From: a virus
Lineage: Duplodnaviria > Caudoviricetes
Strand: one strand, 5' to 3'
Length of the DNA stretch: 64,000 bases
IMG/VR virus record: IMGVR_UViG_3300022555_000003
Span: 128,001 to 192,000 of that record
Shown: one piece after another, positions 1 to 64,000 of the stretch
How positions within the stretch are numbered: position 1 is the stretch's first letter
How the letters are laid out: every line of letters starts with the position of its first letter
The notes under the pieces: generated by a model
What the model was told of the DNA's origin: nothing
The model's database searches: none
The model's input: only the letters and a program-made list of their open reading frames with translations
Program-made: the position numbers and the translations under genes

Positions 1-86
1 CAAGTAAAGAAAGCATTCATAACTTTGTATCCTGAATTTAAATCATATACATGGAGACATGTAGGTCCTGGTTAATATAAAATAAT

Positions 87-305
87 ATGGAAAAATTAAC
101 GTTATTTGATCTAATCTCCAATGAAGTAATTTGGGATTCAAGTTACTGTTACTATTGTGAAAACGAAATTGAATTACCTGGCGATGATAACAATGAACTA
201 TTAATTAGAGTTTATCGTGGAGGTCATGATCACTTAATCTTTGTGGTATTCCACAAGTCGTGTTATGATAACTTCTTAAAAGTTTGTGGACCGTTATTTA
301 CTTAA
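87..305 (+). CDS. hypothetical protein with Cys/His motif
   Basis: 72 aa ORF with CYYC and HKSC; no family recognised. Confidence 0.5.
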   Translation: MEKLTLFDLISNEVIWDSSYCYYCENEIELPGDDNNELLIRVYRGGHDHLIFVVFHKSCYDNFLKVCGPLFT

Positions 306-308
306 TGG

Positions 309-316
309 GATAAATA
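309..316 (+). promoter_or_regulatory. T4-late-like promoter (GATAAATA)
   Basis: GATAAATA 5 nt before ATG 322; same octamer precedes several other genes; resembles T4 late TATAAATA. Confidence 0.6.
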
Positions 317-321
317 GTTAT

Positions 322-1026
322 ATGCGAATAAAAGAGCTATTAATGGAAGGTGGTAATGTATTTGATGGCACAACTCCATTTAACCACAACGTAATTCCAG
401 ATATTTTGAAGATTATTAATGGAGCCTTAAAGGAAACTGGAATCAAAGTTATTCCCGTTGGGTCTGGTGCAACTCCAACTCCAGGAAAAATTAGTAACGA
501 TCTAGACGCAATGGTAGACGAAGCTGATGTACTTGCTTATTTTAAAGCTGCTGATGCTAAAACTGGAAGGCAAGCATTAGGTAAATTCTTAAAAGCTAAA
601 AATTTAGACGTTACACTCAATGGTGTAAATGTCCACGTTAAAGTCCCAGTTGGTGATGAATTTCATCAAGTTGATTTAATGGTAGTTCCAAACGCAAGCA
701 AGATAGCAAAATTTCACACACATAAACTTCCAGCTAATAGTCCATTCAAAGGTGTTAACAAACAATTGATGTTGGCTATCTTAGCTAAAGAACATAACAT
801 GATGTGGTCGGCCTGGCAAGGACTTTTTTCAAGGAATGCTGAAGGTAAGAAAGACAAATTTTTAGGTAATGATATTGATCAAATTGCGAAGTTATTATTT
901 GGAAAAAATGCAACTGGTGCTAATTTAGATTCAGTTGAAAGTATTTTGAAGTCATTACCAAAAGATAAAGCAGACAGCTTATTAGCAAAATGTAGATTAG
1001 ATCCAAATTGGAAAGAAATCAAATGA
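322..1026 (+). CDS. Pol-beta superfamily nucleotidyltransferase-like protein with MxIxE leader
   Basis: VGSG...NDLD and later QVDLM motifs; start moved to MRIKELLMEGG just after the late promoter. Confidence 0.6.
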   Translation: MRIKELLMEGGNVFDGTTPFNHNVIPDILKIINGALKETGIKVIPVGSGATPTPGKISNDLDAMVDEADVLAYFKAADAKTGRQALGKFLKAKNLDVTLNGVNVHVKVPVGDEFHQVDLMVVPNASKIAKFHTHKLPANSPFKGVNKQLMLAILAKEHNMMWSAWQGLFSRNAEGKKDKFLGNDIDQIAKLLFGKNATGANLDSVESILKSLPKDKADSLLAKCRLDPNWKEIK

Positions 1027-1382
1027 AGCTAACTGAAATTAATCCGCCAGGAAAGATGTTAGAAAATTTCTTGAGCTTTGCTAAAGATAAGCTTAAACTA
1101 ACTAAGCTACCAAAAATACAATTTAAAGAAAAAGCAAAAGATGTTAACAGCTTTGGTTACTATGATGTTGGAACTGATTCAATTGTTATAGCAATCGAAA
1201 AACGCCACCCAATGGATATATTTAGAACACTTGCTCATGAATTAGTTCATCATACGCAACGTATGAATAATGAAATTAATAATAAGAGTGGGCAAACTGG
1301 TAGTCCACAAGAAAATGATGCAAATTCACTAGCTGGAGTGTTAATGCGTGAATTTTCTAAAAAGTATCCTGAATATATTTAA
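1023..1382 (+). CDS. zincin-like metallopeptidase with MxLxE leader
   Basis: TLAHELVHH (HExxH) plus downstream ENDANSLAG; starts MKLTEI overlapping the previous stop. Confidence 0.65.
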   Translation: MKLTEINPPGKMLENFLSFAKDKLKLTKLPKIQFKEKAKDVNSFGYYDVGTDSIVIAIEKRHPMDIFRTLAHELVHHTQRMNNEINNKSGQTGSPQENDANSLAGVLMREFSKKYPEYI

Positions 1383-2491
1383 CGTTTAGCTCTAGTTTTA
1401 ACTGGTTCTGGATTTTGTTGTTTACGTGCTGTCTTTGTGACACTTAGATCTTTTGGCTTACTTGGTGCGCCTGGTTCAGTAGCAATAGCTTTGCCAGCTT
1501 TTGCAGTTCCAACAATATCAATCTTAGGAGAAACGCTACCTTCTGGCCCCCACAATTGAATACTTTCAACTTTTACATTATTGATATTTTGTGTGTAATC
1601 ACTAAAACATAATGATGTTTGTGTAGTTGTTCTAATACATAACATCAGCTCAAAATTTGAATATGTTTTATAATTTTCAAATATAGCTACAGCCCAAGCT
1701 TTACGTAATTCAGGTTCAGAACCACTCATTATTTGTTTTCGTAATGTATCTGTTATGCTTGTATCTTTTACAAATTTAAAAGTTGATTTAACTATAACAT
1801 CTGCTACTTCAGCTTTTTGTTTTGATTTTGGTCCATAAGTATCGCGAACAGTTATCCATCGTGGACCAGTTAAACTTGCTTTTGATTCTTCAAGTTCAGC
1901 AAATAATTCAGGATAATTTTTTTCTAATGATCTAGATATGCTTGTCATATCAAGTTTAGCTTTTCTAGGATCACCCCATCTCCCACCAGACGTAATTGAA
2001 TCTTTTAGTTCAACATGTTTAGAATTGATAACTAAATCGCCACCACCCGATTTACTACCAATGCTTGTAATATTTGGACTAAGAACAGATAGTGCTAATT
2101 CACCAGGACCAATTCCTTGAGCAGTTATTACATTCAATTCATTAAATATTTTTAATGCAAACGGATCAGTAATTATATCACTTAAATTTTGAATTTTATT
2201 GAGAGTAAGTAATTTACTGATGTTGATGAACCCTTTTGAGTAATTATCAACAAATCTAGTCTTATCTTCTAAAGTTCCTTCAGTTTGTACTATTACCTTA
2301 CTTAGATGATTAAAAATCTTACTAGCATCAGGATCTGCTTTTAATATAGTAGACAACCTAGTAAGTAATGTTCCAGATTGCAAAGTAGAAGACACTTTTT
2401 TCAAAAGTGAAATATCTGTTTCTTTCTCTACACTTTGTTTGATATCTTTTTTTAGATCTGCTAAGTTTTCGTCAACTTCGAATATTCTCAT
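1379..2491 (-). CDS. hypothetical late protein with possible PD-(D/E)xK nuclease-like core
   Basis: GPGELAL...GGDLVINSKHVELKD resembles a D...ExK nuclease motif; MRIFEV leader; GATAAATA at 2497-2504. Confidence 0.45.
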   Translation of the reverse strand: MRIFEVDENLADLKKDIKQSVEKETDISLLKKVSSTLQSGTLLTRLSTILKADPDASKIFNHLSKVIVQTEGTLEDKTRFVDNYSKGFINISKLLTLNKIQNLSDIITDPFALKIFNELNVITAQGIGPGELALSVLSPNITSIGSKSGGGDLVINSKHVELKDSITSGGRWGDPRKAKLDMTSISRSLEKNYPELFAELEESKASLTGPRWITVRDTYGPKSKQKAEVADVIVKSTFKFVKDTSITDTLRKQIMSGSEPELRKAWAVAIFENYKTYSNFELMLCIRTTTQTSLCFSDYTQNINNVKVESIQLWGPEGSVSPKIDIVGTAKAGKAIATEPGAPSKPKDLSVTKTARKQQNPEPVKTRAKR

Positions 2492-2509
2492 ACAAGTATT
2501 TATCCAAAT

Positions 2510-3151
2510 TTACTTCTTCTTGCTATCTGTGTTATATGGATAATACGAAGAAATATTGTCAGCAATGCCAATTTTAACAGCTTCTTTAGCTTCTAAGAAT
2601 ACATCTGATGGTGGCAATAAGTGAGTTCTAATATCTTCTTCTGCTTTTAAGTTAGTACAATGTTTGATATGATTGATTAAACGTCTTTCAGTTCTTACCA
2701 TCTCTTCATTCATTGCAATTAGTTCGTGTGTTTTGCCAGATGTTCCCCAGCTAAATTGATGGCTAAGGATACTAGTATTTGGAGTTATTGTTCTGTGGCC
2801 TTTAACTCCAGCAATAAATGCAAATAATCCACAACTTGATATCGATCCAATCCCAACTGTATGAACCGGAATACTACTTCCTTTCATGACATCAATAAGA
2901 GCAAAACAAGCAGATAGGTCGCCACCTGTACTCATAATTACTAATGTTATATACTTTGGTGTTTTACCAAAGGTCTGTAAATTTTTTGATAAGATAAACT
3001 TTATCACTTTTGATACTGAATAAAAAGAAAATTCTTCTGAAAAAACATATATACCACTTTGATTTAAAATTGCGTCTGAATCTAAGTCTAATGAAATTTG
3101 ATTTTCAAAATATTCATCTTCTATGTTTGCTTCTACTCTGTTAGGCATCAT
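2510..3151 (-). CDS. clpP: ClpP-like protease subunit
   Basis: MSTGGD, GSISSCG (Ser), ILSHQ (His), DVFLEAKEAVKIGIAD (Asp). Confidence 0.9.
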   Translation of the reverse strand: MMPNRVEANIEDEYFENQISLDLDSDAILNQSGIYVFSEEFSFYSVSKVIKFILSKNLQTFGKTPKYITLVIMSTGGDLSACFALIDVMKGSSIPVHTVGIGSISSCGLFAFIAGVKGHRTITPNTSILSHQFSWGTSGKTHELIAMNEEMVRTERRLINHIKHCTNLKAEEDIRTHLLPPSDVFLEAKEAVKIGIADNISSYYPYNTDSKKK

Positions 3152-3153
3152 AA

Positions 3154-3546
3154 TTATTTAGCGGGAGAACACGTCAGACATAAAGTTATTACTCTTCCAA
3201 AATGGCGTTTCATTCCAGTACCGCCGCACATCTCGCAAGTTATTGCACTTTTATTTTCATATTCATAAATAGTATCAAAGAATTTCTTTTCGTGATTTGA
3301 TAATAAATTAAATGTTTTTTCTTCAGGTGATAAATTATTTATTTGATACTCTGTATAGAAACACAAGCTTCCAAACTTTTCTTTACATTGCTGTACGTTA
3401 CCGTTCCAACCTAACTCAAATAGCTTATTGCATAATTCTTTTACCAAAGGTTTCCACCCTTTACCAAATTGACAATGTGCAATAAATTCATCTACTGAAA
3501 GTTCTGTTACATCTTCATAAAAACCGTATATTATTTTGCGTTCCAT
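3154..3546 (-). CDS. conserved phage hypothetical protein with Zn-ribbon
   Basis: QCKEKFGSLCFY and CEMCG...CLTC. Confidence 0.65.
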   Translation of the reverse strand: MERKIIYGFYEDVTELSVDEFIAHCQFGKGWKPLVKELCNKLFELGWNGNVQQCKEKFGSLCFYTEYQINNLSPEEKTFNLLSNHEKKFFDTIYEYENKSAITCEMCGGTGMKRHFGRVITLCLTCSPAK

Positions 3547-3857
3547 TTAATTTTTTCGGACAAGTGATAGTAAATTTTCCCCTGTATGAATTCCATGTGA
3601 TGTCAAAAACCAAACTATAGCTGCTGTGACTAACATTGATAAAAGTATAACTACTGTTAAATCATTTATTAGCCAAAATAAATTTTCAGATTTCATAATA
3701 TTATTTATCATTTAATACTGAAAATATTTACACCACTTTGGTTTTATAAATACATTCTTTGAAAATTATAACACTATTGCGACTAATAGTAATAATGATA
3801 AAAGTATAATCATAGACAAATCACTAATAAGCCAAAACAATTTCATAATCTTATTTA

Positions 3858-4826
3858 TCAAATTTCTGTATATTCGACTTGTGGTAACGTACCAGAGAGA
3901 ATTGCATTACCACAAGTGATGCGTCCTAGATCTTCTTCTGCAGATGCGATAAATGTTAGCACTTCATATCCTGCTGATTTCAGAGCCTCTTCATGATGTA
4001 AGTACGGACGAAAGTCCGTATAGTCTCCATCAGTTTGGATATTGTTGTCCAATGCTGTTGTCGTCTTATGCATAGGAGTCAACTTGACTATGTAATAGTC
4101 TGGATCAAAGTATTTCAAAAGGACACTCGGATCAATCTCATATCCAGCCACAGCAAAATTTAATGTAATTTTTCTTCCAACAGGATTAGGTAGTCGATCC
4201 ATGATACGTGCAATGCCAGCTAACTCATGTGAGTTACCAGAAAACATTTGATCACGTTCGTAATCACTAGTGGAGTTAATAGACAACTGTAACCCTGCAT
4301 TCCCGCCATACATATCATTCTTAATGTGCATCCACTCTTTAAGAAAACCATGAAGTCTATTATTCTTCCACGGCATCATAGTTGACACAACTGGATGAAC
4401 ATTGAATTCAGGATTGAGCGAGTAATTGAATTGCTGAGCAGCTAGAATAACAGCCGGATTCCAAGTTGGCTCACCCATACGAGCAAAATGGATATTAAGA
4501 CGATCTGTCTGCTTGATTCCTGGATGAAGATCTTCTAGTGCTACAAATACTTGATTTACTAAATCATTAAATGTCGCATTCTTTCCGGGTCCAACTTTAG
4601 GTACATCACAAAATGTACAACCCATAGAACAACCATATTGAGTTGAAACAGTGACCACCCATTTTTTAGTTAGTGGTAAAATCTCACAATGTTTAACTGG
4701 CTTGTGTTGATTAAGATTTATATCTTGACCATAATCTCCCAACGAAAGGAACTCTAATTGTCCGAGATCTCCTTTAACTATGCAAATATCTCCAGTGGGT
4801 ACAGTTAATCGTCTTAAAATTTCCAT
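3858..4826 (-). CDS. RlmN/Cfr-family radical SAM protein (divergent)
   Basis: VSTQYGCSMGCTFC, RMGEP, LQLSINS and C-terminal ITCGNA. Confidence 0.85.
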   Translation of the reverse strand: MEILRRLTVPTGDICIVKGDLGQLEFLSLGDYGQDINLNQHKPVKHCEILPLTKKWVVTVSTQYGCSMGCTFCDVPKVGPGKNATFNDLVNQVFVALEDLHPGIKQTDRLNIHFARMGEPTWNPAVILAAQQFNYSLNPEFNVHPVVSTMMPWKNNRLHGFLKEWMHIKNDMYGGNAGLQLSINSTSDYERDQMFSGNSHELAGIARIMDRLPNPVGRKITLNFAVAGYEIDPSVLLKYFDPDYYIVKLTPMHKTTTALDNNIQTDGDYTDFRPYLHHEEALKSAGYEVLTFIASAEEDLGRITCGNAILSGTLPQVEYTEI

Positions 4827-4831
4827 AATAA

Positions 4832-5104
4832 TTAATGCTTCAAAAACATAGATGTATATTCAGTCTTAGAAAGTAGCAAGCAACGTTCTGCAATAGCGGA
4901 TATATTATCTTGTATTGTTGGATCTACATTATCCCAACTTTCATGCACCCAAGGATAATTCCCTAGATGAAATTTAATACAACGTTCTCGCGGGGTTAAC
5001 GAATCCCATAATTCAACAACAGTTGTTGCCTTAGTCGATTTCATTTCTTTCCTTTTGTAACTGTAACTTCTCTTTAATAAATTTTCGATTAAGCAGAATT
5101 TCAT
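4832..5104 (-). CDS. hypothetical protein
   Basis: ORF in operon orientation; true start uncertain. Confidence 0.45.
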   Translation of the reverse strand: MKFCLIENLLKRSYSYKRKEMKSTKATTVVELWDSLTPRERCIKFHLGNYPWVHESWDNVDPTIQDNISAIAERCLLLSKTEYTSMFLKH

Positions 5105-5176
5105 GTGCCATTACTTTTATTTCTGCTTCAGTTGCGAAGCCATTGAATCCAATGGCTTGCAAAGTAAAATTTGTGA

Positions 5177-6109
5177 TCATTTGCATTTGCAGGCCTCAAA
5201 GGAATCAAACACTGTTACATTCTTGCAGTTTTCTTTTGCCATAAATTTCATGTCAGCAGATGATCGAATTGAATCAGTAGTAAAAATTTGATTAAAATAC
5301 TTAAAAATAATCTCCATACCCTTAGAGAAAATTCCATGCGTTACATATAACCCCATGTATAAATTCCTCTGTCGCTTCCTAATAATATCTGCGATACCAA
5401 TAAAAGTACCGCCGCCATCACAAATATCATCAATGATCAAAACATTATCGTATAAGAATTCATTTGCTTCTGGAACATTGAAACCTTCAAACAATCCAGT
5501 TTCAGGATTTCTCTTCTTTGTTGCAAACAAGACCTGTACTGGCCACTGTCCACTATTGTAACCAATAGTCTCAGGAACTTCATATCGGCCCGCTGCGCCC
5601 TTGTCAGGAAACAATACAGTCAAACCTTTATTACCATAACCATTGTCCCAAGCCATTGAAACAAAATGTTTCATTGCACGTTTGATTAGTGGTTCTGCAG
5701 AAACATTAATAATGTTATCTTGGAAGATCAATGATGGATTATGAACATCAAGTGTAATAATATTATGGAAACCTGTTTCGCGCAACATACTGCAAACTAC
5801 ATCCAGTCCGCATGTATCGCCTTTTTTGAATCTCCTGTCAGCTCTGCTATAAGGCAAATAAGGAATATATAGTTTGTAATCTGTGTTGAATTCAATAACA
5901 GAATAAATTGCAGAATCTAAATGTAGTAATGTTACTAGTTCATCTGCTGTTCTTGCTTTTGATAACACATCAACTTGATCTGAACTTTCTAGTTCCTTAA
6001 CTCCAGCGTCTGTGAAACGAACTTGCATTTCGCCAGCTGGATAATAAAACTTTTCAAACCACCCACCAGGCACACAATCTGTTGTAATCGACATTGCCTT
6101 GTTATACAT
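5177..6109 (-). CDS. ribose-phosphate pyrophosphokinase-like protein (NARP1 Adps-like)
   Basis: YPAGEMQVR, PYLPYSRADRR, LDVHN, FPDKGA, IIDDICDGGGTF, VTHGIFSKG; adjacent to NAMPT-like gene. Confidence 0.9.
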   Translation of the reverse strand: MYNKAMSITTDCVPGGWFEKFYYPAGEMQVRFTDAGVKELESSDQVDVLSKARTADELVTLLHLDSAIYSVIEFNTDYKLYIPYLPYSRADRRFKKGDTCGLDVVCSMLRETGFHNIITLDVHNPSLIFQDNIINVSAEPLIKRAMKHFVSMAWDNGYGNKGLTVLFPDKGAAGRYEVPETIGYNSGQWPVQVLFATKKRNPETGLFEGFNVPEANEFLYDNVLIIDDICDGGGTFIGIADIIRKRQRNLYMGLYVTHGIFSKGMEIIFKYFNQIFTTDSIRSSADMKFMAKENCKNVTVFDSFEACKCK

Positions 6110-6110
6110 A

Positions 6111-7646
6111 TTAAAGTCCTTTCCTTACGCGATCCCGAATAACATCAAATGTTGGATCAATTTTTAAATTGCTGTCAATGAACACTTGCTCATACGCACA
6201 ATTTCGAAATTCTTCTTCAGTAACATTCTGGAGAAGCTCATAAGTTGGATTGTCGTCTGTAGACAGTGTAGTTCTGTATACAGCAAGAAGTCCACGATGT
6301 GAAAACTTTCCGCCGGAGTCAGTAACGGGCTTCTTAAAGATTGGAATAATCTTGCCGTCTTTTTCAATTGCGGTCGCCTTCATCGCATTACCAAATGTAT
6401 CACGTGTTACATATTCATATGTATATGATCCAACGCCTAATACTTGATTATATGGAGACAATCCTTGTTTAACAATACCACCTAAAATATTGTCTGCGCG
6501 TTCTTCTGTAATTGCATCACCATAAATCAAACCGCCCTTGTTGATTAATGGAAGTCTTCCAGTTGGATTAGGCACTGTTCCTAGAGCCCTTCGTAAACAT
6601 TCCATGGCACCTAAATAAGCAGGATGTTCAAAAGATTTATATTGATGATTCATTCCTTTGTAATCATCATTGCCTAGAATAATTTTTTCAGGATCTCCTG
6701 AGTCAGGACGGATAACAAGCTTACCGTCACGTGCAATAATTCGTTCTTTCAACTTGCAAATAATATCTGTCAGTACACTCCAGAGATCCCATGTATCAGA
6801 CACAACTGATAAAATTCCTTTTGGATATACTTTGAACAATAAACGTTCAAATGTTTCTAGTTCTCCTTCTTCGCCGCCTGCACACATAACAGAGTGTTCA
6901 GTTGCATTAACAGATCCACCACAATTAAGATTTGCACGATAATATTTTACTGCAGAAAGGATTGCAGGAAGTGTATCTGTACCTGAGAATGAAAGCAAAT
7001 GGCCCATCCCAGATAAACATGCATCTTCTACACCAGACATTCCACGAAAGCTAAAATCGTGACATTGCCAATCTACAAAACCAAAATCTAATTCTCCTGC
7101 TGCCCTGGCATGCTTCATACAAATCTCTCTGTATCGGCGTGCCTTTGTTGCAGACGTTGATGGCTTCCAAAGAATTGATGACATCAAAGATTCAATATAG
7201 TTTGTGACCCATGCAAAATCTTTGTGAGTGTTAACTACAATAATAGGAGGAATATTTAGTGGAACTTGGAATCCTTCTGGTAGAGACCAAATTTCAACTG
7301 GAAGATATTGCAATTGATGTAGTGCCCTGATATGGGAAGATTCTGTGAGACCAATTGTAGCACCCATTACCATTTCGTATTCAGCAATAACTTCTTCTTC
7401 AGGACGAGAAAAGAAATGTTTGTTGAATGCTTCAATCAAATACTTTTTTGCAAAGTACGTGAAACCAAAATTAACTACTTTTGTTACACCTGGAATTCGT
7501 GTAGAACGCGGAGTCCAGTTGCTAAACACTCTTGTAATACCATCTGGGTATTGAAAGATGTGACCTGCCTTATAAAAATCAATTAAAAACATCGGATTTT
7601 CGATGTCAAGTGTAAGTAGTAATTTTTCTAAATCTGTCGTAATCAT
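6111..7646 (-). CDS. nicotinamide phosphoribosyltransferase-like protein (NARP1 Namat-like)
   Basis: DFYKAGH, HDFSFRG, GTDT, ATEHSVMC, SVVSDTWD, IRPDSGDP, IYGDAIT, KKPVTDSGGKFSHRG. Confidence 0.93.
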   Translation of the reverse strand: MITTDLEKLLLTLDIENPMFLIDFYKAGHIFQYPDGITRVFSNWTPRSTRIPGVTKVVNFGFTYFAKKYLIEAFNKHFFSRPEEEVIAEYEMVMGATIGLTESSHIRALHQLQYLPVEIWSLPEGFQVPLNIPPIIVVNTHKDFAWVTNYIESLMSSILWKPSTSATKARRYREICMKHARAAGELDFGFVDWQCHDFSFRGMSGVEDACLSGMGHLLSFSGTDTLPAILSAVKYYRANLNCGGSVNATEHSVMCAGGEEGELETFERLLFKVYPKGILSVVSDTWDLWSVLTDIICKLKERIIARDGKLVIRPDSGDPEKIILGNDDYKGMNHQYKSFEHPAYLGAMECLRRALGTVPNPTGRLPLINKGGLIYGDAITEERADNILGGIVKQGLSPYNQVLGVGSYTYEYVTRDTFGNAMKATAIEKDGKIIPIFKKPVTDSGGKFSHRGLLAVYRTTLSTDDNPTYELLQNVTEEEFRNCAYEQVFIDSNLKIDPTFDVIRDRVRKGL

Positions 7647-8273
7647 TTTTTCCTTAAATTATGTGACTAACAGTTACATATATTCGATAATACACGAACC
7701 CAAATACAAACAAAGTAATGCAAATAGCTATGATATAATCCATTATTTGTTGTGTCTTGATAAAATTTTACATAATATCAATGCTGAAATTATTTATTAG
7801 TATACCAAAAATATTTCCCATATTTTCCGTTACTCAATCGCTAAAATAGTGATTCCATACTATGGCGGCAACAAGAACAAAAATTACACCCATTAAAAAC
7901 ATCTCGCGTGGACTGAAATCAAACATACTTCTCCTTAGCTAATAATACTAATAATCCTATTAATCGAAAGTAATACCATTCCTACTGTAAACAAGTCGCT
8001 CATTTTAGCATCTTTTACAGGAAGCGACCAAATCTGGGATTCATAAATTGTAGAAACTCCAAACAAAAAAGTATCACAACTAATAGGACAAATCCGTATG
8101 CTATATATTTAGAATTCATCACTTAACCTTTTTGTATTCCTCATTAACAATATTCATAACAATCTTGTATACTTTATACAACACTGGAATCATGATTATA
8201 ATTGAAATTGTTGCGCCAATTGCAGCACCAAAGATCATATTTCTCAGTAGATTTTCCATAATTTATTATCCTT

Positions 8274-8298
8274 AGGGGCTGTTAAATTAACAGCCCCT
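8274..8298 (-). terminator. hairpin terminator
   Basis: AGGGGCTGTT-AAATT-AACAGCCCCT inverted repeat just after the stop of 8312..8932. Confidence 0.65.
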
Positions 8299-8311
8299 TG
8301 GAACAAATTTA

Positions 8312-8932
8312 CTATACAGTTGGTTCAACTACAGCTGGAGCCTCAGCAACTGCCTGCTTCTTGCTGCGAGCAGCCATCGCCACATTCTTGTTGTCAAGTG
8401 CCACGCCGTTAATACCAAGCTCAGGATGATTGGTAAAATACGCAACAATCTCTGCCTTGGTCATCGGATTCGGAAGCTCAACAAGGTTAATGTCAGTGTG
8501 CTTGTCCTTCTCTAGAATCTTCACACGAGATACAAGATCGTTTGCGAACCGCATCTTCATTTCGCCCTTGCGCACACTGGATCCAGCAACAGTAAACGTC
8601 CGTTCATCTGTGTCTGTAACAACCTTCGGTGCCTTTACCTTCGGAACCTTTACAGCCTTGACCTTAACTTCCTTAACTGCCTTTACCTTCGGAACCTTTA
8701 CAGCCTTGACCTTAACTTCCTTAACTGCCTTTACCTTCGGAACCTTTACATCTGTAACAGTCTCCGGAACGCCAGCAGCCTTAACCTTCGCCTTAAGCTC
8801 AGCAAGCTTTTGGCTAACAATGTTTGCCTTACTCGGTGCCTTTACAACGGGCGTCTGTGCTACAACTTCAGGCATCGGATCTGCAATTGCAGCGAAAGCC
8901 ATCGTCATTTTCTTCAAGTTCATCTTCGACAT
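8312..8932 (-). CDS. Lys/Val-rich histone-H1-like protein with globular C-terminal domain
   Basis: VKVPKVKAVKEVKVKA repeats followed by FTVAG...MRFAND...HTDINLVELP..MTK. Confidence 0.7.
   Translation of the reverse strand: MSKMNLKKMTMAFAAIADPMPEVVAQTPVVKAPSKANIVSQKLAELKAKVKAAGVPETVTDVKVPKVKAVKEVKVKAVKVPKVKAVKEVKVKAVKVPKVKAPKVVTDTDERTFTVAGSSVRKGEMKMRFANDLVSRVKILEKDKHTDINLVELPNPMTKAEIVAYFTNHPELGINGVALDNKNVAMAARSKKQAVAEAPAVVEPTV
8631..8750. repeat. 48-bp tandem repeat (about 2.5 copies)
   Basis: GCCTTTACCTTCGGAACCTTTACAGCCTTGACCTTAACTTCCTTAACT repeated in-frame. Confidence 0.9.
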
Positions 8933-8975
8933 AGTGTATTTTTATTTTCCTTTTTGTGTATTCTACTACTCTTTA

Positions 8976-9004
8976 AGTATAGCAAATCTAATTCAATTTG
9001 TCTA
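8976..9004 (-). promoter_or_regulatory. class I sigma70-type promoter
   Basis: TAGACA-17-TATACT with TG extension followed by TAAAGAGTAG. Confidence 0.75.
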
Positions 9005-9187
9005 CCAATTCCATAAATTTATTTCTGTTGTGTCAACTCGTGTTCCTGTAATTTCCATCACTTCAACATTATTGCAATCAACTTTGTTCTTCCATGCCCA
9101 ATCACCAATTGCTGACAAGCACGAAAAAAGCTTAATTTGCTGTTCTCCTTGCTGTGGATCGTACATTACTAGATATCGTTTAATCAT
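9002..9187 (-). CDS. hypothetical protein
   Basis: 61 aa ORF between two copies of the class I promoter. Confidence 0.6.
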   Translation of the reverse strand: MIKRYLVMYDPQQGEQQIKLFSCLSAIGDWAWKNKVDCNNVEVMEITGTRVDTTEINLWNW

Positions 9188-9205
9188 TGTATTGTTTACT
9201 CTTTA

Positions 9206-9235
9206 ATTATAGCAGTTTGAATGAGCTGATGTCAA
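9206..9235 (-). promoter_or_regulatory. class I sigma70-type promoter
   Basis: TTGACA-18-TATAAT; identical core repeated at about 9432-9463. Confidence 0.85.
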
Positions 9236-9426
9236 CCAATATCTTCTTTGTTTTCACCAAATTTGTACATTCCATATTCTGATAATTGATCCCAAGTGGT
9301 AATATCACCGTTTTCGATCAAACATATAAGGCAATCGAATTCGCGTTGGGAACTTCGGGTCTTTTCAAAATATTCAATTCGATATTGATAACAAAAATCA
9401 ACAAGCTCGTCTTCAGTTGGATTCAT
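9232..9426 (-). CDS. hypothetical protein
   Basis: 64 aa ORF, ATG 6 nt after a -10 box. Confidence 0.6.
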   Translation of the reverse strand: MNPTEDELVDFCYQYRIEYFEKTRSSQREFDCLICLIENGDITTWDQLSEYGMYKFGENKEDIG

Positions 9427-9464
9427 ATTTTAATTATAGCAGTTTGAATGAGCTGATGTCAACA

Positions 9465-9680
9465 TTATATCTTCTTTGTTTTCACAGAGTTCACACATGA
9501 TAAATCCTGCATTTCAACATATCCATCTACTTTTATTGACGGATTTGTAATGCATGTCAACCACACATGATTGGCATCATCTGAATGGGTATGATCAATA
9601 ACAAAGAGGTGTCCTTTGTACGCATCATAATATGGAGCAAATGCGGGACCAAATACATGTGATTTAAATTTATATTTCAT
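9465..9680 (-). CDS. hypothetical protein
   Basis: 71 aa ORF directly after a class I promoter. Confidence 0.6.
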   Translation of the reverse strand: MKYKFKSHVFGPAFAPYYDAYKGHLFVIDHTHSDDANHVWLTCITNPSIKVDGYVEMQDLSCVNSVKTKKI

Positions 9681-9839
9681 TACTCTTTAAGTATAGCAGT
9701 TTGAGCAACAAAATGTCAACCAAAACAAAACGTCGTTTAAGCAATTTTTAGAGCAGATCTAGTGCTATGACCCCAACTCGCCCCTAATAATGCGTTGTAC
9801 GACGTTTTACTTAGATTTACGTGTTGAAAACAAAAGACT
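9681..9839 (-). repeat. promoter-linked palindromic module, copy 1
   Basis: TTGACA-18-TATACT plus AAAACGTCGTTTAAGCAATT ... AATGCGTTGTACGACGTTTT and GTTGAAAACAAA. Confidence 0.85.
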
Positions 9840-9850
9840 TATGCCAGCAA

Positions 9851-10213
9851 TTAATACTCTTCAACAGTTATCTTCCCAGTTTTCAAATCGTCTTCGATCA
9901 TTTTGTCAACCCGCAGTTTGATTTCGTCAACCGTTTCTGGAATCTTTTTATTCATCAATTTTGCGCACTCTAATTTATGCCAGGCTTTGAATTCTTTTGT
10001 TTCAGCTAGGTGTTTCAATGCATCCTGTCGATTTTTTGTATTGCTACGATGTTCTCGACCTTCTCCAACTGCACCAGATTTAGAATGGATTAATCTCACT
10101 CCACTGTTTGAGGTGTCCTTGCCTCCGCCGCCACAACCACCAACTGAAAATGTTTGCATTTCCAAATCCTTCATGGTGATTGAAAATAATAATCGTTTTG
10201 TTTTAGTACTCAT
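9851..10213 (-). CDS. class I release factor/ArfB-like domain protein with GGQ replaced by GGG
   Basis: GCGGGGKDTSNSGVRLIH...HRSNTKNRQDAL aligns to GAGGQHVNTTDSAVRITH...RSQHKNK. Confidence 0.8.
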   Translation of the reverse strand: MSTKTKRLLFSITMKDLEMQTFSVGGCGGGGKDTSNSGVRLIHSKSGAVGEGREHRSNTKNRQDALKHLAETKEFKAWHKLECAKLMNKKIPETVDEIKLRVDKMIEDDLKTGKITVEEY

Positions 10214-10622
10214 AAAATTTAAGTCCTCTTAATGCCAAATATACTAATTGTCCTTGATCTAACTTGGTCGATTCGTCAACTATTGTCCATTCATTTATTA
10301 CAACGTCTTCGAGATTTGAATCTGTGAAATCAGCTCCACGCAAATCGGCGCCACACAAATTAGCACCAGTTAAATTTGCATTTCGTATATATGAATAACT
10401 TAAATCCGAATAACTTAAATTTGAGTTATTAAAACTTGTTCCATGTAAATCTGAAGTAGATAAATCTGATTCACTTAAATTTGTATATCCAAAATCTGAT
10501 CCATACATATTTAAATTAGATAACTTTGCACGAGGCAAAATCAAATTACGCAAGTCTTCTTCAACTAGATTATTGCCTCGAGTTGTATGTAATAATGTAC
10601 CACTTTTTGATTTAATCTTCAT
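10203..10622 (-). CDS. pentapeptide repeat protein
   Basis: runs of A/S-[DN]-L-x-x pentapeptides. Confidence 0.9.
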   Translation of the reverse strand: MKIKSKSGTLLHTTRGNNLVEEDLRNLILPRAKLSNLNMYGSDFGYTNLSESDLSTSDLHGTSFNNSNLSYSDLSYSYIRNANLTGANLCGADLRGADFTDSNLEDVVINEWTIVDESTKLDQGQLVYLALRGLKFYEY

Positions 10623-10839
10623 ACAAATCTTTAAGATATTTTAAAACCCATATCAAAAATTGTTCTTCTGTTAAGATAAAATACCATTCAATTTCAACAA
10701 AATCTGTATATGGAAAACACTCAACATCAAATGTTTTCTTAATCCATTTTTTAGCATCATTGAAATATTTTTTTAATAGTAGGCCGAAGTAATATTGCTG
10801 TATTTTTATCAGTTGATGTGATAATATAATTACCATCAA
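10612..10839 (-). CDS. hypothetical protein
   Basis: ORF in operon orientation. Confidence 0.5.
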   Translation of the reverse strand: MMVIILSHQLIKIQQYYFGLLLKKYFNDAKKWIKKTFDVECFPYTDFVEIEWYFILTEEQFLIWVLKYLKDLYED

Positions 10840-11053
10840 TTAATTTACCATATATCCAAATTTTGGTAATTTTTACATCTGTTGGATTATGTGGAAGCAT
10901 TTTTTAAAAGATCAACAGGAACATCACAAATCCACGATTTTCCACTACTCAAACTATAAAATGAAACTGGTTTATTCTTTAAACAATAATCGCAAGTAAA
11001 CTTGCCTACTTCGCATTTGCATTCAATACTTGGTGACATTTCATTCTCCTAAT

Positions 11054-11449
11054 CTACAATCTAGCAAGCCCTTCTTCTGAACTGTATATAACTTTCTTAA
11101 TGCCAAATTCCAATATAGCACGTTGACATCCACTACATGGCTTCGCCATTCCCCAACCAGTATCTTTTACTCTGCAAACATAGAGAGACGATTTTTTGAG
11201 TTGTGACAAACTCAGATGCCTCATAGCATTTTTTATTGCAGAAATTTCTGCATGTAGATGAATTTTATGTTCGTCAGCTGCATACTTTTTTTGGAATGGC
11301 GAAGTTTTATAGGAAGGAACGCCATATGAAACTATTCGATTTTTATATACAATAATTGCAGCCAGTCTATAATTTGCAACTTTTTCAGACGCTATAGCGA
11401 CTTCTGTCAAATTATTAAACATACGTTTCATTCGCGTATCTGTATCCAT
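11054..11449 (-). CDS. CMP/dCMP-type Zn deaminase
   Basis: HLHAE and KPCSGC. Confidence 0.85.
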   Translation of the reverse strand: MDTDTRMKRMFNNLTEVAIASEKVANYRLAAIIVYKNRIVSYGVPSYKTSPFQKKYAADEHKIHLHAEISAIKNAMRHLSLSQLKKSSLYVCRVKDTGWGMAKPCSGCQRAILEFGIKKVIYSSEEGLARL

Positions 11450-11467
11450 AACTAATTATAGCAGAAA

Positions 11468-11833
11468 TTAAATTTGGTTGTCAATATTGATTTTAGTCGG
11501 ACACTTGCAACGTTTGGTTTGGTCTACTCCAACTGAAATTTTAACTTGGTCAACTACAAATTTTCCAATTTCTAATTTGATATTTTTAGCAATTTCTTCT
11601 TTAATCAAATCTTCAAAAGTTGTTCTGGTATATCGTTTCGCATTCCACGCTTCTTGTACCTTGCTTGCAACATAATGTTCAAACGAAAAACCTTTTAGAT
11701 ATTCATCAAACTTTTCTTTAACTACTTCCTTAAAAATAGATGTAATGTAATCTTTATCAATATGAAGATCATTAAACATTACGTTTCTTACTGCTTTGTG
11801 AATTTCTTTTCTTGAACTTTCTTCTTTGTTCAT
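11468..11833 (-). CDS. hypothetical protein
   Basis: 121 aa ORF. Confidence 0.6.
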   Translation of the reverse strand: MNKEESSRKEIHKAVRNVMFNDLHIDKDYITSIFKEVVKEKFDEYLKGFSFEHYVASKVQEAWNAKRYTRTTFEDLIKEEIAKNIKLEIGKFVVDQVKISVGVDQTKRCKCPTKINIDNQI

Positions 11834-11841
11834 AATTAACT

Positions 11842-12024
11842 TTACCGTTGCTGTAATAACCTTACCATCAAAATATGTTCTAATTCTCTACCAAATTCTT
11901 CTTGCTGGGTCACAAATAGTTTATTGTTATATCTATCAGTTTTTGTATCGTATTCAGTTAACTCAATAACTATACCACCAGAAGCAATATACACATCAAA
12001 TGTGAATCCATCTGATCGAATCAT
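11842..12024 (-). CDS. hypothetical protein
   Basis: 60 aa ORF. Confidence 0.5.
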   Translation of the reverse strand: MIRSDGFTFDVYIASGGIVIELTEYDTKTDRYNNKLFVTQQEEFGRELEHILMVRLLQQR

Positions 12025-12346
12025 TTCTCGTGATTTATTTGGATTCGAATTTGAATCTATATAACAATCGTCGCCATCAGATAATACCCATCTACAAAAT
12101 CTATGTAATAATTTTTTTATAATAATGAACTAGCTATACTAAAAATATCATATCAAAAACAATTAGCAACCCGCAATAAACAATTAGCAACAAATTCAGT
12201 GATATTATTCTAGTGTGACAATAAGAACAACTAAACACCATTTACATATCACCTAGTTTTTCTGTCTAATGACAGAGCCATGAGTATTGGATGATAATCA
12301 ATCTTTAGTATAGTCTAGTTTTGTGACAAACTACATCACAAAATCG

Positions 12347-12943
12347 TTAAACGATTCCTTCTCCTTCTAGAGTTTCCCAATCTGTACTTAAAATATCAAT
12401 CTCTAAATTTGTATTCAAAAACAATAATGCATCAGACAGCTTATTGATACTTCGCTTTAGTGAAATAACACTTTGTTTTAGTATTACCTTAAATGTTGGA
12501 GTCATTAAGGATAATGTTAAATTTTCTGTACCATAATCTACATACGTAGCAGATTTTCTCTTATCTACATTTGCAAGATATATACTTGACCATTCTAAAT
12601 CTTCTGGTGTAGTATTTTCAGATGCTAATAGCTTGGTAAAAATTAATAATTGTGCTTTAGCAGCATTGATGTCTGACAATACTTGATTTATAGAACAAGT
12701 ATTTGAATTCATCTTAACTGAATTGGCCATTCCAATATCTTGCCTGATGCTATGTAAGATTCTAGTAAGACTAATTATTCGCTCTACACTTGCTTCAAAT
12801 TTGCCAATTTCTGTGTTCTTAATAGCAACTGGATCCGCAACCTGGTTTGACACAATACGCTTTTCTGAATCAATATTGATTCTTGAAATTTCAGTTTGAA
12901 TATCGCCTGCAATTTTTGCAGCACGACGTAAATTAATCTTCAT
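12347..12943 (-). CDS. conserved phage coiled-coil hypothetical protein
   Basis: 198 aa helical ORF with good SD (AGAGGA). Confidence 0.7.
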   Translation of the reverse strand: MKINLRRAAKIAGDIQTEISRINIDSEKRIVSNQVADPVAIKNTEIGKFEASVERIISLTRILHSIRQDIGMANSVKMNSNTCSINQVLSDINAAKAQLLIFTKLLASENTTPEDLEWSSIYLANVDKRKSATYVDYGTENLTLSLMTPTFKVILKQSVISLKRSINKLSDALLFLNTNLEIDILSTDWETLEGEGIV

Positions 12944-13029
12944 ATTTTTATCCTCTTATCTTTTAGCAGCAAATGACAACGTAGAAATAAATAGCAAACA
13001 AAACGCAAATCCCGAAAAAAATGTTAACA

Positions 13030-13557
13030 TTAAATTTCCCCTAGTCCTGGACAGTCAATCATTACATCACTTAACAGTTGTGGTGTATAATTCATTACTT
13101 CAACTGAGCAATTTCTATACCACTTATTATCTTTACCAATCCAACCTTGTTCTCTATCATGAACATGTCCATATAAGCACATATCATATTTAACATTTGG
13201 CGCACCACATGAATATGCACTTCGATAAATTGGATTGTGAATCAATAAAATATTCAAATGCTCAATTTGCAAAACCAAATATTTTTGAACACTTGCAAAA
13301 TTAAATGTTCTACTAGTTACTGGCTTGTCATGATTTCCTTTAATTAAATGAATAATCCCATTCAACCTTCCATTTATGTTTGACACATCACCAAATCCAA
13401 AATCACCAATTACATAAACAGTATCATCATTTGATACAACAGAATTCCAATTTGCAATCAATATTTCCTTCATATGATCTGCATCAACGAAAGGTCGATT
13501 GCAATACTTAATTATATTGCTATGATTAAAATGTAGATCAGAAATAACAAAAATCAT
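13030..13557 (-). CDS. calcineurin-like metallophosphoesterase
   Basis: SDLHFNH, IGDF, KGNHD, YGHVH. Confidence 0.9.
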   Translation of the reverse strand: MIFVISDLHFNHSNIIKYCNRPFVDADHMKEILIANWNSVVSNDDTVYVIGDFGFGDVSNINGRLNGIIHLIKGNHDKPVTSRTFNFASVQKYLVLQIEHLNILLIHNPIYRSAYSCGAPNVKYDMCLYGHVHDREQGWIGKDNKWYRNCSVEVMNYTPQLLSDVMIDCPGLGEI

Positions 13558-13877
13558 ACAGCAATCCAAGAAGTAGCAATACAATTAAATAAAACAACCC
13601 GTTTAAATTTAAAACCCATTGGCCTCCGAATCAACGTTTTACTAGTTATAGCCCACTTTGGTAAAATTTTACATTCATTTGAAAAATAATAATCAATAGA
13701 TTTTTCAAGATACTCGTTTGCAGTTTCATTAGAGTCAGTAATCTTTTCTAATGTTTTAAAATTATATCCTGGAAGAACAGTCAATATCGAAGTTAATCCA
13801 TCTAGTGTTTCGAAATGAATATCAGTAACCCAATCGTCAACTTCAATGTATTCTAATCGTATAATATAATTCATCAT
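13554..13877 (-). CDS. hypothetical protein
   Basis: 107 aa ORF overlapping next start. Confidence 0.55.
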   Translation of the reverse strand: MMNYIIRLEYIEVDDWVTDIHFETLDGLTSILTVLPGYNFKTLEKITDSNETANEYLEKSIDYYFSNECKILPKWAITSKTLIRRPMGFKFKRVVLFNCIATSWIAV

Positions 13878-13889
13878 AATTTAAAATCT

Positions 13890-13945
13890 TAGTCCCAGCT
13901 TCTGGACTCGAACCAGCTTCAAGGCAATAATCTGTTGCGACCGGG
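13890..13945 (-). pseudogene. tRNA remnant (acceptor stem and T arm only)
   Basis: CCCGGTC/AGCTGGG-A-CTA with CTGG-TTCGAGT-CCAG; no recognisable D or anticodon arm. Confidence 0.5.
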
Positions 13946-13950
13946 AAATA

Positions 13951-14355
13951 CTACTTTTCACCAATATATCTTAACGTAAATGCATGTCCATCTTTAACAA
14001 TTTTCCATTTACCAGTTATTTCGCCTTTGTTAATAACAACCAAATTAGACATATTAAAAAATTCTCTGTATAACATAAAATATGCCGATCCAGTTTCTTT
14101 ATTTTTTAGAATAAACCCTTCGATGCCATAACTATAATTAATGCGATTTGAAATAATCAGTGTAGCAGTAATTTCATAAGTTTTATGGAAGTCATAAAAT
14201 TCTGGATAGTCTTTAGAACTTCCAAGAGATTTACTTGCTGGAACTGACCCGCCACTTCTAAAGAGTTTATTGACGTAATAATTTAATTTACTCTTTGGGT
14301 CCATTAAATCAAACAAGAAATCATTTTTAAGTACAGGTATTAAATCTTTTGCCAT
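13951..14355 (-). CDS. hypothetical protein
   Basis: 134 aa ORF behind a TTGACA/TATACT promoter. Confidence 0.65.
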   Translation of the reverse strand: MAKDLIPVLKNDFLFDLMDPKSKLNYYVNKLFRSGGSVPASKSLGSSKDYPEFYDFHKTYEITATLIISNRINYSYGIEGFILKNKETGSAYFMLYREFFNMSNLVVINKGEITGKWKIVKDGHAFTLRYIGEK

Positions 14356-14404
14356 AATTACTATTTAAGTATAACAGGTTTCCTATCTAGTTGTCAAATA
14401 CTGT

Positions 14405-14480
14405 TGGGAGCATAATTGGGTTCGAACCAATGACCTTCGGTTTCACAGGCCGACGTTCTTCCAACTGAACTATATGCTCC
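14405..14480 (-). tRNA. tRNA-His(GUG)
   Basis: cloverleaf, loop CT-GTG-AA, G-1:C73; CCA not encoded. Confidence 0.9.
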
Positions 14481-14685
14481 GTAATAAAATTTCTTCATTC
14501 AAAATATTGTGAGAATGAAGATTAAAAGCAGCATCACTAGCATCTTCTCCACTTTCGAAATATTTTTCAATATCAGAATTATATCTAGTCATCAACTCAT
14601 TTCGAAGTTGTGGAGGAAGTTTCCAATAATCTTCAAGCAAATTATCAATTTCTTCCCAATATCGAACTCTATTAGCAATACTCAT
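14470..14685 (-). CDS. hypothetical protein
   Basis: 71 aa ORF between tRNA genes; last codons run into tRNA-His. Confidence 0.5.
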   Translation of the reverse strand: MSIANRVRYWEEIDNLLEDYWKLPPQLRNELMTRYNSDIEKYFESGEDASDAAFNLHSHNILNEEILLRSI

Positions 14686-14696
14686 TTAATATATAG

Positions 14697-14770
14697 TAGG
14701 CCTAAATGGATTTGAACCATTGATCCCTGCCTTATCAAGACAGTGCTTTAACCAACTAAGCTATAGACCT
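14697..14770 (-). tRNA. tRNA-Ile(GAU)
   Basis: CTGTC-TTGATAA-GGCAG; ends A-CTA. Confidence 0.92.
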
Positions 14771-14780
14771 AAAATTTTTT

Positions 14781-14856
14781 GCCTTCGGGGATGGATTCGA
14801 ACCACCGACGCCAGCTGTTTCAAAGCTGCGCTCTACCAAACTGAGCTACCTCGAAG
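14781..14856 (-). tRNA. tRNA-Phe(GAA)
   Basis: CAGCT-TTGAAAC-AGCTG; acceptor stem appears to carry a bulged A. Confidence 0.8.
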
Positions 14857-14867
14857 AAAACTTATAG

Positions 14868-14941
14868 TCCTGGGAGATTGATTTGAACAATCGACTTCTA
14901 TCTTATGAGGATAGCACTCTACCAAGCTGAGCTATCCCAGG
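14868..14941 (-). tRNA. tRNA-Met or Ile2 (CAU)
   Basis: CTATC-CTCATAA-GATAG; ends A-CTA. Confidence 0.9.
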
Positions 14942-14949
14942 AAAAATTG

Positions 14950-15039
14950 TGGTGATAGGTTAGAGATTCGAACTCTAAAGGGCCCTAAGGACCGCTAGTT
15001 TTACAGACTAGTGCGACCAACCGTATTCGCGTACCTATC
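14950..15039 (-). tRNA. tRNA-Tyr(GUA)
   Basis: CTAGT-CTGTAAA-ACTAG, long variable arm, ACCA end. Confidence 0.92.
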
Positions 15040-15043
15040 AAAA

Positions 15044-15120
15044 CTGGAGCCGGAGAAAGGACTTGAACCTTCAATATCCGCATTACAGGTGCGGCGCTTC
15101 GCCAATTAAGCTACCCCGGC
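15044..15120 (-). tRNA. tRNA-Thr(UGU)
   Basis: CCGCA-CCTGTAA-TGCGG (C33 rather than U33), TCCA end. Confidence 0.85.
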
Positions 15121-15243
15121 AAAAACTTTATATTAATCTTTTAACATATAATTATATTTCAACTACATACAATATAAAAATTATACGAATTTCTCATAAA
15201 GAATATCTTTCAAAAGAAAAATTACCGATTATAATATCTAATC

Positions 15244-15331
15244 TGGAGCGGCATACGTGAATTGAACACGTTTTTAATCTTTTCAGAAGCTGGGGTGGAA
15301 ACCCAGTGATCACCCAATGACCCAATGCCGC
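15244..15331 (-). tRNA. tRNA-Gly(UCC) with 18-nt variable region
   Basis: GCGGCAT/ATGCCGC-T-CCA, CTGGG-TTTCCAC-CCCAG, variable CTTCTGAAAAGATTAAAA. Confidence 0.8.
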
Positions 15332-15339
15332 TCAAATTT

Positions 15340-15413
15340 TGGCGGGACCGGAGAGAATCAAACTCTCGACTTATGGGAGACAACCAAATGGTTTATCACT
15401 AACCTACGGTCCC
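15340..15413 (-). tRNA. tRNA-Asp(GUC)
   Basis: GGGACCG/CGGTCCC-G-CCA, loop TT-GTC-TC. Confidence 0.88.
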
Positions 15414-15424
15414 AAACTTATTAC

Positions 15425-15700
15425 TTATTTATTAAATCCGTTTAACTGCTTATACTTTTCTAACAATATCAATACATCTTCTTTAGTTTGATTAGCACAT
15501 GCTAAATCAACTAAATGTTGAATAATTTTTACAGCACCTATATGACTTAAATCATATTCTTGAACTGCATCAACATATTCCCAATCTGAAGAACCTGCAG
15601 CATCTAGCTGGCTATGTTTAACTCTAACTTTAGCTGAAACTGTCATAACTTCTAAGTCAGAATTTCCCATTACATCACATACTCTTTTAATAATCTGCAT
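15425..15700 (-). CDS. hypothetical protein
   Basis: ORF between tRNA-Trp and tRNA-Asp; ATG start chosen outside the tRNA. Confidence 0.55.
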   Translation of the reverse strand: MQIIKRVCDVMGNSDLEVMTVSAKVRVKHSQLDAAGSSDWEYVDAVQEYDLSHIGAVKIIQHLVDLACANQTKEDVLILLEKYKQLNGFNK

Positions 15701-15706
15701 ATACTT

Positions 15707-15794
15707 TGGCACCCCCTGTCAGATTCGAACTGACTTGATTTTTACATCACTGGGTTTGGAGTCCAGCGCGGCACACCATCTCCGCCGAAAGGGC
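15707..15794 (-). tRNA. tRNA with Trp anticodon (CCA) and long variable arm
   Basis: GCCCTTT/AGGGGGT-G-CCA, loop CT-CCA-AA, variable TGATGTAAAAATCAA. Confidence 0.82.
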
Positions 15795-15809
15795 GATAAT
15801 AAACTTTAG

Positions 15810-15882
15810 CTCTCGGAGCAGGACTCGAACCTGAAACATCCTGGTTAACAGCCAGGCGCTCTACCAATTGAGCTATCCGAGA
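15810..15882 (-). tRNA. tRNA-Asn(GUU)
   Basis: CCTGG-CTGTTAA-CCAGG; ends G-CTA. Confidence 0.93.
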
Positions 15883-15896
15883 ATAGCAAACTTTAA

Positions 15897-16034
15897 TGTT
15901 GTCCCAGCAAGTCGATATATTTCTATACCACAACAACCCGGCCTTCGCGAAGTTGACGGCTTTTCAGCATCTGATCTCAAAGCCGAAGCTCTGACGTTTT
16001 TCCAGGTTCTTCACTCTGGTCCACGCGGATCAAC
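15897..16034 (-). ncRNA. candidate structured ncRNA in tRNA cluster
   Basis: GC-rich segment with TCAGAGC-TTCG-GCTTTGA and GGTATA-GAAA-TATATC hairpins. Confidence 0.5.
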
Positions 16035-16045
16035 AAAATTTTTAG

Positions 16046-16119
16046 TCGGAGAAGCAGGATTCGGACCTGCGATATTCTGTTCCCAAAACAGACGGATTAC
16101 CAGACTTTCCCATTCTCCG
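16046..16119 (-). tRNA. tRNA-Pro(UGG)
   Basis: CGGAGAA/TTCTCCG, TCTGT-TTTGGGA-ACAGA; ends A-CTA. Confidence 0.9.
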
Positions 16120-16154
16120 ATAACATTATTATTTATCTTTTCTATTTCTCTTTA

Positions 16155-16183
16155 ATTATAGCAGTTTTTTCATTTCCTGTCAA
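16155..16183 (-). promoter_or_regulatory. sigma70-type promoter of the tRNA operon
   Basis: TTGACA-17-TATAAT with TG extension upstream of tRNA-Pro. Confidence 0.85.
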
Positions 16184-16332
16184 ATATTTCTTCCTCAATT
16201 AAAATCATTTCATATTTTCTCTTTATCACAGTTAGTGGAGGACGTTCAATCAATGTCAGACCGTCGCAATTACATTCAAATGAACACAGGCCTGATTCAC
16301 CAATAACAGAATTACATTTTATACAATAATAA

Positions 16333-16890
16333 TTAGTTACGAACAAATTTTTGTACTCCTAAAGTTCTCAAAACCTTCTGTACTGCAATTAATTGCCTAA
16401 AACAGTCGTCCATTGCATCATGCGTTACTTTTGGCTGCTTTACTGATACCAAATCGATAATAGTTCGCGAATCTCTAACCTGCCAATATGGCCAAGGTCG
16501 AGGCATATTATATTGTGCATAAGCATGTTCGAGCATTGAGATATCAAAAGTTGTTCCTTGTGCCCAAATTCGATCAGCTTTATTCCAAATAAATTTATGC
16601 AGTTGACTCAACGCTTCTTGCAACGAAACACGTACCAAACCTTCACCAAAAATACTATCTTGGACTGCTTGATCTTGTTGGCTCCACCATTTAATAGTAT
16701 CTGGATTAATAGTCCTTGTTGGTTGAGATTCAATATCAATTAATAGATGTAGTTGGGTAAGATCATATAGCTTTACACTCGAATTTTCATAATCCTGAAA
16801 TGGATCAAAACATACCGCTGCCATTGATACGATAGTTGCATTAACACTCGTATCTAATGTTTCTAAATCTATCATTATTGAATTGCTCAT
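16333..16890 (-). CDS. DEDDh 3'-5' exonuclease (DexA-like)
   Basis: MIDLETLD, WAQGTTFD, VRDSRT, HDAMDD. Confidence 0.85.
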   Translation of the reverse strand: MSNSIMIDLETLDTSVNATIVSMAAVCFDPFQDYENSSVKLYDLTQLHLLIDIESQPTRTINPDTIKWWSQQDQAVQDSIFGEGLVRVSLQEALSQLHKFIWNKADRIWAQGTTFDISMLEHAYAQYNMPRPWPYWQVRDSRTIIDLVSVKQPKVTHDAMDDCFRQLIAVQKVLRTLGVQKFVRN

Positions 16891-16950
16891 GTATTAAGTA
16901 TAGCAGTTCATTATAGAATTGTCAAACTTAAATTGATAAATACTTGTACT

Positions 16951-17205
16951 ATGGCAGCCAACGGAATTTCAACATTATCAACGAAAGAACTTAAACAGAT
17001 TGCGAAACTGAATCTAGCACAAACCAAACGACAAGCTGGTGGTAATACTTCTCAACCATTTTATCGACCACTTAATACGTACGATATTAATTTATTACCT
17101 ACGCACTATATTGGAGATACAGTTGTAAATAATGTCCACGCAGGTGATCCAACTCCAGGGAGGCCCTGGACTAATAATTTATCACTACAGAATATGATAA
17201 ATTAA
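16951..17205 (+). CDS. small late (probably virion-associated) protein
   Basis: MAANGISTL...GRPW; GATAAATA just upstream. Confidence 0.6.
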   Translation: MAANGISTLSTKELKQIAKLNLAQTKRQAGGNTSQPFYRPLNTYDINLLPTHYIGDTVVNNVHAGDPTPGRPWTNNLSLQNMIN

Positions 17206-17236
17206 ATAATGTTTATCAAAAGGAAAAAAGGAAAAT

Positions 17237-17750
17237 ATGAAACTAATTTTATTTCTAGCGCTGGCAGGCCTGGCTCACGGACAGACGCTCAACAGTGGAT
17301 CATCGGTTCTGAATGATGCTGTGAACTCGAAAGCGCCGATTGCGAACCCGACGTTTACGGGCAACGTAACGATTGGGGCTACAGTACCCAGTAACGCACC
17401 TCCGGCAAGCCTCTCTGTAAGCGGGAACGTGTATGCCGGGACACTCCCAGTCGCAACCTTCCGCAGCGGCTGGGGCGCGCCAACGGGCAACACCGACGCG
17501 CAACTCTACCTGGATCAAGCCAGCGGAACGATTTATTTCCAGTCCAGCGGGTTGTGGGCTCCGATGTCTACTGCGACACCCGTTTACGGCTGGTATGTGG
17601 ACCCTCACTGGCGCACCCGCCTGGGCTGCTAACAGACTTTACAAGGGTTCAATCTCCCGCGCTTCCGCTGGCATTTGGGACTGCTGGTACACGGGATCGA
17701 CGCCAGCAATAACTACCGGATTGGCTATACGACGATCACTGGGCTATAGG
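17237..17750 (+). pseudogene. GC-rich signal-peptide protein gene with two apparent frameshifts
   Basis: MKLILFLALAGLAHGQT; KAPIANPTFTG tail-fibre-type repeat; plausible continuation in other frames across CCC and GGG runs. Confidence 0.55.
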
Positions 17751-17995
17751 TAACGTAAATACGCGAAAGCGTTACGAGGAATTATGAAACTTCTAATCTT
17801 CTTCTTGATCGCATCGACGGCATGGGCGCAGACCATTGCCTCAACGTCAATCGGAACCTCATGCACGTTGGCGCAGGAGGCCACAGCAAATCCGACGCAG
17901 CAGACCGTCCAGTGGACCATCCCGGCGACGTAGACGGCATTGCCGTCTACGATCTCCATAAATCCAAGAGTATCCGCGATCTCCTCCACACGCAC
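17744..17995 (-). CDS. hypothetical protein in GC-rich island
   Basis: 83 aa ORF with GC-rich codons. Confidence 0.5.
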   Translation of the reverse strand: MRVEEIADTLGFMEIVDGNAVYVAGMVHWTVCCVGFAVASCANVHEVPIDVEAMVCAHAVDAIKKKIRSFIIPRNAFAYLRYL

Positions 17996-18023
17996 TTAAA
18001 TATTTTCCGATGTTCTTCTGTCA

Positions 18024-18227
18024 TTATCTGTCCTTGTCGGTTATGGCGTAATACAAACCAAGCGTGGAGATAAATAAACTAGAAACCATAGTGAATAGCG
18101 GAGCGTAAGACACGCTCCTCCATATCGGATCTGCCCACAAGTCGGAATGTAAAACATCAATAATCATCGCAGAGTCCAACAAGATAATCACGGACCAGAA
18201 AACTACCAAAATTTTACCCTTTGTCAT
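18024..18227 (-). CDS. small membrane protein
   Basis: two hydrophobic segments; SD GAAGGTGGAG. Confidence 0.55.
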   Translation of the reverse strand: MTKGKILVVFWSVIILLDSAMIIDVLHSDLWADPIWRSVSYAPLFTMVSSLFISTLGLYYAITDKDR

Positions 18228-18301
18228 GCTCCACCTTCACATTCATTCATAAAGGTTGGCAACGCCTTAACTAATTTTGATCTGTGTTCTACATTTTCCA
18301 T

Positions 18302-18586
18302 TTAGATTCCCCACCCTCTTTTATTGATTGATCCTTCACCAGATGATGTTCGTTCACCTTCGCGAACACGTCTTAGTGTTTCAATTAATAGATGTATTGT
18401 GCATTCTTGGCATAAATCAGCGTTGTCAATTTCATAATTATTATGGTGTTCTATTTTGATTTTTAATCTATCCCAATATGTACCAAATGACTCTTGTTCA
18501 AATGTTATTGCTAACGAACGACAATTCGTTAGCAATATTTTACCACAATAATCACAATTTATTTCTGTGTTTGTGTGCCTAGACAT
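18302..18586 (-). CDS. hypothetical protein with CxxC pairs
   Basis: CDYCG...CQEC. Confidence 0.6.
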   Translation of the reverse strand: MSRHTNTEINCDYCGKILLTNCRSLAITFEQESFGTYWDRLKIKIEHHNNYEIDNADLCQECTIHLLIETLRRVREGERTSSGEGSINKRGWGI

Positions 18587-19197
18587 GTATACTTCCTAAT
18601 TGACAGAGAAATTAAACCAACACCAATTAAAAATAATGTGTTTGGTTCAGGAATAGCTGTACTATAAGACAATTTTCCAAACTCAGCAGCAGGAGAAGTA
18701 CTTGCAACTACTAATTGATTTACTGAACCTTTGGTAATATTAAATCTTACATATGATACCACACTTTGATCTCCTGTACCTGGTGGGACTAATTGAGCTC
18801 CAGTGTATTGAGCAACCAATGCAGCACCATCCCAAAGTTGAAATACATTATATGCATCGGGCGATCCTAGTAAAAATTCAATATATGTTGCTGGTGTTGT
18901 GAAAGTAATTGAAATTAAATCTGGAACTCCACATCCTCCAACCCCAATATATGTATGTGCGTAACCAGCTAATGCAGCATTACAGTTCACTTGACTTCCA
19001 GAAAAGAATGGGGCATTACCAGCAGACCAATTTCCAATTACCACATTATTAATTGTATAGGGAGATGGAGTATTATGATCTAATCCATCGAATGAAATAG
19101 TAGTTGCTCCTGGTTGACTAGTAGAATTGTTGGTAAAAGAAACTGTGGTTGCGCTAGCCAAAACTAGCGAAAATAAACTAAGCAAAAGTATTTTCAT
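18559..19197 (-). CDS. PEP-CTERM (exosortase-substrate-like) surface protein
   Basis: signal peptide plus C-terminal IPEPNTLFLIGVGLISLSIRK. Confidence 0.8.
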   Translation of the reverse strand: MKILLLSLFSLVLASATTVSFTNNSTSQPGATTISFDGLDHNTPSPYTINNVVIGNWSAGNAPFFSGSQVNCNAALAGYAHTYIGVGGCGVPDLISITFTTPATYIEFLLGSPDAYNVFQLWDGAALVAQYTGAQLVPPGTGDQSVVSYVRFNITKGSVNQLVVASTSPAAEFGKLSYSTAIPEPNTLFLIGVGLISLSIRKYTCLGTQTQK

Positions 19198-19243
19198 TAT
19201 TATCTCCAAATATTACATCGATATTTATCAAACCCAGACAAGT

Positions 19244-19516
19244 TTAAATGGTGTTGATTTCGAACTCTTTACGAATAGTATCAATAAGATTATCAATAGC
19301 CATTCGTCCACGATGATCTCCTACTTCATCACAAGCATCCCACGAGATTTCAGCTAAATTCAAAACTCGTTCTATTGATGTTAATTCAACTTGTTGTAGT
19401 AGATCAAGTACATTAGATGCTTTTATGCCATCTGGTTTCAATCCAATAATAATATCAACCACATCGGGCATATACTTATTTCTATCCATAATTTTATGCA
19501 AGTTTGAGTGGTTCAA
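19244..19516 (-). CDS. hypothetical protein
   Basis: 90 aa ORF. Confidence 0.5.
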   Translation of the reverse strand: MNHSNLHKIMDRNKYMPDVVDIIIGLKPDGIKASNVLDLLQQVELTSIERVLNLAEISWDACDEVGDHRGRMAIDNLIDTIRKEFEINTI

Positions 19517-19883
19517 TCCAAGCTGCTAGATCGCCTTCTAGAGTTGCTGGCCATTCTTCTTCTTTAATTAGACAATAAATATTATCTGGAAGAATAATTC
19601 CAACAGCAGTCAATGCACCATTTAGTGACATTTCGTCTTCTCTAAATGCAGCCCAACAATAATTATTATTAACATCTGTTTTGCAGAATGTTTCAAACTG
19701 AGCTAGTTGAGCACTATTCCCTCCATTCAAGATGATAATAGTTTTGTCATCAGTTGCCCATTGCTTGAAATGCTTATGTTTCTTCATCGCCATCTCAGAA
19801 ATAACATGAGCAGACTGAAGACCACATTGAAGTTGAGACAAATAATAATTTGTCAAAATGTAAGCTCTGTAATTTTTATTCAT
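19494..19883 (-). CDS. peptidyl-tRNA hydrolase 2-like protein
   Basis: QCGLQSAHVISEM, KQW..KTIIILNG, EDE...ALTAVGI; directly downstream of tRNA-Val. Confidence 0.6.
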   Translation of the reverse strand: MNKNYRAYILTNYYLSQLQCGLQSAHVISEMAMKKHKHFKQWATDDKTIIILNGGNSAQLAQFETFCKTDVNNNYCWAAFREDEMSLNGALTAVGIILPDNIYCLIKEEEWPATLEGDLAAWIEPLKLA

Positions 19884-19893
19884 ATAAATTTAG

Positions 19894-19967
19894 TACCCAA
19901 AATAGGACTTGAACCTACAACATCTTGCTTGTAAAGCAAGCGCTCTAACCAATTGAGCTATTCGGGT
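19894..19967 (-). tRNA. tRNA-Val(UAC)
   Basis: CTTGC-TTTACAA-GCAAG; ends A-CTA. Confidence 0.92.
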
Positions 19968-19974
19968 AATTTAG

Positions 19975-20055
19975 TAGCCCCGGGAGAAGTTGAATCTCAT
20001 ACCGTCCGCCCAACTTTAAGGATCAGTTTAGAAGACTGATGTCGGGTTCGGGGCC
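19975..20055 (-). tRNA. tRNA-like RNA with Arg(UCU) anticodon arm and no D arm
   Basis: GGCCCCG/CGGGGCT acceptor, ATCAGT-CTTCTAA-ACTGAT, GAGA-TTCAACT-TCTC, extra helix CCCGAC/GTTGGG. Confidence 0.7.
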
Positions 20056-20215
20056 ATAATTTCTAAAACGATTTAACTGTGATTCTTTGCCATTTCTTAA
20101 AACTATTCCTAAAGAATGTAATATTTTTGCAAAATTAACAGGACTTGGATGATTATATTTTTTTGCTAATTCACTAAGTGAAAACCCATCATTATCACCT
20201 TGTTTTTAAATTTAG

Positions 20216-20288
20216 TTGGCCCAGACGGAATTGAACCGTCAACATCTTCATTAAAAGTGAAGCACTCTGCCAATTGAGTTATGGGCCA
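20216..20288 (-). tRNA. tRNA-Lys(UUU)
   Basis: CTTCA-CTTTTAA-TGAAG; ends A-CTA. Confidence 0.92.
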
Positions 20289-20297
20289 ATATACTAA

Positions 20298-20372
20298 TGG
20301 TAGGGAGTATTGGATTCGAACCAATAATGTCGGAGCCAAAGTCCAAAGGTTTGCCAATTAGCCTAACTCCCT
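20298..20372 (-). tRNA. tRNA-Gln(UUG)
   Basis: TTGGA-CTTTGGC-TCCGA; CCA encoded. Confidence 0.88.
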
Positions 20373-20411
20373 ATTTATTATTCTATACTATTTAAGTATA
20401 GCAGTATTTAT

Positions 20412-20801
20412 CTAATAAGTCAATCTTAAAATTTCTTTATCTTTCTTTTCTGCATACCGTATTGTTGCCCACGTTCCACTTCTAATTTCTTCTATGTTTG
20501 TTCTTGGTGCAGCAATTAATACATCAGTGCAATCAACAATGACATGATTTCGCTTTATATAATCAAGTGGTTTTAAAATTTTATCATTTTGGTCAAAATA
20601 TCCACGCTTTGACATTATAATTGGTGGATGACAAACTACATAATACCCAAGTTCTTTTGCAATTAATGCTGCTTGGATATCTGAACCAATACAATCACCA
20701 TGATGAAATTCACCATCTTTGAAAAAAGTCAAAATATTAAATATCTCTTCAATTTGAAGATCTGACATTCCTTTTTGTGTTCCAGTGAACCCAATTTTCA
20801 T
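20412..20801 (-). CDS. SLOG-superfamily protein
   Basis: MKIGFTGT, HHGDCIGSD, RNHVIVD, SGTWATIRYA. Confidence 0.7.
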   Translation of the reverse strand: MKIGFTGTQKGMSDLQIEEIFNILTFFKDGEFHHGDCIGSDIQAALIAKELGYYVVCHPPIIMSKRGYFDQNDKILKPLDYIKRNHVIVDCTDVLIAAPRTNIEEIRSGTWATIRYAEKKDKEILRLTY

Positions 20802-20805
20802 TAAT

Positions 20806-20997
20806 TTATGACCACTTTGCTACTTGAATTGTGTTTAACGTGATTAGATCTTTGAAATCTTTGAATGCTTTTGTAATTCGCTTATCATAAAAATATAAAG
20901 TGTCTCCATTTTCAAAGAAAAATTGAGCATCTTTTTTACCAACGCGCTCAATTTTGAACAACTTAATATTCAACTTTTTATATTCTTTAGCAGTCAT
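20806..20997 (-). CDS. hypothetical protein
   Basis: 63 aa ORF. Confidence 0.5.
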   Translation of the reverse strand: MTAKEYKKLNIKLFKIERVGKKDAQFFFENGDTLYFYDKRITKAFKDFKDLITLNTIQVAKWS

Positions 20998-21005
20998 TTA
21001 AAAAA

Positions 21006-21779
21006 TCAACCACCCACTGATTCTAAAATTATTTGATCTGTAATGATACTTTGACAAAGATCATTTATGGTATCAAAATCTGGATATTCTGGTAGCATCT
21101 TGAGATTAGCTGCTTTTTGAGCATTATCTAATTCATTATCTACTAATAATATCCAATCACTTAGAGAAAGTCCGCCATTTCGAATATAAAGCAATTCATC
21201 AGCATCATTTCTAAAAATATTCATCTTTCCACTTAGGAAGAATTCAGTTGCCATCCTTAAAATTCGAATAGTATGCATGGCATATTTCACATCATACCCA
21301 TATTTTTCAACTAATAGCTTTCGTTTTGTACCTAGTTTTCCAGTAATGCAATTAACAACAGCATTTCTTTGACTTTGTGAATATCCAATAAGTGTGTTGT
21401 ATGCTTGTTGACTTTCAAATGCTTGTCGATTTTTGATTAAACTTTTTCCTTCGGGAGTAATAATAGTATATTCATGATCTCTCAAATATAGCAAAGGAAT
21501 AACATTTGGATTAAACTTAATACACAATTTCAAAAATTTTCGTAGTTCAAAAATAGTTGATTCTGCATTGATAGTTTCCTTTTTGTCTAGGACAAAAGTA
21601 TCTTCACCAGCAACAAGTCCAGTATAATACGAATTGGGTTTTAGAATAATACCCAAGAAGTCTACATCAGAATCTTCTGTGGCTGCTCCGTAAGATTGTG
21701 AACCAACTTGTCCAACAAGGATATACTTTCCCGACTCCTTAGGAAGGTTAAAATTTACATTATATTCTTCTGTGGTCAT
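21006..21779 (-). CDS. RlaP-like Pol-beta nucleotidyltransferase
   Basis: GSQSYGAATEDSDVD, NPNVIPLLY, YDVKYAMHTIR. Confidence 0.8.
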   Translation of the reverse strand: MTTEEYNVNFNLPKESGKYILVGQVGSQSYGAATEDSDVDFLGIILKPNSYYTGLVAGEDTFVLDKKETINAESTIFELRKFLKLCIKFNPNVIPLLYLRDHEYTIITPEGKSLIKNRQAFESQQAYNTLIGYSQSQRNAVVNCITGKLGTKRKLLVEKYGYDVKYAMHTIRILRMATEFFLSGKMNIFRNDADELLYIRNGGLSLSDWILLVDNELDNAQKAANLKMLPEYPDFDTINDLCQSIITDQIILESVGG

Positions 21780-21849
21780 AATTTTTCTACTTTAACTACT
21801 ATAGTTTCAGGCTGCCCACCACAGTATAGTTCAATTTTTATTTTGACCA

Positions 21850-22194
21850 TCACATACTCCAATATGTTTCTGAGGACGGATCACAACATAGAGGTGTATT
21901 GCTTTTAATGGTTACATTTTTTCCAGACATCAAATTTTTTACAATCTTGTTTTTTACAATTTTTGAATCATAATATTCAGCTAAAGCCACAGCATACGGG
22001 GCAATTGCATATTCTGTTTCTCCATTGACAACGTGTTCGCAGTATTCACAATCAACAAAGCCATGTTGGACACGATGAATCCTTTCGTAACCAACTCTGC
22101 GATTAGCAACTCTCATTGACTTTCGAGCAGAACCTTGTGAATTATGTGTTGATACGTGCATAGTAGATTTTATGTGGTACACAACAAAAGACAT
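21850..22194 (-). CDS. conserved phage hypothetical protein
   Basis: C-terminal VKNLMSGK...TPLCCDPSSETYWSM. Confidence 0.7.
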   Translation of the reverse strand: MSFVVYHIKSTMHVSTHNSQGSARKSMRVANRRVGYERIHRVQHGFVDCEYCEHVVNGETEYAIAPYAVALAEYYDSKIVKNKIVKNLMSGKNVTIKSNTPLCCDPSSETYWSM

Positions 22195-22195
22195 A

Positions 22196-22573
22196 TTATT
22201 TCCTCAATCCTTCAAGCATCGCAGTCAACGTTGCATGTTCTTCGTCACTCAACCATCTTGCGCTATAATCGTTCTGCTCAAGATATAGTGTAACGACCTT
22301 TGAAAAGTCGGACCATTTACTTCTTACTTCGTTCATTTCATTTCGTTCCTGGAGTCGCTCTCGTAATGTTTCGGGTTTATACAAGTATGTTGCACTGTAT
22401 GGGGACTTTCGTTCGGTACCATGCTTATCGTATGAGGTTCCATTTTCTAACATAATATGCCCAAACTTGTTGATCTTAACAATGTTGCTAAAACCATAGT
22501 TCATGAGCGTACTGTTATAATACCTTGCAAACCCAACTTCATCTCCAACTTTGAGTGCTCCAATATCAAACAT
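22196..22573 (-). CDS. hypothetical protein
   Basis: 125 aa ORF behind class I promoter, SD GGAG. Confidence 0.65.
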   Translation of the reverse strand: MFDIGALKVGDEVGFARYYNSTLMNYGFSNIVKINKFGHIMLENGTSYDKHGTERKSPYSATYLYKPETLRERLQERNEMNEVRSKWSDFSKVVTLYLEQNDYSARWLSDEEHATLTAMLEGLRK

Positions 22574-22583
22574 TCTTTTCTCC

Positions 22584-22741
22584 TACTCTTTAAGTATAGC
22601 AATTTAGGTAAATGATGTCAACCAAAATAAAACGTCGTTTAAGCAATTCTTAGGGCACACTTGGTACAATTACCCTAACTCTGGCTTTAAAATGCGTTAT
22701 ACGGCGTTTTGTGCCAATTTAGGTGTTGAAAACAAATGACT
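22584..22741 (-). repeat. promoter-linked palindromic module, copy 2
   Basis: same arrangement as 9681-9839. Confidence 0.85.
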
Positions 22742-23178
22742 TAATTTCCATATCTAATACCTTTCATAATTAAATATGTTAGCTGTTCTGGATCTAAATT
22801 AGTAGTTGAATTAAATCTTGTATATCGATCTATTTTCACATTATCTAACTTTGCACCACGTAAATCTGCTCCACTTAAATCTGCACCACACAACTCAGCC
22901 ATATTTAAATCTGCGCCACACAACTCAGCCATATTTAAATCTGCGCCACACAAATCAGCCATATTTAAATTTGCACCACTTAAATCTGCGCCACACAAAT
23001 CAGCCATATTTAAATTTGCGCCACTTAAATCTGCGCCAATTAATATTGACCTAAATAAATTTGCTCCACTTAAATCAGAATCGTATAAATCTGCTCCACT
23101 TAAATCAGAATCACGAAGATCTGCGTGACGAAGGTCAGCTCCCCATAATTTTTCACCAACTCTAGTTTTAATTTCCAT
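22741..23178 (-). CDS. pentapeptide repeat protein
   Basis: [15 protein letters not shown] repeats; 30-bp DNA tandem repeats. Confidence 0.92.
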
Positions 23179-23494
23179 ATTTAACCCCTTTGAGTATCAG
23201 GTAGGTAAGCTGTTCTGGATCTAAATTAGTAGTTGAATTAATTCTTGTATATCGATCTACTGTCACATTTTCTAAATTTGCTCCACTTAAATCAGAATCG
23301 TATAAATCTGCTCCACTTAAATCAGAATCACGCAAATCTGCTCCACTTAATATTGACCTAAATAAATTTACTCCACGTAAATTTACTCCACGTAGATCTG
23401 CATCTCTTAAATTAGCCCAAGATAAATCTGATCCATCTAATGTGAAACGTCCTGATGTTAATAATATTTTGCCTAATTTAGATTTAATTTGCAT
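23168..23494 (-). CDS. pentapeptide repeat protein (tandem paralog)
   Basis: repeats plus near-identical C-terminus [19 protein letters not shown]. Confidence 0.92.
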
Positions 23495-23503
23495 GAAGAT
23501 AAA

Positions 23504-24205
23504 TTACTTGATAACTTTAATTCTGGTAAGCTTGGTCACATTGTCATCACAATGTTGTTTGATTTGAGCAGACAAAAATTTCTTTGTGCCAGTTCCCAAA
23601 TCCTCTTTAAAGAAGAAAAAGAAAATATCGTTGCCCATCTTAGCATTGATAATCCACGTCTGCCATTTCATGCTAAAAGTAGATTTCAAAATCTCAAACT
23701 CACCCATAATCTTTGAGCCAACAGTTCCAACATGAGCGCTGTTTTTTACAAGTTCGTCAATGTTTTCTTTATTAAGGTCGCGGGCGTAACAACTAGGCAG
23801 TGATGAAACTACCGCCAAATCATATGTGTCTACATCAGTAAACATTTCTTTAGATGCGACGCGCAACGTAGTGGACAAGAAATCATTTAACTGTCCGCCA
23901 ACCAACTTAAACAACAGGCCCTGATAATGAGTGCGAATTGCTTTGCCTTGTTCGATATGCTCAGGAGTCATTGTCTTGTTCATAAGAATATTGCGCACTT
24001 CTTCTTTGTTTGGACGATTTACAATTTTGTAATTACCATCTATCGGGTGGCCATACGTTGGTTCCTTAATGTAACCCTTGTTTAGCTCTTGGGCAGCAAC
24101 AGCCGCACCAAATACTTCATCGGGTGTAAATTCTTTTGATGGAGTTCGCTTGGGGTAAGATCCTTTTCCGTACGGTTTACGATATCTTGTGGAATTATAA
24201 TACAT
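23504..24205 (-). CDS. conserved phage hypothetical protein
   Basis: 233 aa ORF behind class I promoter with GGAG SD. Confidence 0.7.
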   Translation of the reverse strand: MYYNSTRYRKPYGKGSYPKRTPSKEFTPDEVFGAAVAAQELNKGYIKEPTYGHPIDGNYKIVNRPNKEEVRNILMNKTMTPEHIEQGKAIRTHYQGLLFKLVGGQLNDFLSTTLRVASKEMFTDVDTYDLAVVSSLPSCYARDLNKENIDELVKNSAHVGTVGSKIMGEFEILKSTFSMKWQTWIINAKMGNDIFFFFFKEDLGTGTKKFLSAQIKQHCDDNVTKLTRIKVIK

Positions 24206-24222
24206 AATGTCTCCTGTTTCTG

Positions 24223-24382
24223 CTACTCTTTAAGTATAGCAGTTTGATTAAAGAAATGTCAACCAAAATAAAACGTCGTTTAAGCAATTGTTAAGGGCTA
24301 CTTGGGGCTAATGTACCAAATATGCTCTAAAAATTGCTTAAACGACGTTTTGGGAGGAAATGACTGTTGAAAATAAAGGACT
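24223..24382 (-). repeat. promoter-linked palindromic module, copy 3
   Basis: perfect 20-bp inverted repeat at 24270-24289 and 24332-24351. Confidence 0.9.
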
Positions 24383-24993
24383 TACTTTATTAATCTGGGT
24401 CGACCACGCGGTTTCTTGACTTCAACATTAACGCCAGCTTCTAGTTCTAGCCGTTTAGCTTCAGCAAGCAACACGTTTGCTTCGTTTTTCATCCTTGCGG
24501 CTTGTTCCAACAGGTTTTGAGAAATATTACTTTCAGTTAAAACTTCTGCCACTGTTTCAATTTGATGCTTTGGCTTTTTGGAATTTATTAAATTGGCTTG
24601 AACAGTTTGTTTGTCAATTTCCGACATACGTTTAACTGCACCTTCACCAGCTTCCATTTCTTTAAGAATTTTATTTAGCTCGTCTAACCTAACATTGTTT
24701 TTCATATCAGGTGTGACAATAATTTGACCAGTCTGAACTTTTTTGATCAAACCTTCTTTGTGGAGTGTTGTTAAAATATTTCGACCATCTGGTAACAAAT
24801 TACGAAATAATGCTTCAGCAAATTCTTTTGCTTGTTGTCCAACATCTGATTCTAATACCTTCATAACAGCATCGTGGTATGTTCTTGGTAATAAATCACT
24901 ATAACAGACCAGACACATATGCTCTTCATCTGGTACTGTTTTATACATAATAACTATTTTTTTATCGCCGTGTCGTCCGATATGTTTTGTCAT
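24382..24993 (-). CDS. conserved phage hypothetical protein
   Basis: MTKHIGRH...; C-terminal KKPRGRPR AT-hook-like tail. Confidence 0.7.
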   Translation of the reverse strand: MTKHIGRHGDKKIVIMYKTVPDEEHMCLVCYSDLLPRTYHDAVMKVLESDVGQQAKEFAEALFRNLLPDGRNILTTLHKEGLIKKVQTGQIIVTPDMKNNVRLDELNKILKEMEAGEGAVKRMSEIDKQTVQANLINSKKPKHQIETVAEVLTESNISQNLLEQAARMKNEANVLLAEAKRLELEAGVNVEVKKPRGRPRLIK

Positions 24994-24994
24994 A

Positions 24995-25183
24995 TTATCC
25001 TTTTGGTTGTGGTTCAGTTTGAGGTGGCATTGAAGATGTAATGAAGCTAGATAATTTATCATACAATTTTCCAACTACGGTAAGTTCTTCAGCCCTAAAT
25101 GCTCCACGTACTGAACAAGTAGATATAATCTCTTGAAGCATTTGTAGATCATTTAATGTGATAGGAGTTTCAATGTTTTCCAT
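24995..25183 (-). CDS. conserved small phage protein
   Basis: ITLNDL...RGAFRAEELTVVG.LYDKL; ATAAATA upstream. Confidence 0.65.
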   Translation of the reverse strand: MENIETPITLNDLQMLQEIISTCSVRGAFRAEELTVVGKLYDKLSSFITSSMPPQTEPQPKG

Positions 25184-25191
25184 AATAATAT

Positions 25192-25512
25192 TTATGGCGT
25201 ATTAATTTCGCCTAAAATTTTCGAAAACACCAAAGACAAAAATGTTATGTCGCTATCCATTTCAAATCCCAAAAAAACTTTATCTTTTTTAAACTCATAA
25301 AAAAATCTACCACAGGTATTTGATAATATTTTATTAATCAATAACATTTCAAACGGAAAATTACCATCAAAGAAAATATCTGAATGCGAACTTATATTGA
25401 ATTGTACAGTAGTAAAATGGTTTGGTAATCGATTTACAATTCGAGAATGTGTTATTTCTTCTTGGATTGCCATTTTTTCAAAATCAAATATGAAGCTCCA
25501 CCACAATTGCAA
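25192..25512 (-). CDS. hypothetical protein
   Basis: ORF in operon orientation; start uncertain. Confidence 0.5.
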   Translation of the reverse strand: MQLWWSFIFDFEKMAIQEEITHSRIVNRLPNHFTTVQFNISSHSDIFFDGNFPFEMLLINKILSNTCGRFFYEFKKDKVFLGFEMDSDITFLSLVFSKILGEINTP

Positions 25513-25658
25513 ACTTTCTCTGTTAGTTCAACATGAGTCTCTGCAATAAATTCAATCATATCGCTAACACAATCAGGATCACCATCTAAAAATGTCCAGA
25601 TTTTATCTGCAACTGGATCGGGCAATGTCCTTAAAAATTCATATAGTTCAATTGGCAT
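25452..25658 (-). CDS. hypothetical protein
   Basis: 68 aa ORF. Confidence 0.5.
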   Translation of the reverse strand: MPIELYEFLRTLPDPVADKIWTFLDGDPDCVSDMIEFIAETHVELTEKVCNCGGASYLILKKWQSKKK

Positions 25659-25702
25659 ATTATTTATTTCCTGTATATCAGACCACTCTTCATATAATTC
25701 AG

Positions 25703-25776
25703 AGCCACGAGTCGGATTTGAACCGACGAATACGAGTTTTGCAGACTCGCGCCTTACCAGACTTGGCCATCGTGGC
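25703..25776 (-). tRNA. tRNA-Cys(GCA)
   Basis: CGAGT-CTGCAAA-ACTCG, U73; CCA not encoded. Confidence 0.92.
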
Positions 25777-26130
25777 TTATTACTACTTTAACTTATTATC
25801 AATAATTATGTTATCAGCTATTTGTCGAACACTTTCATTATATCCATTTCCACCACAGTATTTTGCTAGAAAATCATATTCACCTGTGATGCCTGCCCAC
25901 ACTTCTGTGGTTTCAAGAGCATCCATTCTATCTTTATCTGTAAGTAGAAATGTATAAAACAATATCACGCAAATCTTCAACGGTTATTATATTTAATCCG
26001 ATCGTACCAACCTACTATACAGTCTGGATTATTCCCTTTTGGTTTCTGATCTAAATATAATTTAAGTTTATCGGTTGCGTTCTGCCCTGACATAATTATA
26101 TCGGGTATTAATGCCATAGTATTCACCCAT

Positions 26131-26367
26131 TCAATTTGACAGCATCACTACCTGAAGAAAATAATCGACATCCCAAACAGTTAATCGCGTTTTGTCATAA
26201 CATTTAGCATAGTGTATAGGAGCGACAATATCACATGCTTCATGAAATGTGGCGGCTTCAGCTGAACCTAAATATTCTGCTTGGGCACTACATCCGTTTG
26301 TAACGAATCCTTCCATCCAAACTTCCCATACTTTCATACTAGATTCCAATAAGCCAATTTTTAACAA
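26131..26367 (-). CDS. hypothetical protein
   Basis: 78 aa ORF; start uncertain. Confidence 0.45.
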   Translation of the reverse strand: MLKIGLLESSMKVWEVWMEGFVTNGCSAQAEYLGSAEAATFHEACDIVAPIHYAKCYDKTRLTVWDVDYFLQVVMLSN

Positions 26368-26440
26368 TATACCATGCTATTGCTAATCCAATAAAAACTC
26401 CAAGTAATATTAACAAAAACTTATCATATATTTCCTCTCA

Positions 26441-26477
26441 AATTAGTTGAGCACCCTAATTGAGTGCTCAACTAATT
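26441..26477 (-). terminator. long hairpin after the VWA gene
   Basis: AATTAGTTGAGCAC ... GTGCTCAACTAATT. Confidence 0.7.
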
Positions 26478-26482
26478 ATTAT

Positions 26483-27799
26483 TTATTTTGAATCGTACTC
26501 TACAGTAATTCCATGTGGAGCAACAAACCCAGGATTGCTATGGACAACGAAAACTGTTTCACAATATTCTTCTGGTCCAAAGCCATCAAAGGAATAACCA
26601 TCTGTCATCATAATGAAACGCTTAGGCTCAACACCATTTGCAATCATCCAATCCCAATTGCATTGAAAACTAGTGCCGCCACCGCCTTGTGGTTGATAAT
26701 CACCAATGTCATCTAAATTGTCACTAGTGAATACTTGTGGATTATAAACCTGGGTATCAAAGCACCAAATGTGGAGTTTATATGATGTGAACTGAGTCAT
26801 AATGCCTTTGACTTCACCCAAAAAATCCCTAATCATTGATTCAGAAATTGATCCGCTTAAATCAAGCGCAACAGCCACATCAACTTCTTGTTCAACTGTC
26901 ATACCAGGAAGAATAGCATCAACGTCCCAACCTTTTCTTGAAAGGACCATAAAGCTATAATCGCTCAATATTGTTGAATTCAAACTCTGTTGCAAAATTT
27001 CGCGCCAGTTCATTTTCGGTTCAGTGAGATCTTTAATCAAACGCTGAACACCAAGCGGAACATCACCTGCCTTGCATTGCTTGGCAGCATTCAACACTGC
27101 GTCGCGAATTTCATTTTTGATTTCTTTTAGTTCTTCTTTCGACAAGTAAGGCCGACCACTGCCGTCCTTTTTTCCATCACCTTTGTCATTGCCATCAGCA
27201 TCGCTGTCGCCTGAACCTTCATCTTCGCCCTTCATGTGTTCGTCTAAAAGCTGTCCAAACAAATCTGAAATGTCAATCTTTTGTGCATTTTTATAAAGAT
27301 CGTCGTACACTTCTTCTGCGCACATACCAACATACTTTTTGTCCAGCAAGCACGGAACCGAAGTGACCAACTCACCAATTTTGTTGTCAACCAAATCTTG
27401 ATTCACAACATAATCAGCAGCCACGTTGAATAACCGATGGTCGCGAAAATCAACACGTCCCATATGATCGTAGATGCAATGTAGGATTTCATGACCAAAA
27501 AGGAATTCAACTTCAGCTTGCCGAAGCTTCATGATAAATTCGTGATTGTAATAAAAATTTCGCCCGTCCGTTGCTGCGGTACTGCACCACGCATCAGCGG
27601 GTACCATCTTCAACCTGCATACTACGTTTCCAAAAAATGGCTTGTTGAACAACAACGAAACCCTTGACGAAATAAGCCTGTCTTTAACTTGACTTGCAAT
27701 GTTAGCTGGAATGGGCTTATCTGTAAGCTTTGCTTCTTGGTAAGCCTTGCCAGCTTTAGTTGTTTTTCCTACTGCGGTCGTTTTATTTGTTGTGCTCAT
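26483..27799 (-). CDS. metallopeptidase-like + VWA domain protein (DUF2201-type)
   Basis: TAATDGR, GHEILH, acidic linker, MIDAS DLSGS, GGGGTSF, MTDG. Confidence 0.85.
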   Translation of the reverse strand: MSTTNKTTAVGKTTKAGKAYQEAKLTDKPIPANIASQVKDRLISSRVSLLFNKPFFGNVVCRLKMVPADAWCSTAATDGRNFYYNHEFIMKLRQAEVEFLFGHEILHCIYDHMGRVDFRDHRLFNVAADYVVNQDLVDNKIGELVTSVPCLLDKKYVGMCAEEVYDDLYKNAQKIDISDLFGQLLDEHMKGEDEGSGDSDADGNDKGDGKKDGSGRPYLSKEELKEIKNEIRDAVLNAAKQCKAGDVPLGVQRLIKDLTEPKMNWREILQQSLNSTILSDYSFMVLSRKGWDVDAILPGMTVEQEVDVAVALDLSGSISESMIRDFLGEVKGIMTQFTSYKLHIWCFDTQVYNPQVFTSDNLDDIGDYQPQGGGGTSFQCNWDWMIANGVEPKRFIMMTDGYSFDGFGPEEYCETVFVVHSNPGFVAPHGITVEYDSK

Positions 27800-27814
27800 T
27801 ATGTTCCCTTACTT

Positions 27815-27967
27815 AACTAGTATAGCAAACCCACCCCACAAACGTCAACCTGTTCTAAACTCTTTGTTTTCAACAGCAAATTTGCTGTAAAACGCCGTAT
27901 AATGCATTCTTTGCCCGTACCTGGGGCTAATGTACTACTTGGGCCCAAAGAATTGCTTAAACGACGT
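27815..27967 (-). repeat. promoter-linked palindromic module, copy 4 (palindrome inverted)
   Basis: TTTGTTTTCAAC, AAAACGCCGTATAATGCATT ... AATTGCTTAAACGACGT. Confidence 0.75.
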
Positions 27968-27985
27968 CTGTTGTGTCTAAAATCA

Positions 27986-28019
27986 AAAATGGACAGCTAA
28001 ATTAATAGCTGTCCATTTT
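27986..28019 (-). terminator. hairpin terminator
   Basis: AAAATGGACAGCTA ... TAGCTGTCCATTTT. Confidence 0.75.
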
Positions 28020-28057
28020 AGGTAGCAGGGCCCGCACAACCAGGCCCCACAGGAGAC

Positions 28058-29176
28058 CTACTTATTGCTCACTGCCGCCAAAATATACTTGCCATACCGT
28101 GTATGGAACTCGGTGTACGACTTCATTTTCGAATACTTGAAAGGCAAGCTGTAATTCACAAGTGCCAACCGCGCACCCATAATCACCAACTCAGTATCAA
28201 AGTTATTCATCAGGAAGCTCAGGAAATTTTCGGACATTTCGTTGAACACCTTCTCAGCAACTTTATTTGTGACCGACGTCTTGAGTTCGTAGCAGAGCGA
28301 AATGATCAGCGAATACTTAGCTGAAATTTCTTTAGTTGCAAGCGTGGTCACCTTACCAGACAAAATATCTGTTGGGTTAGGAAGATCTTTTGCAAACTTG
28401 CGGTGCGCCATGAACTTTGACGAAATGCCTTCACCAACTGTACCAGTGACCAAATCGCGGAGCTCGTCATCCTGGATGTCGTTGTCGCCAATGAGCTCGC
28501 TAACGAAGCACCATGAGCGGGGGGTTGCAAATGCGTGACCTGAAGACTTAGGATCAAAATCAAACAAGTCATTCTTTGCGAATGTCAAGTATCCAATAAC
28601 ATCAGTGTTGATGTCGTTGTTTACAGCCCATGCAAACCACGCATCAAAATCATGCCGTACTTCCAAGTGTACAAACCTGTTTGCAAGCGGAGTGGGCATA
28701 CGATAAGTAACACCACGGTCACTTTCACGATTGCCAGCCGCAACAATCAACACGTTGTCAGGCAAAATATACTTGTTGACGCGTCGGCTCAGAACCAGCT
28801 GATATGCTGCCGCTTGAACAGCTGGTGCAGCTGATGTCAGCTCATCTAAAAACAAAACAACATACTTGTATTGCGCCGCAAACTCTGCGGTAGGAAGATC
28901 TACTGGCGGAGCCCAATCCATTTGGCCGGTTTCCTTATTGTAAAACGGAATACCAATGATGTCTGTTGGTTGGCGCGTACCAAGCCGGAAGTCAAGCATA
29001 ACGCTATCGCCCAATGCTTCAGTAATCTGTGCAATTGAATCAGACTTGCCAATTCCTGGTGCTCCCCAAAGGAAAATTGGTCGTTTCTTGCGCAGGCAGC
29101 GTAGAACTCGTGTCTTCGCTTCTGCAATCGTTACCGTCAAGTGCTCAGTCTGTTGTGTTGAATTTTTTACAGCCAT
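28058..29176 (-). CDS. MoxR-like AAA+ ATPase
   Basis: GAPGIGKS, LFLDEL, AAGNR, PLANRF, TPRSW. Confidence 0.9.
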   Translation of the reverse strand: MAVKNSTQQTEHLTVTIAEAKTRVLRCLRKKRPIFLWGAPGIGKSDSIAQITEALGDSVMLDFRLGTRQPTDIIGIPFYNKETGQMDWAPPVDLPTAEFAAQYKYVVLFLDELTSAAPAVQAAAYQLVLSRRVNKYILPDNVLIVAAGNRESDRGVTYRMPTPLANRFVHLEVRHDFDAWFAWAVNNDINTDVIGYLTFAKNDLFDFDPKSSGHAFATPRSWCFVSELIGDNDIQDDELRDLVTGTVGEGISSKFMAHRKFAKDLPNPTDILSGKVTTLATKEISAKYSLIISLCYELKTSVTNKVAEKVFNEMSENFLSFLMNNFDTELVIMGARLALVNYSLPFKYSKMKSYTEFHTRYGKYILAAVSNK

Positions 29177-29204
29177 TTGTGTTTTTAATCTCCTGTTTAT
29201 TTTG

Positions 29205-29316
29205 CTACTCTTTAAGTATAGCAGTTAAGCGGTTAAGTGTCAACCAGTTCGTTTTTTCTTCTGTTGCGCTTTCTACTACTCTTTAAGTATAGCAGTTTGA
29301 GCAACAAAATGTCAAC
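29205..29316 (-). promoter_or_regulatory. tandem class I promoters
   Basis: two TTGACA/TATACT-TAAAGAGTAG promoters; the distal one is identical over 40 bp to 9681-9720. Confidence 0.85.
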
Positions 29317-29403
29317 AAACTAGTAAAATAAAAATCTGTTTGTTTTCAACAACTTGCAAATTATCTAAAATTTTAAATAATTTTATCAAAAATGCTTGAC
29401 ATT

Positions 29404-29739
29404 TTAGATTTTCAACGATTCTGGAAAACGCATTTTCATTCCTTCTCCAGGAAGTGTACGACCATCATAATCCAAATCAATAACTATTGCCCCACACTTG
29501 GTGCACCATCGCGTAACATAATCTCCATTACGAGTGTGGTCAAAGCTGATTTCTTCTAAACATTCATCATCACAAAATTCAGTGTGGGTCATAATTATTT
29601 CACCCAAATCCAAGATGCTACATACCATAATAATATTAGAAAAAAATCCATCAATTCTGAGATCATGACATGATGAGAATTTAAAATATGAATAGTAGTA
29701 AAATACCCCATAAGCGAAAGTAATGTAACGCCAATACAT
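29404..29739 (-). CDS. hypothetical protein
   Basis: C-terminal half RWCTKCG; true start probably internal (MTHTEF). Confidence 0.45.
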   Translation of the reverse strand: MYWRYITFAYGVFYYYSYFKFSSCHDLRIDGFFSNIIMVCSILDLGEIIMTHTEFCDDECLEEISFDHTRNGDYVTRWCTKCGAIVIDLDYDGRTLPGEGMKMRFPESLKI

Positions 29740-29748
29740 CGTTTAAAA

Positions 29749-30126
29749 CTAATCATCAATTAAATCCTCTCCTTTCAAATTATGTAGGAATATTTTCCTA
29801 GAGCATCTACCTGTTTCTCGGATTGATTTCCAATCTCTGTCGAAGAAATACAAATCCTTCATTTTCCTGTCTGCAATTTTATTTTTAACAAGAATAGTTA
29901 ACGCAAGTTCTTCTTTTTTGGTTAACGGCTTGTGGTTAAACAATGCAAGAGAATAGTCAAATGATCTGATTTCATAATTTCTTGCTACGCCATTGTACTC
30001 AAACCAACATTGTTTGTTGAGTCGATAATAACCGTCTCGATTAAATATTGGTGTTCTAATCTCTGGAGCACATTCGTGTCCATCATACTTCATCCAATTT
30101 TCTAATGGCAATACTTTAATGTTCAT
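29749..30126 (-). CDS. hypothetical protein
   Basis: 125 aa ORF. Confidence 0.55.
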   Translation of the reverse strand: MNIKVLPLENWMKYDGHECAPEIRTPIFNRDGYYRLNKQCWFEYNGVARNYEIRSFDYSLALFNHKPLTKKEELALTILVKNKIADRKMKDLYFFDRDWKSIRETGRCSRKIFLHNLKGEDLIDD

Positions 30127-30246
30127 AAAAATAAATAAGAACTAATAACCCAACTGCAACTATACTAATACCAATAATCAATTCAAAAAGATGTTTTTTA
30201 TTGATATTAAAAAATGTTAGTATATTCTTCTTCAAAGTTTCACTAT

Positions 30247-30570
30247 TCATGGTAATTTTATTGCGCCCAATGCAATATCAATACGAAACGAAGTAATATC
30301 TCCTTCATACTTTGGTAAAACTACTTCATCTTCGCGATATACTGTACAAAAAGATGAAGATACCTTGTCTGACGAACACAATCTGATAAACGCTCTAACC
30401 CGATATATTTTTTCATTTGTAAAAACAAGATACCCATTTTCTCCAGGATTAGTAGGAACAGATCTAAGGAGGGCTTCTTCTTCATCTTCTAACTTTATAA
30501 TTTCATCAGTTAGATTACGCTGGAGTTCTACAATTTTATTCTTGCGTGATTTGTACTCGTCAAGTGTCAT
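30247..30570 (-). CDS. hypothetical protein
   Basis: 107 aa ORF. Confidence 0.6.
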   Translation of the reverse strand: MTLDEYKSRKNKIVELQRNLTDEIIKLEDEEEALLRSVPTNPGENGYLVFTNEKIYRVRAFIRLCSSDKVSSSFCTVYREDEVVLPKYEGDITSFRIDIALGAIKLP

Positions 30571-30571
30571 T

Positions 30572-30742
30572 TTATGCTAGAGTTACTTCCTCATTGAAAT
30601 CGTCAACAATTCCATTGAACCACAGCCGATTATTTTCAAGCATGGATTCCGAAAAACGAGAATCGTCAGAATCAAGCTTATTAAGCAGGTTCAAATATTC
30701 GTCAGTATCAAATTCTTCAACTTTAAGTCGTTCAACAGTCAT
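30572..30742 (-). CDS. small acidic protein (not in ORF track)
   Basis: MTVERLKVEEFDTDEY...; 56 aa with TAAGGA SD behind class I promoter. Confidence 0.6.
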   Translation of the reverse strand: MTVERLKVEEFDTDEYLNLLNKLDSDDSRFSESMLENNRLWFNGIVDDFNEEVTLA

Positions 30743-30839
30743 TGTATTATTCCTTATTTGCTACTCTTTAAGTATAGCAGTTTGGTTGGTAAGAAGTCAA
30801 CCAATTGTTATTGGAACCAAACACTTATATGAGCCTTCT

Positions 30840-31043
30840 TCACCTACAGGCCGGCCGAGCGCAACATATGCCCAAGATGCTGCGAGTTGAGCGTGCATTG
30901 CAGCATATCTGCTCACGTCTTGCCAGGGGGTCTGTTTTTCCGAGCGTCTTCAATTCCATAATTGCAGTTTCGCCATATGCTTCTGCATATTTAGCAGCAA
31001 ACGGAATATCTTTAATATTGCAAACTTTTTTTGGTTTCTTCAC
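30840..31043 (-). CDS. small Cys-rich protein
   Basis: 67 aa, ICC...ICCARPAC; directly behind class I promoter. Confidence 0.55.
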   Translation of the reverse strand: MKKPKKVCNIKDIPFAAKYAEAYGETAIMELKTLGKTDPLARREQICCNARSTRSILGICCARPACR

Positions 31044-31082
31044 TCTTTAAGTATAGCAGTTTGATTGCTAGGTGTCAACCAA

Positions 31083-31370
31083 CTATTTAATTTTGGATAA
31101 TGTTCCCATAATGAACCAATTTCCTTGGGAGTTTAGACACACAATTTTCTGCTCATTTTCAATTTTGATAATCTTGCAAGAATCAACAATTGGTTGATTA
31201 TCCACAATAATTACAGGTTGAGGTGATCTAACTATCTCAACACCATAATATGGCCAGTAATAAATGTTTACTCTGGGAGTGGGATAATATCTTGAATGCC
31301 AACCATTGTGCCTAGGACTAGCAAATGCAAATGTAGCACTAACTAATAGTAATAAAATTGCTTTTTTCAT
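31083..31370 (-). CDS. small secreted protein
   Basis: signal peptide MKKAILLLLVSATFAFA; GGAG SD. Confidence 0.65.
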   Translation of the reverse strand: MKKAILLLLVSATFAFASPRHNGWHSRYYPTPRVNIYYWPYYGVEIVRSPQPVIIVDNQPIVDSCKIIKIENEQKIVCLNSQGNWFIMGTLSKIK

Positions 31371-31592
31371 GTATATTCTCCTTGAAAATTATTTATCATC
31401 TTGAATATGTTTATGAGGTAATCGATATCCACTGCAATAGTTGCACCATGCAGCTCCAACAATTTGATATTTTGCAAACATCACAGTCGCTTGAGCATAA
31501 TCCATCCAAGAAAGCATCCATAAAAAATCATTTTCAGTAATCGTAATCATGTTTAAGTATAGCAGATTGATTAAACGAATGTCAAATATAAT

Positions 31593-31976
31593 TTACATAT
31601 GTCCTAAGCCAGCGTTTTTATAGGCATTTAAGAAGATTTTTTTAGTATTATTGAATTCAATTGGTTTCAATTCTTTTGGAACAGTTTCCCCTGCAATTCT
31701 CCATGCATCGCGTTCAGTATGATTATGTAATCCTACTCTGTACGTTGCAATGTAATGACCAAACTCATGCAATAAAACAGATGCAACTTCACTTGCTTGA
31801 GAATCAGTATTGGTACAATAAATTACAATATTATTACCATCACACCAACCATTTGATAGTGGGTCTTTTCGATTTGGCTTCCTAATTATTTTAACTGAAA
31901 TTTTCAAGCCACGAATAAATTTAATAATTTCTTGCAATTTTTGTTGTTCAGACATATACATATTTATCAACACCAT
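31593..31976 (-). CDS. zincin-like metallopeptidase
   Basis: LLHEFGH and TERDAW; GATAAATA upstream. Confidence 0.7.
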   Translation of the reverse strand: MVLINMYMSEQQKLQEIIKFIRGLKISVKIIRKPNRKDPLSNGWCDGNNIVIYCTNTDSQASEVASVLLHEFGHYIATYRVGLHNHTERDAWRIAGETVPKELKPIEFNNTKKIFLNAYKNAGLGHM

Positions 31977-32188
31977 CTCAATACAAACGCTAACTTATCT
32001 TGTTCATTTTCAAAAGTTAATTCAGCATGACCTAATGCATCCCATTTAAATTTAAAATCACACACTATACTATTCTCATTTAGCCACGCTTTAACTTCTT
32101 TGGTTAATACAGCTTTTAATATGAATTTACCAATATTAGGTTCGATGTCTATAATACCATCATAATATTCAATTTCTAAATTAGACAT
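31967..32188 (-). CDS. paralog array member 5 (ELTFEN...LRW family)
   Basis: GHAELTFENEQDKLAFVLRWC. Confidence 0.75.
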   Translation of the reverse strand: MSNLEIEYYDGIIDIEPNIGKFILKAVLTKEVKAWLNENSIVCDFKFKWDALGHAELTFENEQDKLAFVLRWC

Positions 32189-32433
32189 TACATCCATCTT
32201 AAAATAAACAATATTTTATCTTGTTCATTTTCAAAAGTTAATTCAGCGTTTCCAACGCTTGTCTCTTGATTAGCATGTGCCCAATTAAATTGAAAATGAC
32301 ATTTTATTTTATGTTGAGATAACCAATCTTTAACTTCTTTTGTTAAACCAGCTTCTAATATATCAGTATTGAAGTTAAGATTGATGGTTATAATATCTTC
32401 TGAATAGTCAATTTCTAAAACATTATCTAGCAT
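32188..32433 (-). CDS. paralog array member 4
   Basis: GNAELTFENEQDKILFILRWM; TAATG overlap. Confidence 0.75.
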   Translation of the reverse strand: MLDNVLEIDYSEDIITINLNFNTDILEAGLTKEVKDWLSQHKIKCHFQFNWAHANQETSVGNAELTFENEQDKILFILRWM

Positions 32434-32681
32434 TATATCCACCTCAACACAAATGTTGATATATCTTGTTCATTTTCAAACGTTAGTTCTGAATGAAAAG
32501 GACCAAATTCAAATTGATTGCTTTTTGGATGCCAGATGGTTATAAATTTGTAATTAATATTTTCATCAACTAGCCAATCCTTAACTGAAGAAGTTAAGGA
32601 AATATCTAACTTATCTCTATCACCAGCTGGAATACATAATGCTAATAAATCACTGCTATAGTTGAGTACTAATATATTCAT
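32433..32681 (-). CDS. paralog array member 3
   Basis: HSELTFENEQDISTFVLRWI; TAATG overlap. Confidence 0.75.
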   Translation of the reverse strand: MNILVLNYSSDLLALCIPAGDRDKLDISLTSSVKDWLVDENINYKFITIWHPKSNQFEFGPFHSELTFENEQDISTFVLRWI

Positions 32682-32947
32682 TACATCCATCGCAATATAA
32701 ACGCAGACATATCTTGATTATTTTCAAAAGTTAATTCAGCATGGCCAGGACCAGGACCAAGTCTGTATGGAAAATTTTCTCTGTGCCAAGTAAATTGATA
32801 TTCATACATAATATTATTTTCAACTAACCATTCTTCGACTTCATCAGATAAAATAACATCTGTGTTTTCATTTACGAAATTGTAGGGAACAGCTATGAGA
32901 TCTAACAAGTTACTATCATAATTAATTTCTAATGTGTTATTTTCCAT
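32681..32947 (-). CDS. paralog array member 2
   Basis: GHAELTFENNQDMSAFILRWM; TAATG overlap. Confidence 0.75.
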   Translation of the reverse strand: MENNTLEINYDSNLLDLIAVPYNFVNENTDVILSDEVEEWLVENNIMYEYQFTWHRENFPYRLGPGPGHAELTFENNQDMSAFILRWM

Positions 32948-33258
32948 TACATCCATCGCAATATAAACGCAGACATATCTTGGTTGTTTTCGAAAACCAA
33001 CTCGCCGTGTCCTGGCCAAAGTTCGTATGGAGAACTATTTGGATTATATATCATTTTAAAATTACAGTCAGTTAACCAATTTCTTATAGCACAATTTAAT
33101 TTGATTACATATGCATTTTCATTTTTTAAATCTATATGTATATCAAATAAATCAATATTAAAAAAAATTTCTAAAGTGTTATTATGTACCGTGCGGAGAA
33201 CTTTCTTTAAAACCACTGTTTGATACCTGAACAAAATCTGCGTTTCGTCTGAGTTCAC
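32947..33258 (-). CDS. paralog array member 1 (start uncertain)
   Basis: GHGELVFENNQDMSAFILRWM; homology begins at about 33185 with no ATG there. Confidence 0.6.
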   Translation of the reverse strand: MNSDETQILFRYQTVVLKKVLRTVHNNTLEIFFNIDLFDIHIDLKNENAYVIKLNCAIRNWLTDCNFKMIYNPNSSPYELWPGHGELVFENNQDMSAFILRWM

Positions 33259-34207
33259 TTAAATTCTTAGCCCCACAATATGATAATCCCGATCTAACTC
33301 CTTCAACTAGTTGTCCAACAATTGTTTTAACATGTCCTTTATATGGAACTAGTGTTTCTTCACCTTCAACATATCTTGCTCTGCCAACTACTTCAAATTT
33401 TTGTCCGTATGATGCTGACCCACGATATACTTTGTATAAAGATCCTTTGTGCTTGATTACATTACCGGGGGCTTCTTTTGTTCCAGCTAACAAACTACCA
33501 AGCATAACAGCATCGGCGCCTGCTGCTAAAGCTTTAACAATGTCACCAGAATTTTTAATTCCACCATCAGCTATGATATTTATATCGTCACATCTACCTT
33601 TAATATCTACAATACTTTGGAAAGTCGGAAGACCACAACCAGTAACTACTCTTGTAGTACAAGCCGATCCGCCACCAATTCCGACTTTAAATGCTATATG
33701 AGAAGTATTACAATTTATCTTCTCATACAATCTCCATACTGCATCAGCAGTTGCATAATTTCCAATTATTAATGGAATATCTCCAAACTGATCTCTAATT
33801 TGTAATACAGCGTCAATAACTGTTGGTGAATCAGCATGAGCAACGTCAATACAAACTCCTGAAATATTGTTACCGACAACACTATTAAAAAGATATTTCA
33901 ATCTTGTAATGCCAAGAGAAGATCCTTCTATTGAGATCCAAACATCATATAGGCTTTTATTTAGAATAGACTCTTGTTCTTCAGGATTCATCATACGATG
34001 TAATATTCCAAATCCTCCTAATTCATACATTGCATTTAACATATCAGATTCTGTTACTGCTGACATATTAGCAGAAATAATTGGAATCTTATATGTCAAG
34101 CCACAAATTTGTGTACTTAAATCTGCTTCGTCTCTACTTCCACCAAATGTTTGTTTTGGAGTAAGTAACACATCGTCAAAACACAATGCCTGCTTAATAA
34201 TTTTCAT
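33182..34207 (-). CDS. IMP dehydrogenase/GMP reductase family (no CBS domain)
   Basis: FDDVLLTP, ISANM, DVAH, KVGIGGGSACTTR, ADGGI, VMLGSLLAG, SGLSYCGA. Confidence 0.92.
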   Translation of the reverse strand: MKIIKQALCFDDVLLTPKQTFGGSRDEADLSTQICGLTYKIPIISANMSAVTESDMLNAMYELGGFGILHRMMNPEEQESILNKSLYDVWISIEGSSLGITRLKYLFNSVVGNNISGVCIDVAHADSPTVIDAVLQIRDQFGDIPLIIGNYATADAVWRLYEKINCNTSHIAFKVGIGGGSACTTRVVTGCGLPTFQSIVDIKGRCDDINIIADGGIKNSGDIVKALAAGADAVMLGSLLAGTKEAPGNVIKHKGSLYKVYRGSASYGQKFEVVGRARYVEGEETLVPYKGHVKTIVGQLVEGVRSGLSYCGAKNLSELRRNADFVQVSNSGFKESSPHGT

Positions 34208-34932
34208 ACTTTTTCTATTATTATATCTCCTGTTGTAGTTTCAAGTAAAGCTACATGCTTCAGATTTGTATCGAGATTTAAATTCTTCCCATTATACATA
34301 GGCTCATCGATAATTGTGTGACCAACCACTTGATTAATTCCTTTTACATCTTTGAATTCTTCACGCCAATCTTGCCAAGTAATTCCACCATGCTTGTTAA
34401 ATCCCCATCTTGCCTGGCCTGCCATTAACAATGGATCTTTTACGTTGTTTGTAAATTTGAATGAAATATCTCTATTCAACGTTTCAAAATATGTTGGACT
34501 TAATTTTGCATATGGCTGTATAAAAGATGGATGAATTCCAGCATGAGAAAATACTATTAACTTATCATCAAATTTTTCAGCATGAACAAATTTAAGATTT
34601 TCATCTAACCAAGTAGATCCAAGAATTTTTGTTACTATGTGATGTTTATTTCTATCATACCCACTGCAACCATATCTATTGAATAAATCAAAATATTGTA
34701 CATCATGATTGCCAGTTAACATAATATTTTTAGGATCAGTTGCTAGTTCCTTTAGATAATAACAAAACTTTTCGTGATGTTCATACATTTGATTATATTC
34801 AAAACTATCAAGATAATCACCTAAAAAAATTCGCTTATCTACATGAGGATACTTATCAATAATATCTTGAACTTCATATAGTTTTTCGTGTATATCTGGT
34901 ATAATTAAATATTCCATATTGATAACTCCCAT
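34204..34932 (-). CDS. calcineurin-like metallophosphoesterase
   Basis: PDIH, LGDYLD, GNHD, SHAG, VGHT. Confidence 0.88.
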   Translation of the reverse strand: MGVINMEYLIIPDIHEKLYEVQDIIDKYPHVDKRIFLGDYLDSFEYNQMYEHHEKFCYYLKELATDPKNIMLTGNHDVQYFDLFNRYGCSGYDRNKHHIVTKILGSTWLDENLKFVHAEKFDDKLIVFSHAGIHPSFIQPYAKLSPTYFETLNRDISFKFTNNVKDPLLMAGQARWGFNKHGGITWQDWREEFKDVKGINQVVGHTIIDEPMYNGKNLNLDTNLKHVALLETTTGDIIIEKV

Positions 34933-35363
34933 GCATCTAAAAATTTATTTAGCTTCCCACCACACATTGCCATACAAACAGATTCTTCTTGACCTAATAC
35001 CCAAAATTCATCAATGAAATCATATACAACATTACAATACCAAGGACTTTTTAATTTGTCTAAAGATAATATCACTCGGCCTGTATATAACGTGTTAACT
35101 TGAAATGGTTTCACCCTAAGTTCATCTGGGGTATTTTTAAAAAACTGTTCATACCCCAAACTAGTTAATCTAAACGATTTAGTTGATGAGTGCTTCCACC
35201 ATAATTTATTAGCTTCTTTAAGTGTTTTTGGTGAATAAGCAACTACAACAGTTGTATTTTTTATATCAAAATACTGTTTAGTAATTTCATCGCGGTTCAT
35301 ATTTAGACACTTGTTCGATAGTTGGACAATTTTTCTTTTCCATATATGGACCAACATATCCAT
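34905..35363 (-). CDS. conserved phage hypothetical protein
   Basis: FRLTSLG...LDKLKSPWY; true start probably internal. Confidence 0.6.
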   Translation of the reverse strand: MDMLVHIWKRKIVQLSNKCLNMNRDEITKQYFDIKNTTVVVAYSPKTLKEANKLWWKHSSTKSFRLTSLGYEQFFKNTPDELRVKPFQVNTLYTGRVILSLDKLKSPWYCNVVYDFIDEFWVLGQEESVCMAMCGGKLNKFLDAWELSIWNI

Positions 35364-35754
35364 ACTTATCTAGTGTTATCCGTTTTGGGCAGAACATATA
35401 AATCCAACCCTTCTTGCCATAATTTACAACATAGAATCCAGCTGCCCGCTTTGATTTAGAATTGGTTTCTGTTGTGTATAGTGGTAATCGCCTACAAACA
35501 TCAAACTCTCTATTGTATGGAAAAGTTTTTGTTGGATAACCAAATACATCATTCTTATTATCAATATTAATTTTAAATCTCTGCCAGTCTATTTCGTATG
35601 TTTTTTCAACAGACGATAAATCCTTAAATTTTTCAAGTAATTTACCTCTGTTAAACTCAACTCCATGTTGCTTAACATTTATATTTCCAATCTTCTTTTC
35701 ATTTTGTAAAATAATCCAAAAATCGTCTGAAATATTTTTAGCTGTTAATTTCAT
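35287..35754 (-). CDS. conserved phage hypothetical protein
   Basis: LPLYT...SK..AGFY...GW..MFCPK.ITL..Y.Y.GP. Confidence 0.7.
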   Translation of the reverse strand: MKLTAKNISDDFWIILQNEKKIGNINVKQHGVEFNRGKLLEKFKDLSSVEKTYEIDWQRFKINIDNKNDVFGYPTKTFPYNREFDVCRRLPLYTTETNSKSKRAAGFYVVNYGKKGWIYMFCPKRITLDKYGYVGPYMEKKNCPTIEQVSKYEPR

Positions 35755-36046
35755 CTATAACCCTTTTATCATTAAAGACAACAACTTCTTCAATCTGTTC
35801 TAATATAGCTTTATCTACGATTCCAACTTTCACATTATTTAGCACAATAATAACTGCTAGATACTTAGCATACAACTCAAGATAATTATTGTATTCTATT
35901 TCATTCCTAATAGATTTTCCAGCAAAAAATGATAGCGTCATTAATATTATCAATGGGACCGCAATAACAAAATATGTATATGTCAAATAAATCTCCTTAC
36001 TTGCATTGACCTGAAAGGATCCGACCAAATTCAGATGCCTGGTCAC
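35738..36046 (-). CDS. small membrane protein
   Basis: hydrophobic segments; start uncertain. Confidence 0.4.
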   Translation of the reverse strand: MTRHLNLVGSFQVNASKEIYLTYTYFVIAVPLIILMTLSFFAGKSIRNEIEYNNYLELYAKYLAVIIVLNNVKVGIVDKAILEQIEEVVVFNDKRVIDEINS

Positions 36047-36983
36047 TTAACTTAACTAAATTGTGTTTGCCACAGAATTTTAAAAAATGTGTACCAATCA
36101 TTGCACGATCCAGAACTGAAATTTTTTCAATCGTTTCGTTTATTAATTGTCTAATTTCGGGAGGTTGAGCAGTTAGATCAATTAATGTCTTATTACGATT
36201 ATAATCATCTAAAACTTTGTGCTCAATATTATTGTGATCAACCCAACGTTGCATCATCAAATTAGTCCAAGCAAAACCTTGCTTGACATCATTAAATGCT
36301 TCCCGTAATCCAATTTTATTTTTAGAACTCTTTTCCCTTACTCCTGGATAAGCACTGAAAACGTGATCTGTTGAATCACCTCTAACAATTTTTTCAAACA
36401 ATGCAAACTTTGGATCGGGAATTTCTTTTGGCTGTTTCGTTTTCTTATCTAAAATCCTATTACCACGATAATCAAAGATGCCATCAACTGTAATTAATTC
36501 GCCAGTAATACCATTATACTGTTTTACATTTGATGCTAATAACTGAATAAAATCAGTATCGCTACTAATGATTACGTGATCATCATCTGGGTGAGTTTGA
36601 ACCCAGCCAGCAATTAAATCGTCTCCTTCCAATTGTTTATGCTGCAAAATAGTGCAGTTTGTTTTTTCATTCAAAAAATTTGTAAGTTGATCAAATCCTT
36701 CGAAAAATTGTTTAGATGTATCAACTTCTTCTTGCGTCTGAGCAGCCCTAGCTTCGATACGATGACGTTTATATGGAGGATAAAACTCTCTTCTCCAACT
36801 ACGACCTTCAAGACAAAATACAACATGATCGGCATTCTGTTCCCGCCAACATTTTGCAATGCTCGCTAAACTTGTATGAATAGAAAGACCTACTTGTTCT
36901 TCAATCGAGCTATTTTTATTACTGGCATGCATCATTCTAAAATACAGATTTGCCAAGTCCATTACAAGGTATGTCTTCTTCAT
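35997..36983 (-). CDS. rnh: RNase H / 5'-3' flap exonuclease (T4 rnh-like)
   Basis: LVMDLAN, SWRR..YP.YK.HR, LEGDD, SSDTDF.QL, GD.TD.V. Confidence 0.88.
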   Translation of the reverse strand: MKKTYLVMDLANLYFRMMHASNKNSSIEEQVGLSIHTSLASIAKCWREQNADHVVFCLEGRSWRREFYPPYKRHRIEARAAQTQEEVDTSKQFFEGFDQLTNFLNEKTNCTILQHKQLEGDDLIAGWVQTHPDDDHVIISSDTDFIQLLASNVKQYNGITGELITVDGIFDYRGNRILDKKTKQPKEIPDPKFALFEKIVRGDSTDHVFSAYPGVREKSSKNKIGLREAFNDVKQGFAWTNLMMQRWVDHNNIEHKVLDDYNRNKTLIDLTAQPPEIRQLINETIEKISVLDRAMIGTHFLKFCGKHNLVKLSDQASEFGRILSGQCK

Positions 36984-37003
36984 ATATATAATAAGTATAA
37001 CAT

Positions 37004-37633
37004 CTATTCTACAGAAAACCTACCATCACCCAAATGTGTTTTGTTTCCAGGAAGTCTCAATCGTTTTTCTGGATCAGCAATATCTTGCTCATAATTTTCT
37101 GCAATAATATTACGACAAATATTTTGAAACCACTGATCCACAATTTTTTCTTCGGAATCACCTTTGTATCCAGCTGCTTTTAATTGTGCTAGAAAAATAT
37201 CGTTCCAGTCTAGTTCAAATGATCCAATATCAGTATTATCTGTGTTTAGTGAAAAACCTAAAACATTGACCCAAGGCTTGCCTTCCTTAGTTGCTAGTTC
37301 TTTTTCTGATAATGGTACAATATAATTTACTACAATAAATTTTTCAATTTTGTTACTTTTTGAATCAATTGCTGAAAAAACAATGGTATTTGTACCTTCA
37401 ACTAATGGAACTTCTATATTCCAACTAATCTTACTAATTTCTTCTAATTTATTAACTTGTACTAAACCACTGAATTTTTCAGTATTATAAGTCATTGCTA
37501 CAATATCATACTTACTATTTATGACACCACTACAACGAACTGGTTGTTCTGATGTTTGCTGCAATACCGGACCATCAAATACTATTTCAGATGGAGTTGA
37601 TGATAAACCTAATAGATTTCTAATAAAGCTCAT
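37004..37633 (-). CDS. phage protein with Ig-like segment
   Basis: W..EVPLVEGTNTIVFSAID beta-sandwich then GKPWV...FELDWND...IVDQWF. Confidence 0.6.
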   Translation of the reverse strand: MSFIRNLLGLSSTPSEIVFDGPVLQQTSEQPVRCSGVINSKYDIVAMTYNTEKFSGLVQVNKLEEISKISWNIEVPLVEGTNTIVFSAIDSKSNKIEKFIVVNYIVPLSEKELATKEGKPWVNVLGFSLNTDNTDIGSFELDWNDIFLAQLKAAGYKGDSEEKIVDQWFQNICRNIIAENYEQDIADPEKRLRLPGNKTHLGDGRFSVE

Positions 37634-37964
37634 TGTTTCTCCTTTGTAACTCGTCGACCTGTTTAGATAATTTTTCAATTTCTCTATTTTTTGTGTGAAT
37701 AATATCTAACCTAGTCAATGCTGTATCACGCCACAATAAACCAACAGCTGAATGAGTTAATGTATTTAGATAATTATTGTTAGATTCTAATAGACTTACT
37801 GTGCGCTTTAATTCATATAATTCTTTATTGCTAGTCTGTATAGTTTCAAATAATTCTTCTATCTTATCTTGTAACAAAACTAATCTTTCAATGTTGTTCA
37901 CTTTAGGTTCCCCACTTGTTTCCAAATAATGATAATTGTAGCCTTGGACTAAAATGATAGCCAC
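37620..37964 (-). CDS. coiled-coil hypothetical protein
   Basis: heptad-rich; start uncertain. Confidence 0.45.
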   Translation of the reverse strand: MAIILVQGYNYHYLETSGEPKVNNIERLVLLQDKIEELFETIQTSNKELYELKRTVSLLESNNNYLNTLTHSAVGLLWRDTALTRLDIIHTKNREIEKLSKQVDELQRRNNELY

Positions 37965-38760
37965 GTTTCATAGCTTCTGTAGCTACATTGAATTCGTTAC
38001 TTTCATAAACATTTGTTACGCCACCAACTGGCATTACATATACTGGTCCATTAAAGTCATGATGTCGATATTCTTTAACAGCTTCATCAACTTCATCAAA
38101 GTGAGCAGGACAATCAACTACAAACTTAAGATAAGTAAATCCATACTGTTCATAACTGCTAACAATACTTGGTTGGATCGCAGCTTCCTTTGTTTCGCCA
38201 CTTGCACTTAACTTTGGACTTACTGAAAAGGTAAAATTAAGATGTCTGGTAAATATGAAACGCGACAAATCATTTGAGATCCATTTTGTTCCGTTCGTTT
38301 CAAACGTAACATTTCTAAGCCCTTTACTTTGCAAAATATCTAATAGCTCTGGATAAGCATCTTGCCACCCTAGTAATGGTTCTCCACCAGTAATTACTAG
38401 ATGGATGTCATTTCCATTAGGTTGAATCCACTTTTTATTTGGACAAAGGTCAGTAAGTTGATCTGCTAATTTATCTACACTAATAGTTGGGCTCAAATGT
38501 TTAAACTCAGAATAGACTGCTGGGTACGAATCACATCCTGTTTTAACAAGTGGCAAATCTTCTAAAACTTTGAATTGATCAATATTCTTAATAACTTCAG
38601 CTACTTCAGCATTATATTTGCCAACTGTTGGTACTGTAAGTCCAAAATCTTTACATCTAAAATTACATCCAAATGTTCGAAGAAAAATTGATAAATAACC
38701 AACAAAACGTCCCTCTGATTGATAAGAGGTGAATGTCTCACTTACTTTAATTTTATGCAT
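37903..38760 (-). CDS. queE: 7-carboxy-7-deazaguanine synthase
   Basis: SETFTSYQSEG, FLRTFGCNFRC...CDS, ITGGEP, ETNG, VSPK, LKFVV, PRLQ. Confidence 0.9.
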   Translation of the reverse strand: MHKIKVSETFTSYQSEGRFVGYLSIFLRTFGCNFRCKDFGLTVPTVGKYNAEVAEVIKNIDQFKVLEDLPLVKTGCDSYPAVYSEFKHLSPTISVDKLADQLTDLCPNKKWIQPNGNDIHLVITGGEPLLGWQDAYPELLDILQSKGLRNVTFETNGTKWISNDLSRFIFTRHLNFTFSVSPKLSASGETKEAAIQPSIVSSYEQYGFTYLKFVVDCPAHFDEVDEAVKEYRHHDFNGPVYVMPVGGVTNVYESNEFNVATEAMKRGYHFSPRLQLSLFGNKWGT

Positions 38761-38786
38761 ACTTATATTATATAATATTTTTTGAT

Positions 38787-39533
38787 TTATATCAAGTGAA
38801 TAATATCCCACAATCCAGTATCATGCTCAACCAAAACTGTACAACTTTCAACAAAGTCTCCACTATTTAAATAATCTATTCCATTAATAGATTTAATTTC
38901 TGGTGAGTGAACATGACCAACTATAATTCCTGCATATCCCTTACTTTTGCAATATTCTGATAAGCAACTTTCAAACTTAACCAAGTGATTAGCTGCCCGC
39001 TTAATATTTTTTTTGACAAACTTGCTAAAGCTCCAATGTTTAAGTCCAATTTTGTGACGTGCAATATTCAACGCACTATTACATTCGATTAAGACATCAT
39101 ATCCAATTGAACCAAATTTTGATAACCAAGGAGCCACTCTTGTTATTCCATCAAACAAATCACCGTGTGTTACAATATAACTGTGACCGTCAACGCAAAT
39201 GTGTTCAACTTCATTACAAATTGTTATTCCACCAAAATTTACAGAATCTTTAATAATTGGTCTCAAAAATTCATCATGATTACCAGTTATATAAAAAACT
39301 TTTGTTCCTTGCTTACTTTTTTTAAGAATTTGTTTGATAACATCATTATATGATTCTTTCCAACGCCATTTACGTTTTAAAGCCCAACCATCTAATATAT
39401 CACCATTAAGATAAAGAAACTCACACGTACTATGTTTCAAAAAATCAGCAGCTTCATTTGGATGACAATGTTTTGAGCCCAAATGTAAGTCACTCATAAC
39501 TACAGTTTTATAATGTGTTTTTTCTTTGTGCAT
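38787..39533 (-). CDS. LpxH-like metallophosphoesterase
   Basis: SDLHLGS, NGDILD, GNHDE, HGDLFD, GHVH, NSGDFVE. Confidence 0.85.
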   Translation of the reverse strand: MHKEKTHYKTVVMSDLHLGSKHCHPNEAADFLKHSTCEFLYLNGDILDGWALKRKWRWKESYNDVIKQILKKSKQGTKVFYITGNHDEFLRPIIKDSVNFGGITICNEVEHICVDGHSYIVTHGDLFDGITRVAPWLSKFGSIGYDVLIECNSALNIARHKIGLKHWSFSKFVKKNIKRAANHLVKFESCLSEYCKSKGYAGIIVGHVHSPEIKSINGIDYLNSGDFVESCTVLVEHDTGLWDIIHLI

Positions 39534-39544
39534 TATGTTATTTA

Positions 39545-39769
39545 TCAGACTATTTTGAATAACAATCCAATTACGTAAATGACAACGAAAAAACTGTTCA
39601 ATAAAACCAGGCTACTTTGTCTCCATCTATAGCCAATCCAAGCCCAGCCAATGGAACCAAACAAGCCAATTATAATGTTCGCTGGAAAAACATTAAATGC
39701 ATTCAATACTACACTGACGGCAGTCATCAAACTTGCTGACCATTTAACAAAGTTTTCTAATTTATTCAT
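39545..39769 (-). CDS. small membrane protein
   Basis: three hydrophobic segments. Confidence 0.6.
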   Translation of the reverse strand: MNKLENFVKWSASLMTAVSVVLNAFNVFPANIIIGLFGSIGWAWIGYRWRQSSLVLLNSFFVVIYVIGLLFKIV

Positions 39770-40063
39770 TTATATAGTACCATAACATTAAGATACACAA
39801 AAATACTACTAACAATGGAATATCAACCAAACAACAAATTGCTATTGTTAGCAATATGCTTATCAATATTTTATTTCTTAATTGTTTCAAAATTTACTCT
39901 TCATCAGTCTGATCAACTACTTTGTATACAACCGAAAATAATAACAATATAGTCAATACTATAGCCAATATTCCAGCTGTCATGGTTTCAAAGAATGTTG
40001 TGGACAATATCATAAAGAATAAAATCCAAATTATCCAACTTCGATATTTTACTATAACATGTT

Positions 40064-40615
40064 CTAGCATGAAAATTCACTTCGACTCTTAGTTGATTCC
40101 CACCAAGTAATATTTGATACCTTTACATTGAGGTCTTTCATCTTTTCTTGAACAATATCAGCTAGCCACTTGCTCAAATTTTCACTCGTTGGAACAAAGT
40201 CTACAATAAAGAAACTATCAAGTAATTCCTTTTCTTCTGTAGTATTTACAGTAGCCATATCTAAATATAACGTATCTGGTACACGACCAGCAGTCATTAA
40301 TCTACCTGGCACAATAACTGGCATAGTTGAAACTGATCCAACTAATCTATTATACAAAGGATCGTGACTATCGATAATAAACTTATGGTCAATATATGTG
40401 TTTAAGAATTCCTTTAACCAATTTAAATTATTAAAATCAACAACCATACCATTTGTTAAAGTATCTGATGTCATAGTGACTGTTACCTTAACTTCATGAC
40501 CGTGAATATGTCTACATTTACATACTGTAGTCTTAGCATATTCGGAAGATAGTGATTGACTCCAGACTCTATGCCCCATACAAAAATCAAAATCTTTAGA
40601 AATTGTATATCCCAT
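40064..40615 (-). CDS. queD: 6-carboxy-5,6,7,8-tetrahydropterin synthase
   Basis: F..GHR, CRHIHGH, GMVVDF, PTSENL. Confidence 0.9.
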   Translation of the reverse strand: MGYTISKDFDFCMGHRVWSQSLSSEYAKTTVCKCRHIHGHEVKVTVTMTSDTLTNGMVVDFNNLNWLKEFLNTYIDHKFIIDSHDPLYNRLVGSVSTMPVIVPGRLMTAGRVPDTLYLDMATVNTTEEKELLDSFFIVDFVPTSENLSKWLADIVQEKMKDLNVKVSNITWWESTKSRSEFSC

Positions 40616-40618
40616 TAT

Positions 40619-40837
40619 TTATCGAATCACCATAGCAAGTTTTGCTTCGCTTAATACCTTTTTTGGATTAACACCTAATACATATTTTATGCTAAATCCT
40701 GCACCACCAATATAGCTTGCTTTAATATCAGATACTTCGTTCCCTTCAGAATCTACATCAGCTATAGAAGCAAAAGGCAATAATGCTTGCTCCAATTCTT
40801 GAATTCGCTTTCTTAAAGTAAATACTTCGTTAGTCAT
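40619..40837 (-). CDS. hypothetical protein
   Basis: 72 aa, ATG 5 nt after TATAAT. Confidence 0.55.
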   Translation of the reverse strand: MTNEVFTLRKRIQELEQALLPFASIADVDSEGNEVSDIKASYIGGAGFSIKYVLGVNPKKVLSEAKLAMVIR

Positions 40838-40909
40838 AATTAATTATAGCACGTCCTACTAAAAAACTCAAACTTGATTCAAATGTCATCTAACATTTTC
40901 TCTATATAA

Positions 40910-41320
40910 CTACTTTTTTGCCCAACCTATACCTTTTCCACTTGCAGCAGCACGTCTTAAAATTGAAGTTGGATAACATTGATAGTAGTTCGAAATCACA
41001 TCAGCCATCCGTTTTGCACCTACTGGATTGTGGCTATGAACAATTGGAACTTCTTCGGGCCAAATATCATTTTCTTCCATCCATAAAACTATGTCGTAGC
41101 CTGTTTTTTCAGTAAATGGATCATACATATTTCTATATTGTAAAAATGATAAATCATGATCAATAGAACATTGTCTAACTTTATTAGTCTTTAAAATTTC
41201 TATTGCTTCATCATAATTCTTTGCCCATACCCAACCAATGTATGGGCACTCTCTTACATCATCAATCCACAAGTCAACATAATTTTTTTCGTTATCCATT
41301 TTGCTCGTATAGTTCAACAT
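40910..41320 (-). CDS. cyclic-phosphate-processing receiver-like domain protein
   Basis: LWIDDVR, SIDHDL, KTGYD, VHSHNPVG. Confidence 0.8.
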   Translation of the reverse strand: MLNYTSKMDNEKNYVDLWIDDVRECPYIGWVWAKNYDEAIEILKTNKVRQCSIDHDLSFLQYRNMYDPFTEKTGYDIVLWMEENDIWPEEVPIVHSHNPVGAKRMADVISNYYQCYPTSILRRAAASGKGIGWAKK

Positions 41321-41639
41321 TGTTAATACCCGTAATTATTTCAGGTTCAACAGGTTGATCACTTAACAATCTATCTGCATGAGTTTTTAATACTTTAGAT
41401 AATCTGATAGTTTCTTTTGGAGACAATAAAATTTCATCAAACGCACCATAACGACATTGATGTCCAAAAATATATTTGAGTGAAATCCAAAGTCTCTCAT
41501 ATATCGTTCGACTTTTTGTCAGATGAATACTTAAATAAACATATCTATCATCAACCAAATCTTCGTTATCATCAAAACTTTGAATAATAAATTGATGTTC
41601 AGTACAGCTACAATCACAAACAAATAAATCTCTACTCAT
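41292..41639 (-). CDS. hypothetical protein
   Basis: 115 aa, CDCSC..H. Confidence 0.6.
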   Translation of the reverse strand: MSRDLFVCDCSCTEHQFIIQSFDDNEDLVDDRYVYLSIHLTKSRTIYERLWISLKYIFGHQCRYGAFDEILLSPKETIRLSKVLKTHADRLLSDQPVEPEIITGINNVELYEQNG

Positions 41640-42078
41640 TTTCGTCAGTATCCTTTACTTCTTGCCATCCTAAATTTTTGAGATCTTCTCTGATCTCATC
41701 TGTAACTGTTCCTTCGCCAACATATTCTGATACATGTGAGGAATTAATATGATCATAAGATGTTTTGAACATATCTGCACAATCATCTAGCATATCTGCA
41801 TCTACTGCCATTCCACTACAATACCAATCAATATATGTTTCATCTGCTGCACCAGGAGTTACTCCATTTCTAATTTGTGCAACTATTGATCCAGAATGTC
41901 TCCAAGAACATCCCCAGGTTTCACTTTTTAAGATGGATATAACTTCTATTGCTTGCCAAGTTGTATTGCACAATGCAGCATATAAATTCTGAGCATAAGA
42001 ATCAGAAACACATTTACCACATATTACCAAACTCGTTAGTAAATCTTTTTCTAAATCCTTGATTTGATCTACGTCCAT
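41632..42078 (-). CDS. conserved phage hypothetical protein
   Basis: YAQNLYAALCN, SWR..G, YIDWYCSG, EG.VT.EI..DL..LGW. Confidence 0.7.
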   Translation of the reverse strand: MDVDQIKDLEKDLLTSLVICGKCVSDSYAQNLYAALCNTTWQAIEVISILKSETWGCSWRHSGSIVAQIRNGVTPGAADETYIDWYCSGMAVDADMLDDCADMFKTSYDHINSSHVSEYVGEGTVTDEIREDLKNLGWQEVKDTDENE

Positions 42079-42905
42079 AGTTCACTCCGATGATCTATTA
42101 CTTCTTTAAGCCACTTAGTATCTTCATCAAAATATTGCTTTTCAATCTCGTTGACAAGTTCGTATAAAGCATGTTGCTCTTCTTTTTCTTCTTGGGTAAT
42201 CTTACTATTGAATTGCCACATACCATCGCCATATTTTTCTGTCAATCTTTTCGAAAAAGCAGTAATTCCAGATTTATCATAAGGATCAACACGAGATGGG
42301 CGTTCGATAGTCCACCACTTATATGCTGACAATAACCAAATAGCTGATTCAGCTTGTGGAGTTAGTTTTCCTAACAATGGATCGCTTTCTTCTATTCCAC
42401 AATCAGTATTATATACTAATCCTATTTCCAAATTTAAGTGATCAATGCCAGCTTCTGCACAACGCCATTCGCTCCACCGCAATGGCCAAAACTTATGCCA
42501 AAATGGATTAGAGTACTTTTTATTATCTTTACCACCACACCATACTTGCATATGAGCCTTTTCAATCTCAATAAAATCAACTAGCTCATTAAATACACCA
42601 TGAAGTAACTTAGTATCATATTCATGAAATTTACCTTTAGGTAAACCTGTTTTAAGCATATGCGAAGAAATAAACCTATTTCTTAAATAGTACTTAACTT
42701 CATATAATGGATCAATCAAAAGTTCAGCTGGCTTTTCTAAAAGATCAGGCAATGTTTCTGTTACCCAATATGCAAATGGTTTATTAACTTTGGCTGCGGC
42801 ATGATAAGTTTCCCATTCATCCCACGGTAATGCTTCAGGCTTATCAACACAAAGCTTTTTACGTAACCAAAGAAAAAACTTACTCTCAGAATAATATCTA
42901 TTCAC
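42069..42905 (-). CDS. conserved phage hypothetical protein
   Basis: 278 aa Trp-rich ORF. Confidence 0.7.
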   Translation of the reverse strand: MNRYYSESKFFLWLRKKLCVDKPEALPWDEWETYHAAAKVNKPFAYWVTETLPDLLEKPAELLIDPLYEVKYYLRNRFISSHMLKTGLPKGKFHEYDTKLLHGVFNELVDFIEIEKAHMQVWCGGKDNKKYSNPFWHKFWPLRWSEWRCAEAGIDHLNLEIGLVYNTDCGIEESDPLLGKLTPQAESAIWLLSAYKWWTIERPSRVDPYDKSGITAFSKRLTEKYGDGMWQFNSKITQEEKEEQHALYELVNEIEKQYFDEDTKWLKEVIDHRSELWT

Positions 42906-43362
42906 TTGATTTCTCCCACGGAAAATGCGTATTTATTTTATTACAGTCTTTATTAATATAGTGAGCACAGAAGTCAATTTCTTTCCATTCACTTCGTTCA
43001 TTGTTGACAAGAACTGCAAACTTCACATTGTTATGCCAAACATTTTCCCATTCTTTACTATTTGGAGAACAAGATGATTTCCAATCTGAAACAATCCAAT
43101 TGAAAAAGTCACCTCTATTATTTAAATCCAGCATAACTAAAATGTTTGTTCGCTTTTCATATGCATCTTCTGCAAGCCAACAAACCGAAGCGTCCATTTT
43201 AATAACTTCAAGCTCGACATCTAATAGCTCACTCAACATTGTAGCTGGAATAACTCCTGTTGGAGACAATCCAACAATGTATTCTGGCATCCACCCACTC
43301 AGCGCAATATTAAGCGCCAATCCATGTACATCTTTCTCAACATCTGACCATGTATATTTCAT
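42898..43362 (-). CDS. degenerate type I phosphoribosyltransferase-like protein
   Basis: YTW..V...PEYIVGLS..GVIPATMLS..L and NILVMLDLNNRG in place of the PRPP loop. Confidence 0.6.
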   Translation of the reverse strand: MKYTWSDVEKDVHGLALNIALSGWMPEYIVGLSPTGVIPATMLSELLDVELEVIKMDASVCWLAEDAYEKRTNILVMLDLNNRGDFFNWIVSDWKSSCSPNSKEWENVWHNNVKFAVLVNNERSEWKEIDFCAHYINKDCNKINTHFPWEKSSE

Positions 43363-44040
43363 TTACGGCATCCTACTTATAATTGACATAAATTCTTGTT
43401 TCAAAGAATTATCTTCGCGTTTAAATACGCCTCTCATAACACTTGTTGTCATGGCTGAATCATGTTCCTTGACCCCCCGAGCTGTCATACAACCATGTTC
43501 AGCTTGAATTAATATTGCAACGCCTTCTGCTTTTGTTTCTGTTTCAATTGCATCAGCAATTTGAATAGTCATCTCTTCTTGAATCTGCGGCCTGCTTGCA
43601 ACCCAATTTACAATTCGATTAAACTTACTTAGCCCAATAACAGTTTTACCAGGAAAAATGCCAATATAGGCCTTACCAGTAATATTTTGCATATGATGAG
43701 CGCAAGTTGATCTAATAGATACAGGCCCTGCAACCATAATTCCTTCATATGAATTTATATTAGGAAAAGATGTTACTGCTGGCATTGGTTGATATCTACC
43801 AGAAAAGATTTCATTAACCATCATCTTTGCAACACGTCTAGCAGTATCTTGGGTATTATGATCCTTTTCGGTATCAATAACTAAACTCTTCAATACTTCT
43901 TCATACTTCTGAGTAACTTCACTAATTAGTAATTCTATTTCATCTTGATTAACATATTTACTAATGTTATGATTTGCAAGGTAAGAATCACCGCTTTCAA
44001 TAATTCTTCGTCTAATTACGTCGCTTATATTATCCATCAT
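43363..44040 (-). CDS. folE: GTP cyclohydrolase I
   Basis: TARRVAKM, STCAHH, GLSKFNR, RPQIQEE, HGCM..RGV. Confidence 0.95.
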   Translation of the reverse strand: MMDNISDVIRRRIIESGDSYLANHNISKYVNQDEIELLISEVTQKYEEVLKSLVIDTEKDHNTQDTARRVAKMMVNEIFSGRYQPMPAVTSFPNINSYEGIMVAGPVSIRSTCAHHMQNITGKAYIGIFPGKTVIGLSKFNRIVNWVASRPQIQEEMTIQIADAIETETKAEGVAILIQAEHGCMTARGVKEHDSAMTTSVMRGVFKREDNSLKQEFMSIISRMP

Positions 44041-44063
44041 ATTATTGTAACATACTCCTTACC

Positions 44064-44399
44064 TTAAGTCAAATGAGACTTTCCAGATATTACATCATTA
44101 GTGCATGAAACTTGCAATGCTAATACAATTGGAATCATCCAACCACCCATGCACACAAAATATATCAACATGGCTATCCAATAGCAATTACTAAACCACA
44201 CATACGGAATCTGTTGAATAGATGAACATGCTGTGCCAAATGATACTATACAAATAGGAATATTACATAGCCAAATAAATAAATTTCCGCACCACATAAG
44301 TGCAAATGGCATGAAAGCCGCTAATGCTAATACAACTACTGTTAACCCGCAGTTAACGCTAAACAATATTCTGTTTGCTGTATTCAAAAATTCTTTCAT
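44064..44399 (-). CDS. membrane protein
   Basis: several hydrophobic segments. Confidence 0.55.
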   Translation of the reverse strand: MKEFLNTANRILFSVNCGLTVVVLALAAFMPFALMWCGNLFIWLCNIPICIVSFGTACSSIQQIPYVWFSNCYWIAMLIYFVCMGGWMIPIVLALQVSCTNDVISGKSHLT

Positions 44400-45472
44400 T
44401 TTAGATTCTCCAATAATTTAAATGCGTGGAAAAACTTTTTATATGACGAATTCATATAACTACTAACATATGGTAAAAATGTGTCATAATATACAATACG
44501 TTCACGTATCATGCATTTGATAATTTCTCTGTTTTCCATATAAGATTCCCAGTTTGTTGTCCAATTTGATGGATACAAAAATTTAGGATGATTCTTAAAA
44601 ATTTCTGTATAGCTCAATCTATTTGGAGCAAAAGGAATTGCTTTAACAATTGGTCCTTCAGCACAAGTTGTGATACCTAGTGTTTCTTGCAGATTGGCAC
44701 TAAACAATACTTTCGATTCTCCAAGAATTTTATGATATTCTTTCTTAGACAATTGCTTATCTTGACAAATAACAAATTCATATTCTGGTAATTCTTTCGC
44801 TAGATCCCTAAAAATTTCTGGCTGTTTTTCTACTGAGACACGATGTGGAAATACAACTAAATTTCGTTTTGTAACTCCTTCAATATCATTCGAAATATCA
44901 CGTTTCAAATTTTCAAAAGGCCAACCAGTCTGGATAATCTTTTTAGTTTTTAGTACATGCTGTAATGTTGCTCCAGATCCGTACAATAGATTATCCCAAA
45001 ACATATTAATATGAAATTCTGTTGCAAAATAATTATGATCAATTGCATTATATAAACTTATTTCGAAGTTTGTTAACCAATCTTGTTTACCTAATCTACC
45101 CAACCCATCATTTTTATCGTAATTTCCGGCATGCCAAAGTCCATGGATCTTAACTGGGGTGTTTAAAAGGGAACTCATATACTTTAAACTAATGATTGTT
45201 GGATTCCAAGCATCAGTAAATAAGAATTGGTCGCCTTCTTTAATAATTTTATCAGAAAATAATTTTGCTATTTTTTTACATTGTTCGGCTTTAAAAGTGT
45301 TTGTTCCAGCAAAATCTAAGAACATTCCTGGTGTAGGAATAGTTCCAGTTAACAATTCTCCTTTGATTATCATATTCTCAATACCATTTTCTTTTAAAAG
45401 TTTAGGAATATGTGTTGCCCACTGACAAGTATAACGTGTTGGTATATTTTCAAGTTCTACAATATAAAGCAT
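44396..45472 (-). CDS. GT-B (GT4-like) glycosyltransferase
   Basis: FPHRVSVEKQPE, SANLQETLGI, PNRLSYTE. Confidence 0.75.
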   Translation of the reverse strand: MLYIVELENIPTRYTCQWATHIPKLLKENGIENMIIKGELLTGTIPTPGMFLDFAGTNTFKAEQCKKIAKLFSDKIIKEGDQFLFTDAWNPTIISLKYMSSLLNTPVKIHGLWHAGNYDKNDGLGRLGKQDWLTNFEISLYNAIDHNYFATEFHINMFWDNLLYGSGATLQHVLKTKKIIQTGWPFENLKRDISNDIEGVTKRNLVVFPHRVSVEKQPEIFRDLAKELPEYEFVICQDKQLSKKEYHKILGESKVLFSANLQETLGITTCAEGPIVKAIPFAPNRLSYTEIFKNHPKFLYPSNWTTNWESYMENREIIKCMIRERIVYYDTFLPYVSSYMNSSYKKFFHAFKLLENLK

Positions 45473-45477
45473 AATTA

Positions 45478-45506
45478 ATTATAACAAACTCTTATATTAA
45501 AGTCAA
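45478..45506 (-). promoter_or_regulatory. class II promoter
   Basis: TTTGACTTTAAT...TTTGTTATAAT, 17-bp spacer, ATG 5 nt later. Confidence 0.8.
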
Positions 45507-45526
45507 ATTTAGATAAATAAAAATGC

Positions 45527-45559
45527 GTGATAAGACAGACCATTAATCTGTCTTATCAC
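45527..45559 (+). other. 13-bp hairpin in leader of GIY-YIG gene
   Basis: GTGATAAGACAGA-CCATTAA-TCTGTCTTATCAC, downstream of GATAAATA at 45512-45519. Confidence 0.7.
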
Positions 45560-45589
45560 TAAACAGTTCAATCTACAAAGGAGATCGAC

Positions 45590-46516
45590 ATGTCTACTCG
45601 TATTTATTATACAGTATATAAAACTACAAATTTATTAAATGGAAAATATTATATTGGAAAACACAAAACAACCACCCCTAATGATTATTATTTAGGATCC
45701 GGTCTTGCATTAAAGAATGCAGTTAAAAAATATGGAAAGGATCAATTTGTTAAAAAAGTTATATGTATTTGTGAAACAGACGAATATGCTTATCTAATTG
45801 AAAGCAAATTAGTTACTAAATTAATAATAAAAGATGAAAATTGTTATAATATAGTATGTGGCGGGGGAGGGTTATATAATTCAGAAAAAGCGCACCAAAC
45901 TAGAATAGAAAAATATAACGGTAAATATTTTTCTGAAGACGGAACAAAATCAATGAAAAGCTTTACAAGTGCATATACTAAAGCTAATAACCCAATGCAT
46001 AAATTAATAGTACAGAAAAAATATTACGATTCAATAGCACAAAAGATTGGATATTCTGATCATCAAGAATATGTTATGGCAGTGAAACAAGCATTTGAAC
46101 AATGCAAAACTATAAAAACAACATCTGACTTTACTGGGCACCCACAACAAACCATTTTACATTTATTATTAAAACATTTTGGAAAAGACTATATTGATGA
46201 TATCAGAAAAGAAGGATTTAAAGAAGCTAGGCAAAGACAAACAAACAATTTTATATTGTCACAATTTTGTAGATCTAAAAAAGATGGAAAACTTAATCAT
46301 AATGCGTATATTTGGTTAGGAAAATCTCCCGAAAATAATATTTTTATTATATTTGGAAAACGTATTCAATTCTGCAGAGATAACAAAGTTAACACTTCGC
46401 TGGACCCAACTAAAGACCATTTAAGAAAAGGATGGACTTTTCAAAAAATATGCAAAGTGAAAGATTATTCACAACAACTTATCAGTAAATACGAGAATAT
46501 AACAATTTATGATTAA
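45590..46516 (+). mobile_element. free-standing GIY-YIG homing endonuclease-like gene (Seg-like)
   Basis: VYKTTNLLNGKYYIGKH, YLGSG, YN; inserted antisense into the deazaguanine locus. Confidence 0.85.
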
Positions 46517-46917
46517 TACCATTTGTAAATAACCTCACACCCATTTTCATCATCCTCACTTACGTTAATGTGAACTTCTCGCTGTGGGTATCTTCCAGCT
46601 ATATTTAAGTATAGCATATCAGCAATCATTTCACAACTACTGTTATTTAGATTTAATATTCCTGTGGTATATAATTTTTCACACCACCGTTTAAATTGGA
46701 TAAATTCGATATCTCTATTGTCATGAAATACTTCAATCTTTACTTTAAAATGAAAAATATGTCTGTGCGGATGTTGTAAAAAACTTACGTCATCAAGATT
46801 TGGATCAAAACCAGCAGCTGGATAACAATGGATTCCTTCTTTTTGAAAAGTAATCCAAATGAATTTCTTAGAATTACAAATATTACTTTCTACTTTGATA
46901 CGTTCATCCATTGTCAT
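46513..46917 (-). CDS. second QueD-like T-fold protein
   Basis: EGIHCYP, HPHRHIFH, RDIEFIQFK, SCEMIA, VSEDDENG. Confidence 0.65.
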   Translation of the reverse strand: MTMDERIKVESNICNSKKFIWITFQKEGIHCYPAAGFDPNLDDVSFLQHPHRHIFHFKVKIEVFHDNRDIEFIQFKRWCEKLYTTGILNLNNSSCEMIADMLYLNIAGRYPQREVHINVSEDDENGCEVIYKWY

Positions 46918-47423
46918 TAAATTTTAGAGTCTCCCTTGTACATTTCCCAATGGGTGAAATTTGAGTATGATTTAAGATCACTTAATTGATGTACCCAAAC
47001 TCCAGCGTTCGTTGCTCCCCAAGAGGTATCATCTAATTTAATTGTTGTATTATAATTGAAATTTTTAATATTTGGCAACTTAACACTTAACATAAGTACA
47101 AACTTATCATGTCCAATTATTCCTTGATAAGCAGTGGAAAGTTCAGTTGCATATTTAACATCTGAGTCTAGTGTTACCCAAAAATTATTATCAAGAAGTA
47201 CTTTGATAGTATCAAGCCAGTCTAAAAATGAATTATTTACAGCCATGAAACTTTGATTTGCTCCAAGATAAATATGCTTGCACTTGTGCTTTTTTGCAGC
47301 ATCAATCATCTCTACGCTATCAATTAATCCAGTTACAAATAATGTCTTTTTTCCTAAACAAATTGTCCGCTCAACTTCTTCACCAATAAAAAATTTTGAA
47401 ACTTGCCGTTGATCTTTGTCCAT
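46917..47423 (-). CDS. conserved hypothetical protein of deazaguanine locus
   Basis: FFIGEEVE..TLFV.G..HIYLGANQSF..IKLDD..ATN.GVW; class II promoter at 47429-47457. Confidence 0.7.
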   Translation of the reverse strand: MDKDQRQVSKFFIGEEVERTICLGKKTLFVTGLIDSVEMIDAAKKHKCKHIYLGANQSFMAVNNSFLDWLDTIKVLLDNNFWVTLDSDVKYATELSTAYQGIIGHDKFVLMLSVKLPNIKNFNYNTTIKLDDTSWGATNAGVWVHQLSDLKSYSNFTHWEMYKGDSKI

Positions 47424-47458
47424 AACTAATTATAACAAATATAGTTATTAAAGTCAAA

Positions 47459-48355
47459 TCACTCTGACCAAGTAATATATCCCCTATTGTAATTTGGTTG
47501 GCGATTCTTTCCGTCTTCAAATGCTAATTCCCATTCTGTATTACGATCATAACTTCTTGTCCAAAAAGCATTAACATTCAATCTACCTGATTCAATATAT
47601 TTTACTGCTTTGAGCATACAAGAATGAAATTTGCTAGATCTTGGACTTGGAAAAACAATTGTAGCTGCTTTCCATAATAAATTGCTAAAGTCAGTAGTTA
47701 CTTGCTTTTGAGATCCCATTACAACTAATGCATTGTCATTAAGAATATCTTTAGAAAATACATCGTCTCTTCCACTCAAATCAATAACAATATCGTACTT
47801 TCCTCTAGGATCTGACAATAATTTATTTCCCCAAAGTTGTTTATTTGACGTTCCAACTACATCAATCAATCCTCTAATATTGTCAAGAATAGTAGCATGA
47901 GCAACCCGTGCTAAAAATCCACTTCCAAGAATTAAAATTCTAGTTGTTAATTTATCACGTTTAATAAATTCATGATGGGATTGTAAAATTAAATTTATTC
48001 CACATGCAACTGGTTCAATAATATATTTTGGTTCAGCAGCAGGAACTTTAACAAAATTATCAACATTAACATTATAAAAATCTGCATATGCTGGCTCGCC
48101 TCTTGTAGCAACATAATCGCCAATTTTATACATGGATGGAATATTTACGCCAACTTCTATAATTTGTCCTAGACCTTCATGTCCTTGCATTGTTAATGGA
48201 AGTGTTTTGAATTTTCCAGTCATCATGTCGATATCACTTCTACAGACACCAGTCATGATGGACTTTACTTTTATCTCATCATATTTAATTTCTGGACAAC
48301 TCCAATCGGTTTTCTCAAAAAACTTGCCTGATCCATCAGTGTGCAATAATCTCAT
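47459..48355 (-). CDS. Zn-dependent medium-chain dehydrogenase-like protein
   Basis: GVCRSD, GHEGLG, GDYV, EPVAC, ILGSGFL. Confidence 0.85.
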   Translation of the reverse strand: MRLLHTDGSGKFFEKTDWSCPEIKYDEIKVKSIMTGVCRSDIDMMTGKFKTLPLTMQGHEGLGQIIEVGVNIPSMYKIGDYVATRGEPAYADFYNVNVDNFVKVPAAEPKYIIEPVACGINLILQSHHEFIKRDKLTTRILILGSGFLARVAHATILDNIRGLIDVVGTSNKQLWGNKLLSDPRGKYDIVIDLSGRDDVFSKDILNDNALVVMGSQKQVTTDFSNLLWKAATIVFPSPRSSKFHSCMLKAVKYIESGRLNVNAFWTRSYDRNTEWELAFEDGKNRQPNYNRGYITWSE

Positions 48356-49260
48356 TAGTTATCCCCTAACTGTATTTGGTCATGAATCCAAAGATCTTCA
48401 ATCAGATTATAATTCCAATATCTTTCTATATCTTTCAAACAATAGGTATGATTCACCATAGTTAAGTAGGCAGATTCTGGACACAAGCCAAACTCATACT
48501 TTATGACTTCGCCATTATCAAAAGTGAATACAATATTTAATTCAGATGGCTTTAATGTTCTCCAATTTGCAGTAAGTTTTATACTTTTATTAGCCCATGT
48601 ATAATGTAATACAGCTTCATCATCTACATCATACACTCCATCCTTTTTAACTGTACCATAATTTGTATTTGTAACATCAGATAATTGCCAATTTTGTTTA
48701 GTTCGTTTATATGATAAATCAGCATTACCAAAATGTGTCTTAGTTAAATTAGTAAACCAACTCAGTAAGTGAGGCATTAAATCTCTACTAACTCCACCCC
48801 ACGCCAACGAATTAGTTGTAAACCAAGATCCTGGGTTTGGAACTCTATCTGTATTACACCAATTAAATTCTACCCTGATTGCATTTGTAAATAAATGTTT
48901 GAGTAAATTTTTATCATTAATTACAATGTCTCGAAATTGATTATTCTTTACCATTGACCATCTAGTATTTGGAAAGTTAGTCACTAGTGAAGACCATTCT
49001 GTAGATGTTTTGAGACCAGGTTTTTCAATAAAAACAACATCAGGTTCATATTTTGCTACAGTTTTAGCAATATCACCATGAGTGTAATTTGGTGTACAAA
49101 TGTTTACAGTATCAAAATGATTAGATTCTAAAGCTTTTTCTAGATCATCAAAATCAGCTTTAACACATGGATCCACAGTTACAACAGTGTGTCCATATTC
49201 TGATAATACTTTTTTGTATAATTGACCAAATCCCATTCCAATAACTAAACAATTTAACAT
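48355..49260 (-). CDS. Gfo/Idh/MocA-family oxidoreductase
   Basis: IGMGFG, ICTPN..H, FIEKPG, GGVSRDLMPH. Confidence 0.85.
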   Translation of the reverse strand: MLNCLVIGMGFGQLYKKVLSEYGHTVVTVDPCVKADFDDLEKALESNHFDTVNICTPNYTHGDIAKTVAKYEPDVVFIEKPGLKTSTEWSSLVTNFPNTRWSMVKNNQFRDIVINDKNLLKHLFTNAIRVEFNWCNTDRVPNPGSWFTTNSLAWGGVSRDLMPHLLSWFTNLTKTHFGNADLSYKRTKQNWQLSDVTNTNYGTVKKDGVYDVDDEAVLHYTWANKSIKLTANWRTLKPSELNIVFTFDNGEVIKYEFGLCPESAYLTMVNHTYCLKDIERYWNYNLIEDLWIHDQIQLGDN

Positions 49261-49296
49261 AGCGGTTGTTCCTTATCCATATTTAATTATAACACA

Positions 49297-50748
49297 TTAT
49301 TTGAAAAATTTGTTGAATTGTGTAGTCGCGTTAAATGTTTTTTTTCCTATGTGACCAGACGGACCCATAATCTGTAAATAAAATTTGTCGTACTTATCGA
49401 TTATTGCTAACGCTGAAGTAAGCGATTTTGCTTCAAATGCTTTATTTACAATATCTCTCCATTTAATAATTTGATGTGATTCTTCCACTAACATCTTTGG
49501 AATAAACCCTTGATCATACATTTCGTTGGCTCGTTGCACTGCCGAAATATGAAGATAAACATTATGAGACATTAACAATGTGTATGCAAATGAATCCCAA
49601 CTTGTTTTACCTTCCTTACCATTCTTATTTAGGTCGCCTTTTGCATAGTAACAAATATCACTTATTTTTAATTTTGAACTAATGGGTGTTTCTTCAAAAT
49701 GCTTATAGATTTTATCTTGTAATACAGCATCTCTAAAACTTCTATTGTCAGTTGAATATTTTTTGTCGTCTGCGCTTGGTCCCATTTTATACGACCACTT
49801 GCCTCTATCTTTGAGACTAATTTCATAATATACTTGTCCATTAGCAGTAGCAAGAAATGGACTTGCACAATCATAACTTATAGTCAAATTTGGATTATGA
49901 TTTCTTCTAATTGCCCGTTGTAAGTCTGTAAACATTACAGAAAATTCAAGTTTAGAAGTACCAAGGAAATGAATCCAATCATGTATTCCTGGTTCAAGCA
50001 ATCCTTCCCATTTTAAATACATTAGTCTACGCAAAATTAGATGTGGATCAGCTCTATTCTGACCACCAAATGCATACCCATTAAAATGACCTGGATACTT
50101 AGATGGATTACAATAATCTTTTACTTCATCATACCAACTATCTGCTTCTGTATGATTTTCACCTTGTAAAACATTTAAAAATTTACAGTTACCATTTCTA
50201 TTATTTATGAAATAGTCGTTGTTAATTTTAGTTGCCGCTAATGCTCCAGCATAAGAAGTGATGCCGGTATTTTTCTTTCCTTCTTCGTTACGACATACCC
50301 ACGCTGGAATATCTAACGTAATAGAGTAATCAGCATTAGTATCCATCCAAGACAATACTTGGCTACGTTTCTTTTGCGCGATAGGACAATTAGGATTTGA
50401 CCAATCTGCTGGCCACTTACCACCTGCAATTTGGAATCCGCCTGAATCTGTTAAAATAAATGAATTCTGCCTGTCGCGGCGAGTAATCATTCTTTCTTTT
50501 GGATCATTTGCTGTAATATCGATATTAGCATGACCCGCTGAATATAATGACCACTTATATTGAAAATATCCTAATGCTGCATTTAGATAGTTCATACCTT
50601 CTACACCATTAAAAAATCCATTAGGAATTCTCGACTTTTCCACATACTCTTCAACTTGTTGTTTGCCAACGTAAGTTGAAAAGAATGTGGAAAGAGCTGG
50701 TGTAAAGATAGCAAAATCTTTTTGACTAGCTGTTAAGTTTGTGTTCAT
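49297..50748 (-). CDS. tRNA-guanine transglycosylase-like / DpdA-like base-exchange enzyme
   Basis: LTDSGGFQ, LDIP, NVLQG, HFLG, SYDCASP. Confidence 0.8.
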   Translation of the reverse strand: MNTNLTASQKDFAIFTPALSTFFSTYVGKQQVEEYVEKSRIPNGFFNGVEGMNYLNAALGYFQYKWSLYSAGHANIDITANDPKERMITRRDRQNSFILTDSGGFQIAGGKWPADWSNPNCPIAQKKRSQVLSWMDTNADYSITLDIPAWVCRNEEGKKNTGITSYAGALAATKINNDYFINNRNGNCKFLNVLQGENHTEADSWYDEVKDYCNPSKYPGHFNGYAFGGQNRADPHLILRRLMYLKWEGLLEPGIHDWIHFLGTSKLEFSVMFTDLQRAIRRNHNPNLTISYDCASPFLATANGQVYYEISLKDRGKWSYKMGPSADDKKYSTDNRSFRDAVLQDKIYKHFEETPISSKLKISDICYYAKGDLNKNGKEGKTSWDSFAYTLLMSHNVYLHISAVQRANEMYDQGFIPKMLVEESHQIIKWRDIVNKAFEAKSLTSALAIIDKYDKFYLQIMGPSGHIGKKTFNATTQFNKFFK

Positions 50749-51464
50749 TATTTGCTCAATGCCGGAATACGATAAATGTATGCTGCTTGGCCGCTATCAA
50801 CTTCAATTTCCATCATACCATCATTACTTAGACGTACAGTCTTGTCACCACTCAATGATAAAATAGATGAAATACGTTGAACTGGATAAGACCAAGCCGT
50901 GCGAAGTTTATCACTAGCAGGTTCATGAAAAATATATCGTCCAGTATGTGAACTTGGATCGCCAAATGTAACAACTAACTTACCCTTTTCAGTAACAAAC
51001 TGACAATTGTCAACGTCACTATTGGCACTGCTTTGGTACTTAAATCTCGTTGTAGAACTAGCTGAAGGTTCGAATTCTACTTCAAACTTTGCTCCAACAA
51101 ATTCAAGATCTGGAATTAATTGATTAGCAGTATCAGGCGACATCAAGCGATATGAATTATTATAATCACCAGATTCATTATTGAAAGAAATACTTTCAGC
51201 TTGATTCTTGCTGTTGTTAACTACTTTAATATTTGCATTTTCTTGATACTCAGGGCAGTTTAAAATTGTATTTAAACTATCAAGATTTGGAAATCCAATA
51301 GTTCCAGGAAGATCTGTAAGTTCAGTATGATACGTTCCTGATAAAACTACAGTCTTGTCATCTGAAATACCACTTACCTTGGTAACTCCATCTGTTGTTG
51401 AAATCTTGGTTCTCTTCATAAAACCAGATGTAAATTGAATAATCTCTTTTAGAGTGTTTTTCAT
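50748..51464 (-). CDS. sliding clamp-like protein (gp45-like)
   Basis: 238 aa beta-rich protein immediately downstream of polB; motif similarity weak. Confidence 0.5.
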   Translation of the reverse strand: MKNTLKEIIQFTSGFMKRTKISTTDGVTKVSGISDDKTVVLSGTYHTELTDLPGTIGFPNLDSLNTILNCPEYQENANIKVVNNSKNQAESISFNNESGDYNNSYRLMSPDTANQLIPDLEFVGAKFEVEFEPSASSTTRFKYQSSANSDVDNCQFVTEKGKLVVTFGDPSSHTGRYIFHEPASDKLRTAWSYPVQRISSILSLSGDKTVRLSNDGMMEIEVDSGQAAYIYRIPALSK

Positions 51465-51472
51465 TGTTGCTC

Positions 51473-52684
51473 CTATTTAAAAAATTTTGAAAAATTACTT
51501 TTTGTCTGTCTACTTGTTTCTATATTTAGATTTAAAATACCAACTAAATTTTCAATCTTGTTATCAATTGCAGATGAAGACATTGCATCATCATCAAATG
51601 GCAATTCCTTAAACCATTGTGGAAGTCTGTGTTCGTCTATTGGATATGCAACACTTGTATAACCCATTGGATTATTTCTAAGTTTACATACAATAACTTT
51701 CATACCATCAAATATTTCTAATGCCATATTATCGTGATTGAGTTGCCGTAATACATTCCAATTCAATGAAGCCCTAACATGACCAGGTAAATTAGATTTC
51801 TTCTTTGCCTCAAGCTCTCTAAACTTTGTTAAATTATTAACACGTTTTGGCATACCTTTTTCCCAAGCTGGCAAATTTTGAAATACTTCTTTGAAGTTTA
51901 AAATCTTTTCTCGAACTAATGAAAAATCTACTTCAGTTAAGATATCCATTAAAATATCACGTAAGAAGTCTTGAACAATCTTTGGTGTATCTGCTCGCTT
52001 GAGATCTAATCCCATAGCTTTCATTTTACCAGGCGACCCATCTATATCAAGACGTTTGCCATCTTTATAATACATCAAAATAGCATAACGTTTCTTAGTG
52101 ATAAATAATCCAGTTTTGCCAACTAACTCAAGCCCACATCGAATTATTTTACCATTTTGTTCTGGAGAATGAAATGCATCAAAGCAAGCTTCTGGAAAAG
52201 TTTCATTAACCTGATTAGCTAATTCTTCGTATAACTTAATACAAGTCTCTTTATCCCATTCCATTTTATCATTTTCAACATCATCTTTTATTAATGGCCA
52301 AATTGAAAAAATATCTGAATCTGTATCTCCGTATATTACACCATCTCCAACATAGTCAAACTTTCCCGTCAAACAATTATTAATATAAGAAGCCATATGT
52401 CTAACAATAACACGTCCAGACAATGTCGTACTTTGTCCAACACGCTTATCATAAAATCGACAGCCAGGATTTAAAAAAGAACCATAAGCTGAATTTAAAC
52501 TATTCTTAGATACTAATTGTTTCTGATCATAACTAAAAATAGTTTGTTTAACTTCGTCTAGATTCTTATGAAAAATTTTGCCATCACGAATTTCAAGATC
52601 ATTTTCTAAAATAAACAACTTTAACTCTTCAACATTACCAGAGTCTATCAAATTTTGTAATTTCTGAAAGTCAATATTAATCAT
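51473..52684 (-). CDS. family B DNA polymerase, C-terminal part
   Basis: KNSLNSAYG, YGDTDS, KKRYA, KAMGLD. Confidence 0.93.
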   Translation of the reverse strand: MINIDFQKLQNLIDSGNVEELKLFILENDLEIRDGKIFHKNLDEVKQTIFSYDQKQLVSKNSLNSAYGSFLNPGCRFYDKRVGQSTTLSGRVIVRHMASYINNCLTGKFDYVGDGVIYGDTDSDIFSIWPLIKDDVENDKMEWDKETCIKLYEELANQVNETFPEACFDAFHSPEQNGKIIRCGLELVGKTGLFITKKRYAILMYYKDGKRLDIDGSPGKMKAMGLDLKRADTPKIVQDFLRDILMDILTEVDFSLVREKILNFKEVFQNLPAWEKGMPKRVNNLTKFRELEAKKKSNLPGHVRASLNWNVLRQLNHDNMALEIFDGMKVIVCKLRNNPMGYTSVAYPIDEHRLPQWFKELPFDDDAMSSSAIDNKIENLVGILNLNIETSRQTKSNFSKFFK

Positions 52685-52698
52685 TAAGTCTTATTACT

Positions 52699-52727
52699 AT
52701 TATAGCAGGTCATACTAATTTATTCAA
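52699..52727 (-). promoter_or_regulatory. promoter between the two polB genes
   Basis: TTGAAT-17-TATAAT with TG extension spanning the upstream stop codon. Confidence 0.65.
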
Positions 52728-54362
52728 CAGTTCCTTAGGAATTTTAATTCCATATTGTAAGTCGGAATATTGTCCCTTATATTTTTGATGTTCTTTTCTA
52801 CTTGTATACCATTTTCTAAATAACCCAGGAATAATTCCTTCTGCTGCTGTTGAAAAAATTGTTCCATTAGCACTTAACGTCCATGGTTTATTATTTGTCC
52901 ATATTAAGTTATACAGTTGGGCAGGTGACATTTCATCACTTTTACCAGTTTCCCAATCTACAATAATAACAGAACCAATATCTTGCTTCATCACTAATTG
53001 ATATTCTAGTGATCCAAACTGACCTTCCCAAGCATTGGCAAAAGTTAAACCTTCCTTCATTTTTTGTTTTATAAATGCATCTGTCATAACTGGTCTAATC
53101 TGTCCAATAATAGTTTCAGGACTCATATTTAACATTCTAAATGAGCTAGGATACAGACTATTAATATCAGTTACTCCTACATATTTATGAAACCCTTTCT
53201 TTGGATATGCAACATATGCACCTGCAACGCCATCGTGTTTTTCTACGCCATCTTCGTCTTCATCTTCAAGATCTTTGGGTTCATGTTTTCTGTTTGGAAC
53301 AACTAATTGTTTATCGTGACATTCATTAATTGCAGCTTGTTCTGTTTGTAAAACTGTTCCTTTAACTGTAGGAAGTAATACTGTATTAGTATGAGCAAGA
53401 TTGTTTGCTAATCCAATATAATGTAATTTTCTATCTAATAGGTCAAGAAGATTAACATCTTGTCTGTTATATTCAATAAACTTTTTGAAATCATTATTAT
53501 ATAACTGAGCCAATGTTCCATCATATTCAGTCTTAGATCCTAATTTTTCAAACTCTGCAATCGCATTTAAACTATAACTATGATGTTCACCAGGAGTAAA
53601 CTTTTTGTACAGTGCCATATAATCTAAATGAATTCGTCCTATTAGATCATATGATTCTTTTTCAACACCATATCTAGTATAAGAAAACTTCTTTGGATAC
53701 TGATTCCATAAACACAATCTACTTGTATCATTTTTTGATAATATCTTGCATATCCTATTCACTATATAGGGAATATCGTATCCCTCGCTGTTCCACCCGC
53801 TTAGAATATCACAATCATCTATCAAAGTTAAAAAAGTATTTAACAGATCAACTTCAGTCTCAAAAACAAAAGTATTACTAAACTGATTAGCGATTTCTTG
53901 ACCTTGCTCAAATGTTAAAGTTTTTGGAGGTAAAGCTAGAGTAACAAGTTCATCTAACCAATTCAAATAAACTGTAACCGCAGTTATTGGCATAAAAGCA
54001 TCTTCAGGACTGCTAAATCCACCTTTTGGGTCTGAGTCGACTTCTATATCAAAAAATCCAATATTCAACTTAGGAGAAGGTAAGTGCCTATAATTCTCGT
54101 ATAGGCACTGGAATGTCCAATTTAGATCACTTTCCCAAATAACTTTATTGCTGTGGATCCTAAGTTCTTTTTGAAACTCTTTAAAATTGTTGGTTTTAAA
54201 TTTACTTACAGAAGTATTATATATTGTTCTATACTTACCTTTATTATCAGTAAAATAAAATTCGTAATTAGCCAAATAATCTTTATAGATCCGCTGGCCA
54301 TTTACCCTCTCAACAACATATACTTTATTATCCTGCTTTGAAAATAATGCGTCCACATACAT
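52710..54362 (-). CDS. family B DNA polymerase, N-terminal part (exonuclease + motif A)
   Basis: FDIEV, GWNSEGYDIPY, YN..DV, GAYV, DINSLYPS. Confidence 0.93.
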   Translation of the reverse strand: MYVDALFSKQDNKVYVVERVNGQRIYKDYLANYEFYFTDNKGKYRTIYNTSVSKFKTNNFKEFQKELRIHSNKVIWESDLNWTFQCLYENYRHLPSPKLNIGFFDIEVDSDPKGGFSSPEDAFMPITAVTVYLNWLDELVTLALPPKTLTFEQGQEIANQFSNTFVFETEVDLLNTFLTLIDDCDILSGWNSEGYDIPYIVNRICKILSKNDTSRLCLWNQYPKKFSYTRYGVEKESYDLIGRIHLDYMALYKKFTPGEHHSYSLNAIAEFEKLGSKTEYDGTLAQLYNNDFKKFIEYNRQDVNLLDLLDRKLHYIGLANNLAHTNTVLLPTVKGTVLQTEQAAINECHDKQLVVPNRKHEPKDLEDEDEDGVEKHDGVAGAYVAYPKKGFHKYVGVTDINSLYPSSFRMLNMSPETIIGQIRPVMTDAFIKQKMKEGLTFANAWEGQFGSLEYQLVMKQDIGSVIIVDWETGKSDEMSPAQLYNLIWTNNKPWTLSANGTIFSTAAEGIIPGLFRKWYTSRKEHQKYKGQYSDLQYGIKIPKELLNKLV

Positions 54363-54394
54363 AGTTAATTTTACATCTCCTTTAGATGTGGGAA

Positions 54395-54670
54395 TTACTT
54401 CATTTTTACTGTGTCAAGAATGTTTGAAATTTGAGTATTATCCATTTCATTAACATCCCATGAATTCTTATATGCCATTTTTAATGCACGTTTCAAAACT
54501 GAAGGCTTAATTTCCCATTCTTTAGCTAGGTTATTAAGTGTATCTGCTAAACCCTCATTAAGTGTTTCAACTTCGTGCATCACACTTAATCCTTCCTTAA
54601 AAACTTGTTCTAATTTTACTTTTTCTTCACCATTAAAAATCTTTAACGTCTGAGTACTTGTATTTTCCAT
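54395..54670 (-). CDS. T4 DsbA/GapR-like dsDNA-binding protein
   Basis: EG...EVETLNE.L.D....LAKEWEIKP..LK.A.KMAYK. Confidence 0.65.
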   Translation of the reverse strand: MENTSTQTLKIFNGEEKVKLEQVFKEGLSVMHEVETLNEGLADTLNNLAKEWEIKPSVLKRALKMAYKNSWDVNEMDNTQISNILDTVKMK

Positions 54671-54838
54671 ATTTACATTGTCCTTAGTATTAAGTTTAAC
54701 ATAACGTTCGGTACATGTCAACTGTCGTATTTAGTGGTGTTAAATTTGTACAAAATTTCTGTCACTAATATTTGTAGATGATAAATATTTGTGAAGTAGA
54801 AAATACTTCAATCAAACTAGTTTATGGAGAAGTAAAAT

Positions 54839-55126
54839 ATGAATATGGCACAATTTAGCACAGAAGAACAAGCTAAGGCAATGTTAGCTCTAATCGGTCC
54901 TATGGGCGGTGGTGGATCTTACTATGTACCTGAGTATGCTGGTCCGTTCAGTGTTGACTTAGGTCCGGATAGTGCAGTAAAGTTTTGGCATCTACGCCTT
55001 TTCAATGGCTTTGAATGCAACGTAGGCTTAAATCAAGCTAACGTAGACAAGTACGGCGTAGAACAAGCCAAGGCTCAGTCAAAGGCTGAAATGCAGGCTG
55101 CTGGACGTTGGACAATTAACGCTTAA
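54839..55126 (+). CDS. small unknown protein, isolated on the plus strand
   Basis: GATAAATA upstream, GGAG SD, hairpin downstream. Confidence 0.7.
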   Translation: MNMAQFSTEEQAKAMLALIGPMGGGGSYYVPEYAGPFSVDLGPDSAVKFWHLRLFNGFECNVGLNQANVDKYGVEQAKAQSKAEMQAAGRWTINA

Positions 55127-55155
55127 CTAAAAGGGTAGGTGATCTTTAATTCTTG

Positions 55156-55188
55156 GAAATTGGAGCGTATAAATTACGCTCCATTTTC
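55156..55188. terminator. terminator between convergent genes
   Basis: TGGAGCGTA-TAAAT-TACGCTCCA with A/T flanks. Confidence 0.7.
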
Positions 55189-55953
55189 ATGAGTGAGGAA
55201 ATATTTAAATATTTCTTGTTGATCTTTTCTTATTTTCAATAAATCGTCTGGTAAAGTAAACCACTTAGTATTACCAGTTTCAAAGTCTGTATTAGAAAAG
55301 TTATTAGGATCAAATATTTCACAAGCAAATACATGCAAATCGTATTGTTTATACTTAAAAATATTTATTGGCTCAACTTGTTTGACATTTGAAAGAACTA
55401 ATCCAACTTCTTCTTGTGCTTCTTTCAATGCATTATTTATTGGGCTGTAACTTGGTTCAATTCCACCTTTTGCTAATTGAAATTTTGTTCCACCAAATGA
55501 AGGATCAGACGGTTTCATTAGTAATACTTTTAATTTACCATTATCATAGTAATATGGAATCATCCCCGACTTATCTCTTTGTTTAGTTGAAATATCATGT
55601 AAAAACTTTATAGCTTGTAGCTTATTAGGAAATTCATGAAATAAATTAGTCTTTTCGTCTGTCAGATTGAAAGCATACCCACCACTAAGTGGATGCGAAG
55701 CAATATGTTTAATAATATTAAGAATATTTTTAGTAGTAGATTTAAATTCGTATTCAATTCTGGTTCCTGGAGTAAAGTTAACTCCACCCAAATAAGTAGC
55801 AAATCGTACCGCACCATTGTTCATTTCTAGATCAATATCTGGAACTAGATCTCTGTGTGCTGCTGGATAGTATCCTGAAAATCTTTCAATTAGTTTGCCG
55901 CTGGCTGTTATTAATCCAAAATATGTTTGATGTTCAACTTCATTTAATCTCAT
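55174..55953 (-). CDS. NUDIX hydrolase with MxLxE leader
   Basis: KGGIE...ALKEAQEEVGL. Confidence 0.85.
   Translation of the reverse strand: MRLNEVEHQTYFGLITASGKLIERFSGYYPAAHRDLVPDIDLEMNNGAVRFATYLGGVNFTPGTRIEYEFKSTTKNILNIIKHIASHPLSGGYAFNLTDEKTNLFHEFPNKLQAIKFLHDISTKQRDKSGMIPYYYDNGKLKVLLMKPSDPSFGGTKFQLAKGGIEPSYSPINNALKEAQEEVGLVLSNVKQVEPINIFKYKQYDLHVFACEIFDPNNFSNTDFETGNTKWFTLPDDLLKIRKDQQEIFKYFLTHENGA

Positions 55954-64000: not shown

Follow-up and report, generated by a model that had tools for sequence, protein, structure and literature searches.

In this phage (242-kb genome, 33% G+C), about half of the tRNA genes carried C-T-A or C-A-A in place of C-C-A, and this recurrence is non-random. 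Across 22 tRNA-type genes, C74 was present in all 22 and A76 in 21, leaving position 75 as the sole variable site (C in 8, T in 11 and A in 3). Between close relatives, position 75 changes about as fast as neutral spacer. Genes located in the window, the 64,000-nucleotide stretch of DNA that was analysed, are listed in Table 1.

tRNA ends in the phage and in its close relative

The ends were placed using ARAGORN, Rfam and direct reading of the sequence. In the window, the discriminator base was followed by CTA in Ile, Met, Asn, Pro, Val, Lys, an Arg-like tRNA and a truncated remnant, at exactly the positions reported in the preliminary description, which had also correctly listed Tyr, Thr, Gly, Asp, Trp-like and Gln as encoding CCA. 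The Arg-like RNA folds with an 8-bp acceptor stem and has irregular D and T regions; it was called neither by ARAGORN nor by Rfam. The remnant consists of an acceptor stem, a short anticodon-like hairpin and a T arm. On the plus strand, between 40 and 50 kb in the genome, CTA was also found on Glu, a second Met (Met2) and Leu, together with Ala (CAA) and two Ser genes (CCA). The other CAA ends were those of His and Phe, and Cys ended in CTG. The Phe end was read as G73 followed by CAA from the ARAGORN acceptor stem and as GCA from the Rfam alignment. His (C-CAA), Phe (G-CAA by ARAGORN), Cys (T-CTG) and the genes at 40-50 kb were absent from the preliminary description.

Table 1. tRNA-type genes and associated enzyme genes, in window coordinates. 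L001 is the close relative.
Feature	Coordinates	Strand	3' end or remark
Truncated tRNA-like remnant	13890..13946	-	A73, then CTA (plus-strand TAG 13890-13892)
tRNA-His(GUG)	14404..14479	-	C73, then CAA; L001 ortholog likewise CAA
tRNA-Ile(GAU)	14694..14770	-	A73, then CTA (TAG 14694-14696)
tRNA-Phe(GAA)	14779..14856	-	irregular acceptor stem and linker
tRNA-Met/Ile2(CAU)	14865..14941	-	A73, then CTA (TAG 14865-14867); 99%-identical L001 ortholog has CCA
tRNA-Tyr, Thr, Gly (long variable arm), Asp	14950..15413	-	CCA encoded in all
Trp-anticodon tRNA, long variable arm	15707..15794	-	G73, CCA encoded
tRNA-Asn(GUU)	15807..15882	-	G73, then CTA (TAG 15807-15809)
tRNA-Pro(UGG)	16043..16119	-	A73, then CTA (TAG 16043-16045); L001 ortholog has CCA
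Rv2179c/DexA-family 3'-5' exonuclease	16333..16890	-	inside the tRNA array
tRNA-Val(UAC)	19891..19967	-	A73, then CTA (TAG 19891-19893)
Arg-like (UCU loop) tRNA-shaped RNA	19972..20056	-	A73, then CTA (TAG 19972-19974)
tRNA-Lys(UUU)	20213..20288	-	A73, then CTA (TAG 20213-20215)
tRNA-Gln(UUG)	20298..20372	-	A73, CCA encoded; L001 ortholog has CTA
tRNA-Cys(GCA)	25700..25776	-	U73, then CTG
Class II CCA-adding-type nucleotidyltransferase with HD domain	55950..57398	-	sole copy in the genome

Positions 74-76 departed from CCA in 12 of the 20 ARAGORN genes, and in the Arg-like gene and the remnant as well. With CTA at 1.45% of genomic trinucleotides, at least nine CTA ends among 20 genes have a probability of P = 4e-12, which bears out the earlier claim that the recurrence exceeds what random loss of CCA predicts. 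Among the 12 non-CCA genes, C74 was kept in every one (P = 4e-10) and A76 in at least 11 (P = 5e-5), and 12 of 12 single-step departures from CCA fell at position 75 ((1/3)^12 = 2e-6). C still accounted for 36% of bases at this position and G was absent, whereas neutral composition would give A or T in about 67% and G in about 16%. All five long-variable-arm tRNAs of the genome encoded CCA, compared with 3 of the 17 others (Fisher p = 0.002). Apart from the Arg-like RNA and the remnant, the tRNA bodies were intact, scoring 47-73 bits in Rfam against a threshold of 29 and forming 6-7 of 7 acceptor pairs. They are thus working genes in need of a CCA end.

One close relative, L001, was available for comparison (its neighbouring RlaP-family protein is 75% identical), and it shares seven orthologous tRNA pairs with the phage. 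Positions 74 and 76 did not differ in any of 14 comparisons (P = 4e-4 at the spacer rate), whereas position 75 differed in four of the seven pairs and spacer positions 77-84 differed at 24 of 56 sites (43%). L001 mostly encodes CCA on the shared tRNAs. Met, Ile and Pro had CTA in the phage and CCA in L001, while Gln showed the reverse, and the Met pair differed in this way although its bodies were 99% identical. His, by contrast, ended in C-A-A in both phages despite only 70% identity in the body. The suggestion in the preliminary description that CUA might serve as a processing signal is not upheld, since position 75 alternates between C and T in the nearest relative at the spacer rate and is occupied by A or G in other lineages; CUA is therefore no conserved signal.

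The CCA-adding-type enzyme and candidate trimming nucleases

A CCA enzyme had previously been placed in the window, and the ORF does encode a class II CCA-type nucleotidyltransferase. It matched PF01743 (1.9e-22), PF12627 (3.3e-15) and PF01966 (1.8e-7), and the motifs GGFVRD..DID, RRDFTIN and EDPLR were read in its translation. It thus combines a PolyA_pol head bearing GGxVRD and DxD, RRD (motif B) and EDxxR (motif D) with an RNA-binding domain and an HD domain, and is full length, with no catalytic or templating motif missing. The highest-scoring model, TIGR02692 (tRNA_CCA_actino), was matched over its full length at 244 bits, below the curated equivalog cut-off of 438.8 that separates CCA-adding from A-adding enzymes and poly(A) polymerases, so we infer the CCA-adding specificity from the sequence; PcnB models scored below TIGR02692.

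The presence of such an enzyme was compared with tRNA ends in 59 phage records, using the fetched tRNA genes. The enzyme occurred in phages in which all or nearly all tRNA genes encode CCA (G006 20/20, G015 14/14, G027 8/8, L016 14/14, Hallingskeid 6/6 and Phosso 51/53), and it was not found in the complete phages G036, G050, G046 and T4, which have CCA-less genes. A special link of CTA ends to the phage enzyme is not supported. The preliminary description had named CpC-to-CpT mutation bias, acting with no dependence on the phage enzyme, as the finding that would count against it. The independence was indeed observed; the bias was absent from the genome (dinucleotide rho 1.03 for CC and 0.95 for CT).

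Within the tRNA array lies a gene for an exonuclease, of RNA or of DNA, that is syntenic and 82% identical in L001. Neither a Lactamase_B_2 (RNase Z type) gene nor an RNase_T family gene was found in the phage record, which is about 74% complete. Precursors that lack CCA are substrates of RNase Z, and C74 and C75 base-pair with the RNA of RNase P (PMC1874595). The CCA end is attacked by RNase T, an enzyme with almost no activity on a 3' C, and is restored by the CCA enzyme (PMC6468291).

Partial CCA ends in other phages and in bacteria

The array of phage T4 resembles the present one in its short spacers, its mixture of CCA and CCA-less genes, and its need for trimming and CCA addition. T4 Pro (A-CUG) and Gln (G-C) likewise keep C74. 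However, T4 Ile (A-UAU) and Ser (an AAU-type trailer as read here, UAA in the literature) show no trace of CCA, whereas C74 is found here in every non-CCA gene and A76 in all but one. The CCA-less tRNAs of T4 (Pro, Ser, Ile and Gln) are trimmed at the 3' end by the host BN nuclease. T4, unlike the present phage, does not encode a CCA enzyme, and Deutscher, Foulds and McClain (cited as reference 42 in PMC6468291) reportedly found in 1974 that some T4 tRNAs need the host tRNA nucleotidyltransferase.

In Bacillus subtilis, according to the account of Pellegrini et al. 2003 in PMC1874595, RNase Z cuts CCA-less precursors after the discriminator and the CCA enzyme completes them. That genome too has two classes of tRNA gene; the endonuclease is kept off by CCA, an anti-determinant, and the ends are rebuilt. 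Unlike the C-D-A ends (D = not C) seen here, Firmicute-style ends usually start with U, as in Paenibacillus (TAT, TGA and TAG) and in T-type phage loci of our IMG/VR sample. A further difference is that no RNase Z gene was found in the phage record.

The same habit was found in four cultured jumbo phages, distant kin by DNA polymerase (37-44% identity), in which position 75 alone is replaced and each of which has a CCA-type enzyme. These were Yersinia phage fHe-Yen9-03 (13 CAA, 3 CTA and 2 CGA among 26 tRNA genes), Pectobacterium phage CBB (9 CAA and 1 CGA among 27), Vibrio phage 2.275.O (3 CTA and 2 CAA among 18) and Agrobacterium phage Atu_ph07 (2 CAA and 2 CTA among 23). Of 45 non-CCA ends counted in cultured proteobacterial jumbo phages, 42 were C-D-A. 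These phages differ from the present one in favouring A over T at position 75; CBB and fHe-Yen9-03 together had 22 CAA and 3 CTA ends, and their Leu(UAA) and Met orthologs flip between CCA and CAA. The substitute thus varies by lineage, being T here, A in CBB, fHe-Yen9-03 and L108, and mixed in G007. In G007, whose CCA-less genes are of long standing and which has almost no CCA left, C74 was present in 38 of 39 genes while A76 had drifted to 20 of 39. In the hosts of the cultured jumbo phages, nearly every tRNA gene encodes CCA (PMC5143459); the habit there was therefore not copied from the host. Our literature search found no paper remarking on the partial ends of these phages.

In the IMG/VR sample of uncultured phages, 245 of 567 tRNA genes lacked CCA and 71% of these kept C74, the commonest forms being CAA (62) and CTA (27). 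Bacterial tRNA genes without a templated CCA are known from Bacteroidetes/Chlorobi, Cyanobacteria and Actinobacteria (Ardell and Hou 2016, PMC5143459), a study that scores CCA as present or absent only and does not mention partial ends. In our bacterial sample, 82 of 254 tRNA genes lacked CCA, and these mostly combined C74 (80%) with a non-C at position 75, as in Flavobacterium (CAA), Pedobacter (CTA, CTT and CAA) and Ignavibacteria (CAA, CGA and CTT). A76 was retained less often than in the phage (32 of 82).

Proposed repair of the ends and alternative explanations

We consider it reasonably probable, by analogy with these systems, that loss of the templated C75 is tolerated and the end repaired by trimming and CCA addition, the partial end being neither a dedicated signal nor dependent on the phage enzyme. 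The earlier proposal that precursors must be trimmed and re-tailed, which charging would require, is supported by analogy with T4 and with CCA-less bacterial genes. CTA, CAA and CTG would then be partial CCA ends, which may dispense with the templated C75 but keep C74 and A76 constant. An RNase P cut at the next tRNA of the array would free a transcript ending in C-U-A plus 5-10 nt of spacer, which a host nuclease would nibble or cut, probably back to C74. C74, which exonucleases degrade poorly and which is a natural primer, would be the stopping point, and C75 and A76 would then be added by a CCA-adding enzyme of the host or of the phage. This would be the route known for T4 tRNAs from CCA-less genes. 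C-to-T at position 75 would be the commonest tolerated mutation in a genome of this composition, and nearly neutral because repair is efficient. The share of C and the absence of G at this position mean that weak selection for C, or a recent origin, must be assumed. Two observations fit less well. Rebuilding from C74 gives no obvious need for the strict retention of A76, near-constant also in proteobacterial jumbo phages, which, given the drift of A76 in G007, may reflect recent origin or a nuclease preference for purine ends; and the preference for A in CBB and fHe-Yen9-03 is not explained by plain transition bias.

A possible but unlikely alternative is that replacing C75 is a selected switch, removing the CC 'do not cut' mark so that chosen precursors are cut endonucleolytically (RNase Z/BN type) and then given CCA, and are not trimmed by exonucleases. 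Individual tRNAs would thereby be tuned in their timing, amount or quality control, and the rapid flipping would be adaptive. The frozen positions on either side, the lineage-specific substitutes, the block of RNase Z by CCA (PMC1874595) and the association of long variable arms with CCA in this genome all agree with such a switch. However, other phages showed that association weakly (p = 0.06) and bacteria not at all, the discriminator base showed no link to end type (pooled odds ratio 1.0), the sister phage mostly has CCA on the same tRNAs, no phage RNase Z was found, and flipping at the spacer rate is the neutral prediction. We think it quite doubtful that position 75 is deliberately toggled so that chosen tRNAs are forced through cutting and rebuilding by the CCA-adding enzyme the phage brings, with C74 and A76 as handles for the pathway, either for timing or quality control of the pool or to hide precursors from host factors that read CCA. 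That CTA precursors are matured specifically by the phage enzyme, perhaps delivered in the virion, with tRNA supply independent of the host, is rather improbable. A complete class II enzyme is encoded, and its relatives have RlaP genes no more than 10 kb away, the one in L016 lying in a tRNA array, but the enzyme and CCA-less genes occur apart from each other in the records compared, and T4 relies on the host enzyme.

Plain decay, with CTA arising from CCA by context-specific C-to-T change and C74 and A76 kept merely through recency, is already disfavoured, and we regard it as very unlikely. The low G+C content, T being the transition product of C, and the recency of the change in the Met gene would suit it. 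Against it stand the genomic dinucleotides, with neither CpC depletion nor CpT excess, the unchanged positions 74 and 76 next to a diverged spacer, the shared C-A-A of the dissimilar His genes, and the C74 of the nearly CCA-free G007. To our knowledge, CCA is the universal end of active tRNAs. It is accordingly extremely improbable that a CUA or CAA end is itself functional or shields against CCA-recognising host toxins or nucleases, even though A76, the charged residue, is retained and U75 could perhaps form wobble pairs with the G residues that are the usual partners of C75. A75, dominant in other phages, is unable to pair, the same tRNAs have an encoded CCA in the sister phage, and our literature search found no paper reporting functional CUA or CAA ends. 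Protection from CCA-directed toxins, raised in the preliminary description, is unlikely also since a mature tRNA cannot do without CCA in any case.

Phage tRNA genes that lack CCA were already known from T4, and the window by itself is one more case of a common habit. No description of the present regularity, with C74 and A76 fixed and a free position 75 that switches between close relatives, was found in searchable papers, and the habit is seen again in cultured phages of Yersinia, Pectobacterium, Vibrio and Agrobacterium. For annotation, a CTA or CAA end is no mark of a pseudogene. The pattern gives a simple, testable rule for which parts of the encoded CCA are important prior to maturation, where the candidate roles are pairing with RNase P, stopping an exonuclease and priming CA addition.

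tRNA genes and their 3′ ends

The phage record (242 kb, 33% G+C), of which the window covers bases 128001-192000, contained 20 tRNA genes recognised by ARAGORN, 14 of them in the window, and Rfam added a gene with a Trp anticodon (see table). N73 was fixed from acceptor-stem pairing and the three bases following it were read as positions 74-76. N73-CTA ends were found in the Ile, Met, Asn, Pro, Val and Lys genes of the window and, outside it, in Glu, a second Met and Leu, located 40-50 kb into the genome on the opposite strand. An Arg-like RNA and a tRNA remnant both ended in A-CTA. CCA was encoded by Tyr, Thr, Gly, Asp, Trp, Gln and two Ser genes, CAA by His and Ala, as well as by Phe on ARAGORN's stem, and CTG by Cys. 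Of 22 genes in the whole genome, all had C74 and 21 had A76, and position 75 was occupied by C (8 genes), T (11) or A (3). The preliminary description, in which all coordinates were correct, had singled out seven CTA genes. Their ends are real, but that set was too narrow, since the genome holds more CTA ends and also CAA and CTG ends.

Coordinates of the features discussed (window positions unless stated otherwise)
Feature	Position	Strand	Observation
tRNA remnant	end at 13890		A-CTA
tRNA-Phe	14781-14856	-	Acceptor-stem A:C mismatch; acceptor-to-D-stem linker of three bases, not two; ends differ by one base between ARAGORN and Rfam
tRNA-Gly(UCC)	15244-15331		Odd body with long variable arm
Trp-anticodon tRNA	15710-15794 (Rfam gene); 15707-15794 (body)		Odd body with long variable arm
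Array exonuclease	16333-16890	-	Rv2179c/DexA-family 3′-5′ exonuclease, within the tRNA array and immediately upstream of tRNA-Pro
Exonuclease of L001	6400-6945 of L001		Syntenic with the array exonuclease
Higher-G+C island	16930-19210		About 43% G+C against 33%; interrupts the tRNA array
Island open frames	17237-17632; 17784-17933	+	Signal-peptide-like starts
Island protein	18559-19209	-	PEP-CTERM sorting motif (PF07589, 3e-5)
Arg-like RNA	19975-20056		A-CTA
RlaP-family nucleotidyltransferase	21006-21779	-	RNA-repair-linked family; borders the tRNA array
tRNA-Leu(CAA)	genome 48246-48321		Just 75 nt, without a long variable arm
NUDIX protein and GNAT acetyltransferase	55174-55953 and 57408-57884	-	Flank the CCA enzyme
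CCA enzyme	55950-57398		PolyA_pol head, RNA-binding and HD domains; motifs GGFVRD..DID, RRDFTIN, EDPLR

Against genomic trinucleotide frequencies, CTA in 9 of 20 genes had a probability of 4e-12, and C74 in 12 of 12 non-CCA genes one of 4e-10. Single-step departures from CCA were all at position 75 (12/12, 2e-6). A CpC-to-CpT mutation bias, which the preliminary description had itself named as the finding that would undo its reading, was rejected as the cause: with rho(CC) at 1.03 and rho(CT) at 0.95, the genome shows no trace of it. Two associations within the genome did not extend beyond it. A73 preceded CTA in 8 of 9 genes, suggesting a discriminator that promotes CCA loss, but the pooled odds ratio elsewhere was 1.0. 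CCA was kept by 5/5 tRNAs with long variable arms (two Ser, Tyr, Gly and Trp) versus 3/17 others (p = 0.002); as a general rule this was rejected, with p = 0.06 in other phages and no association in bacteria.

The tRNA genes were separated by spacers of 5-10 nt, A-rich first and then U-rich. Trailers (positions 77-82) shared an A-A-U-U-U-U-like start, with A78 in 16/20 genes, T at positions 79-82 in 10-13/20 and CTAAAT behind five genes. This shared start may be a site for a nuclease or may reflect what RNase P favours in leaders. The G+C-rich Pro-Asn spacer (162 nt) was rejected as a structured RNA (z = -0.8; not conserved in the close relative L001). The higher-G+C island may have come from the host and could offer a clue to its identity.

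Position 75 in relatives, other phages and bacteria

L001, a 19.8-kb IMG/VR contig, was the only close relative found in IMG/VR or the JGI metagenomes; its RlaP-family protein and exonuclease are 75% and 82% identical to those of the window phage. The exact tRNA-Met pattern was matched in IMG/VR only by L001 and not at all in the JGI metagenomes, and a megablast of the tRNA array against cultured phages gave no match. tRNA-Met thus had no outgroup by which to polarise its change. Seven orthologous tRNAs were compared. Met, with a body 99% identical, as well as Ile and Pro, ended in CCA in L001 and CTA in the window phage, and Gln showed the reverse; His (CAA), Asp and Tyr (both CCA) were unchanged. 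Differences thus numbered 0/14 at positions 74 and 76, 4/7 at position 75 and 24/56 in spacer positions 77-84. At the spacer rate, 0/14 would be expected with a probability of 4e-4. As position 75 varies between the relatives and 74 and 76 are fixed, 75 behaves as unconstrained sequence and the other two as constrained. The suggestion that CUA is a dedicated processing signal is not borne out by these orthologs, four of seven of which differ at position 75; this comparison shows no conservation of CUA as a signal.

Judged by DNA polymerase (37-44% identity), the closest cultured phages infect Proteobacteria, hosts in which CCA is templated in practically all tRNA genes (PMC5143459). Among the tRNA-rich stretches fetched from proteobacterial phages, 42 of 45 non-CCA ends had C74, a base other than C at 75, and A76. 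Yersinia phage fHe-Yen9-03 had 13 CAA, 3 CTA, 2 CGA and 8 CCA ends, and Pectobacterium phage CBB 9 CAA, 1 CGA and 17 CCA. Non-CCA ends were 3 CTA, 2 CAA and 1 CCG in Vibrio phage 2.275.O, 2 CAA and 2 CTA in Agrobacterium phage Atu_ph07, and one or two per phage in PA5oct, Munch, Kae01 and Phosso. Between CBB and fHe-Yen9-03, orthologs sharing 91-92% identity change from CCA to CAA or the reverse. Which base replaces C75 depends on the lineage: the Enterobacterales phages fHe-Yen9-03 (loci L300-L302) and CBB (L291-L293) prefer A, with 22 CAA against 3 CTA and 3 CGA, unlike the window phage with its 11 T against 3 A. Phage T5, unlike the window phage, encoded CCA in 22/22 clean tRNA genes, so the non-CCA habit is itself lineage-specific.

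Distant huge phages sharing the RlaP gene encoded CCA in 24/24 (G003) and 20/20 (G006) genes; another, G004, had 35 CCA and 7 CAA ends, and G007 had CCA in only 1/39, yet C74 in 38/39. In a sample of IMG/VR tRNA arrays chosen by a D-arm motif, 322 of 567 genes encoded CCA; among the 245 others, C74 was kept in 71% and C75 in only 7%. CAA (62) and CTA (27) were the commonest non-CCA forms, and certain loci were nearly all CAA, or CAA/CTA. A GTDB bacterial sample of similar design (254 genes) had CCA in 172 and C74 in 80% of the 82 others. CAA, CTA, CTT, CAG and CGA ends were seen in Flavobacterium, Pedobacter, Zunongwangia and Ignavibacteria.

Proposed maturation of the non-CCA ends

RNase P contacts C74 and C75 through pairing with its RNA; CCA blocks RNase Z, which processes precursors that lack it (PMC1874595). 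RNase T trims short trailers and removes A76 but has almost no activity once C is the 3′ base, and the CCA enzyme restores the end (PMC6468291). Because the spacers are only 5-10 nt long, cleavage of the downstream tRNA by RNase P would leave only a short trailer at the 3′ end, as happens in T4. A C-U-A or C-A-A end would then be trimmed back, probably to C74, and CA re-added. C74 would be kept as RNase P contact, exonuclease stop and primer, and position 75 would be free because it is always replaced. The earlier view that these ends must be rebuilt is a reasonable one, with T4 as precedent; T4 tRNA ends are A-CUG in Pro, G-C in Gln and A-UAU in Ile, with an AAU-type trailer in Ser. The alternative that CUA shields precursors from toxins found no support. 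Trimming and rebuilding does not account for why A76 is so strictly retained here, or for why lineages differ in using T or A at position 75. In a phage whose CCA-less genes are of long standing, A76 was kept less strictly.

The preliminary description had also tied the CTA genes to the phage's own CCA enzyme, a link that found no support. This single-copy gene aligns end to end with an actinobacterial CCA-enzyme model, scoring below the model's cut-off. Its presence elsewhere does not track CCA-less genes. Homologs occurred in phages in which all fetched tRNA genes encode CCA (G006, G015, G027, L016 and Hallingskeid), and in Phosso, where nearly all do; they were absent from T4 and from three complete phages that have CCA-less genes (G036, G050 and G046). 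Across the phage records surveyed, carrying a CCA enzyme and having CCA-less genes showed no tendency to go together. In three distant phages (L004, L009 and L016) less than 10 kb separates the homolog from the RlaP gene; that of L016 is embedded in a 14-gene, all-CCA tRNA array.

Searches of the phage for RNase Z-type and RNase T-type genes, and of the window for RNase P RNA (Rfam), found none. The array exonuclease, which may act on either RNA or DNA, is no more than a candidate for a dedicated tRNA trimmer: it is a distant homolog (25% identical) of T4 DexA, a DNA exonuclease, and elsewhere was found next to tRNA genes only in L001.

The CTA ends are a local, T-flavoured case of a rule that is widespread but has apparently gone unremarked, that only C75 of the templated CCA is dispensable; the literature searched contained nothing specific on partial CCA ends in phages. 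For the window alone these ends are of modest interest. The general rule is more interesting, since cultured phages offer a way to test it.

What the first reader, a model, noticed from the sequence alone, without database searches (positions are those of the whole stretch)
19975..20055. tRNA-like RNA with rearranged topology: no D arm, extra helix under an Arg(UCU) anticodon arm
Seen: intact 7-bp acceptor, T arm and 6-bp anticodon stem with a canonical CU-UCU-AA loop. The D-arm position holds only AACCCGAC, whose CCCGAC pairs with GTTGGG located 3' of the anticodon arm, followed by CGGACGGTA containing GG. Inference: D-loop-like GG may have moved to the variable side. The fully paired helices argue against simple decay; it may be a functional AGA decoder, a nuclease-resistant tRNA or a decoy.
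Basis: partly seen in the sequence, partly recalled or inferred. Interest (0 to 1): 0.75.

Follow-up and report, generated by a model that had tools for sequence, protein, structure and literature searches.

The report
Rewired phage arginine tRNA gene
This 81-base gene is most likely the phage's only arginine tRNA (for the codon AGA), built on a conserved non-cloverleaf plan in which the D arm is re-formed from two strands on either side of the anticodon arm; I could not find this plan in the literature I searched, gene finders miss it, and it is present in hundreds of sequenced phages.

Summary
On the minus strand of 19975-20055 lie a 7-bp acceptor stem, a 6-bp anticodon stem with loop CUUCUAA, a 4-bp T stem with loop UUCAACU, no D hairpin, and a helix CCCGAC/GUUGGG that encloses the anticodon arm. 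ARAGORN and Rfam do not call it.

It is not decay. I collected 47 distinct relatives of this layout ("type A") from IMG/VR phage contigs. All four helices covary, including all 6 pairs of the extra helix. 37 of the 47 encode CCA, and most of those examined sit in tRNA arrays.

A sister layout ("type B", 38 distinct) keeps U8, A9 and a D-loop-like UAAUUGGA after the anticodon arm. It reads as a normal tRNA whose nucleotides 10-21 were moved to between positions 47 and 48.

Anticodons are almost all arginine (UCU, CCU, ACG, UCG). The moved motif keeps GGA, matching A20, the main ArgRS determinant.

The window's genome has canonical tRNAs for every amino acid except Arg, with Trp found only at a relaxed setting. 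AGA is its commonest Arg codon.

The family also occurs, mostly unannotated, in Felix O1, Acinetobacter phage ME3, Streptomyces phage Mildred21 and 263 GenBank phage records.

Earlier agents of this scan reached the same reading on other phages. Expression and charging remain untested.

The parts
19975..20055 (-). Whole gene: rewired (D-arm-permuted) tRNA-Arg(UCU), type A, 81 nt including the discriminator
   Evidence: Covariance model R1 scores it 86.4 bits, E 2e-23. It is the only such hit in the 242-kb genome.
20049..20055 (-). Acceptor stem, 5' strand GGCCCCG
   Evidence: Pairs with 19976-19982. All 7 acceptor pairs covary in the family.
20047..20048 (-). A8 and linker A9. A8 faces the extra C at 19983 as A.C. 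In most relatives this position is a G-C eighth pair.
   Evidence: Pair column 8/82 in A3: GC 34, AU 2, UA 1, unpaired 10.
20041..20046 (-). Extra helix, 5' strand CCCGAC, continuous with the anticodon stem. By inference it takes the place of D-stem strand 22-25.
   Evidence: All 6 pairs have changes on both sides: 89% paired on the model-fitted alignment, 82% on MAFFT alone.
20022..20040 (-). Anticodon arm: stem AUCAGU/ACUGAU, loop CUUCUAA, anticodon UCU at 20030-20032
   Evidence: The stem covaries in relatives, e.g. AUCGGU/ACCGAU in L448.
20015..20021 (-). 3' bulge CCUUAAA between the anticodon stem and the extra helix. By inference it is equivalent to positions 44-47.
   Evidence: Length is 6-11 nt in relatives; the consensus begins uCC and holds an A-rich centre.
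20009..20014 (-). Extra helix, 3' strand GUUGGG. By inference it takes the place of D-stem strand 10-13.
19999..20008 (-). Relocated D-loop-like segment C-GGA-C-GG-UAU. The GGA at 20005-20007 is inferred to be G18 G19 A20.
   Evidence: GGA is kept in 46 of 47 type A members. GG followed by A occurs in 88% of canonical phage tRNA-Arg and in 3-20% of other tRNA classes.
19984..19998 (-). T arm: 4-bp stem GAGA/UCUC and loop UUCAACU
   Evidence: All 4 pairs covary, 98.9% paired. The window's A-U closing pair is a compensated change from the G-C of L448.
19983..19983 (-). Conserved C between the T stem and the acceptor 3' strand, partner of position 8
19975..19982 (-). Acceptor stem 3' strand CGGGGCU plus discriminator A
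   Evidence: The discriminator is A, G or U, never C, in 47 relatives.
19972..19974 (-). CUA where most relatives encode CCA
   Evidence: 37 of 47 relatives have CCA here. The nearest ones, L009 and L448, have CCA. The same CUA follows several other tRNAs of this phage.

Best explanation
It is a working tRNA gene, the phage's tRNA-Arg for AGA, on a rewired plan.

Shown:
- The acceptor stem, anticodon arm and T arm are ordinary.
- There is no D hairpin.
- The strand right after positions 8-9 runs straight into the anticodon stem and pairs with a strand that follows the anticodon arm.
- After that strand comes a short segment with a conserved GGA, then the T arm.

Inferred:
- The helix sits where the D stem sits and stacks on the anticodon stem.
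- The GGA segment sits where the D loop sits. Its two G would contact the T loop, and its A would be read as A20.
- The L shape is therefore kept although the chain is threaded differently. In effect, nucleotides 10-21 have moved to between 47 and 48. This is plainest in the sister type B.
- The gene is transcribed with the neighbouring tRNA-Lys and tRNA-Val, cut out by RNase P and 3' nucleases, and given CCA by a nucleotidyltransferase.
- It is charged by the host ArgRS through the A20-like A, C35, U36 and A73, and it reads AGA on host ribosomes.

Why phages keep this plan is not known. Escape from a tRNA-directed nuclease is one possibility.
For: 1. Family and covariation. There are 47 distinct type A relatives. 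94.9% of cells are paired, against 35-52% when partners are slid, and 22 of 24 pairs show double changes. A MAFFT-only alignment gives 89.3%. RNAalifold predicts the same four helices from that alignment.

2. tRNA hallmarks.
- CCA is encoded right after the discriminator in 37 of 47 type A and 23 of 38 type B members.
- Members lie in tRNA arrays, on the same strand as their neighbours and 5-50 nt from them.
- Similarity to the near-identical L009 starts at the acceptor 5' end.

3. Arginine only.
- A scan free of any anticodon requirement gave type B anticodons UCU 21, ACG 7, UCG 4, CCU 3, GAU 3.
- A complete anticodon-free scan for type A gave 42 UCU, 4 CCU and 1 GUA.
- Contig L410 carries four type B genes with UCU, CCU, ACG and UCG.

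4. Identity elements. GGA is kept in 46/47 and 37/38 members. The base after the D-loop GG is A in 88% of 146 canonical phage tRNA-Arg and in 3-20% of other classes. Bacterial Arg identity is A20 (the main element), C35, U/G36 and A/G/U73 (PMC9976931). The window's gene has all of these.

5. It fills the gap.
- The window's genome has 20 canonical tRNAs covering every amino acid except Arg and Trp. A Trp tRNA appears at ARAGORN's relaxed setting.
- AGA is the commonest Arg codon, 16.2 per 1000.
- Mildred21's only canonical Arg tRNA is CCU. Its rewired genes add UCU, UCG and ACG.

6. No ArgRS core domain is found in five carrier phage genomes, with the positive control at 14 of 14. So a host enzyme would have to charge it.

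7. E. coli's translation machinery accepts even a tRNA with no D arm at all (PMC11551756).
Against: - There are no expression, processing, aminoacylation or decoding data. No RNA run holding this DNA could be listed.
- The equivalence of the GGA segment to G18-G19-A20, and the preserved L shape, are inferred from sequence logic, not from a model or from probing.
- The window's copy has a weak first pair (G.U), an A.C at the eighth position, a 4-bp T stem with an A-U closing pair in place of the usual G53-C61, and CUA instead of CCA.
- The 3' half can also form GGA(C)GG/UCUCC, which competes with the T stem in the single-sequence fold.
- The genome record is estimated to be only 74% complete, so a canonical tRNA-Arg could lie in the missing part.
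- PNPase limited the use of an engineered D-armless tRNA in E. coli, so stability is not a given.
Confidence: 0.78

Rival explanations
1. A tRNA look-alike that is made and folded but does not decode. It could be a decoy or sponge that draws a host tRNA-Arg-directed nuclease, or another tRNA-binding defence protein, away from the real tRNAs. Alternatively it could be a regulatory RNA.
For: The fold departs from every tRNA that bacterial enzymes normally meet. The anticodon loop is kept extremely constant, as a bait would be. RNA-repair-type genes lie nearby: an RlaP-family nucleotidyltransferase at 21006-21779, and an RNA ligase and polynucleotide kinase in Mildred21.
Against: A decoy has no need of encoded CCA, a covarying acceptor stem, an A/G/U discriminator and the A20-like A all together. 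It would not need to come in exactly the isoacceptors that the canonical set of the same phage lacks. The four different Arg anticodons in one contig fit decoding better than baiting.
Confidence: 0.1
2. A decoding tRNA that is charged with something other than arginine, or that is charged poorly, so that AGA is read differently or slowly in phage genes.
For: Rare members carry non-Arg anticodons on the same scaffold: GAU in L262, L292, L276 and Mildred21 73703-73779, and GUA in L506. Metazoan mitochondrial D-armless tRNAs read AGN as serine (own knowledge).
Against: All known bacterial Arg determinants are present, and the GGA signature is Arg-specific among phage tRNAs. No long variable arm or G3.U70 is present to attract SerRS, LeuRS or AlaRS. 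Carrier phages have hosts with the standard code.
Confidence: 0.05
3. A precursor that is cut and re-joined into an ordinary cloverleaf tRNA.
For: RNA ligase, kinase and nucleotidyltransferase genes are common in these phages. Permuted tRNA genes that mature through re-joining exist in a red alga (own knowledge).
Against: The 5' and 3' ends already pair as an acceptor stem with CCA, so no circular permutation is involved. Restoring the canonical order would take three cuts and three ligations. The extra helix covaries as a helix of the final molecule.
Confidence: 0.03
4. A decayed tRNA-Arg gene that lost its D arm, with chance complementarity.
For: Gene finders reject it. A start-less open frame overlaps its first 30 nt, and homing endonuclease genes often flank family members.
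Against: There are 47 + 38 distinct relatives with compensatory changes in every helix. DNA runs from four studies dated 2016-2020 hold all sampled words of the 571-nt stretch containing it, though they may include the source sample. Matches at 80% identity or more to the Felix O1 member are found in 263 GenBank phage records.
Confidence: 0.02

Closest known systems
Canonical bacterial and phage tRNA-Arg(UCU), e.g. E. coli argU or T4 tRNA-Arg (own knowledge), and the about 85 canonical phage copies in loci L013-L121
   Same: Same anticodon loop CUUCUAA, same T loop, same acceptor and discriminator rules, and GG followed by A as the arginine signature. Same position in phage tRNA arrays.
   Different: There is no D hairpin between positions 9 and 26. 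The D-stem-like helix is made of a strand before and a strand after the anticodon arm, and the GGA segment lies before the T arm. In type A there are 8 + 4 rather than 7 + 5 pairs in the acceptor/T branch. Model R1 gives canonical tRNAs at most 29 bits and family members at least 53 bits.
Metazoan mitochondrial D-armless tRNA-Ser(AGY/AGN) (PMC4013460, PMC9427863; details from own knowledge)
   Same: No D hairpin, a three-way junction, an anticodon stem lengthened by pairs between the D-replacement stretch and the variable side, and an anticodon for AGN codons.
   Different: The mitochondrial tRNAs have lost the D-loop/T-loop contact and need adapted partners. Here a GGA or AAUUGGA D-loop motif is kept and relocated, the T loop is canonical, the identity is arginine, and the users would be ordinary bacterial enzymes. 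Not a member.
Type B rewired phage tRNA-Arg (Felix O1 25951-26029; Mildred21 86379-86453, 91367-91442, 94857-94933)
   Same: Same topology and same arginine restriction.
   Different: Type B keeps U8-A9, a 7/5 branch, a 3-bp helix plus a U.N pair, and a full D-loop-like UAAUUGGA...AU. The window's type A has an 8/4-like branch, a 5-6-bp helix and only nGGAnGG. Each model scores the other type at only 18-34 bits.
8/4 and 9/3 tRNAs (allo-tRNAs, some phage tRNA-Ser/His; Mukai et al. 2017, from memory)
   Same: Most type A members have an eighth acceptor pair and a 4-bp T stem.
   Different: Those tRNAs keep a normal D arm. In the window the eighth position is A.C.
Engineered D-armless mini HisT in E. 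coli (PMC11551756)
   Same: It shows that the bacterial synthetase, EF-Tu and ribosome can use a tRNA without a D hairpin.
   Different: It is artificial, has no replacement helix or D-loop motif, and needed a pnp mutation to be usable.

Membership tests
Canonical cloverleaf tRNA (Rfam RF00005) | 7-bp acceptor stem, discriminator, 3' CCA (encoded or added) | tested here: met
   CCA is encoded in 37 of 47 relatives; the window has CUA.
Canonical cloverleaf tRNA (Rfam RF00005) | Anticodon arm with a 7-nt loop, U33 and a purine at 37 | tested here: met
   Loop CUUCUAA.
Canonical cloverleaf tRNA (Rfam RF00005) | T arm with a UUCRA loop | tested here: met
   Loop UUCAACU with a 4-bp stem.
Canonical cloverleaf tRNA (Rfam RF00005) | D hairpin between positions 9 and 26 | tested here: not met
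   Only 8 nt lie between the acceptor and anticodon stems.
Canonical cloverleaf tRNA (Rfam RF00005) | Reaches the family's score, or is called by a tRNA finder | tested here: not met
   No Rfam match at E up to 10. ARAGORN is silent in four modes.
Rewired phage tRNA-Arg, type A (family defined here, model R1) | Covarying helix that encloses the anticodon arm, a 3' bulge, nGGAnGG before a 4-bp T stem, and a conserved C before the acceptor 3' strand | tested here: met
   86.4 bits against R1. The window was one of the 12 seed sequences, so its own score is not independent; the other 35 relatives are.
Bacterial tRNA-Arg identity set (PMC9976931) | C35, U/G36 and A/G/U73 | tested here: met
   UCU anticodon and A discriminator.
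Bacterial tRNA-Arg identity set (PMC9976931) | A20 in the D loop | tested here: inconclusive
   An A follows a conserved GG. That it occupies the place of position 20 in the folded RNA is an inference.
Bacterial tRNA-Arg identity set (PMC9976931) | Arginylation by ArgRS | not testable with these tools
   Needs an aminoacylation assay.
Mitochondrial D-armless tRNA-Ser(AGY/N) | Encoded in a metazoan mitochondrial genome, serine identity, loss of the D-loop/T-loop contact | tested here: not met
   The record is a phage with a GGA motif and a canonical T loop.

The most novel reading that the evidence does not exclude
The rewiring is a counter-defence or takeover device. The L shape and all arginine determinants are kept but the backbone is re-threaded through the D region. 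These tRNAs could therefore stay usable by ArgRS and the ribosome while escaping a nuclease, or another tRNA-binding factor, that recognises the canonical D arm or elbow of tRNA-Arg. That factor could belong to the host or to the phage itself. On this reading phages keep AGA/CGN decoding going while the cell's own tRNA-Arg is attacked.
Probability: 0.2. Interest if true: 0.92.

Novelty: new variant of a known kind. Interest (0 to 1): 0.8.

Why it matters
[quoted passage not shown] If these genes make working tRNAs, ordinary bacterial ArgRS, EF-Tu, RNase P, CCA-adding enzyme and ribosomes routinely use a tRNA whose core is threaded differently.

That would give a natural test of which parts of the tRNA core must be contiguous. 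It would also offer a scaffold for orthogonal tRNA design.

It would correct many phage annotations. Most records examined leave the gene blank, a few place it under a hypothetical-protein or HNH endonuclease CDS, and three give it a different tRNA label (tRNA-Phe and tRNA-OTHER in Mildred21, tRNA-Leu in 121Q). Counts of phage tRNAs and of 'missing' Arg tRNAs are therefore biased.

The question is directly testable, because carriers include Felix O1-like phages that grow on E. coli K-12 and Salmonella.

Tried and rejected
- ARAGORN standard, -mt, -mtx, -ps and -i modes, and Rfam at gathering score and at E up to 10, made no call on the element.
- The search for related loci with the downstream 129-aa protein found no relatives.
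- blastn of the 801-nt region against GenBank phages matched only the flanking canonical tRNAs.
- The pattern GGAAGG..TTCGATTC returned mainly canonical tRNAs. R1 scored them at 29 bits or less.
- Sequencing runs: no RNA holder was listed. This is not evidence either way.
- The 60-codon start-less frame at 20026-20205(-), which overlaps the gene's first 30 nt, has no Pfam family. The near-identical L009 does not share this upstream flank. I read it as a remnant or chance frame, not as the reason for the conservation.
- An R2 match of 34 bits at genome 49996-50060 is a class II tRNA-Ser(CGA) with a normal D arm.
- 24 prokaryote genomes of one small phylum had no R2 match. This is uninformative.
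- Eight literature searches found no description of a phage or bacterial tRNA with this wiring. The library lacks most subscription journals, so this is not proof of novelty.
- Rejected readings: decayed gene, intron-containing tRNA, circularly permuted gene (see rivals).

Full report
**What is there.** The window is part of a 242-kb phage record from IMG/VR with inverted terminal repeats, estimated 74% complete. Its DNA is held by freshwater and lake metagenome runs. On the minus strand, 20055 down to 19975 reads as follows:
- GGCCCCG: acceptor stem, 5' strand
- AA: positions 8-9
- CCCGAC: extra helix, 5' strand
- AUCAGU: anticodon stem, 5' strand
- CUUCUAA: anticodon loop
- ACUGAU: anticodon stem, 3' strand
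- CCUUAAA: bulge
- GUUGGG: extra helix, 3' strand
- CGGACGGUAU: GGA segment
- GAGA: T stem, 5' strand
- UUCAACU: T loop
- UCUC: T stem, 3' strand
- C: extra base facing A8
- CGGGGCU: acceptor stem, 3' strand
- A: discriminator

The T stem has only 4 pairs. The base after the acceptor 5' strand (A8) faces an extra C before the acceptor 3' strand. The single-sequence fold gives the acceptor stem, the extra helix and the anticodon stem at -27.6 kcal/mol (z = -2.57). It draws the 3' part differently.

The gene lies 7 nt upstream of tRNA-Val and 159 nt downstream of tRNA-Lys, on the same strand, inside a tRNA cluster. ARAGORN does not report it in five modes, and Rfam does not report it at E up to 10.

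**Relatives of the same layout (type A).** The exact anticodon arm, looser anticodon-arm patterns and a T-arm pattern were scanned against IMG/VR. A covariance model, R1, was built from the first 12 sequences. It found 48 matches (47 distinct) at 53-98 bits. Canonical tRNAs in 860 kb of control loci reach at most 29 bits.

On the model-fitted alignment:
- 94.9% of the 1128 cells are standard pairs, against 35-52% when partners are slid by 1-3 columns.
- 22 of 24 pairs show changes on both sides.
- All 6 pairs of the extra helix covary.

That alignment is fitted to the structure, so I repeated the count on a plain MAFFT alignment:
- 89.3% of cells are paired, and 82.3% in the extra helix.
- Again 6 of 6 pairs of the extra helix show double changes.
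- Slid controls give 35-55%.

RNAalifold predicts the same four helices from that alignment, unprompted.

The window's own oddities are compensated changes. Its relative L448 has AUCGGU/ACCGAU and GAGG/CCUC where the window has AUCAGU/ACUGAU and GAGA/UCUC.

**tRNA hallmarks.**
- CCA follows the discriminator in 37 of 47 type A members. The discriminator is A, G or U, never C.
- Of the first 18 members examined, 13 had ARAGORN-called tRNAs in the fetched locus, on the same strand as the member; in several the nearest one is only 5-50 nt away.
- The near-identical copy in L009 has a different upstream flank, so similarity begins at the first acceptor base.
- In 34 of 47 members position 8 is G and pairs with the conserved C before the acceptor 3' strand. 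Three members have A-U or U-A there. Most of the family therefore has 8 + 4 pairs in the acceptor/T branch. The window's clade has A.C.

**The sister layout (type B) explains the wiring.** A scan that named only a D-loop-like word and the T loop, with no anticodon, returned a second group. Model R2 found 40 matches (38 distinct) in 100 loci. 94.7% of cells are paired, against 41-45% slid, and all four helices covary.

The MAFFT alignment shows, in order:
- invariant U8 and A9;
- one base;
- three bases that pair with three bases after the anticodon arm;
- one base;
- a 5-bp anticodon arm;
- a bulge of 4-16 nt;
- the three partner bases;
- U-AAUUGGA;
- a few bases;
- an invariant A-U directly before a 5-bp T stem.

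Read with standard numbering, the stretch after the anticodon arm is 10-13, A14 A15 Y16 Y17 G18 G19 A20 ... A21, then U48. The stretch after A9 is 22-25 and 26.

Type B is therefore a normal tRNA in which nucleotides 10-21 have been moved from between 9 and 22 to between 47 and 48. In the known tRNA structure (own knowledge) position 9 lies against 23, position 45 against the 10-25 pair, and A21 next to the 15-48 pair. The three new joints thus connect neighbours in space.

This is an inference from sequence, not a model. Type A is a further-derived form: a longer helix, the D-loop motif reduced to nGGAnGG, and an 8/4 branch.

**Arginine.** Type B anticodons, from the anticodon-free scan, are UCU 21, ACG 7, UCG 4, CCU 3 and GAU 3. 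A complete, anticodon-free scan for the type A T-arm signature returned 54 stretches. Of these, 46 parse as rewired, with 42 UCU and 4 CCU. One further stretch, not resolved by the automatic parse and read by eye, carries GUA. Contig L410 has four type B genes with UCU, CCU, ACG and UCG.

GGA is kept in 46 of 47 type A and 37 of 38 type B members. Among 1444 distinct canonical tRNAs called in the fetched phage loci, the base after the D-loop GG is A in 88% of the 146 tRNA-Arg. It is A in 3-20% of every other class. The review PMC9976931 gives A20 as the main determinant for bacterial ArgRS, together with C35, U/G36 and A/G/U73. The window's gene has all of these. The loop also has the 36-UAA-38 that PMC13276492 names as required for t6A37 (abstract shown).

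No ArgRS catalytic domain is found in the window's genome, Felix O1, ME3, Mildred21 or the Nitrincola phage. The same search found it in 14 of 14 control genomes.

**It fills the gap in the tRNA set.** ARAGORN finds 20 canonical tRNAs in the 242-kb record, covering 18 amino acids. With the Trp gene seen at the relaxed setting, only Arg is missing. AGA is the commonest Arg codon in long open frames: 16.2 per 1000, against 1.3-6.9 for each of the other Arg codons. R1 finds this one gene and no other in the genome.

In Streptomyces phage Mildred21 the only canonical Arg tRNA is CCU. Rewired genes supply UCU, UCG and ACG. In L035, L037 and L004 the rewired UCU gene sits beside canonical Arg tRNAs with other anticodons.

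**Cultured phages and annotation.**
- Type A occurs in Acinetobacter phage vB_AbaM_ME3 (79.6 bits) and in Nitrincola phage 1M3-16 (68.3 bits). Both copies are unannotated and lie just upstream of tRNA-Met.
- Type B occurs in Felix O1 at 25951-26029, with UCU and encoded CCA. It is unannotated and partly covered by an HNH endonuclease CDS.
- Type B occurs in Vibrio phage K406, under a 30-aa 'hypothetical protein'.
- Type B occurs four times in Mildred21. One copy is annotated tRNA-OTHER. One is annotated tRNA-Phe(gaa), which takes the bulge UUGAAAC for an anticodon loop. Two are unannotated.
- The Felix O1 copy has matches of 80% identity or more in 263 GenBank phage records: Escherichia 138, Salmonella 54, Klebsiella 40 and others. 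Of the 25 sampled rows, 19 have no annotated feature under the match.
- The Felix O1 copy has no match in 5,426 complete E. coli genomes.

**How it most likely works.**
- Shown: the sequence, the four covarying helices, the CCA, the array context, the arginine-only anticodons, the kept GGA, the gap in the canonical set, and the absence of a phage ArgRS.
- Inferred: co-transcription with neighbours; 5' cutting by RNase P on the intact acceptor/T branch; 3' trimming and CCA addition, which the window's CUA makes necessary; an L shape with the extra helix stacked on the anticodon stem in the D-stem position and the GG on the T loop; charging by host ArgRS; decoding of AGA.

PMC11551756 reports that E. 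coli HisRS, EF-Tu and the ribosome accept a tRNA with no D arm at all, and that PNPase decay was the limit. This makes use of a better-preserved fold plausible.

The selective reason is open. It could be escape from a nuclease that reads the D arm. It could be neutral spread with the homing endonuclease genes that often flank these genes. Or it could be something else.

**Rivals.**
- Decay is excluded by the covariation.
- A decoy does not need CCA, identity elements and a full isoacceptor set.
- Re-joining into a cloverleaf would take three cuts and three ligations, and the ends already pair.
- Charging with another amino acid is not excluded but has no support for the UCU members. The rare GAU and GUA members are unexplained.

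**Comparison with what is known.** The nearest functional relative is canonical phage tRNA-Arg(UCU). The nearest structural precedent is the metazoan mitochondrial D-armless tRNA-Ser for AGY/AGN, which also lengthens the anticodon stem. That tRNA has lost the D-loop motif and needs adapted partners.

Eight full-text searches and two reviews of non-canonical tRNAs gave no description of this wiring. The library lacks most subscription journals.

Earlier agents of this scan reported the same family on other phages. I confirmed the Felix O1 case myself. Their notes are not independent evidence.

**Verdict.** This is a member of a large, conserved, arginine-specific family of rewired phage tRNA genes. 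Expression and charging are untested.

Noticed in passing
window 14694-20215 (3' ends of tRNA-Ile, Met, Asn, Pro, Val, Lys and the rewired Arg): Seven tRNA genes, this one included, are followed by N73-CTA instead of CCA. Tyr, Thr, Gly, Asp, Trp and Gln encode CCA. The nearest relatives of the Arg gene (L009, L448) have CCA. The same single change recurring is odd. It may mark a processing signal or a dependence on a CCA-adding or repairing enzyme.
   Followed up: partly
window 15244-15331 and 15707-15794, minus strand: tRNA-Gly(UCC) of 88 nt has an unpaired variable region of about 18 nt. A tRNA-Trp(CCA) of 88 nt has a long variable arm; ARAGORN calls it only at its relaxed setting and Rfam misses it at gathering score. 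Both classes normally have short variable loops.
   Followed up: no
window 20026-20205, minus strand: A 60-codon open frame without a start codon (…SLSELAKKYNHPSPVNFAKILHSLGIVLRNGK…) runs into the first 30 nt of the tRNA gene. Just upstream in the -1 frame lie AAGGTG, ATGATG and a G-GGT-TTT slippery-type heptamer. It has no Pfam family. It is possibly the remnant of a homing endonuclease DNA-binding tail.
   Followed up: partly
window 21006-21779 and 19494-19883, minus strand: The neighbours are an RlaP-family (PF10127) RNA-repair-type nucleotidyltransferase and a protein with a weak match to peptidyl-tRNA hydrolase PTH2 (phrog_3668 'hydrolase'). The tRNA cluster is thus embedded in tRNA-handling genes.
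   Followed up: partly
L262:10605-10681, L292:193-271, L276:2428-2504, Mildred21 MF155946 73703-73779; L506: A few genes on the rewired scaffold carry non-arginine anticodons: GAU (Ile) in four type B members and GUA (Tyr) in one type A member. ArgRS should reject them for lack of C35. Their identity is unexplained.
   Followed up: no
L007, L030, L034, L049, L055, L083, L103, L118 (viral contigs): Another group of phage tRNAs with the UCU anticodon keeps a D arm but has a long, paired variable arm, which canonical tRNA-Arg lacks.
   Followed up: no
MF155946.1 91367-91442 and 86379-86453; KM507819.1 73587-73660: Public annotations of family members appear wrong or undecided: tRNA-Phe(gaa) and tRNA-OTHER in Mildred21, and tRNA-Leu in phage 121Q. 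The 121Q case was seen only in the hit table.
   Followed up: partly
L410 (IMGVR_UViG_3300035661_000143) 1601-1676, 1742-1819, 2493-2571, 8617-8694, minus strand: One contig carries four rewired tRNA-Arg genes covering the CCU, UCU, ACG and UCG anticodons.
   Followed up: partly
own genome G000:C1:235496-235856 (outside the window): ARAGORN calls a permuted tmRNA with the tag DTTNNWIATGSYDFSNEDVLA. Not checked.
   Followed up: no

Follow-up and report, generated by a model that had tools for sequence, protein, structure and literature searches.

The gene cluster that adjoins the DNA polymerase of IMGVR_UViG_3300022555_000003, a marine jumbo phage with a 242-kb genome, is read here from its gene content, with about even confidence, as a replication-linked DNA modification in which a 7-deazaguanine-derived base, formed without QueC and bearing a sugar, takes the place of guanine. 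The joint travel of a DpdL-type T-fold protein and a glycosyltransferase across many unrelated phages suggests, from gene neighbourhoods, an undescribed sugar-bearing guanine analogue in DNA. No description of a glycosylated 7-deazaguanine was found in the literature, in line with the original prediction of a sugar-decorated 7-deazaguanine outside the described set. Positions are those of the window, the whole 64,000-nucleotide stretch analysed (positions 128,001 to 192,000 of the record). The named genes were all found as predicted, co-oriented on the minus strand (the strand of every feature given with coordinates below except a homing endonuclease gene) in one tightly coupled series; the predicted order was slightly off, since the PRTase-like gene is found next to folE on the side that faces queD.

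The first steps of the pathway can be assigned by homology to characterised enzymes. FolE (GTP cyclohydrolase I, 43363..44040; Pfam GTP_cyclohydroI, 6e-50) would convert GTP to dihydroneopterin triphosphate, from which QueD (6-carboxytetrahydropterin synthase, 183 aa, 40064..40615; Pfam PTPS, 1.9e-26, with a CxxxHGH motif), the sole PTPS match in the genome, would form 6-carboxytetrahydropterin. A QueE-like radical SAM 7-carboxy-7-deazaguanine synthase (302 aa, 37903..38811; phrog_2076, 2e-47) would then yield 7-carboxy-7-deazaguanine (CDG). This protein matches the TIGR QueE models weakly (8e-13 to 6e-7) and contains three lineage-invariant cysteines with the spacing Cx3Cx39C. The predicted lack of queC in the window was borne out, and the search of the whole 242-kb genome for queC and queF was also empty. 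The stretches that separate queE, queD and the PRTase-like gene hold about 4.5 kb of genes without an evident pathway link (metallophosphatase, cREC_REC and unknowns).

The second T-fold protein (P0003, 134 aa, 46513..46917; phrog_17812, 3e-34) is of the DpdL type, as had been proposed. It carries LxxxHRHxF, the same pattern as the published DpdL signature, and this block, together with SCEM and EDGE blocks, aligns with its homologues CGPG_00067 of phage phiST and that of phage ACP17; the identity to phiST DpdL is 34%. Following the published phiST model, it would decarboxylate CDG to 7-deazaguanine. The 483-aa protein P0001 (49297..50748) has no Pfam TGT or PADLOC match and is a DpdA-like transglycosylase according to its predicted TGT fold (AF2 pLDDT 85). 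In Foldseek searches of this model the top 50 PDB matches were all Z. mobilis TGT (E 5e-7) and those in the Swiss-Prot AFDB were archaeal and bacterial TGTs. The catalytic Asp motifs of TGT are present as the invariant motifs D101-SGGFQ, LD146IP and D293-CASP. Profile comparison with the ACP17 DpdA, which belongs to another subfamily (424 aa), gave a collinear, non-significant alignment, and the homologue in Vibrio phage 2.275.O, of the same DpdA family as P0001, adjoins QueF, QueC and FolE. On the phiST model, P0001 would exchange G in DNA for 7-deazaguanine after replication.

By its gene content the pathway is of the phiST/ACP17 type, FolE-QueD-QueE-DpdL plus DpdA, which supports the claim that 7-deazaguanine is made here independently of QueC, with the help of a T-fold protein of the DpdL type and an enzyme of the DpdA/TGT fold. 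The dDG system of Cellulophaga phage phiST (FolE, QueD, QueE, DpdL and DpdA3; Cui, Hutinet et al., NAR 2023, PMC10516641) likewise has FolE, QueD and QueE without QueC, a QueD paralogue with LxxxHRHxF, a divergent transglycosylase of TGT fold missed by Pfam, and a position adjoining the DNA polymerase. Its DpdA3, with 259 aa, shows no detectable sequence similarity to P0001 and, unlike the phage studied, phiST has no glycosyltransferase, P4 or sugar genes.

The protein that sets the cluster apart, P0002 (358 aa, 44396..45472), gave no HMM match, and is assigned with confidence from its predicted structure (AF2 pLDDT 93, pTM 0.90) to the GT-B, GT4-like glycosyltransferases. The top Foldseek matches are GT4 enzymes, with BshA, MshA, glycogen synthase and PglA at E ~1e-7, and the model superposes on that of the ACP17 homologue with a TM of 0.87. 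Invariant residues include H210, R211, K216, E263 and E272. What is new here is the link, inferred from gene linkage, of this glycosyltransferase to DpdL and the deazaguanine genes. Among 50,697 phage records a strong homologue occurs in 18, and all 18 fall within the 29 records with DpdL (hypergeometric 5e-62, counted over related phages, so that few of the observations are effectively independent). Carriers of both include ACP17, PA5oct, Phosso, BUDD/X1, BUCT-ZZ01 and BCSR5, and the pairing spans about seven independent phage lineages of otherwise unrelated gene order. The two genes usually lie side by side, adjoining or overlapping in ACP17, Phosso, PA5oct and BUCT-ZZ01. The order is also fixed in 86 sampled related loci from metagenomes (glycosyltransferase in 86, DpdL in 77, P4 in 75, DpdA in 74), where the glycosyltransferase keeps its place between DpdL and FolE while the surroundings vary. 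The expected co-conservation of the glycosyltransferase with deazaguanine genes thus holds, and is tightest with DpdL (about seven lineages; 86/86 sampled related loci).

The strongest alternative, though a fairly unlikely one, is plain dDG in DNA as in phiST, the glycosyltransferase, P4 and the oxidoreductases serving some other purpose (for example, virion or host glycosylation) and merely sharing an early replication operon. It draws on the fully substituted dDG of phiST, which is reached with DpdL and DpdA3 and no glycosyltransferase (PMC10516641), on the absence of an obvious sugar acceptor in 7-deazaguanine, and on the 242-kb genome having further glycosyltransferases as well as a sugar island of its own elsewhere. 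The confinement of the glycosyltransferase to DpdL-bearing phages, beside DpdL in otherwise unrelated gene orders, and its constant place in the 86 loci amid changing neighbours argue against this reading. Moreover, DpdL and DpdA of Acidovorax phage ACP17, listed as a DpdL carrier, gave no dDG when expressed by themselves in E. coli, and the authors suggested that additional enzymes might be required (PMC10516641).

Under the favoured reading of a sugar-bearing base, the GT4-like enzyme would use a nucleotide sugar as donor to glycosylate the deazaguanine-derived base, most probably after its insertion into DNA. Plain 7-deazaguanine has no hydroxyl group, and an O-glycoside therefore needs an extra step; the candidate for it in relatives, the protein c11, is only weakly cupin-like and is not present in the phage studied. 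The acceptor may be prepared by P4 (P0004, 168 aa, 46917..47423), a conserved protein present in ACP17 as well as in the relatives counted above, whose gene is always directly upstream of DpdL. P4 forms 796 clusters at 50% identity in a 1.8-billion-protein library and has no match in Pfam, PHROG, NCBIfam or PDB. No ThyA-family hydroxymethylase was found in the genome, which leaves no rival supply of a hydroxymethyl-pyrimidine acceptor. ACP17 and Pseudomonas phage PA5oct, whose genomes are published, both have a homologue of P0002 (33% and 43% identical, respectively) beside DpdL, with DpdA, FolE and QueE; PA5oct further shares the DpdA family, the clamp and the split PolB order. Their glycosyltransferases have no published link to modification in the searchable literature. 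PA5oct, with its DpdA-GT-DpdL module, withstands restriction enzymes at G-containing sites (PMC12191111).

Glycosylation of a 7-deazaguanine base within a polynucleotide by a GT4-type enzyme has a precedent in tRNA-queuosine mannosyltransferase, which is among the top matches of P0002 in the Swiss-Prot models. The tRNA-queuosine glycosyltransferases (QTMAN/GTDC1) are GT-B, GT4-like enzymes as well (E 5e-8, TM 0.59) and act on a 7-deazaguanine-derived base within a polynucleotide, as proposed for P0002, although the identity is 16% and the match does not stand out from other GT4 matches. Their target, in contrast, is the cyclopentenediol of queuosine in tRNA, a group whose synthesis needs QueC, QueA and QueG and is beyond the phage pathway. 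The T-even DNA glucosyltransferases and phage 5hmC/5-hydroxycytosine glycosylation likewise combine a GT-B enzyme with a nucleotide-sugar supply, a non-canonical base and the major groove, and there too the sugar differs by lineage; these systems act on hydroxylated pyrimidines, whereas the glycosyltransferase studied here is tied to purine (deazaguanine) genes. T4-type glycosyltransferases are not close structural matches of P0002, a cyanophage 'DNA alpha-GT' ranking 34th.

Bacterial pterin glycosides and N2-glycosylated pyrrolopyrimidine antibiotics provide models for a different product, a glycosylated pterin or deazapurine that DpdL and the glycosyltransferase would make as a free metabolite and that would stay out of DNA, while DpdA inserts a different, unglycosylated base. 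This reading, which we regard as improbable, stems from the acceptor: the best structural matches of P0002 (BshA, MshA, LmbT and 2-deoxystreptamine GT) act on small molecules, which makes a free metabolite conceivable as its acceptor, and T-fold enzymes bind pterins and purines. It fits poorly with the location of the DpdL-glycosyltransferase pair, found in nearly all loci between DpdA and FolE/QueE and beside replication genes, and with the lack of recognisable genes for export or self-resistance. A free metabolite would bring no obvious gain to the phage, the documented role of deazaguanine pathways being DNA protection.

For a sugar carried by the base in DNA, the supply would come from the variable part of the cluster, which here consists of a Zn-dependent medium-chain dehydrogenase (MDR/ADH, 298 aa, 47459..48355; Pfam ADH_N, 3e-9), with a GHE motif and a GSGFLA Rossmann motif and without the structural-zinc lobe, and a Gfo/Idh/MocA NAD(P) oxidoreductase (301 aa, 48355..49260; Pfam GFO_IDH_MocA, 2e-8) with GxGxxG, EKP and D..H motifs. 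The original prediction had listed both among the genes that extend the locus. The Gfo gene occurs in only 22 of the 86 related loci (followed by ADH in 22/22, always between DpdA and P4) and the pair is absent from six isolated phages (ACP17, PA5oct, Phosso, BUDD, BUCT-ZZ01 and BCSR5); it is an optional pair for sugar tailoring, outside the core. Nor did the cyclitol idea find a footing beyond weak matches to inositol dehydrogenases. The suggested tie between the locus and unusual-sugar synthesis fared better, since sugar-nucleotide genes recur inside the clusters of relatives: UGDH-like genes in 31 of the 86 loci, methyltransferase in 11, DegT aminotransferase in 10 and cytidylyltransferase in 8, along with epimerases, PMM and a B12-radical SAM enzyme. 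Because this enzyme set varies, the donor sugar would differ by lineage. Elsewhere in the same genome, at a distance of 9 kb, a UGDH-like gene and an SDR epimerase may add to the supply.

The XGPRT-like phosphoribosyltransferase homologue (154 aa, 42898..43362; Pfam E 0.013) shows clear homology to PRTases of relatives that pass Pfam, and its homologues include those of PA5oct, BUCT-ZZ01 and the marine relatives. The PRPP and PPi loops read DDINDTGAT and RGG in the relatives, and LDLNNRGDF and SPTG in the phage studied and its nearest relative, L016; from these residues the protein looks catalytically degenerate here, unlike the intact enzyme of PA5oct. In relatives the PRTase would probably salvage the freed guanine or act on a deazapurine base, and the biosynthesis of tubercidin and toyocamycin offers known examples of PRTases with deazaguanine substrates. 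These precedents, an intact PRPP loop in 44 of the 86 loci, PA5oct and BUCT-ZZ01, and HIT and IMPDH/GMP-reductase genes inside relatives' clusters would favour a pre-replicative route (deazapurine nucleotide made by the PRTase, then a dNTP for the phage polymerase, with the TGT-fold protein tRNA-directed or auxiliary), which is nonetheless very unlikely given the degenerate loops in two otherwise intact clusters, the lack of a PRTase homologue within 12 kb of DpdL in ACP17, the post-replication action of DpdA in all characterised phage deazaguanine systems, and guanine salvage after base exchange as an equally good explanation of the PRTase.

The upstream border of the cluster is formed by a family B DNA polymerase in two ORFs (51473..54362; Pfam DNA_pol_B_exo1 and DNA_pol_B), the exonuclease and N-terminal part (52710-54362) aligning to residues 3-519 and the C-terminal part (51473-52684) to residues 536-886 of an unsplit 890-aa relative. 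Next to it, a probable sliding clamp (238 aa, 50748..51464; phrog_12062, with homologues labelled PCNA in PAC2 and sliding clamp in Phosso) has its stop overlapping the start of the DpdA-like gene, and in 67 of the related loci the clamp gene directly precedes DpdA. DpdL and the glycosyltransferase are separated here by a GIY-YIG (Seg-like) homing endonuclease gene (45590..46516, plus strand; phrog_314, 1e-30, with DNA matches to Seg-like HEGs), an inserted gene outside the pathway that is absent from this site in L016. A hydrophobic (membrane) protein of 111 aa (44064..44399, from its translation), whose gene overlaps the end of the glycosyltransferase gene, is kept only in L016.

The source contig (IMG/VR viral, 242,080 bp) ends in inverted terminal repeats, and the 242-kb genome has a CheckV completeness estimate of 74% despite these repeats. 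The G+C content of the window is about 33% and almost every gene lies on the minus strand. For this region, the nearest cultivated relatives are the Pseudomonas jumbo phage PA5oct (Wroclawvirus) and the Sinorhizobium phage Phosso. In the order of transcription, from high to low coordinates, the cluster starts with a family B DNA polymerase (PolB) in two ORFs, a probable sliding clamp and a DpdA-like protein of 483 residues (P0001), followed by a Gfo/Idh/MocA oxidoreductase (Gfo), a Zn-dependent dehydrogenase (ADH), a 168-residue protein (P4) and a 134-residue T-fold protein (P0003). A GIY-YIG homing endonuclease on the plus strand comes next, and then a 358-residue glycosyltransferase (P0002), a 111-residue membrane protein, FolE and a PRTase-like protein. 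After five genes that show no evident connection with the pathway, one of them encoding a cREC_REC protein, come QueD, a small ORF, a metallophosphoesterase and QueE. The genes from the clamp to the PRTase-like protein are considered one operon-like run, since neighbouring stop and start codons overlap or are no more than about 36 bases apart. The deazaguanine locus with a glycosyltransferase, two oxidoreductases and a second T-fold protein proposed in the original prediction is confirmed; all the genes listed there are present, while the homing endonuclease and the genes between the PRTase-like gene and queE had been left unmentioned.

The assignments of FolE (6e-50), QueD (1.9e-26, with the CxxxHGH motif kept) and QueE (phrog_2076, 2e-47) are secure in Pfam, PHROG and NCBIfam. 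The absence of queC from the window, also part of the original prediction, was borne out and extends to the genome: searches of the 242 kb with PF06508 (QueC) and PF14489 (QueF) were negative with positive control genomes, and tblastn with phage QueC and QueF queries gave no match. DpdL was defined by Cui, Hutinet and colleagues as a QueD paralogue in which CxxxHGH is replaced by LxxxHRHxF, and was proposed to decarboxylate 7-carboxy-7-deazaguanine (CDG) to 7-deazaguanine in phage phiST, where 2'-deoxy-7-deazaguanosine (dDG) replaces all dG (PMC10516641). P0003 carries LxxxHRHxF in place of CxxxHGH and can be aligned from end to end with the DpdL proteins of phiST, ACP17 and further phages; as judged from its sequence, it is a DpdL. 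The cluster very probably encodes a QueC-independent system for 7-deazaguanine modification of DNA, a reading that is well supported.

For the glycosyltransferase, the DpdA-like protein and the small ORFs, searches of Pfam, NCBIfam, PHROGs, PADLOC and PDB sequences, with single sequences or profiles, were of no use and predicted folds were needed. The AlphaFold2 model of P0001 (36 homologues, pLDDT 85) showed the TIM-barrel fold of tRNA-guanine transglycosylases (TGTs). The top 50 matches of this model in the PDB were all to the Zymomonas mobilis enzyme (TM about 0.5 by target), the best being the covalent-intermediate structure 1q2r (E 5e-7), and archaeal and bacterial TGTs were retrieved among the Swiss-Prot models. 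The blocks D101-SGGFQ, LD146IP and D293-CASP are invariant and fit the TGT catalytic aspartates by motif (36 homologues for D101 and D293); D101 and D293 presumably correspond to Asp102 and Asp280 of the Z. mobilis enzyme, as matched by motif rather than by superposition. P0001 had no match in the PDB sequence search. It also had none to the Pfam TGT and PADLOC DpdA models, which says little because DpdA3 of phiST and DpdA of ACP17 are equally unmatched by these. In profile alignments with hhalign against the ACP17, BUDD, BUCT-ZZ01 and phiST enzymes the motifs were collinear and no sequence similarity beyond them was detectable; as the scores were not significant, P0001 is given no DpdA1-4 subfamily. 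Its homologue in Vibrio phage 2.275.O adjoins QueF, a YhhQ-type transporter, QueC, an amidotransferase and FolE, which is evidence from outside the present locus that links this family to deazaguanine metabolism. A second TGT was not found in the genome.

The model of P0002 (pLDDT 93, pTM 0.90) consists of two Rossmann-like domains in a GT-B arrangement. Its best PDB matches are retaining enzymes of the GT4 family, namely BshA, MshA, glycogen synthase, PglA and LmbT (E about 1e-7, TM about 0.6), with a Foldseek probability of 1.0 for the first four, and among viral models an ACP17 homologue superposes with a TM of 0.87. Two C-terminal glutamates, E263 and E272, are invariant and separated by eight residues, the donor-site motif being E-x7-E. 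Pfam gave no match (Glycos_transf_1). On the basis of the model, P0002 is a GT-B, GT4-like glycosyltransferase. Among reviewed proteins the tRNA-queuosine alpha-mannosyltransferase ranked seventh, not standing out from the other GT4 matches; it does show that a 7-deazaguanine base within a polynucleotide can serve as acceptor for enzymes of this class.

A search of 50,697 phage records revealed homologues of DpdL in 29 and strong homologues of the glycosyltransferase in 18, all of the latter (18/18) within the DpdL set: eleven Wroclawviruses, Phosso, two ACP17 records, BUDD, X1, the Synechococcus phage BUCT-ZZ01 and BCSR5. The set spans unrelated groups: a T4-like Busanvirus, a cyanophage, and jumbo phages that infect hosts of four genera. 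In ACP17, Phosso, PA5oct and BUCT-ZZ01 the genes for DpdL and the glycosyltransferase overlap or are direct neighbours, and in the remaining phages they lie within 2-4 kb of each other. In PA5oct these genes are EST35_0318 (DpdL) and EST35_0317 (glycosyltransferase), and the DpdA-like gene is EST35_0316. Some phages have DpdL and no glycosyltransferase, among them phiST, its relatives and RHph_I1_18. The glycosyltransferase tracks DpdL and not the type of DpdA, since ACP17, BUDD and BUCT-ZZ01 carry another DpdA and Vibrio phage 2.275.O, which has the present type together with QueC, has neither DpdL nor the glycosyltransferase. BUCT-ZZ01 also encodes, between FolE and DpdA (9364-10707 of its locus), a second glycosyltransferase of 447 residues (Glyco_trans_1_4), a hint at a disaccharide or at two alternative sugars.

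Metagenomes contain more than 6,600 homologues of the glycosyltransferase and more than 7,000 of the DpdA-like protein, many of them on 200-360 kb contigs from marine samples, those of Tara included, which points to an ecologically widespread system. An IMG/VR search with the single Gfo protein gave no match; the alignment of the glycosyltransferase served to retrieve 80 loci, which were combined with five other related loci and the window into a set of 86, and their ORFs were clustered. The glycosyltransferase is present in 86 loci, DpdL in 77, P4 in 75, the DpdA-like protein in 74, the clamp in 67, PolB in 66, FolE in 59, QueE in 54 and the PRTase in 44, the missing core genes being largely due to contig ends; QueC was found in none of the 86 (1.29 Mb in total). 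The order PolB, clamp, DpdA, P4, DpdL, 80-residue ORF, glycosyltransferase, PRTase, HIT, FolE and QueE is constant. Between these fixed genes are inserted lineage-specific ones: 31 loci have a short gene resembling UDP-glucose/GDP-mannose dehydrogenases, 11 a methyltransferase, 10 a DegT-type aminotransferase and 8 a cytidylyltransferase, together with SDR epimerases/dehydratases, phosphomannomutase, a B12-radical SAM enzyme and a 2OG oxygenase. Gfo and ADH occur in 22 loci, always as a pair and always between DpdA and P4, and those of this phage look catalytically intact from their residues. The arrangement is the same in the nearest relative (L016, glycosyltransferase 72% identical), except that the homing endonuclease is missing. 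Systems that put lineage-specific sugars on a target show this combination of a fixed glycosyltransferase and changing sugar-tailoring genes.

From this linkage we infer, with about an even chance of being right, that the glycosyltransferase adds a sugar to the deazaguanine base, probably on DNA, and that the variable cassette sets the identity of the sugar; in this phage the cassette would consist of Gfo and ADH, possibly also of UDP-glucose dehydrogenase (UGDH)-like and epimerase genes. The broader proposal is more tentative, falling somewhat short of even: in a large group of jumbo phages, mostly marine, and in PA5oct, ACP17 and Phosso, G would be replaced by a glycosylated 7-deazaguanine derivative whose sugar is varied by swappable nucleotide-sugar cassettes, with P4, alongside DpdL, creating the acceptor by undescribed chemistry. 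Plain dDG in the DNA, with a glycosyltransferase unrelated to the modification, is an unlikely alternative. When DpdL and DpdA of ACP17 were placed together in E. coli, no dDG was formed, and it was remarked in that study that other enzymes might be needed (PMC10516641). In ACP17, P4 and the glycosyltransferase flank DpdL and DpdA, one on each side, and glycosylation of the deazaguanine, if true, would explain this failure. Quite unlikely is a glycosylated pterin or deazapurine made as a free metabolite. Indirect data on the replacement of dG in virion DNA come from the relative PA5oct: its DNA resists restriction at G-containing sites, and a modified G was inferred by its authors from the QueE and PTPS genes, with the base not identified (PMC12191111).

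The main chemical difficulty of base glycosylation is the acceptor, because 7-deazaguanine has no hydroxyl group. The sugar could possibly be attached as an N2- or C-glycoside or as a glycosyl ester of CDG, or the acceptor could be a side chain that has been hydroxylated or reduced through the action of P4 or of the cupin-like protein found in relatives. No useful match to P4 was found in Pfam, NCBIfam, PHROGs or PADLOC, nor in the PDB by sequence or profile, and the ESM Atlas look-up was empty. An exhaustive profile search gathered 796 clusters, some with extra C-terminal parts that match none of the core families and no Pfam model, one of these being probably a chimeric assembly. No homologue of P4 could be demonstrated in PA5oct, Phosso, BUDD or BUCT-ZZ01, and BCSR5 showed only a weak N-terminal resemblance. 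In 51 of the 86 loci the glycosyltransferase is followed by a basic protein of about 155 residues with an invariant HDHPW block (cluster c11; for example L069:5213-5680 and L012:14599-15114), absent here. A cupin route of hydroxylation and then glycosylation was rejected, given matches of c11 to Cupin_2 structures at E of about 1 only and its absence from this phage. The isoelectric point was discarded as a hint of DNA binding, being uninformative in a lineage where even PolB and DpdA are acidic. The genome encodes ThyX only and gave no match to the ThyA-family hydroxymethylase (PF00303), so a T4-like hydroxymethyl-pyrimidine acceptor is unlikely and was rejected. A cyclitol pathway was also set aside, the matches to IolG and IolM being just weak and partial.

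The PRTase-like protein does not carry the XGPRT-like type I motifs DD-x-x-D/T-G-x-T (PRPP loop) and RGG (PPi loop): here and in the nearest relative the loops read LDLNNRGDF and SPTG, whereas they are canonical in four relatives (the E. coli Gpt row of the alignment is illustrative only). With both loops lost, the role of the PRTase in the relatives, most likely the salvage of guanine freed by base exchange and alternatively the phosphoribosylation of a deazapurine, is probably dispensable in this phage. A nucleotide-level route to the modification via the PRTase is very unlikely.

The known glycosylations of DNA are all found on pyrimidine bases, and none of its eight known 7-deazaguanines bears a sugar. 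A literature search found no report of a glycosylated 7-deazaguanine in DNA. The kinds of components are known and clusters bearing the glycosyltransferase are present in published genomes; the link between DpdL and glycosylation appears to be undescribed. If true, the glycosylated base would represent a new class among natural DNA bases and the first purine with a sugar in any DNA, and the DpdL-glycosyltransferase pair would be a genomic marker of the modification, of use in annotation. It would have consequences for the evasion of restriction and CRISPR, for defences that sense modified DNA (END nucleases, Dag glycosylases) and for the sequencing and engineering of such phages. Some carriers can be cultivated, notably PA5oct, a phage studied for therapy.

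Several further features of the window were observed. An island on the plus strand (59398-62134), opposite in orientation to the cluster, encodes a GT2 protein, a short UGDH-like protein, an 82-residue ORF and an SDR epimerase/dehydratase. Its UGDH-like protein is 33% identical to the one embedded in the deazaguanine clusters of the relatives, and the island may supply or modify the donor sugar for the cluster glycosyltransferase or serve a separate glycosylation. In the QueE-like protein (37903-38811, minus strand), as in all of its 47 distinct homologues from related loci, three cysteines are invariant with the spacing Cx3Cx39C, and a Phe occupies the usual position of the third Cys. The known radical-SAM cluster motifs of QueE are Cx3Cx2C and Cx14Cx2C, and the present spacing may be a further variant. 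Immediately upstream of QueE is the calcineurin-like metallophosphoesterase (38787-39533, minus strand); in Phosso a metallophosphoesterase lies a few kb from the cluster. Between the PRTase-like gene and QueD, the cREC_REC (cyclic-phosphate processing receiver) domain protein (40910-41320, minus strand) and three uncharacterised proteins of 115, 148 and 278 residues in the neighbouring 41292-42905 are conserved in the nearest relative only.

The GIY-YIG homing endonuclease, which is Seg-like (45590-46516, plus strand), sits exactly between DpdL and the glycosyltransferase, taking the place of the 80-residue ORF (cluster c2) found there in relatives, and is missing from L016. PolB (51473-54362, minus strand) is truly divided into two ORFs 25 bases apart, each piece with its own extra tail; their counterparts in an unsplit relative of 890 residues are residues 3-519 and 536-886. 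In PA5oct a homing endonuclease splits PolB at a similar position, so the split in the present phage may have been left behind by a mobile element since lost.
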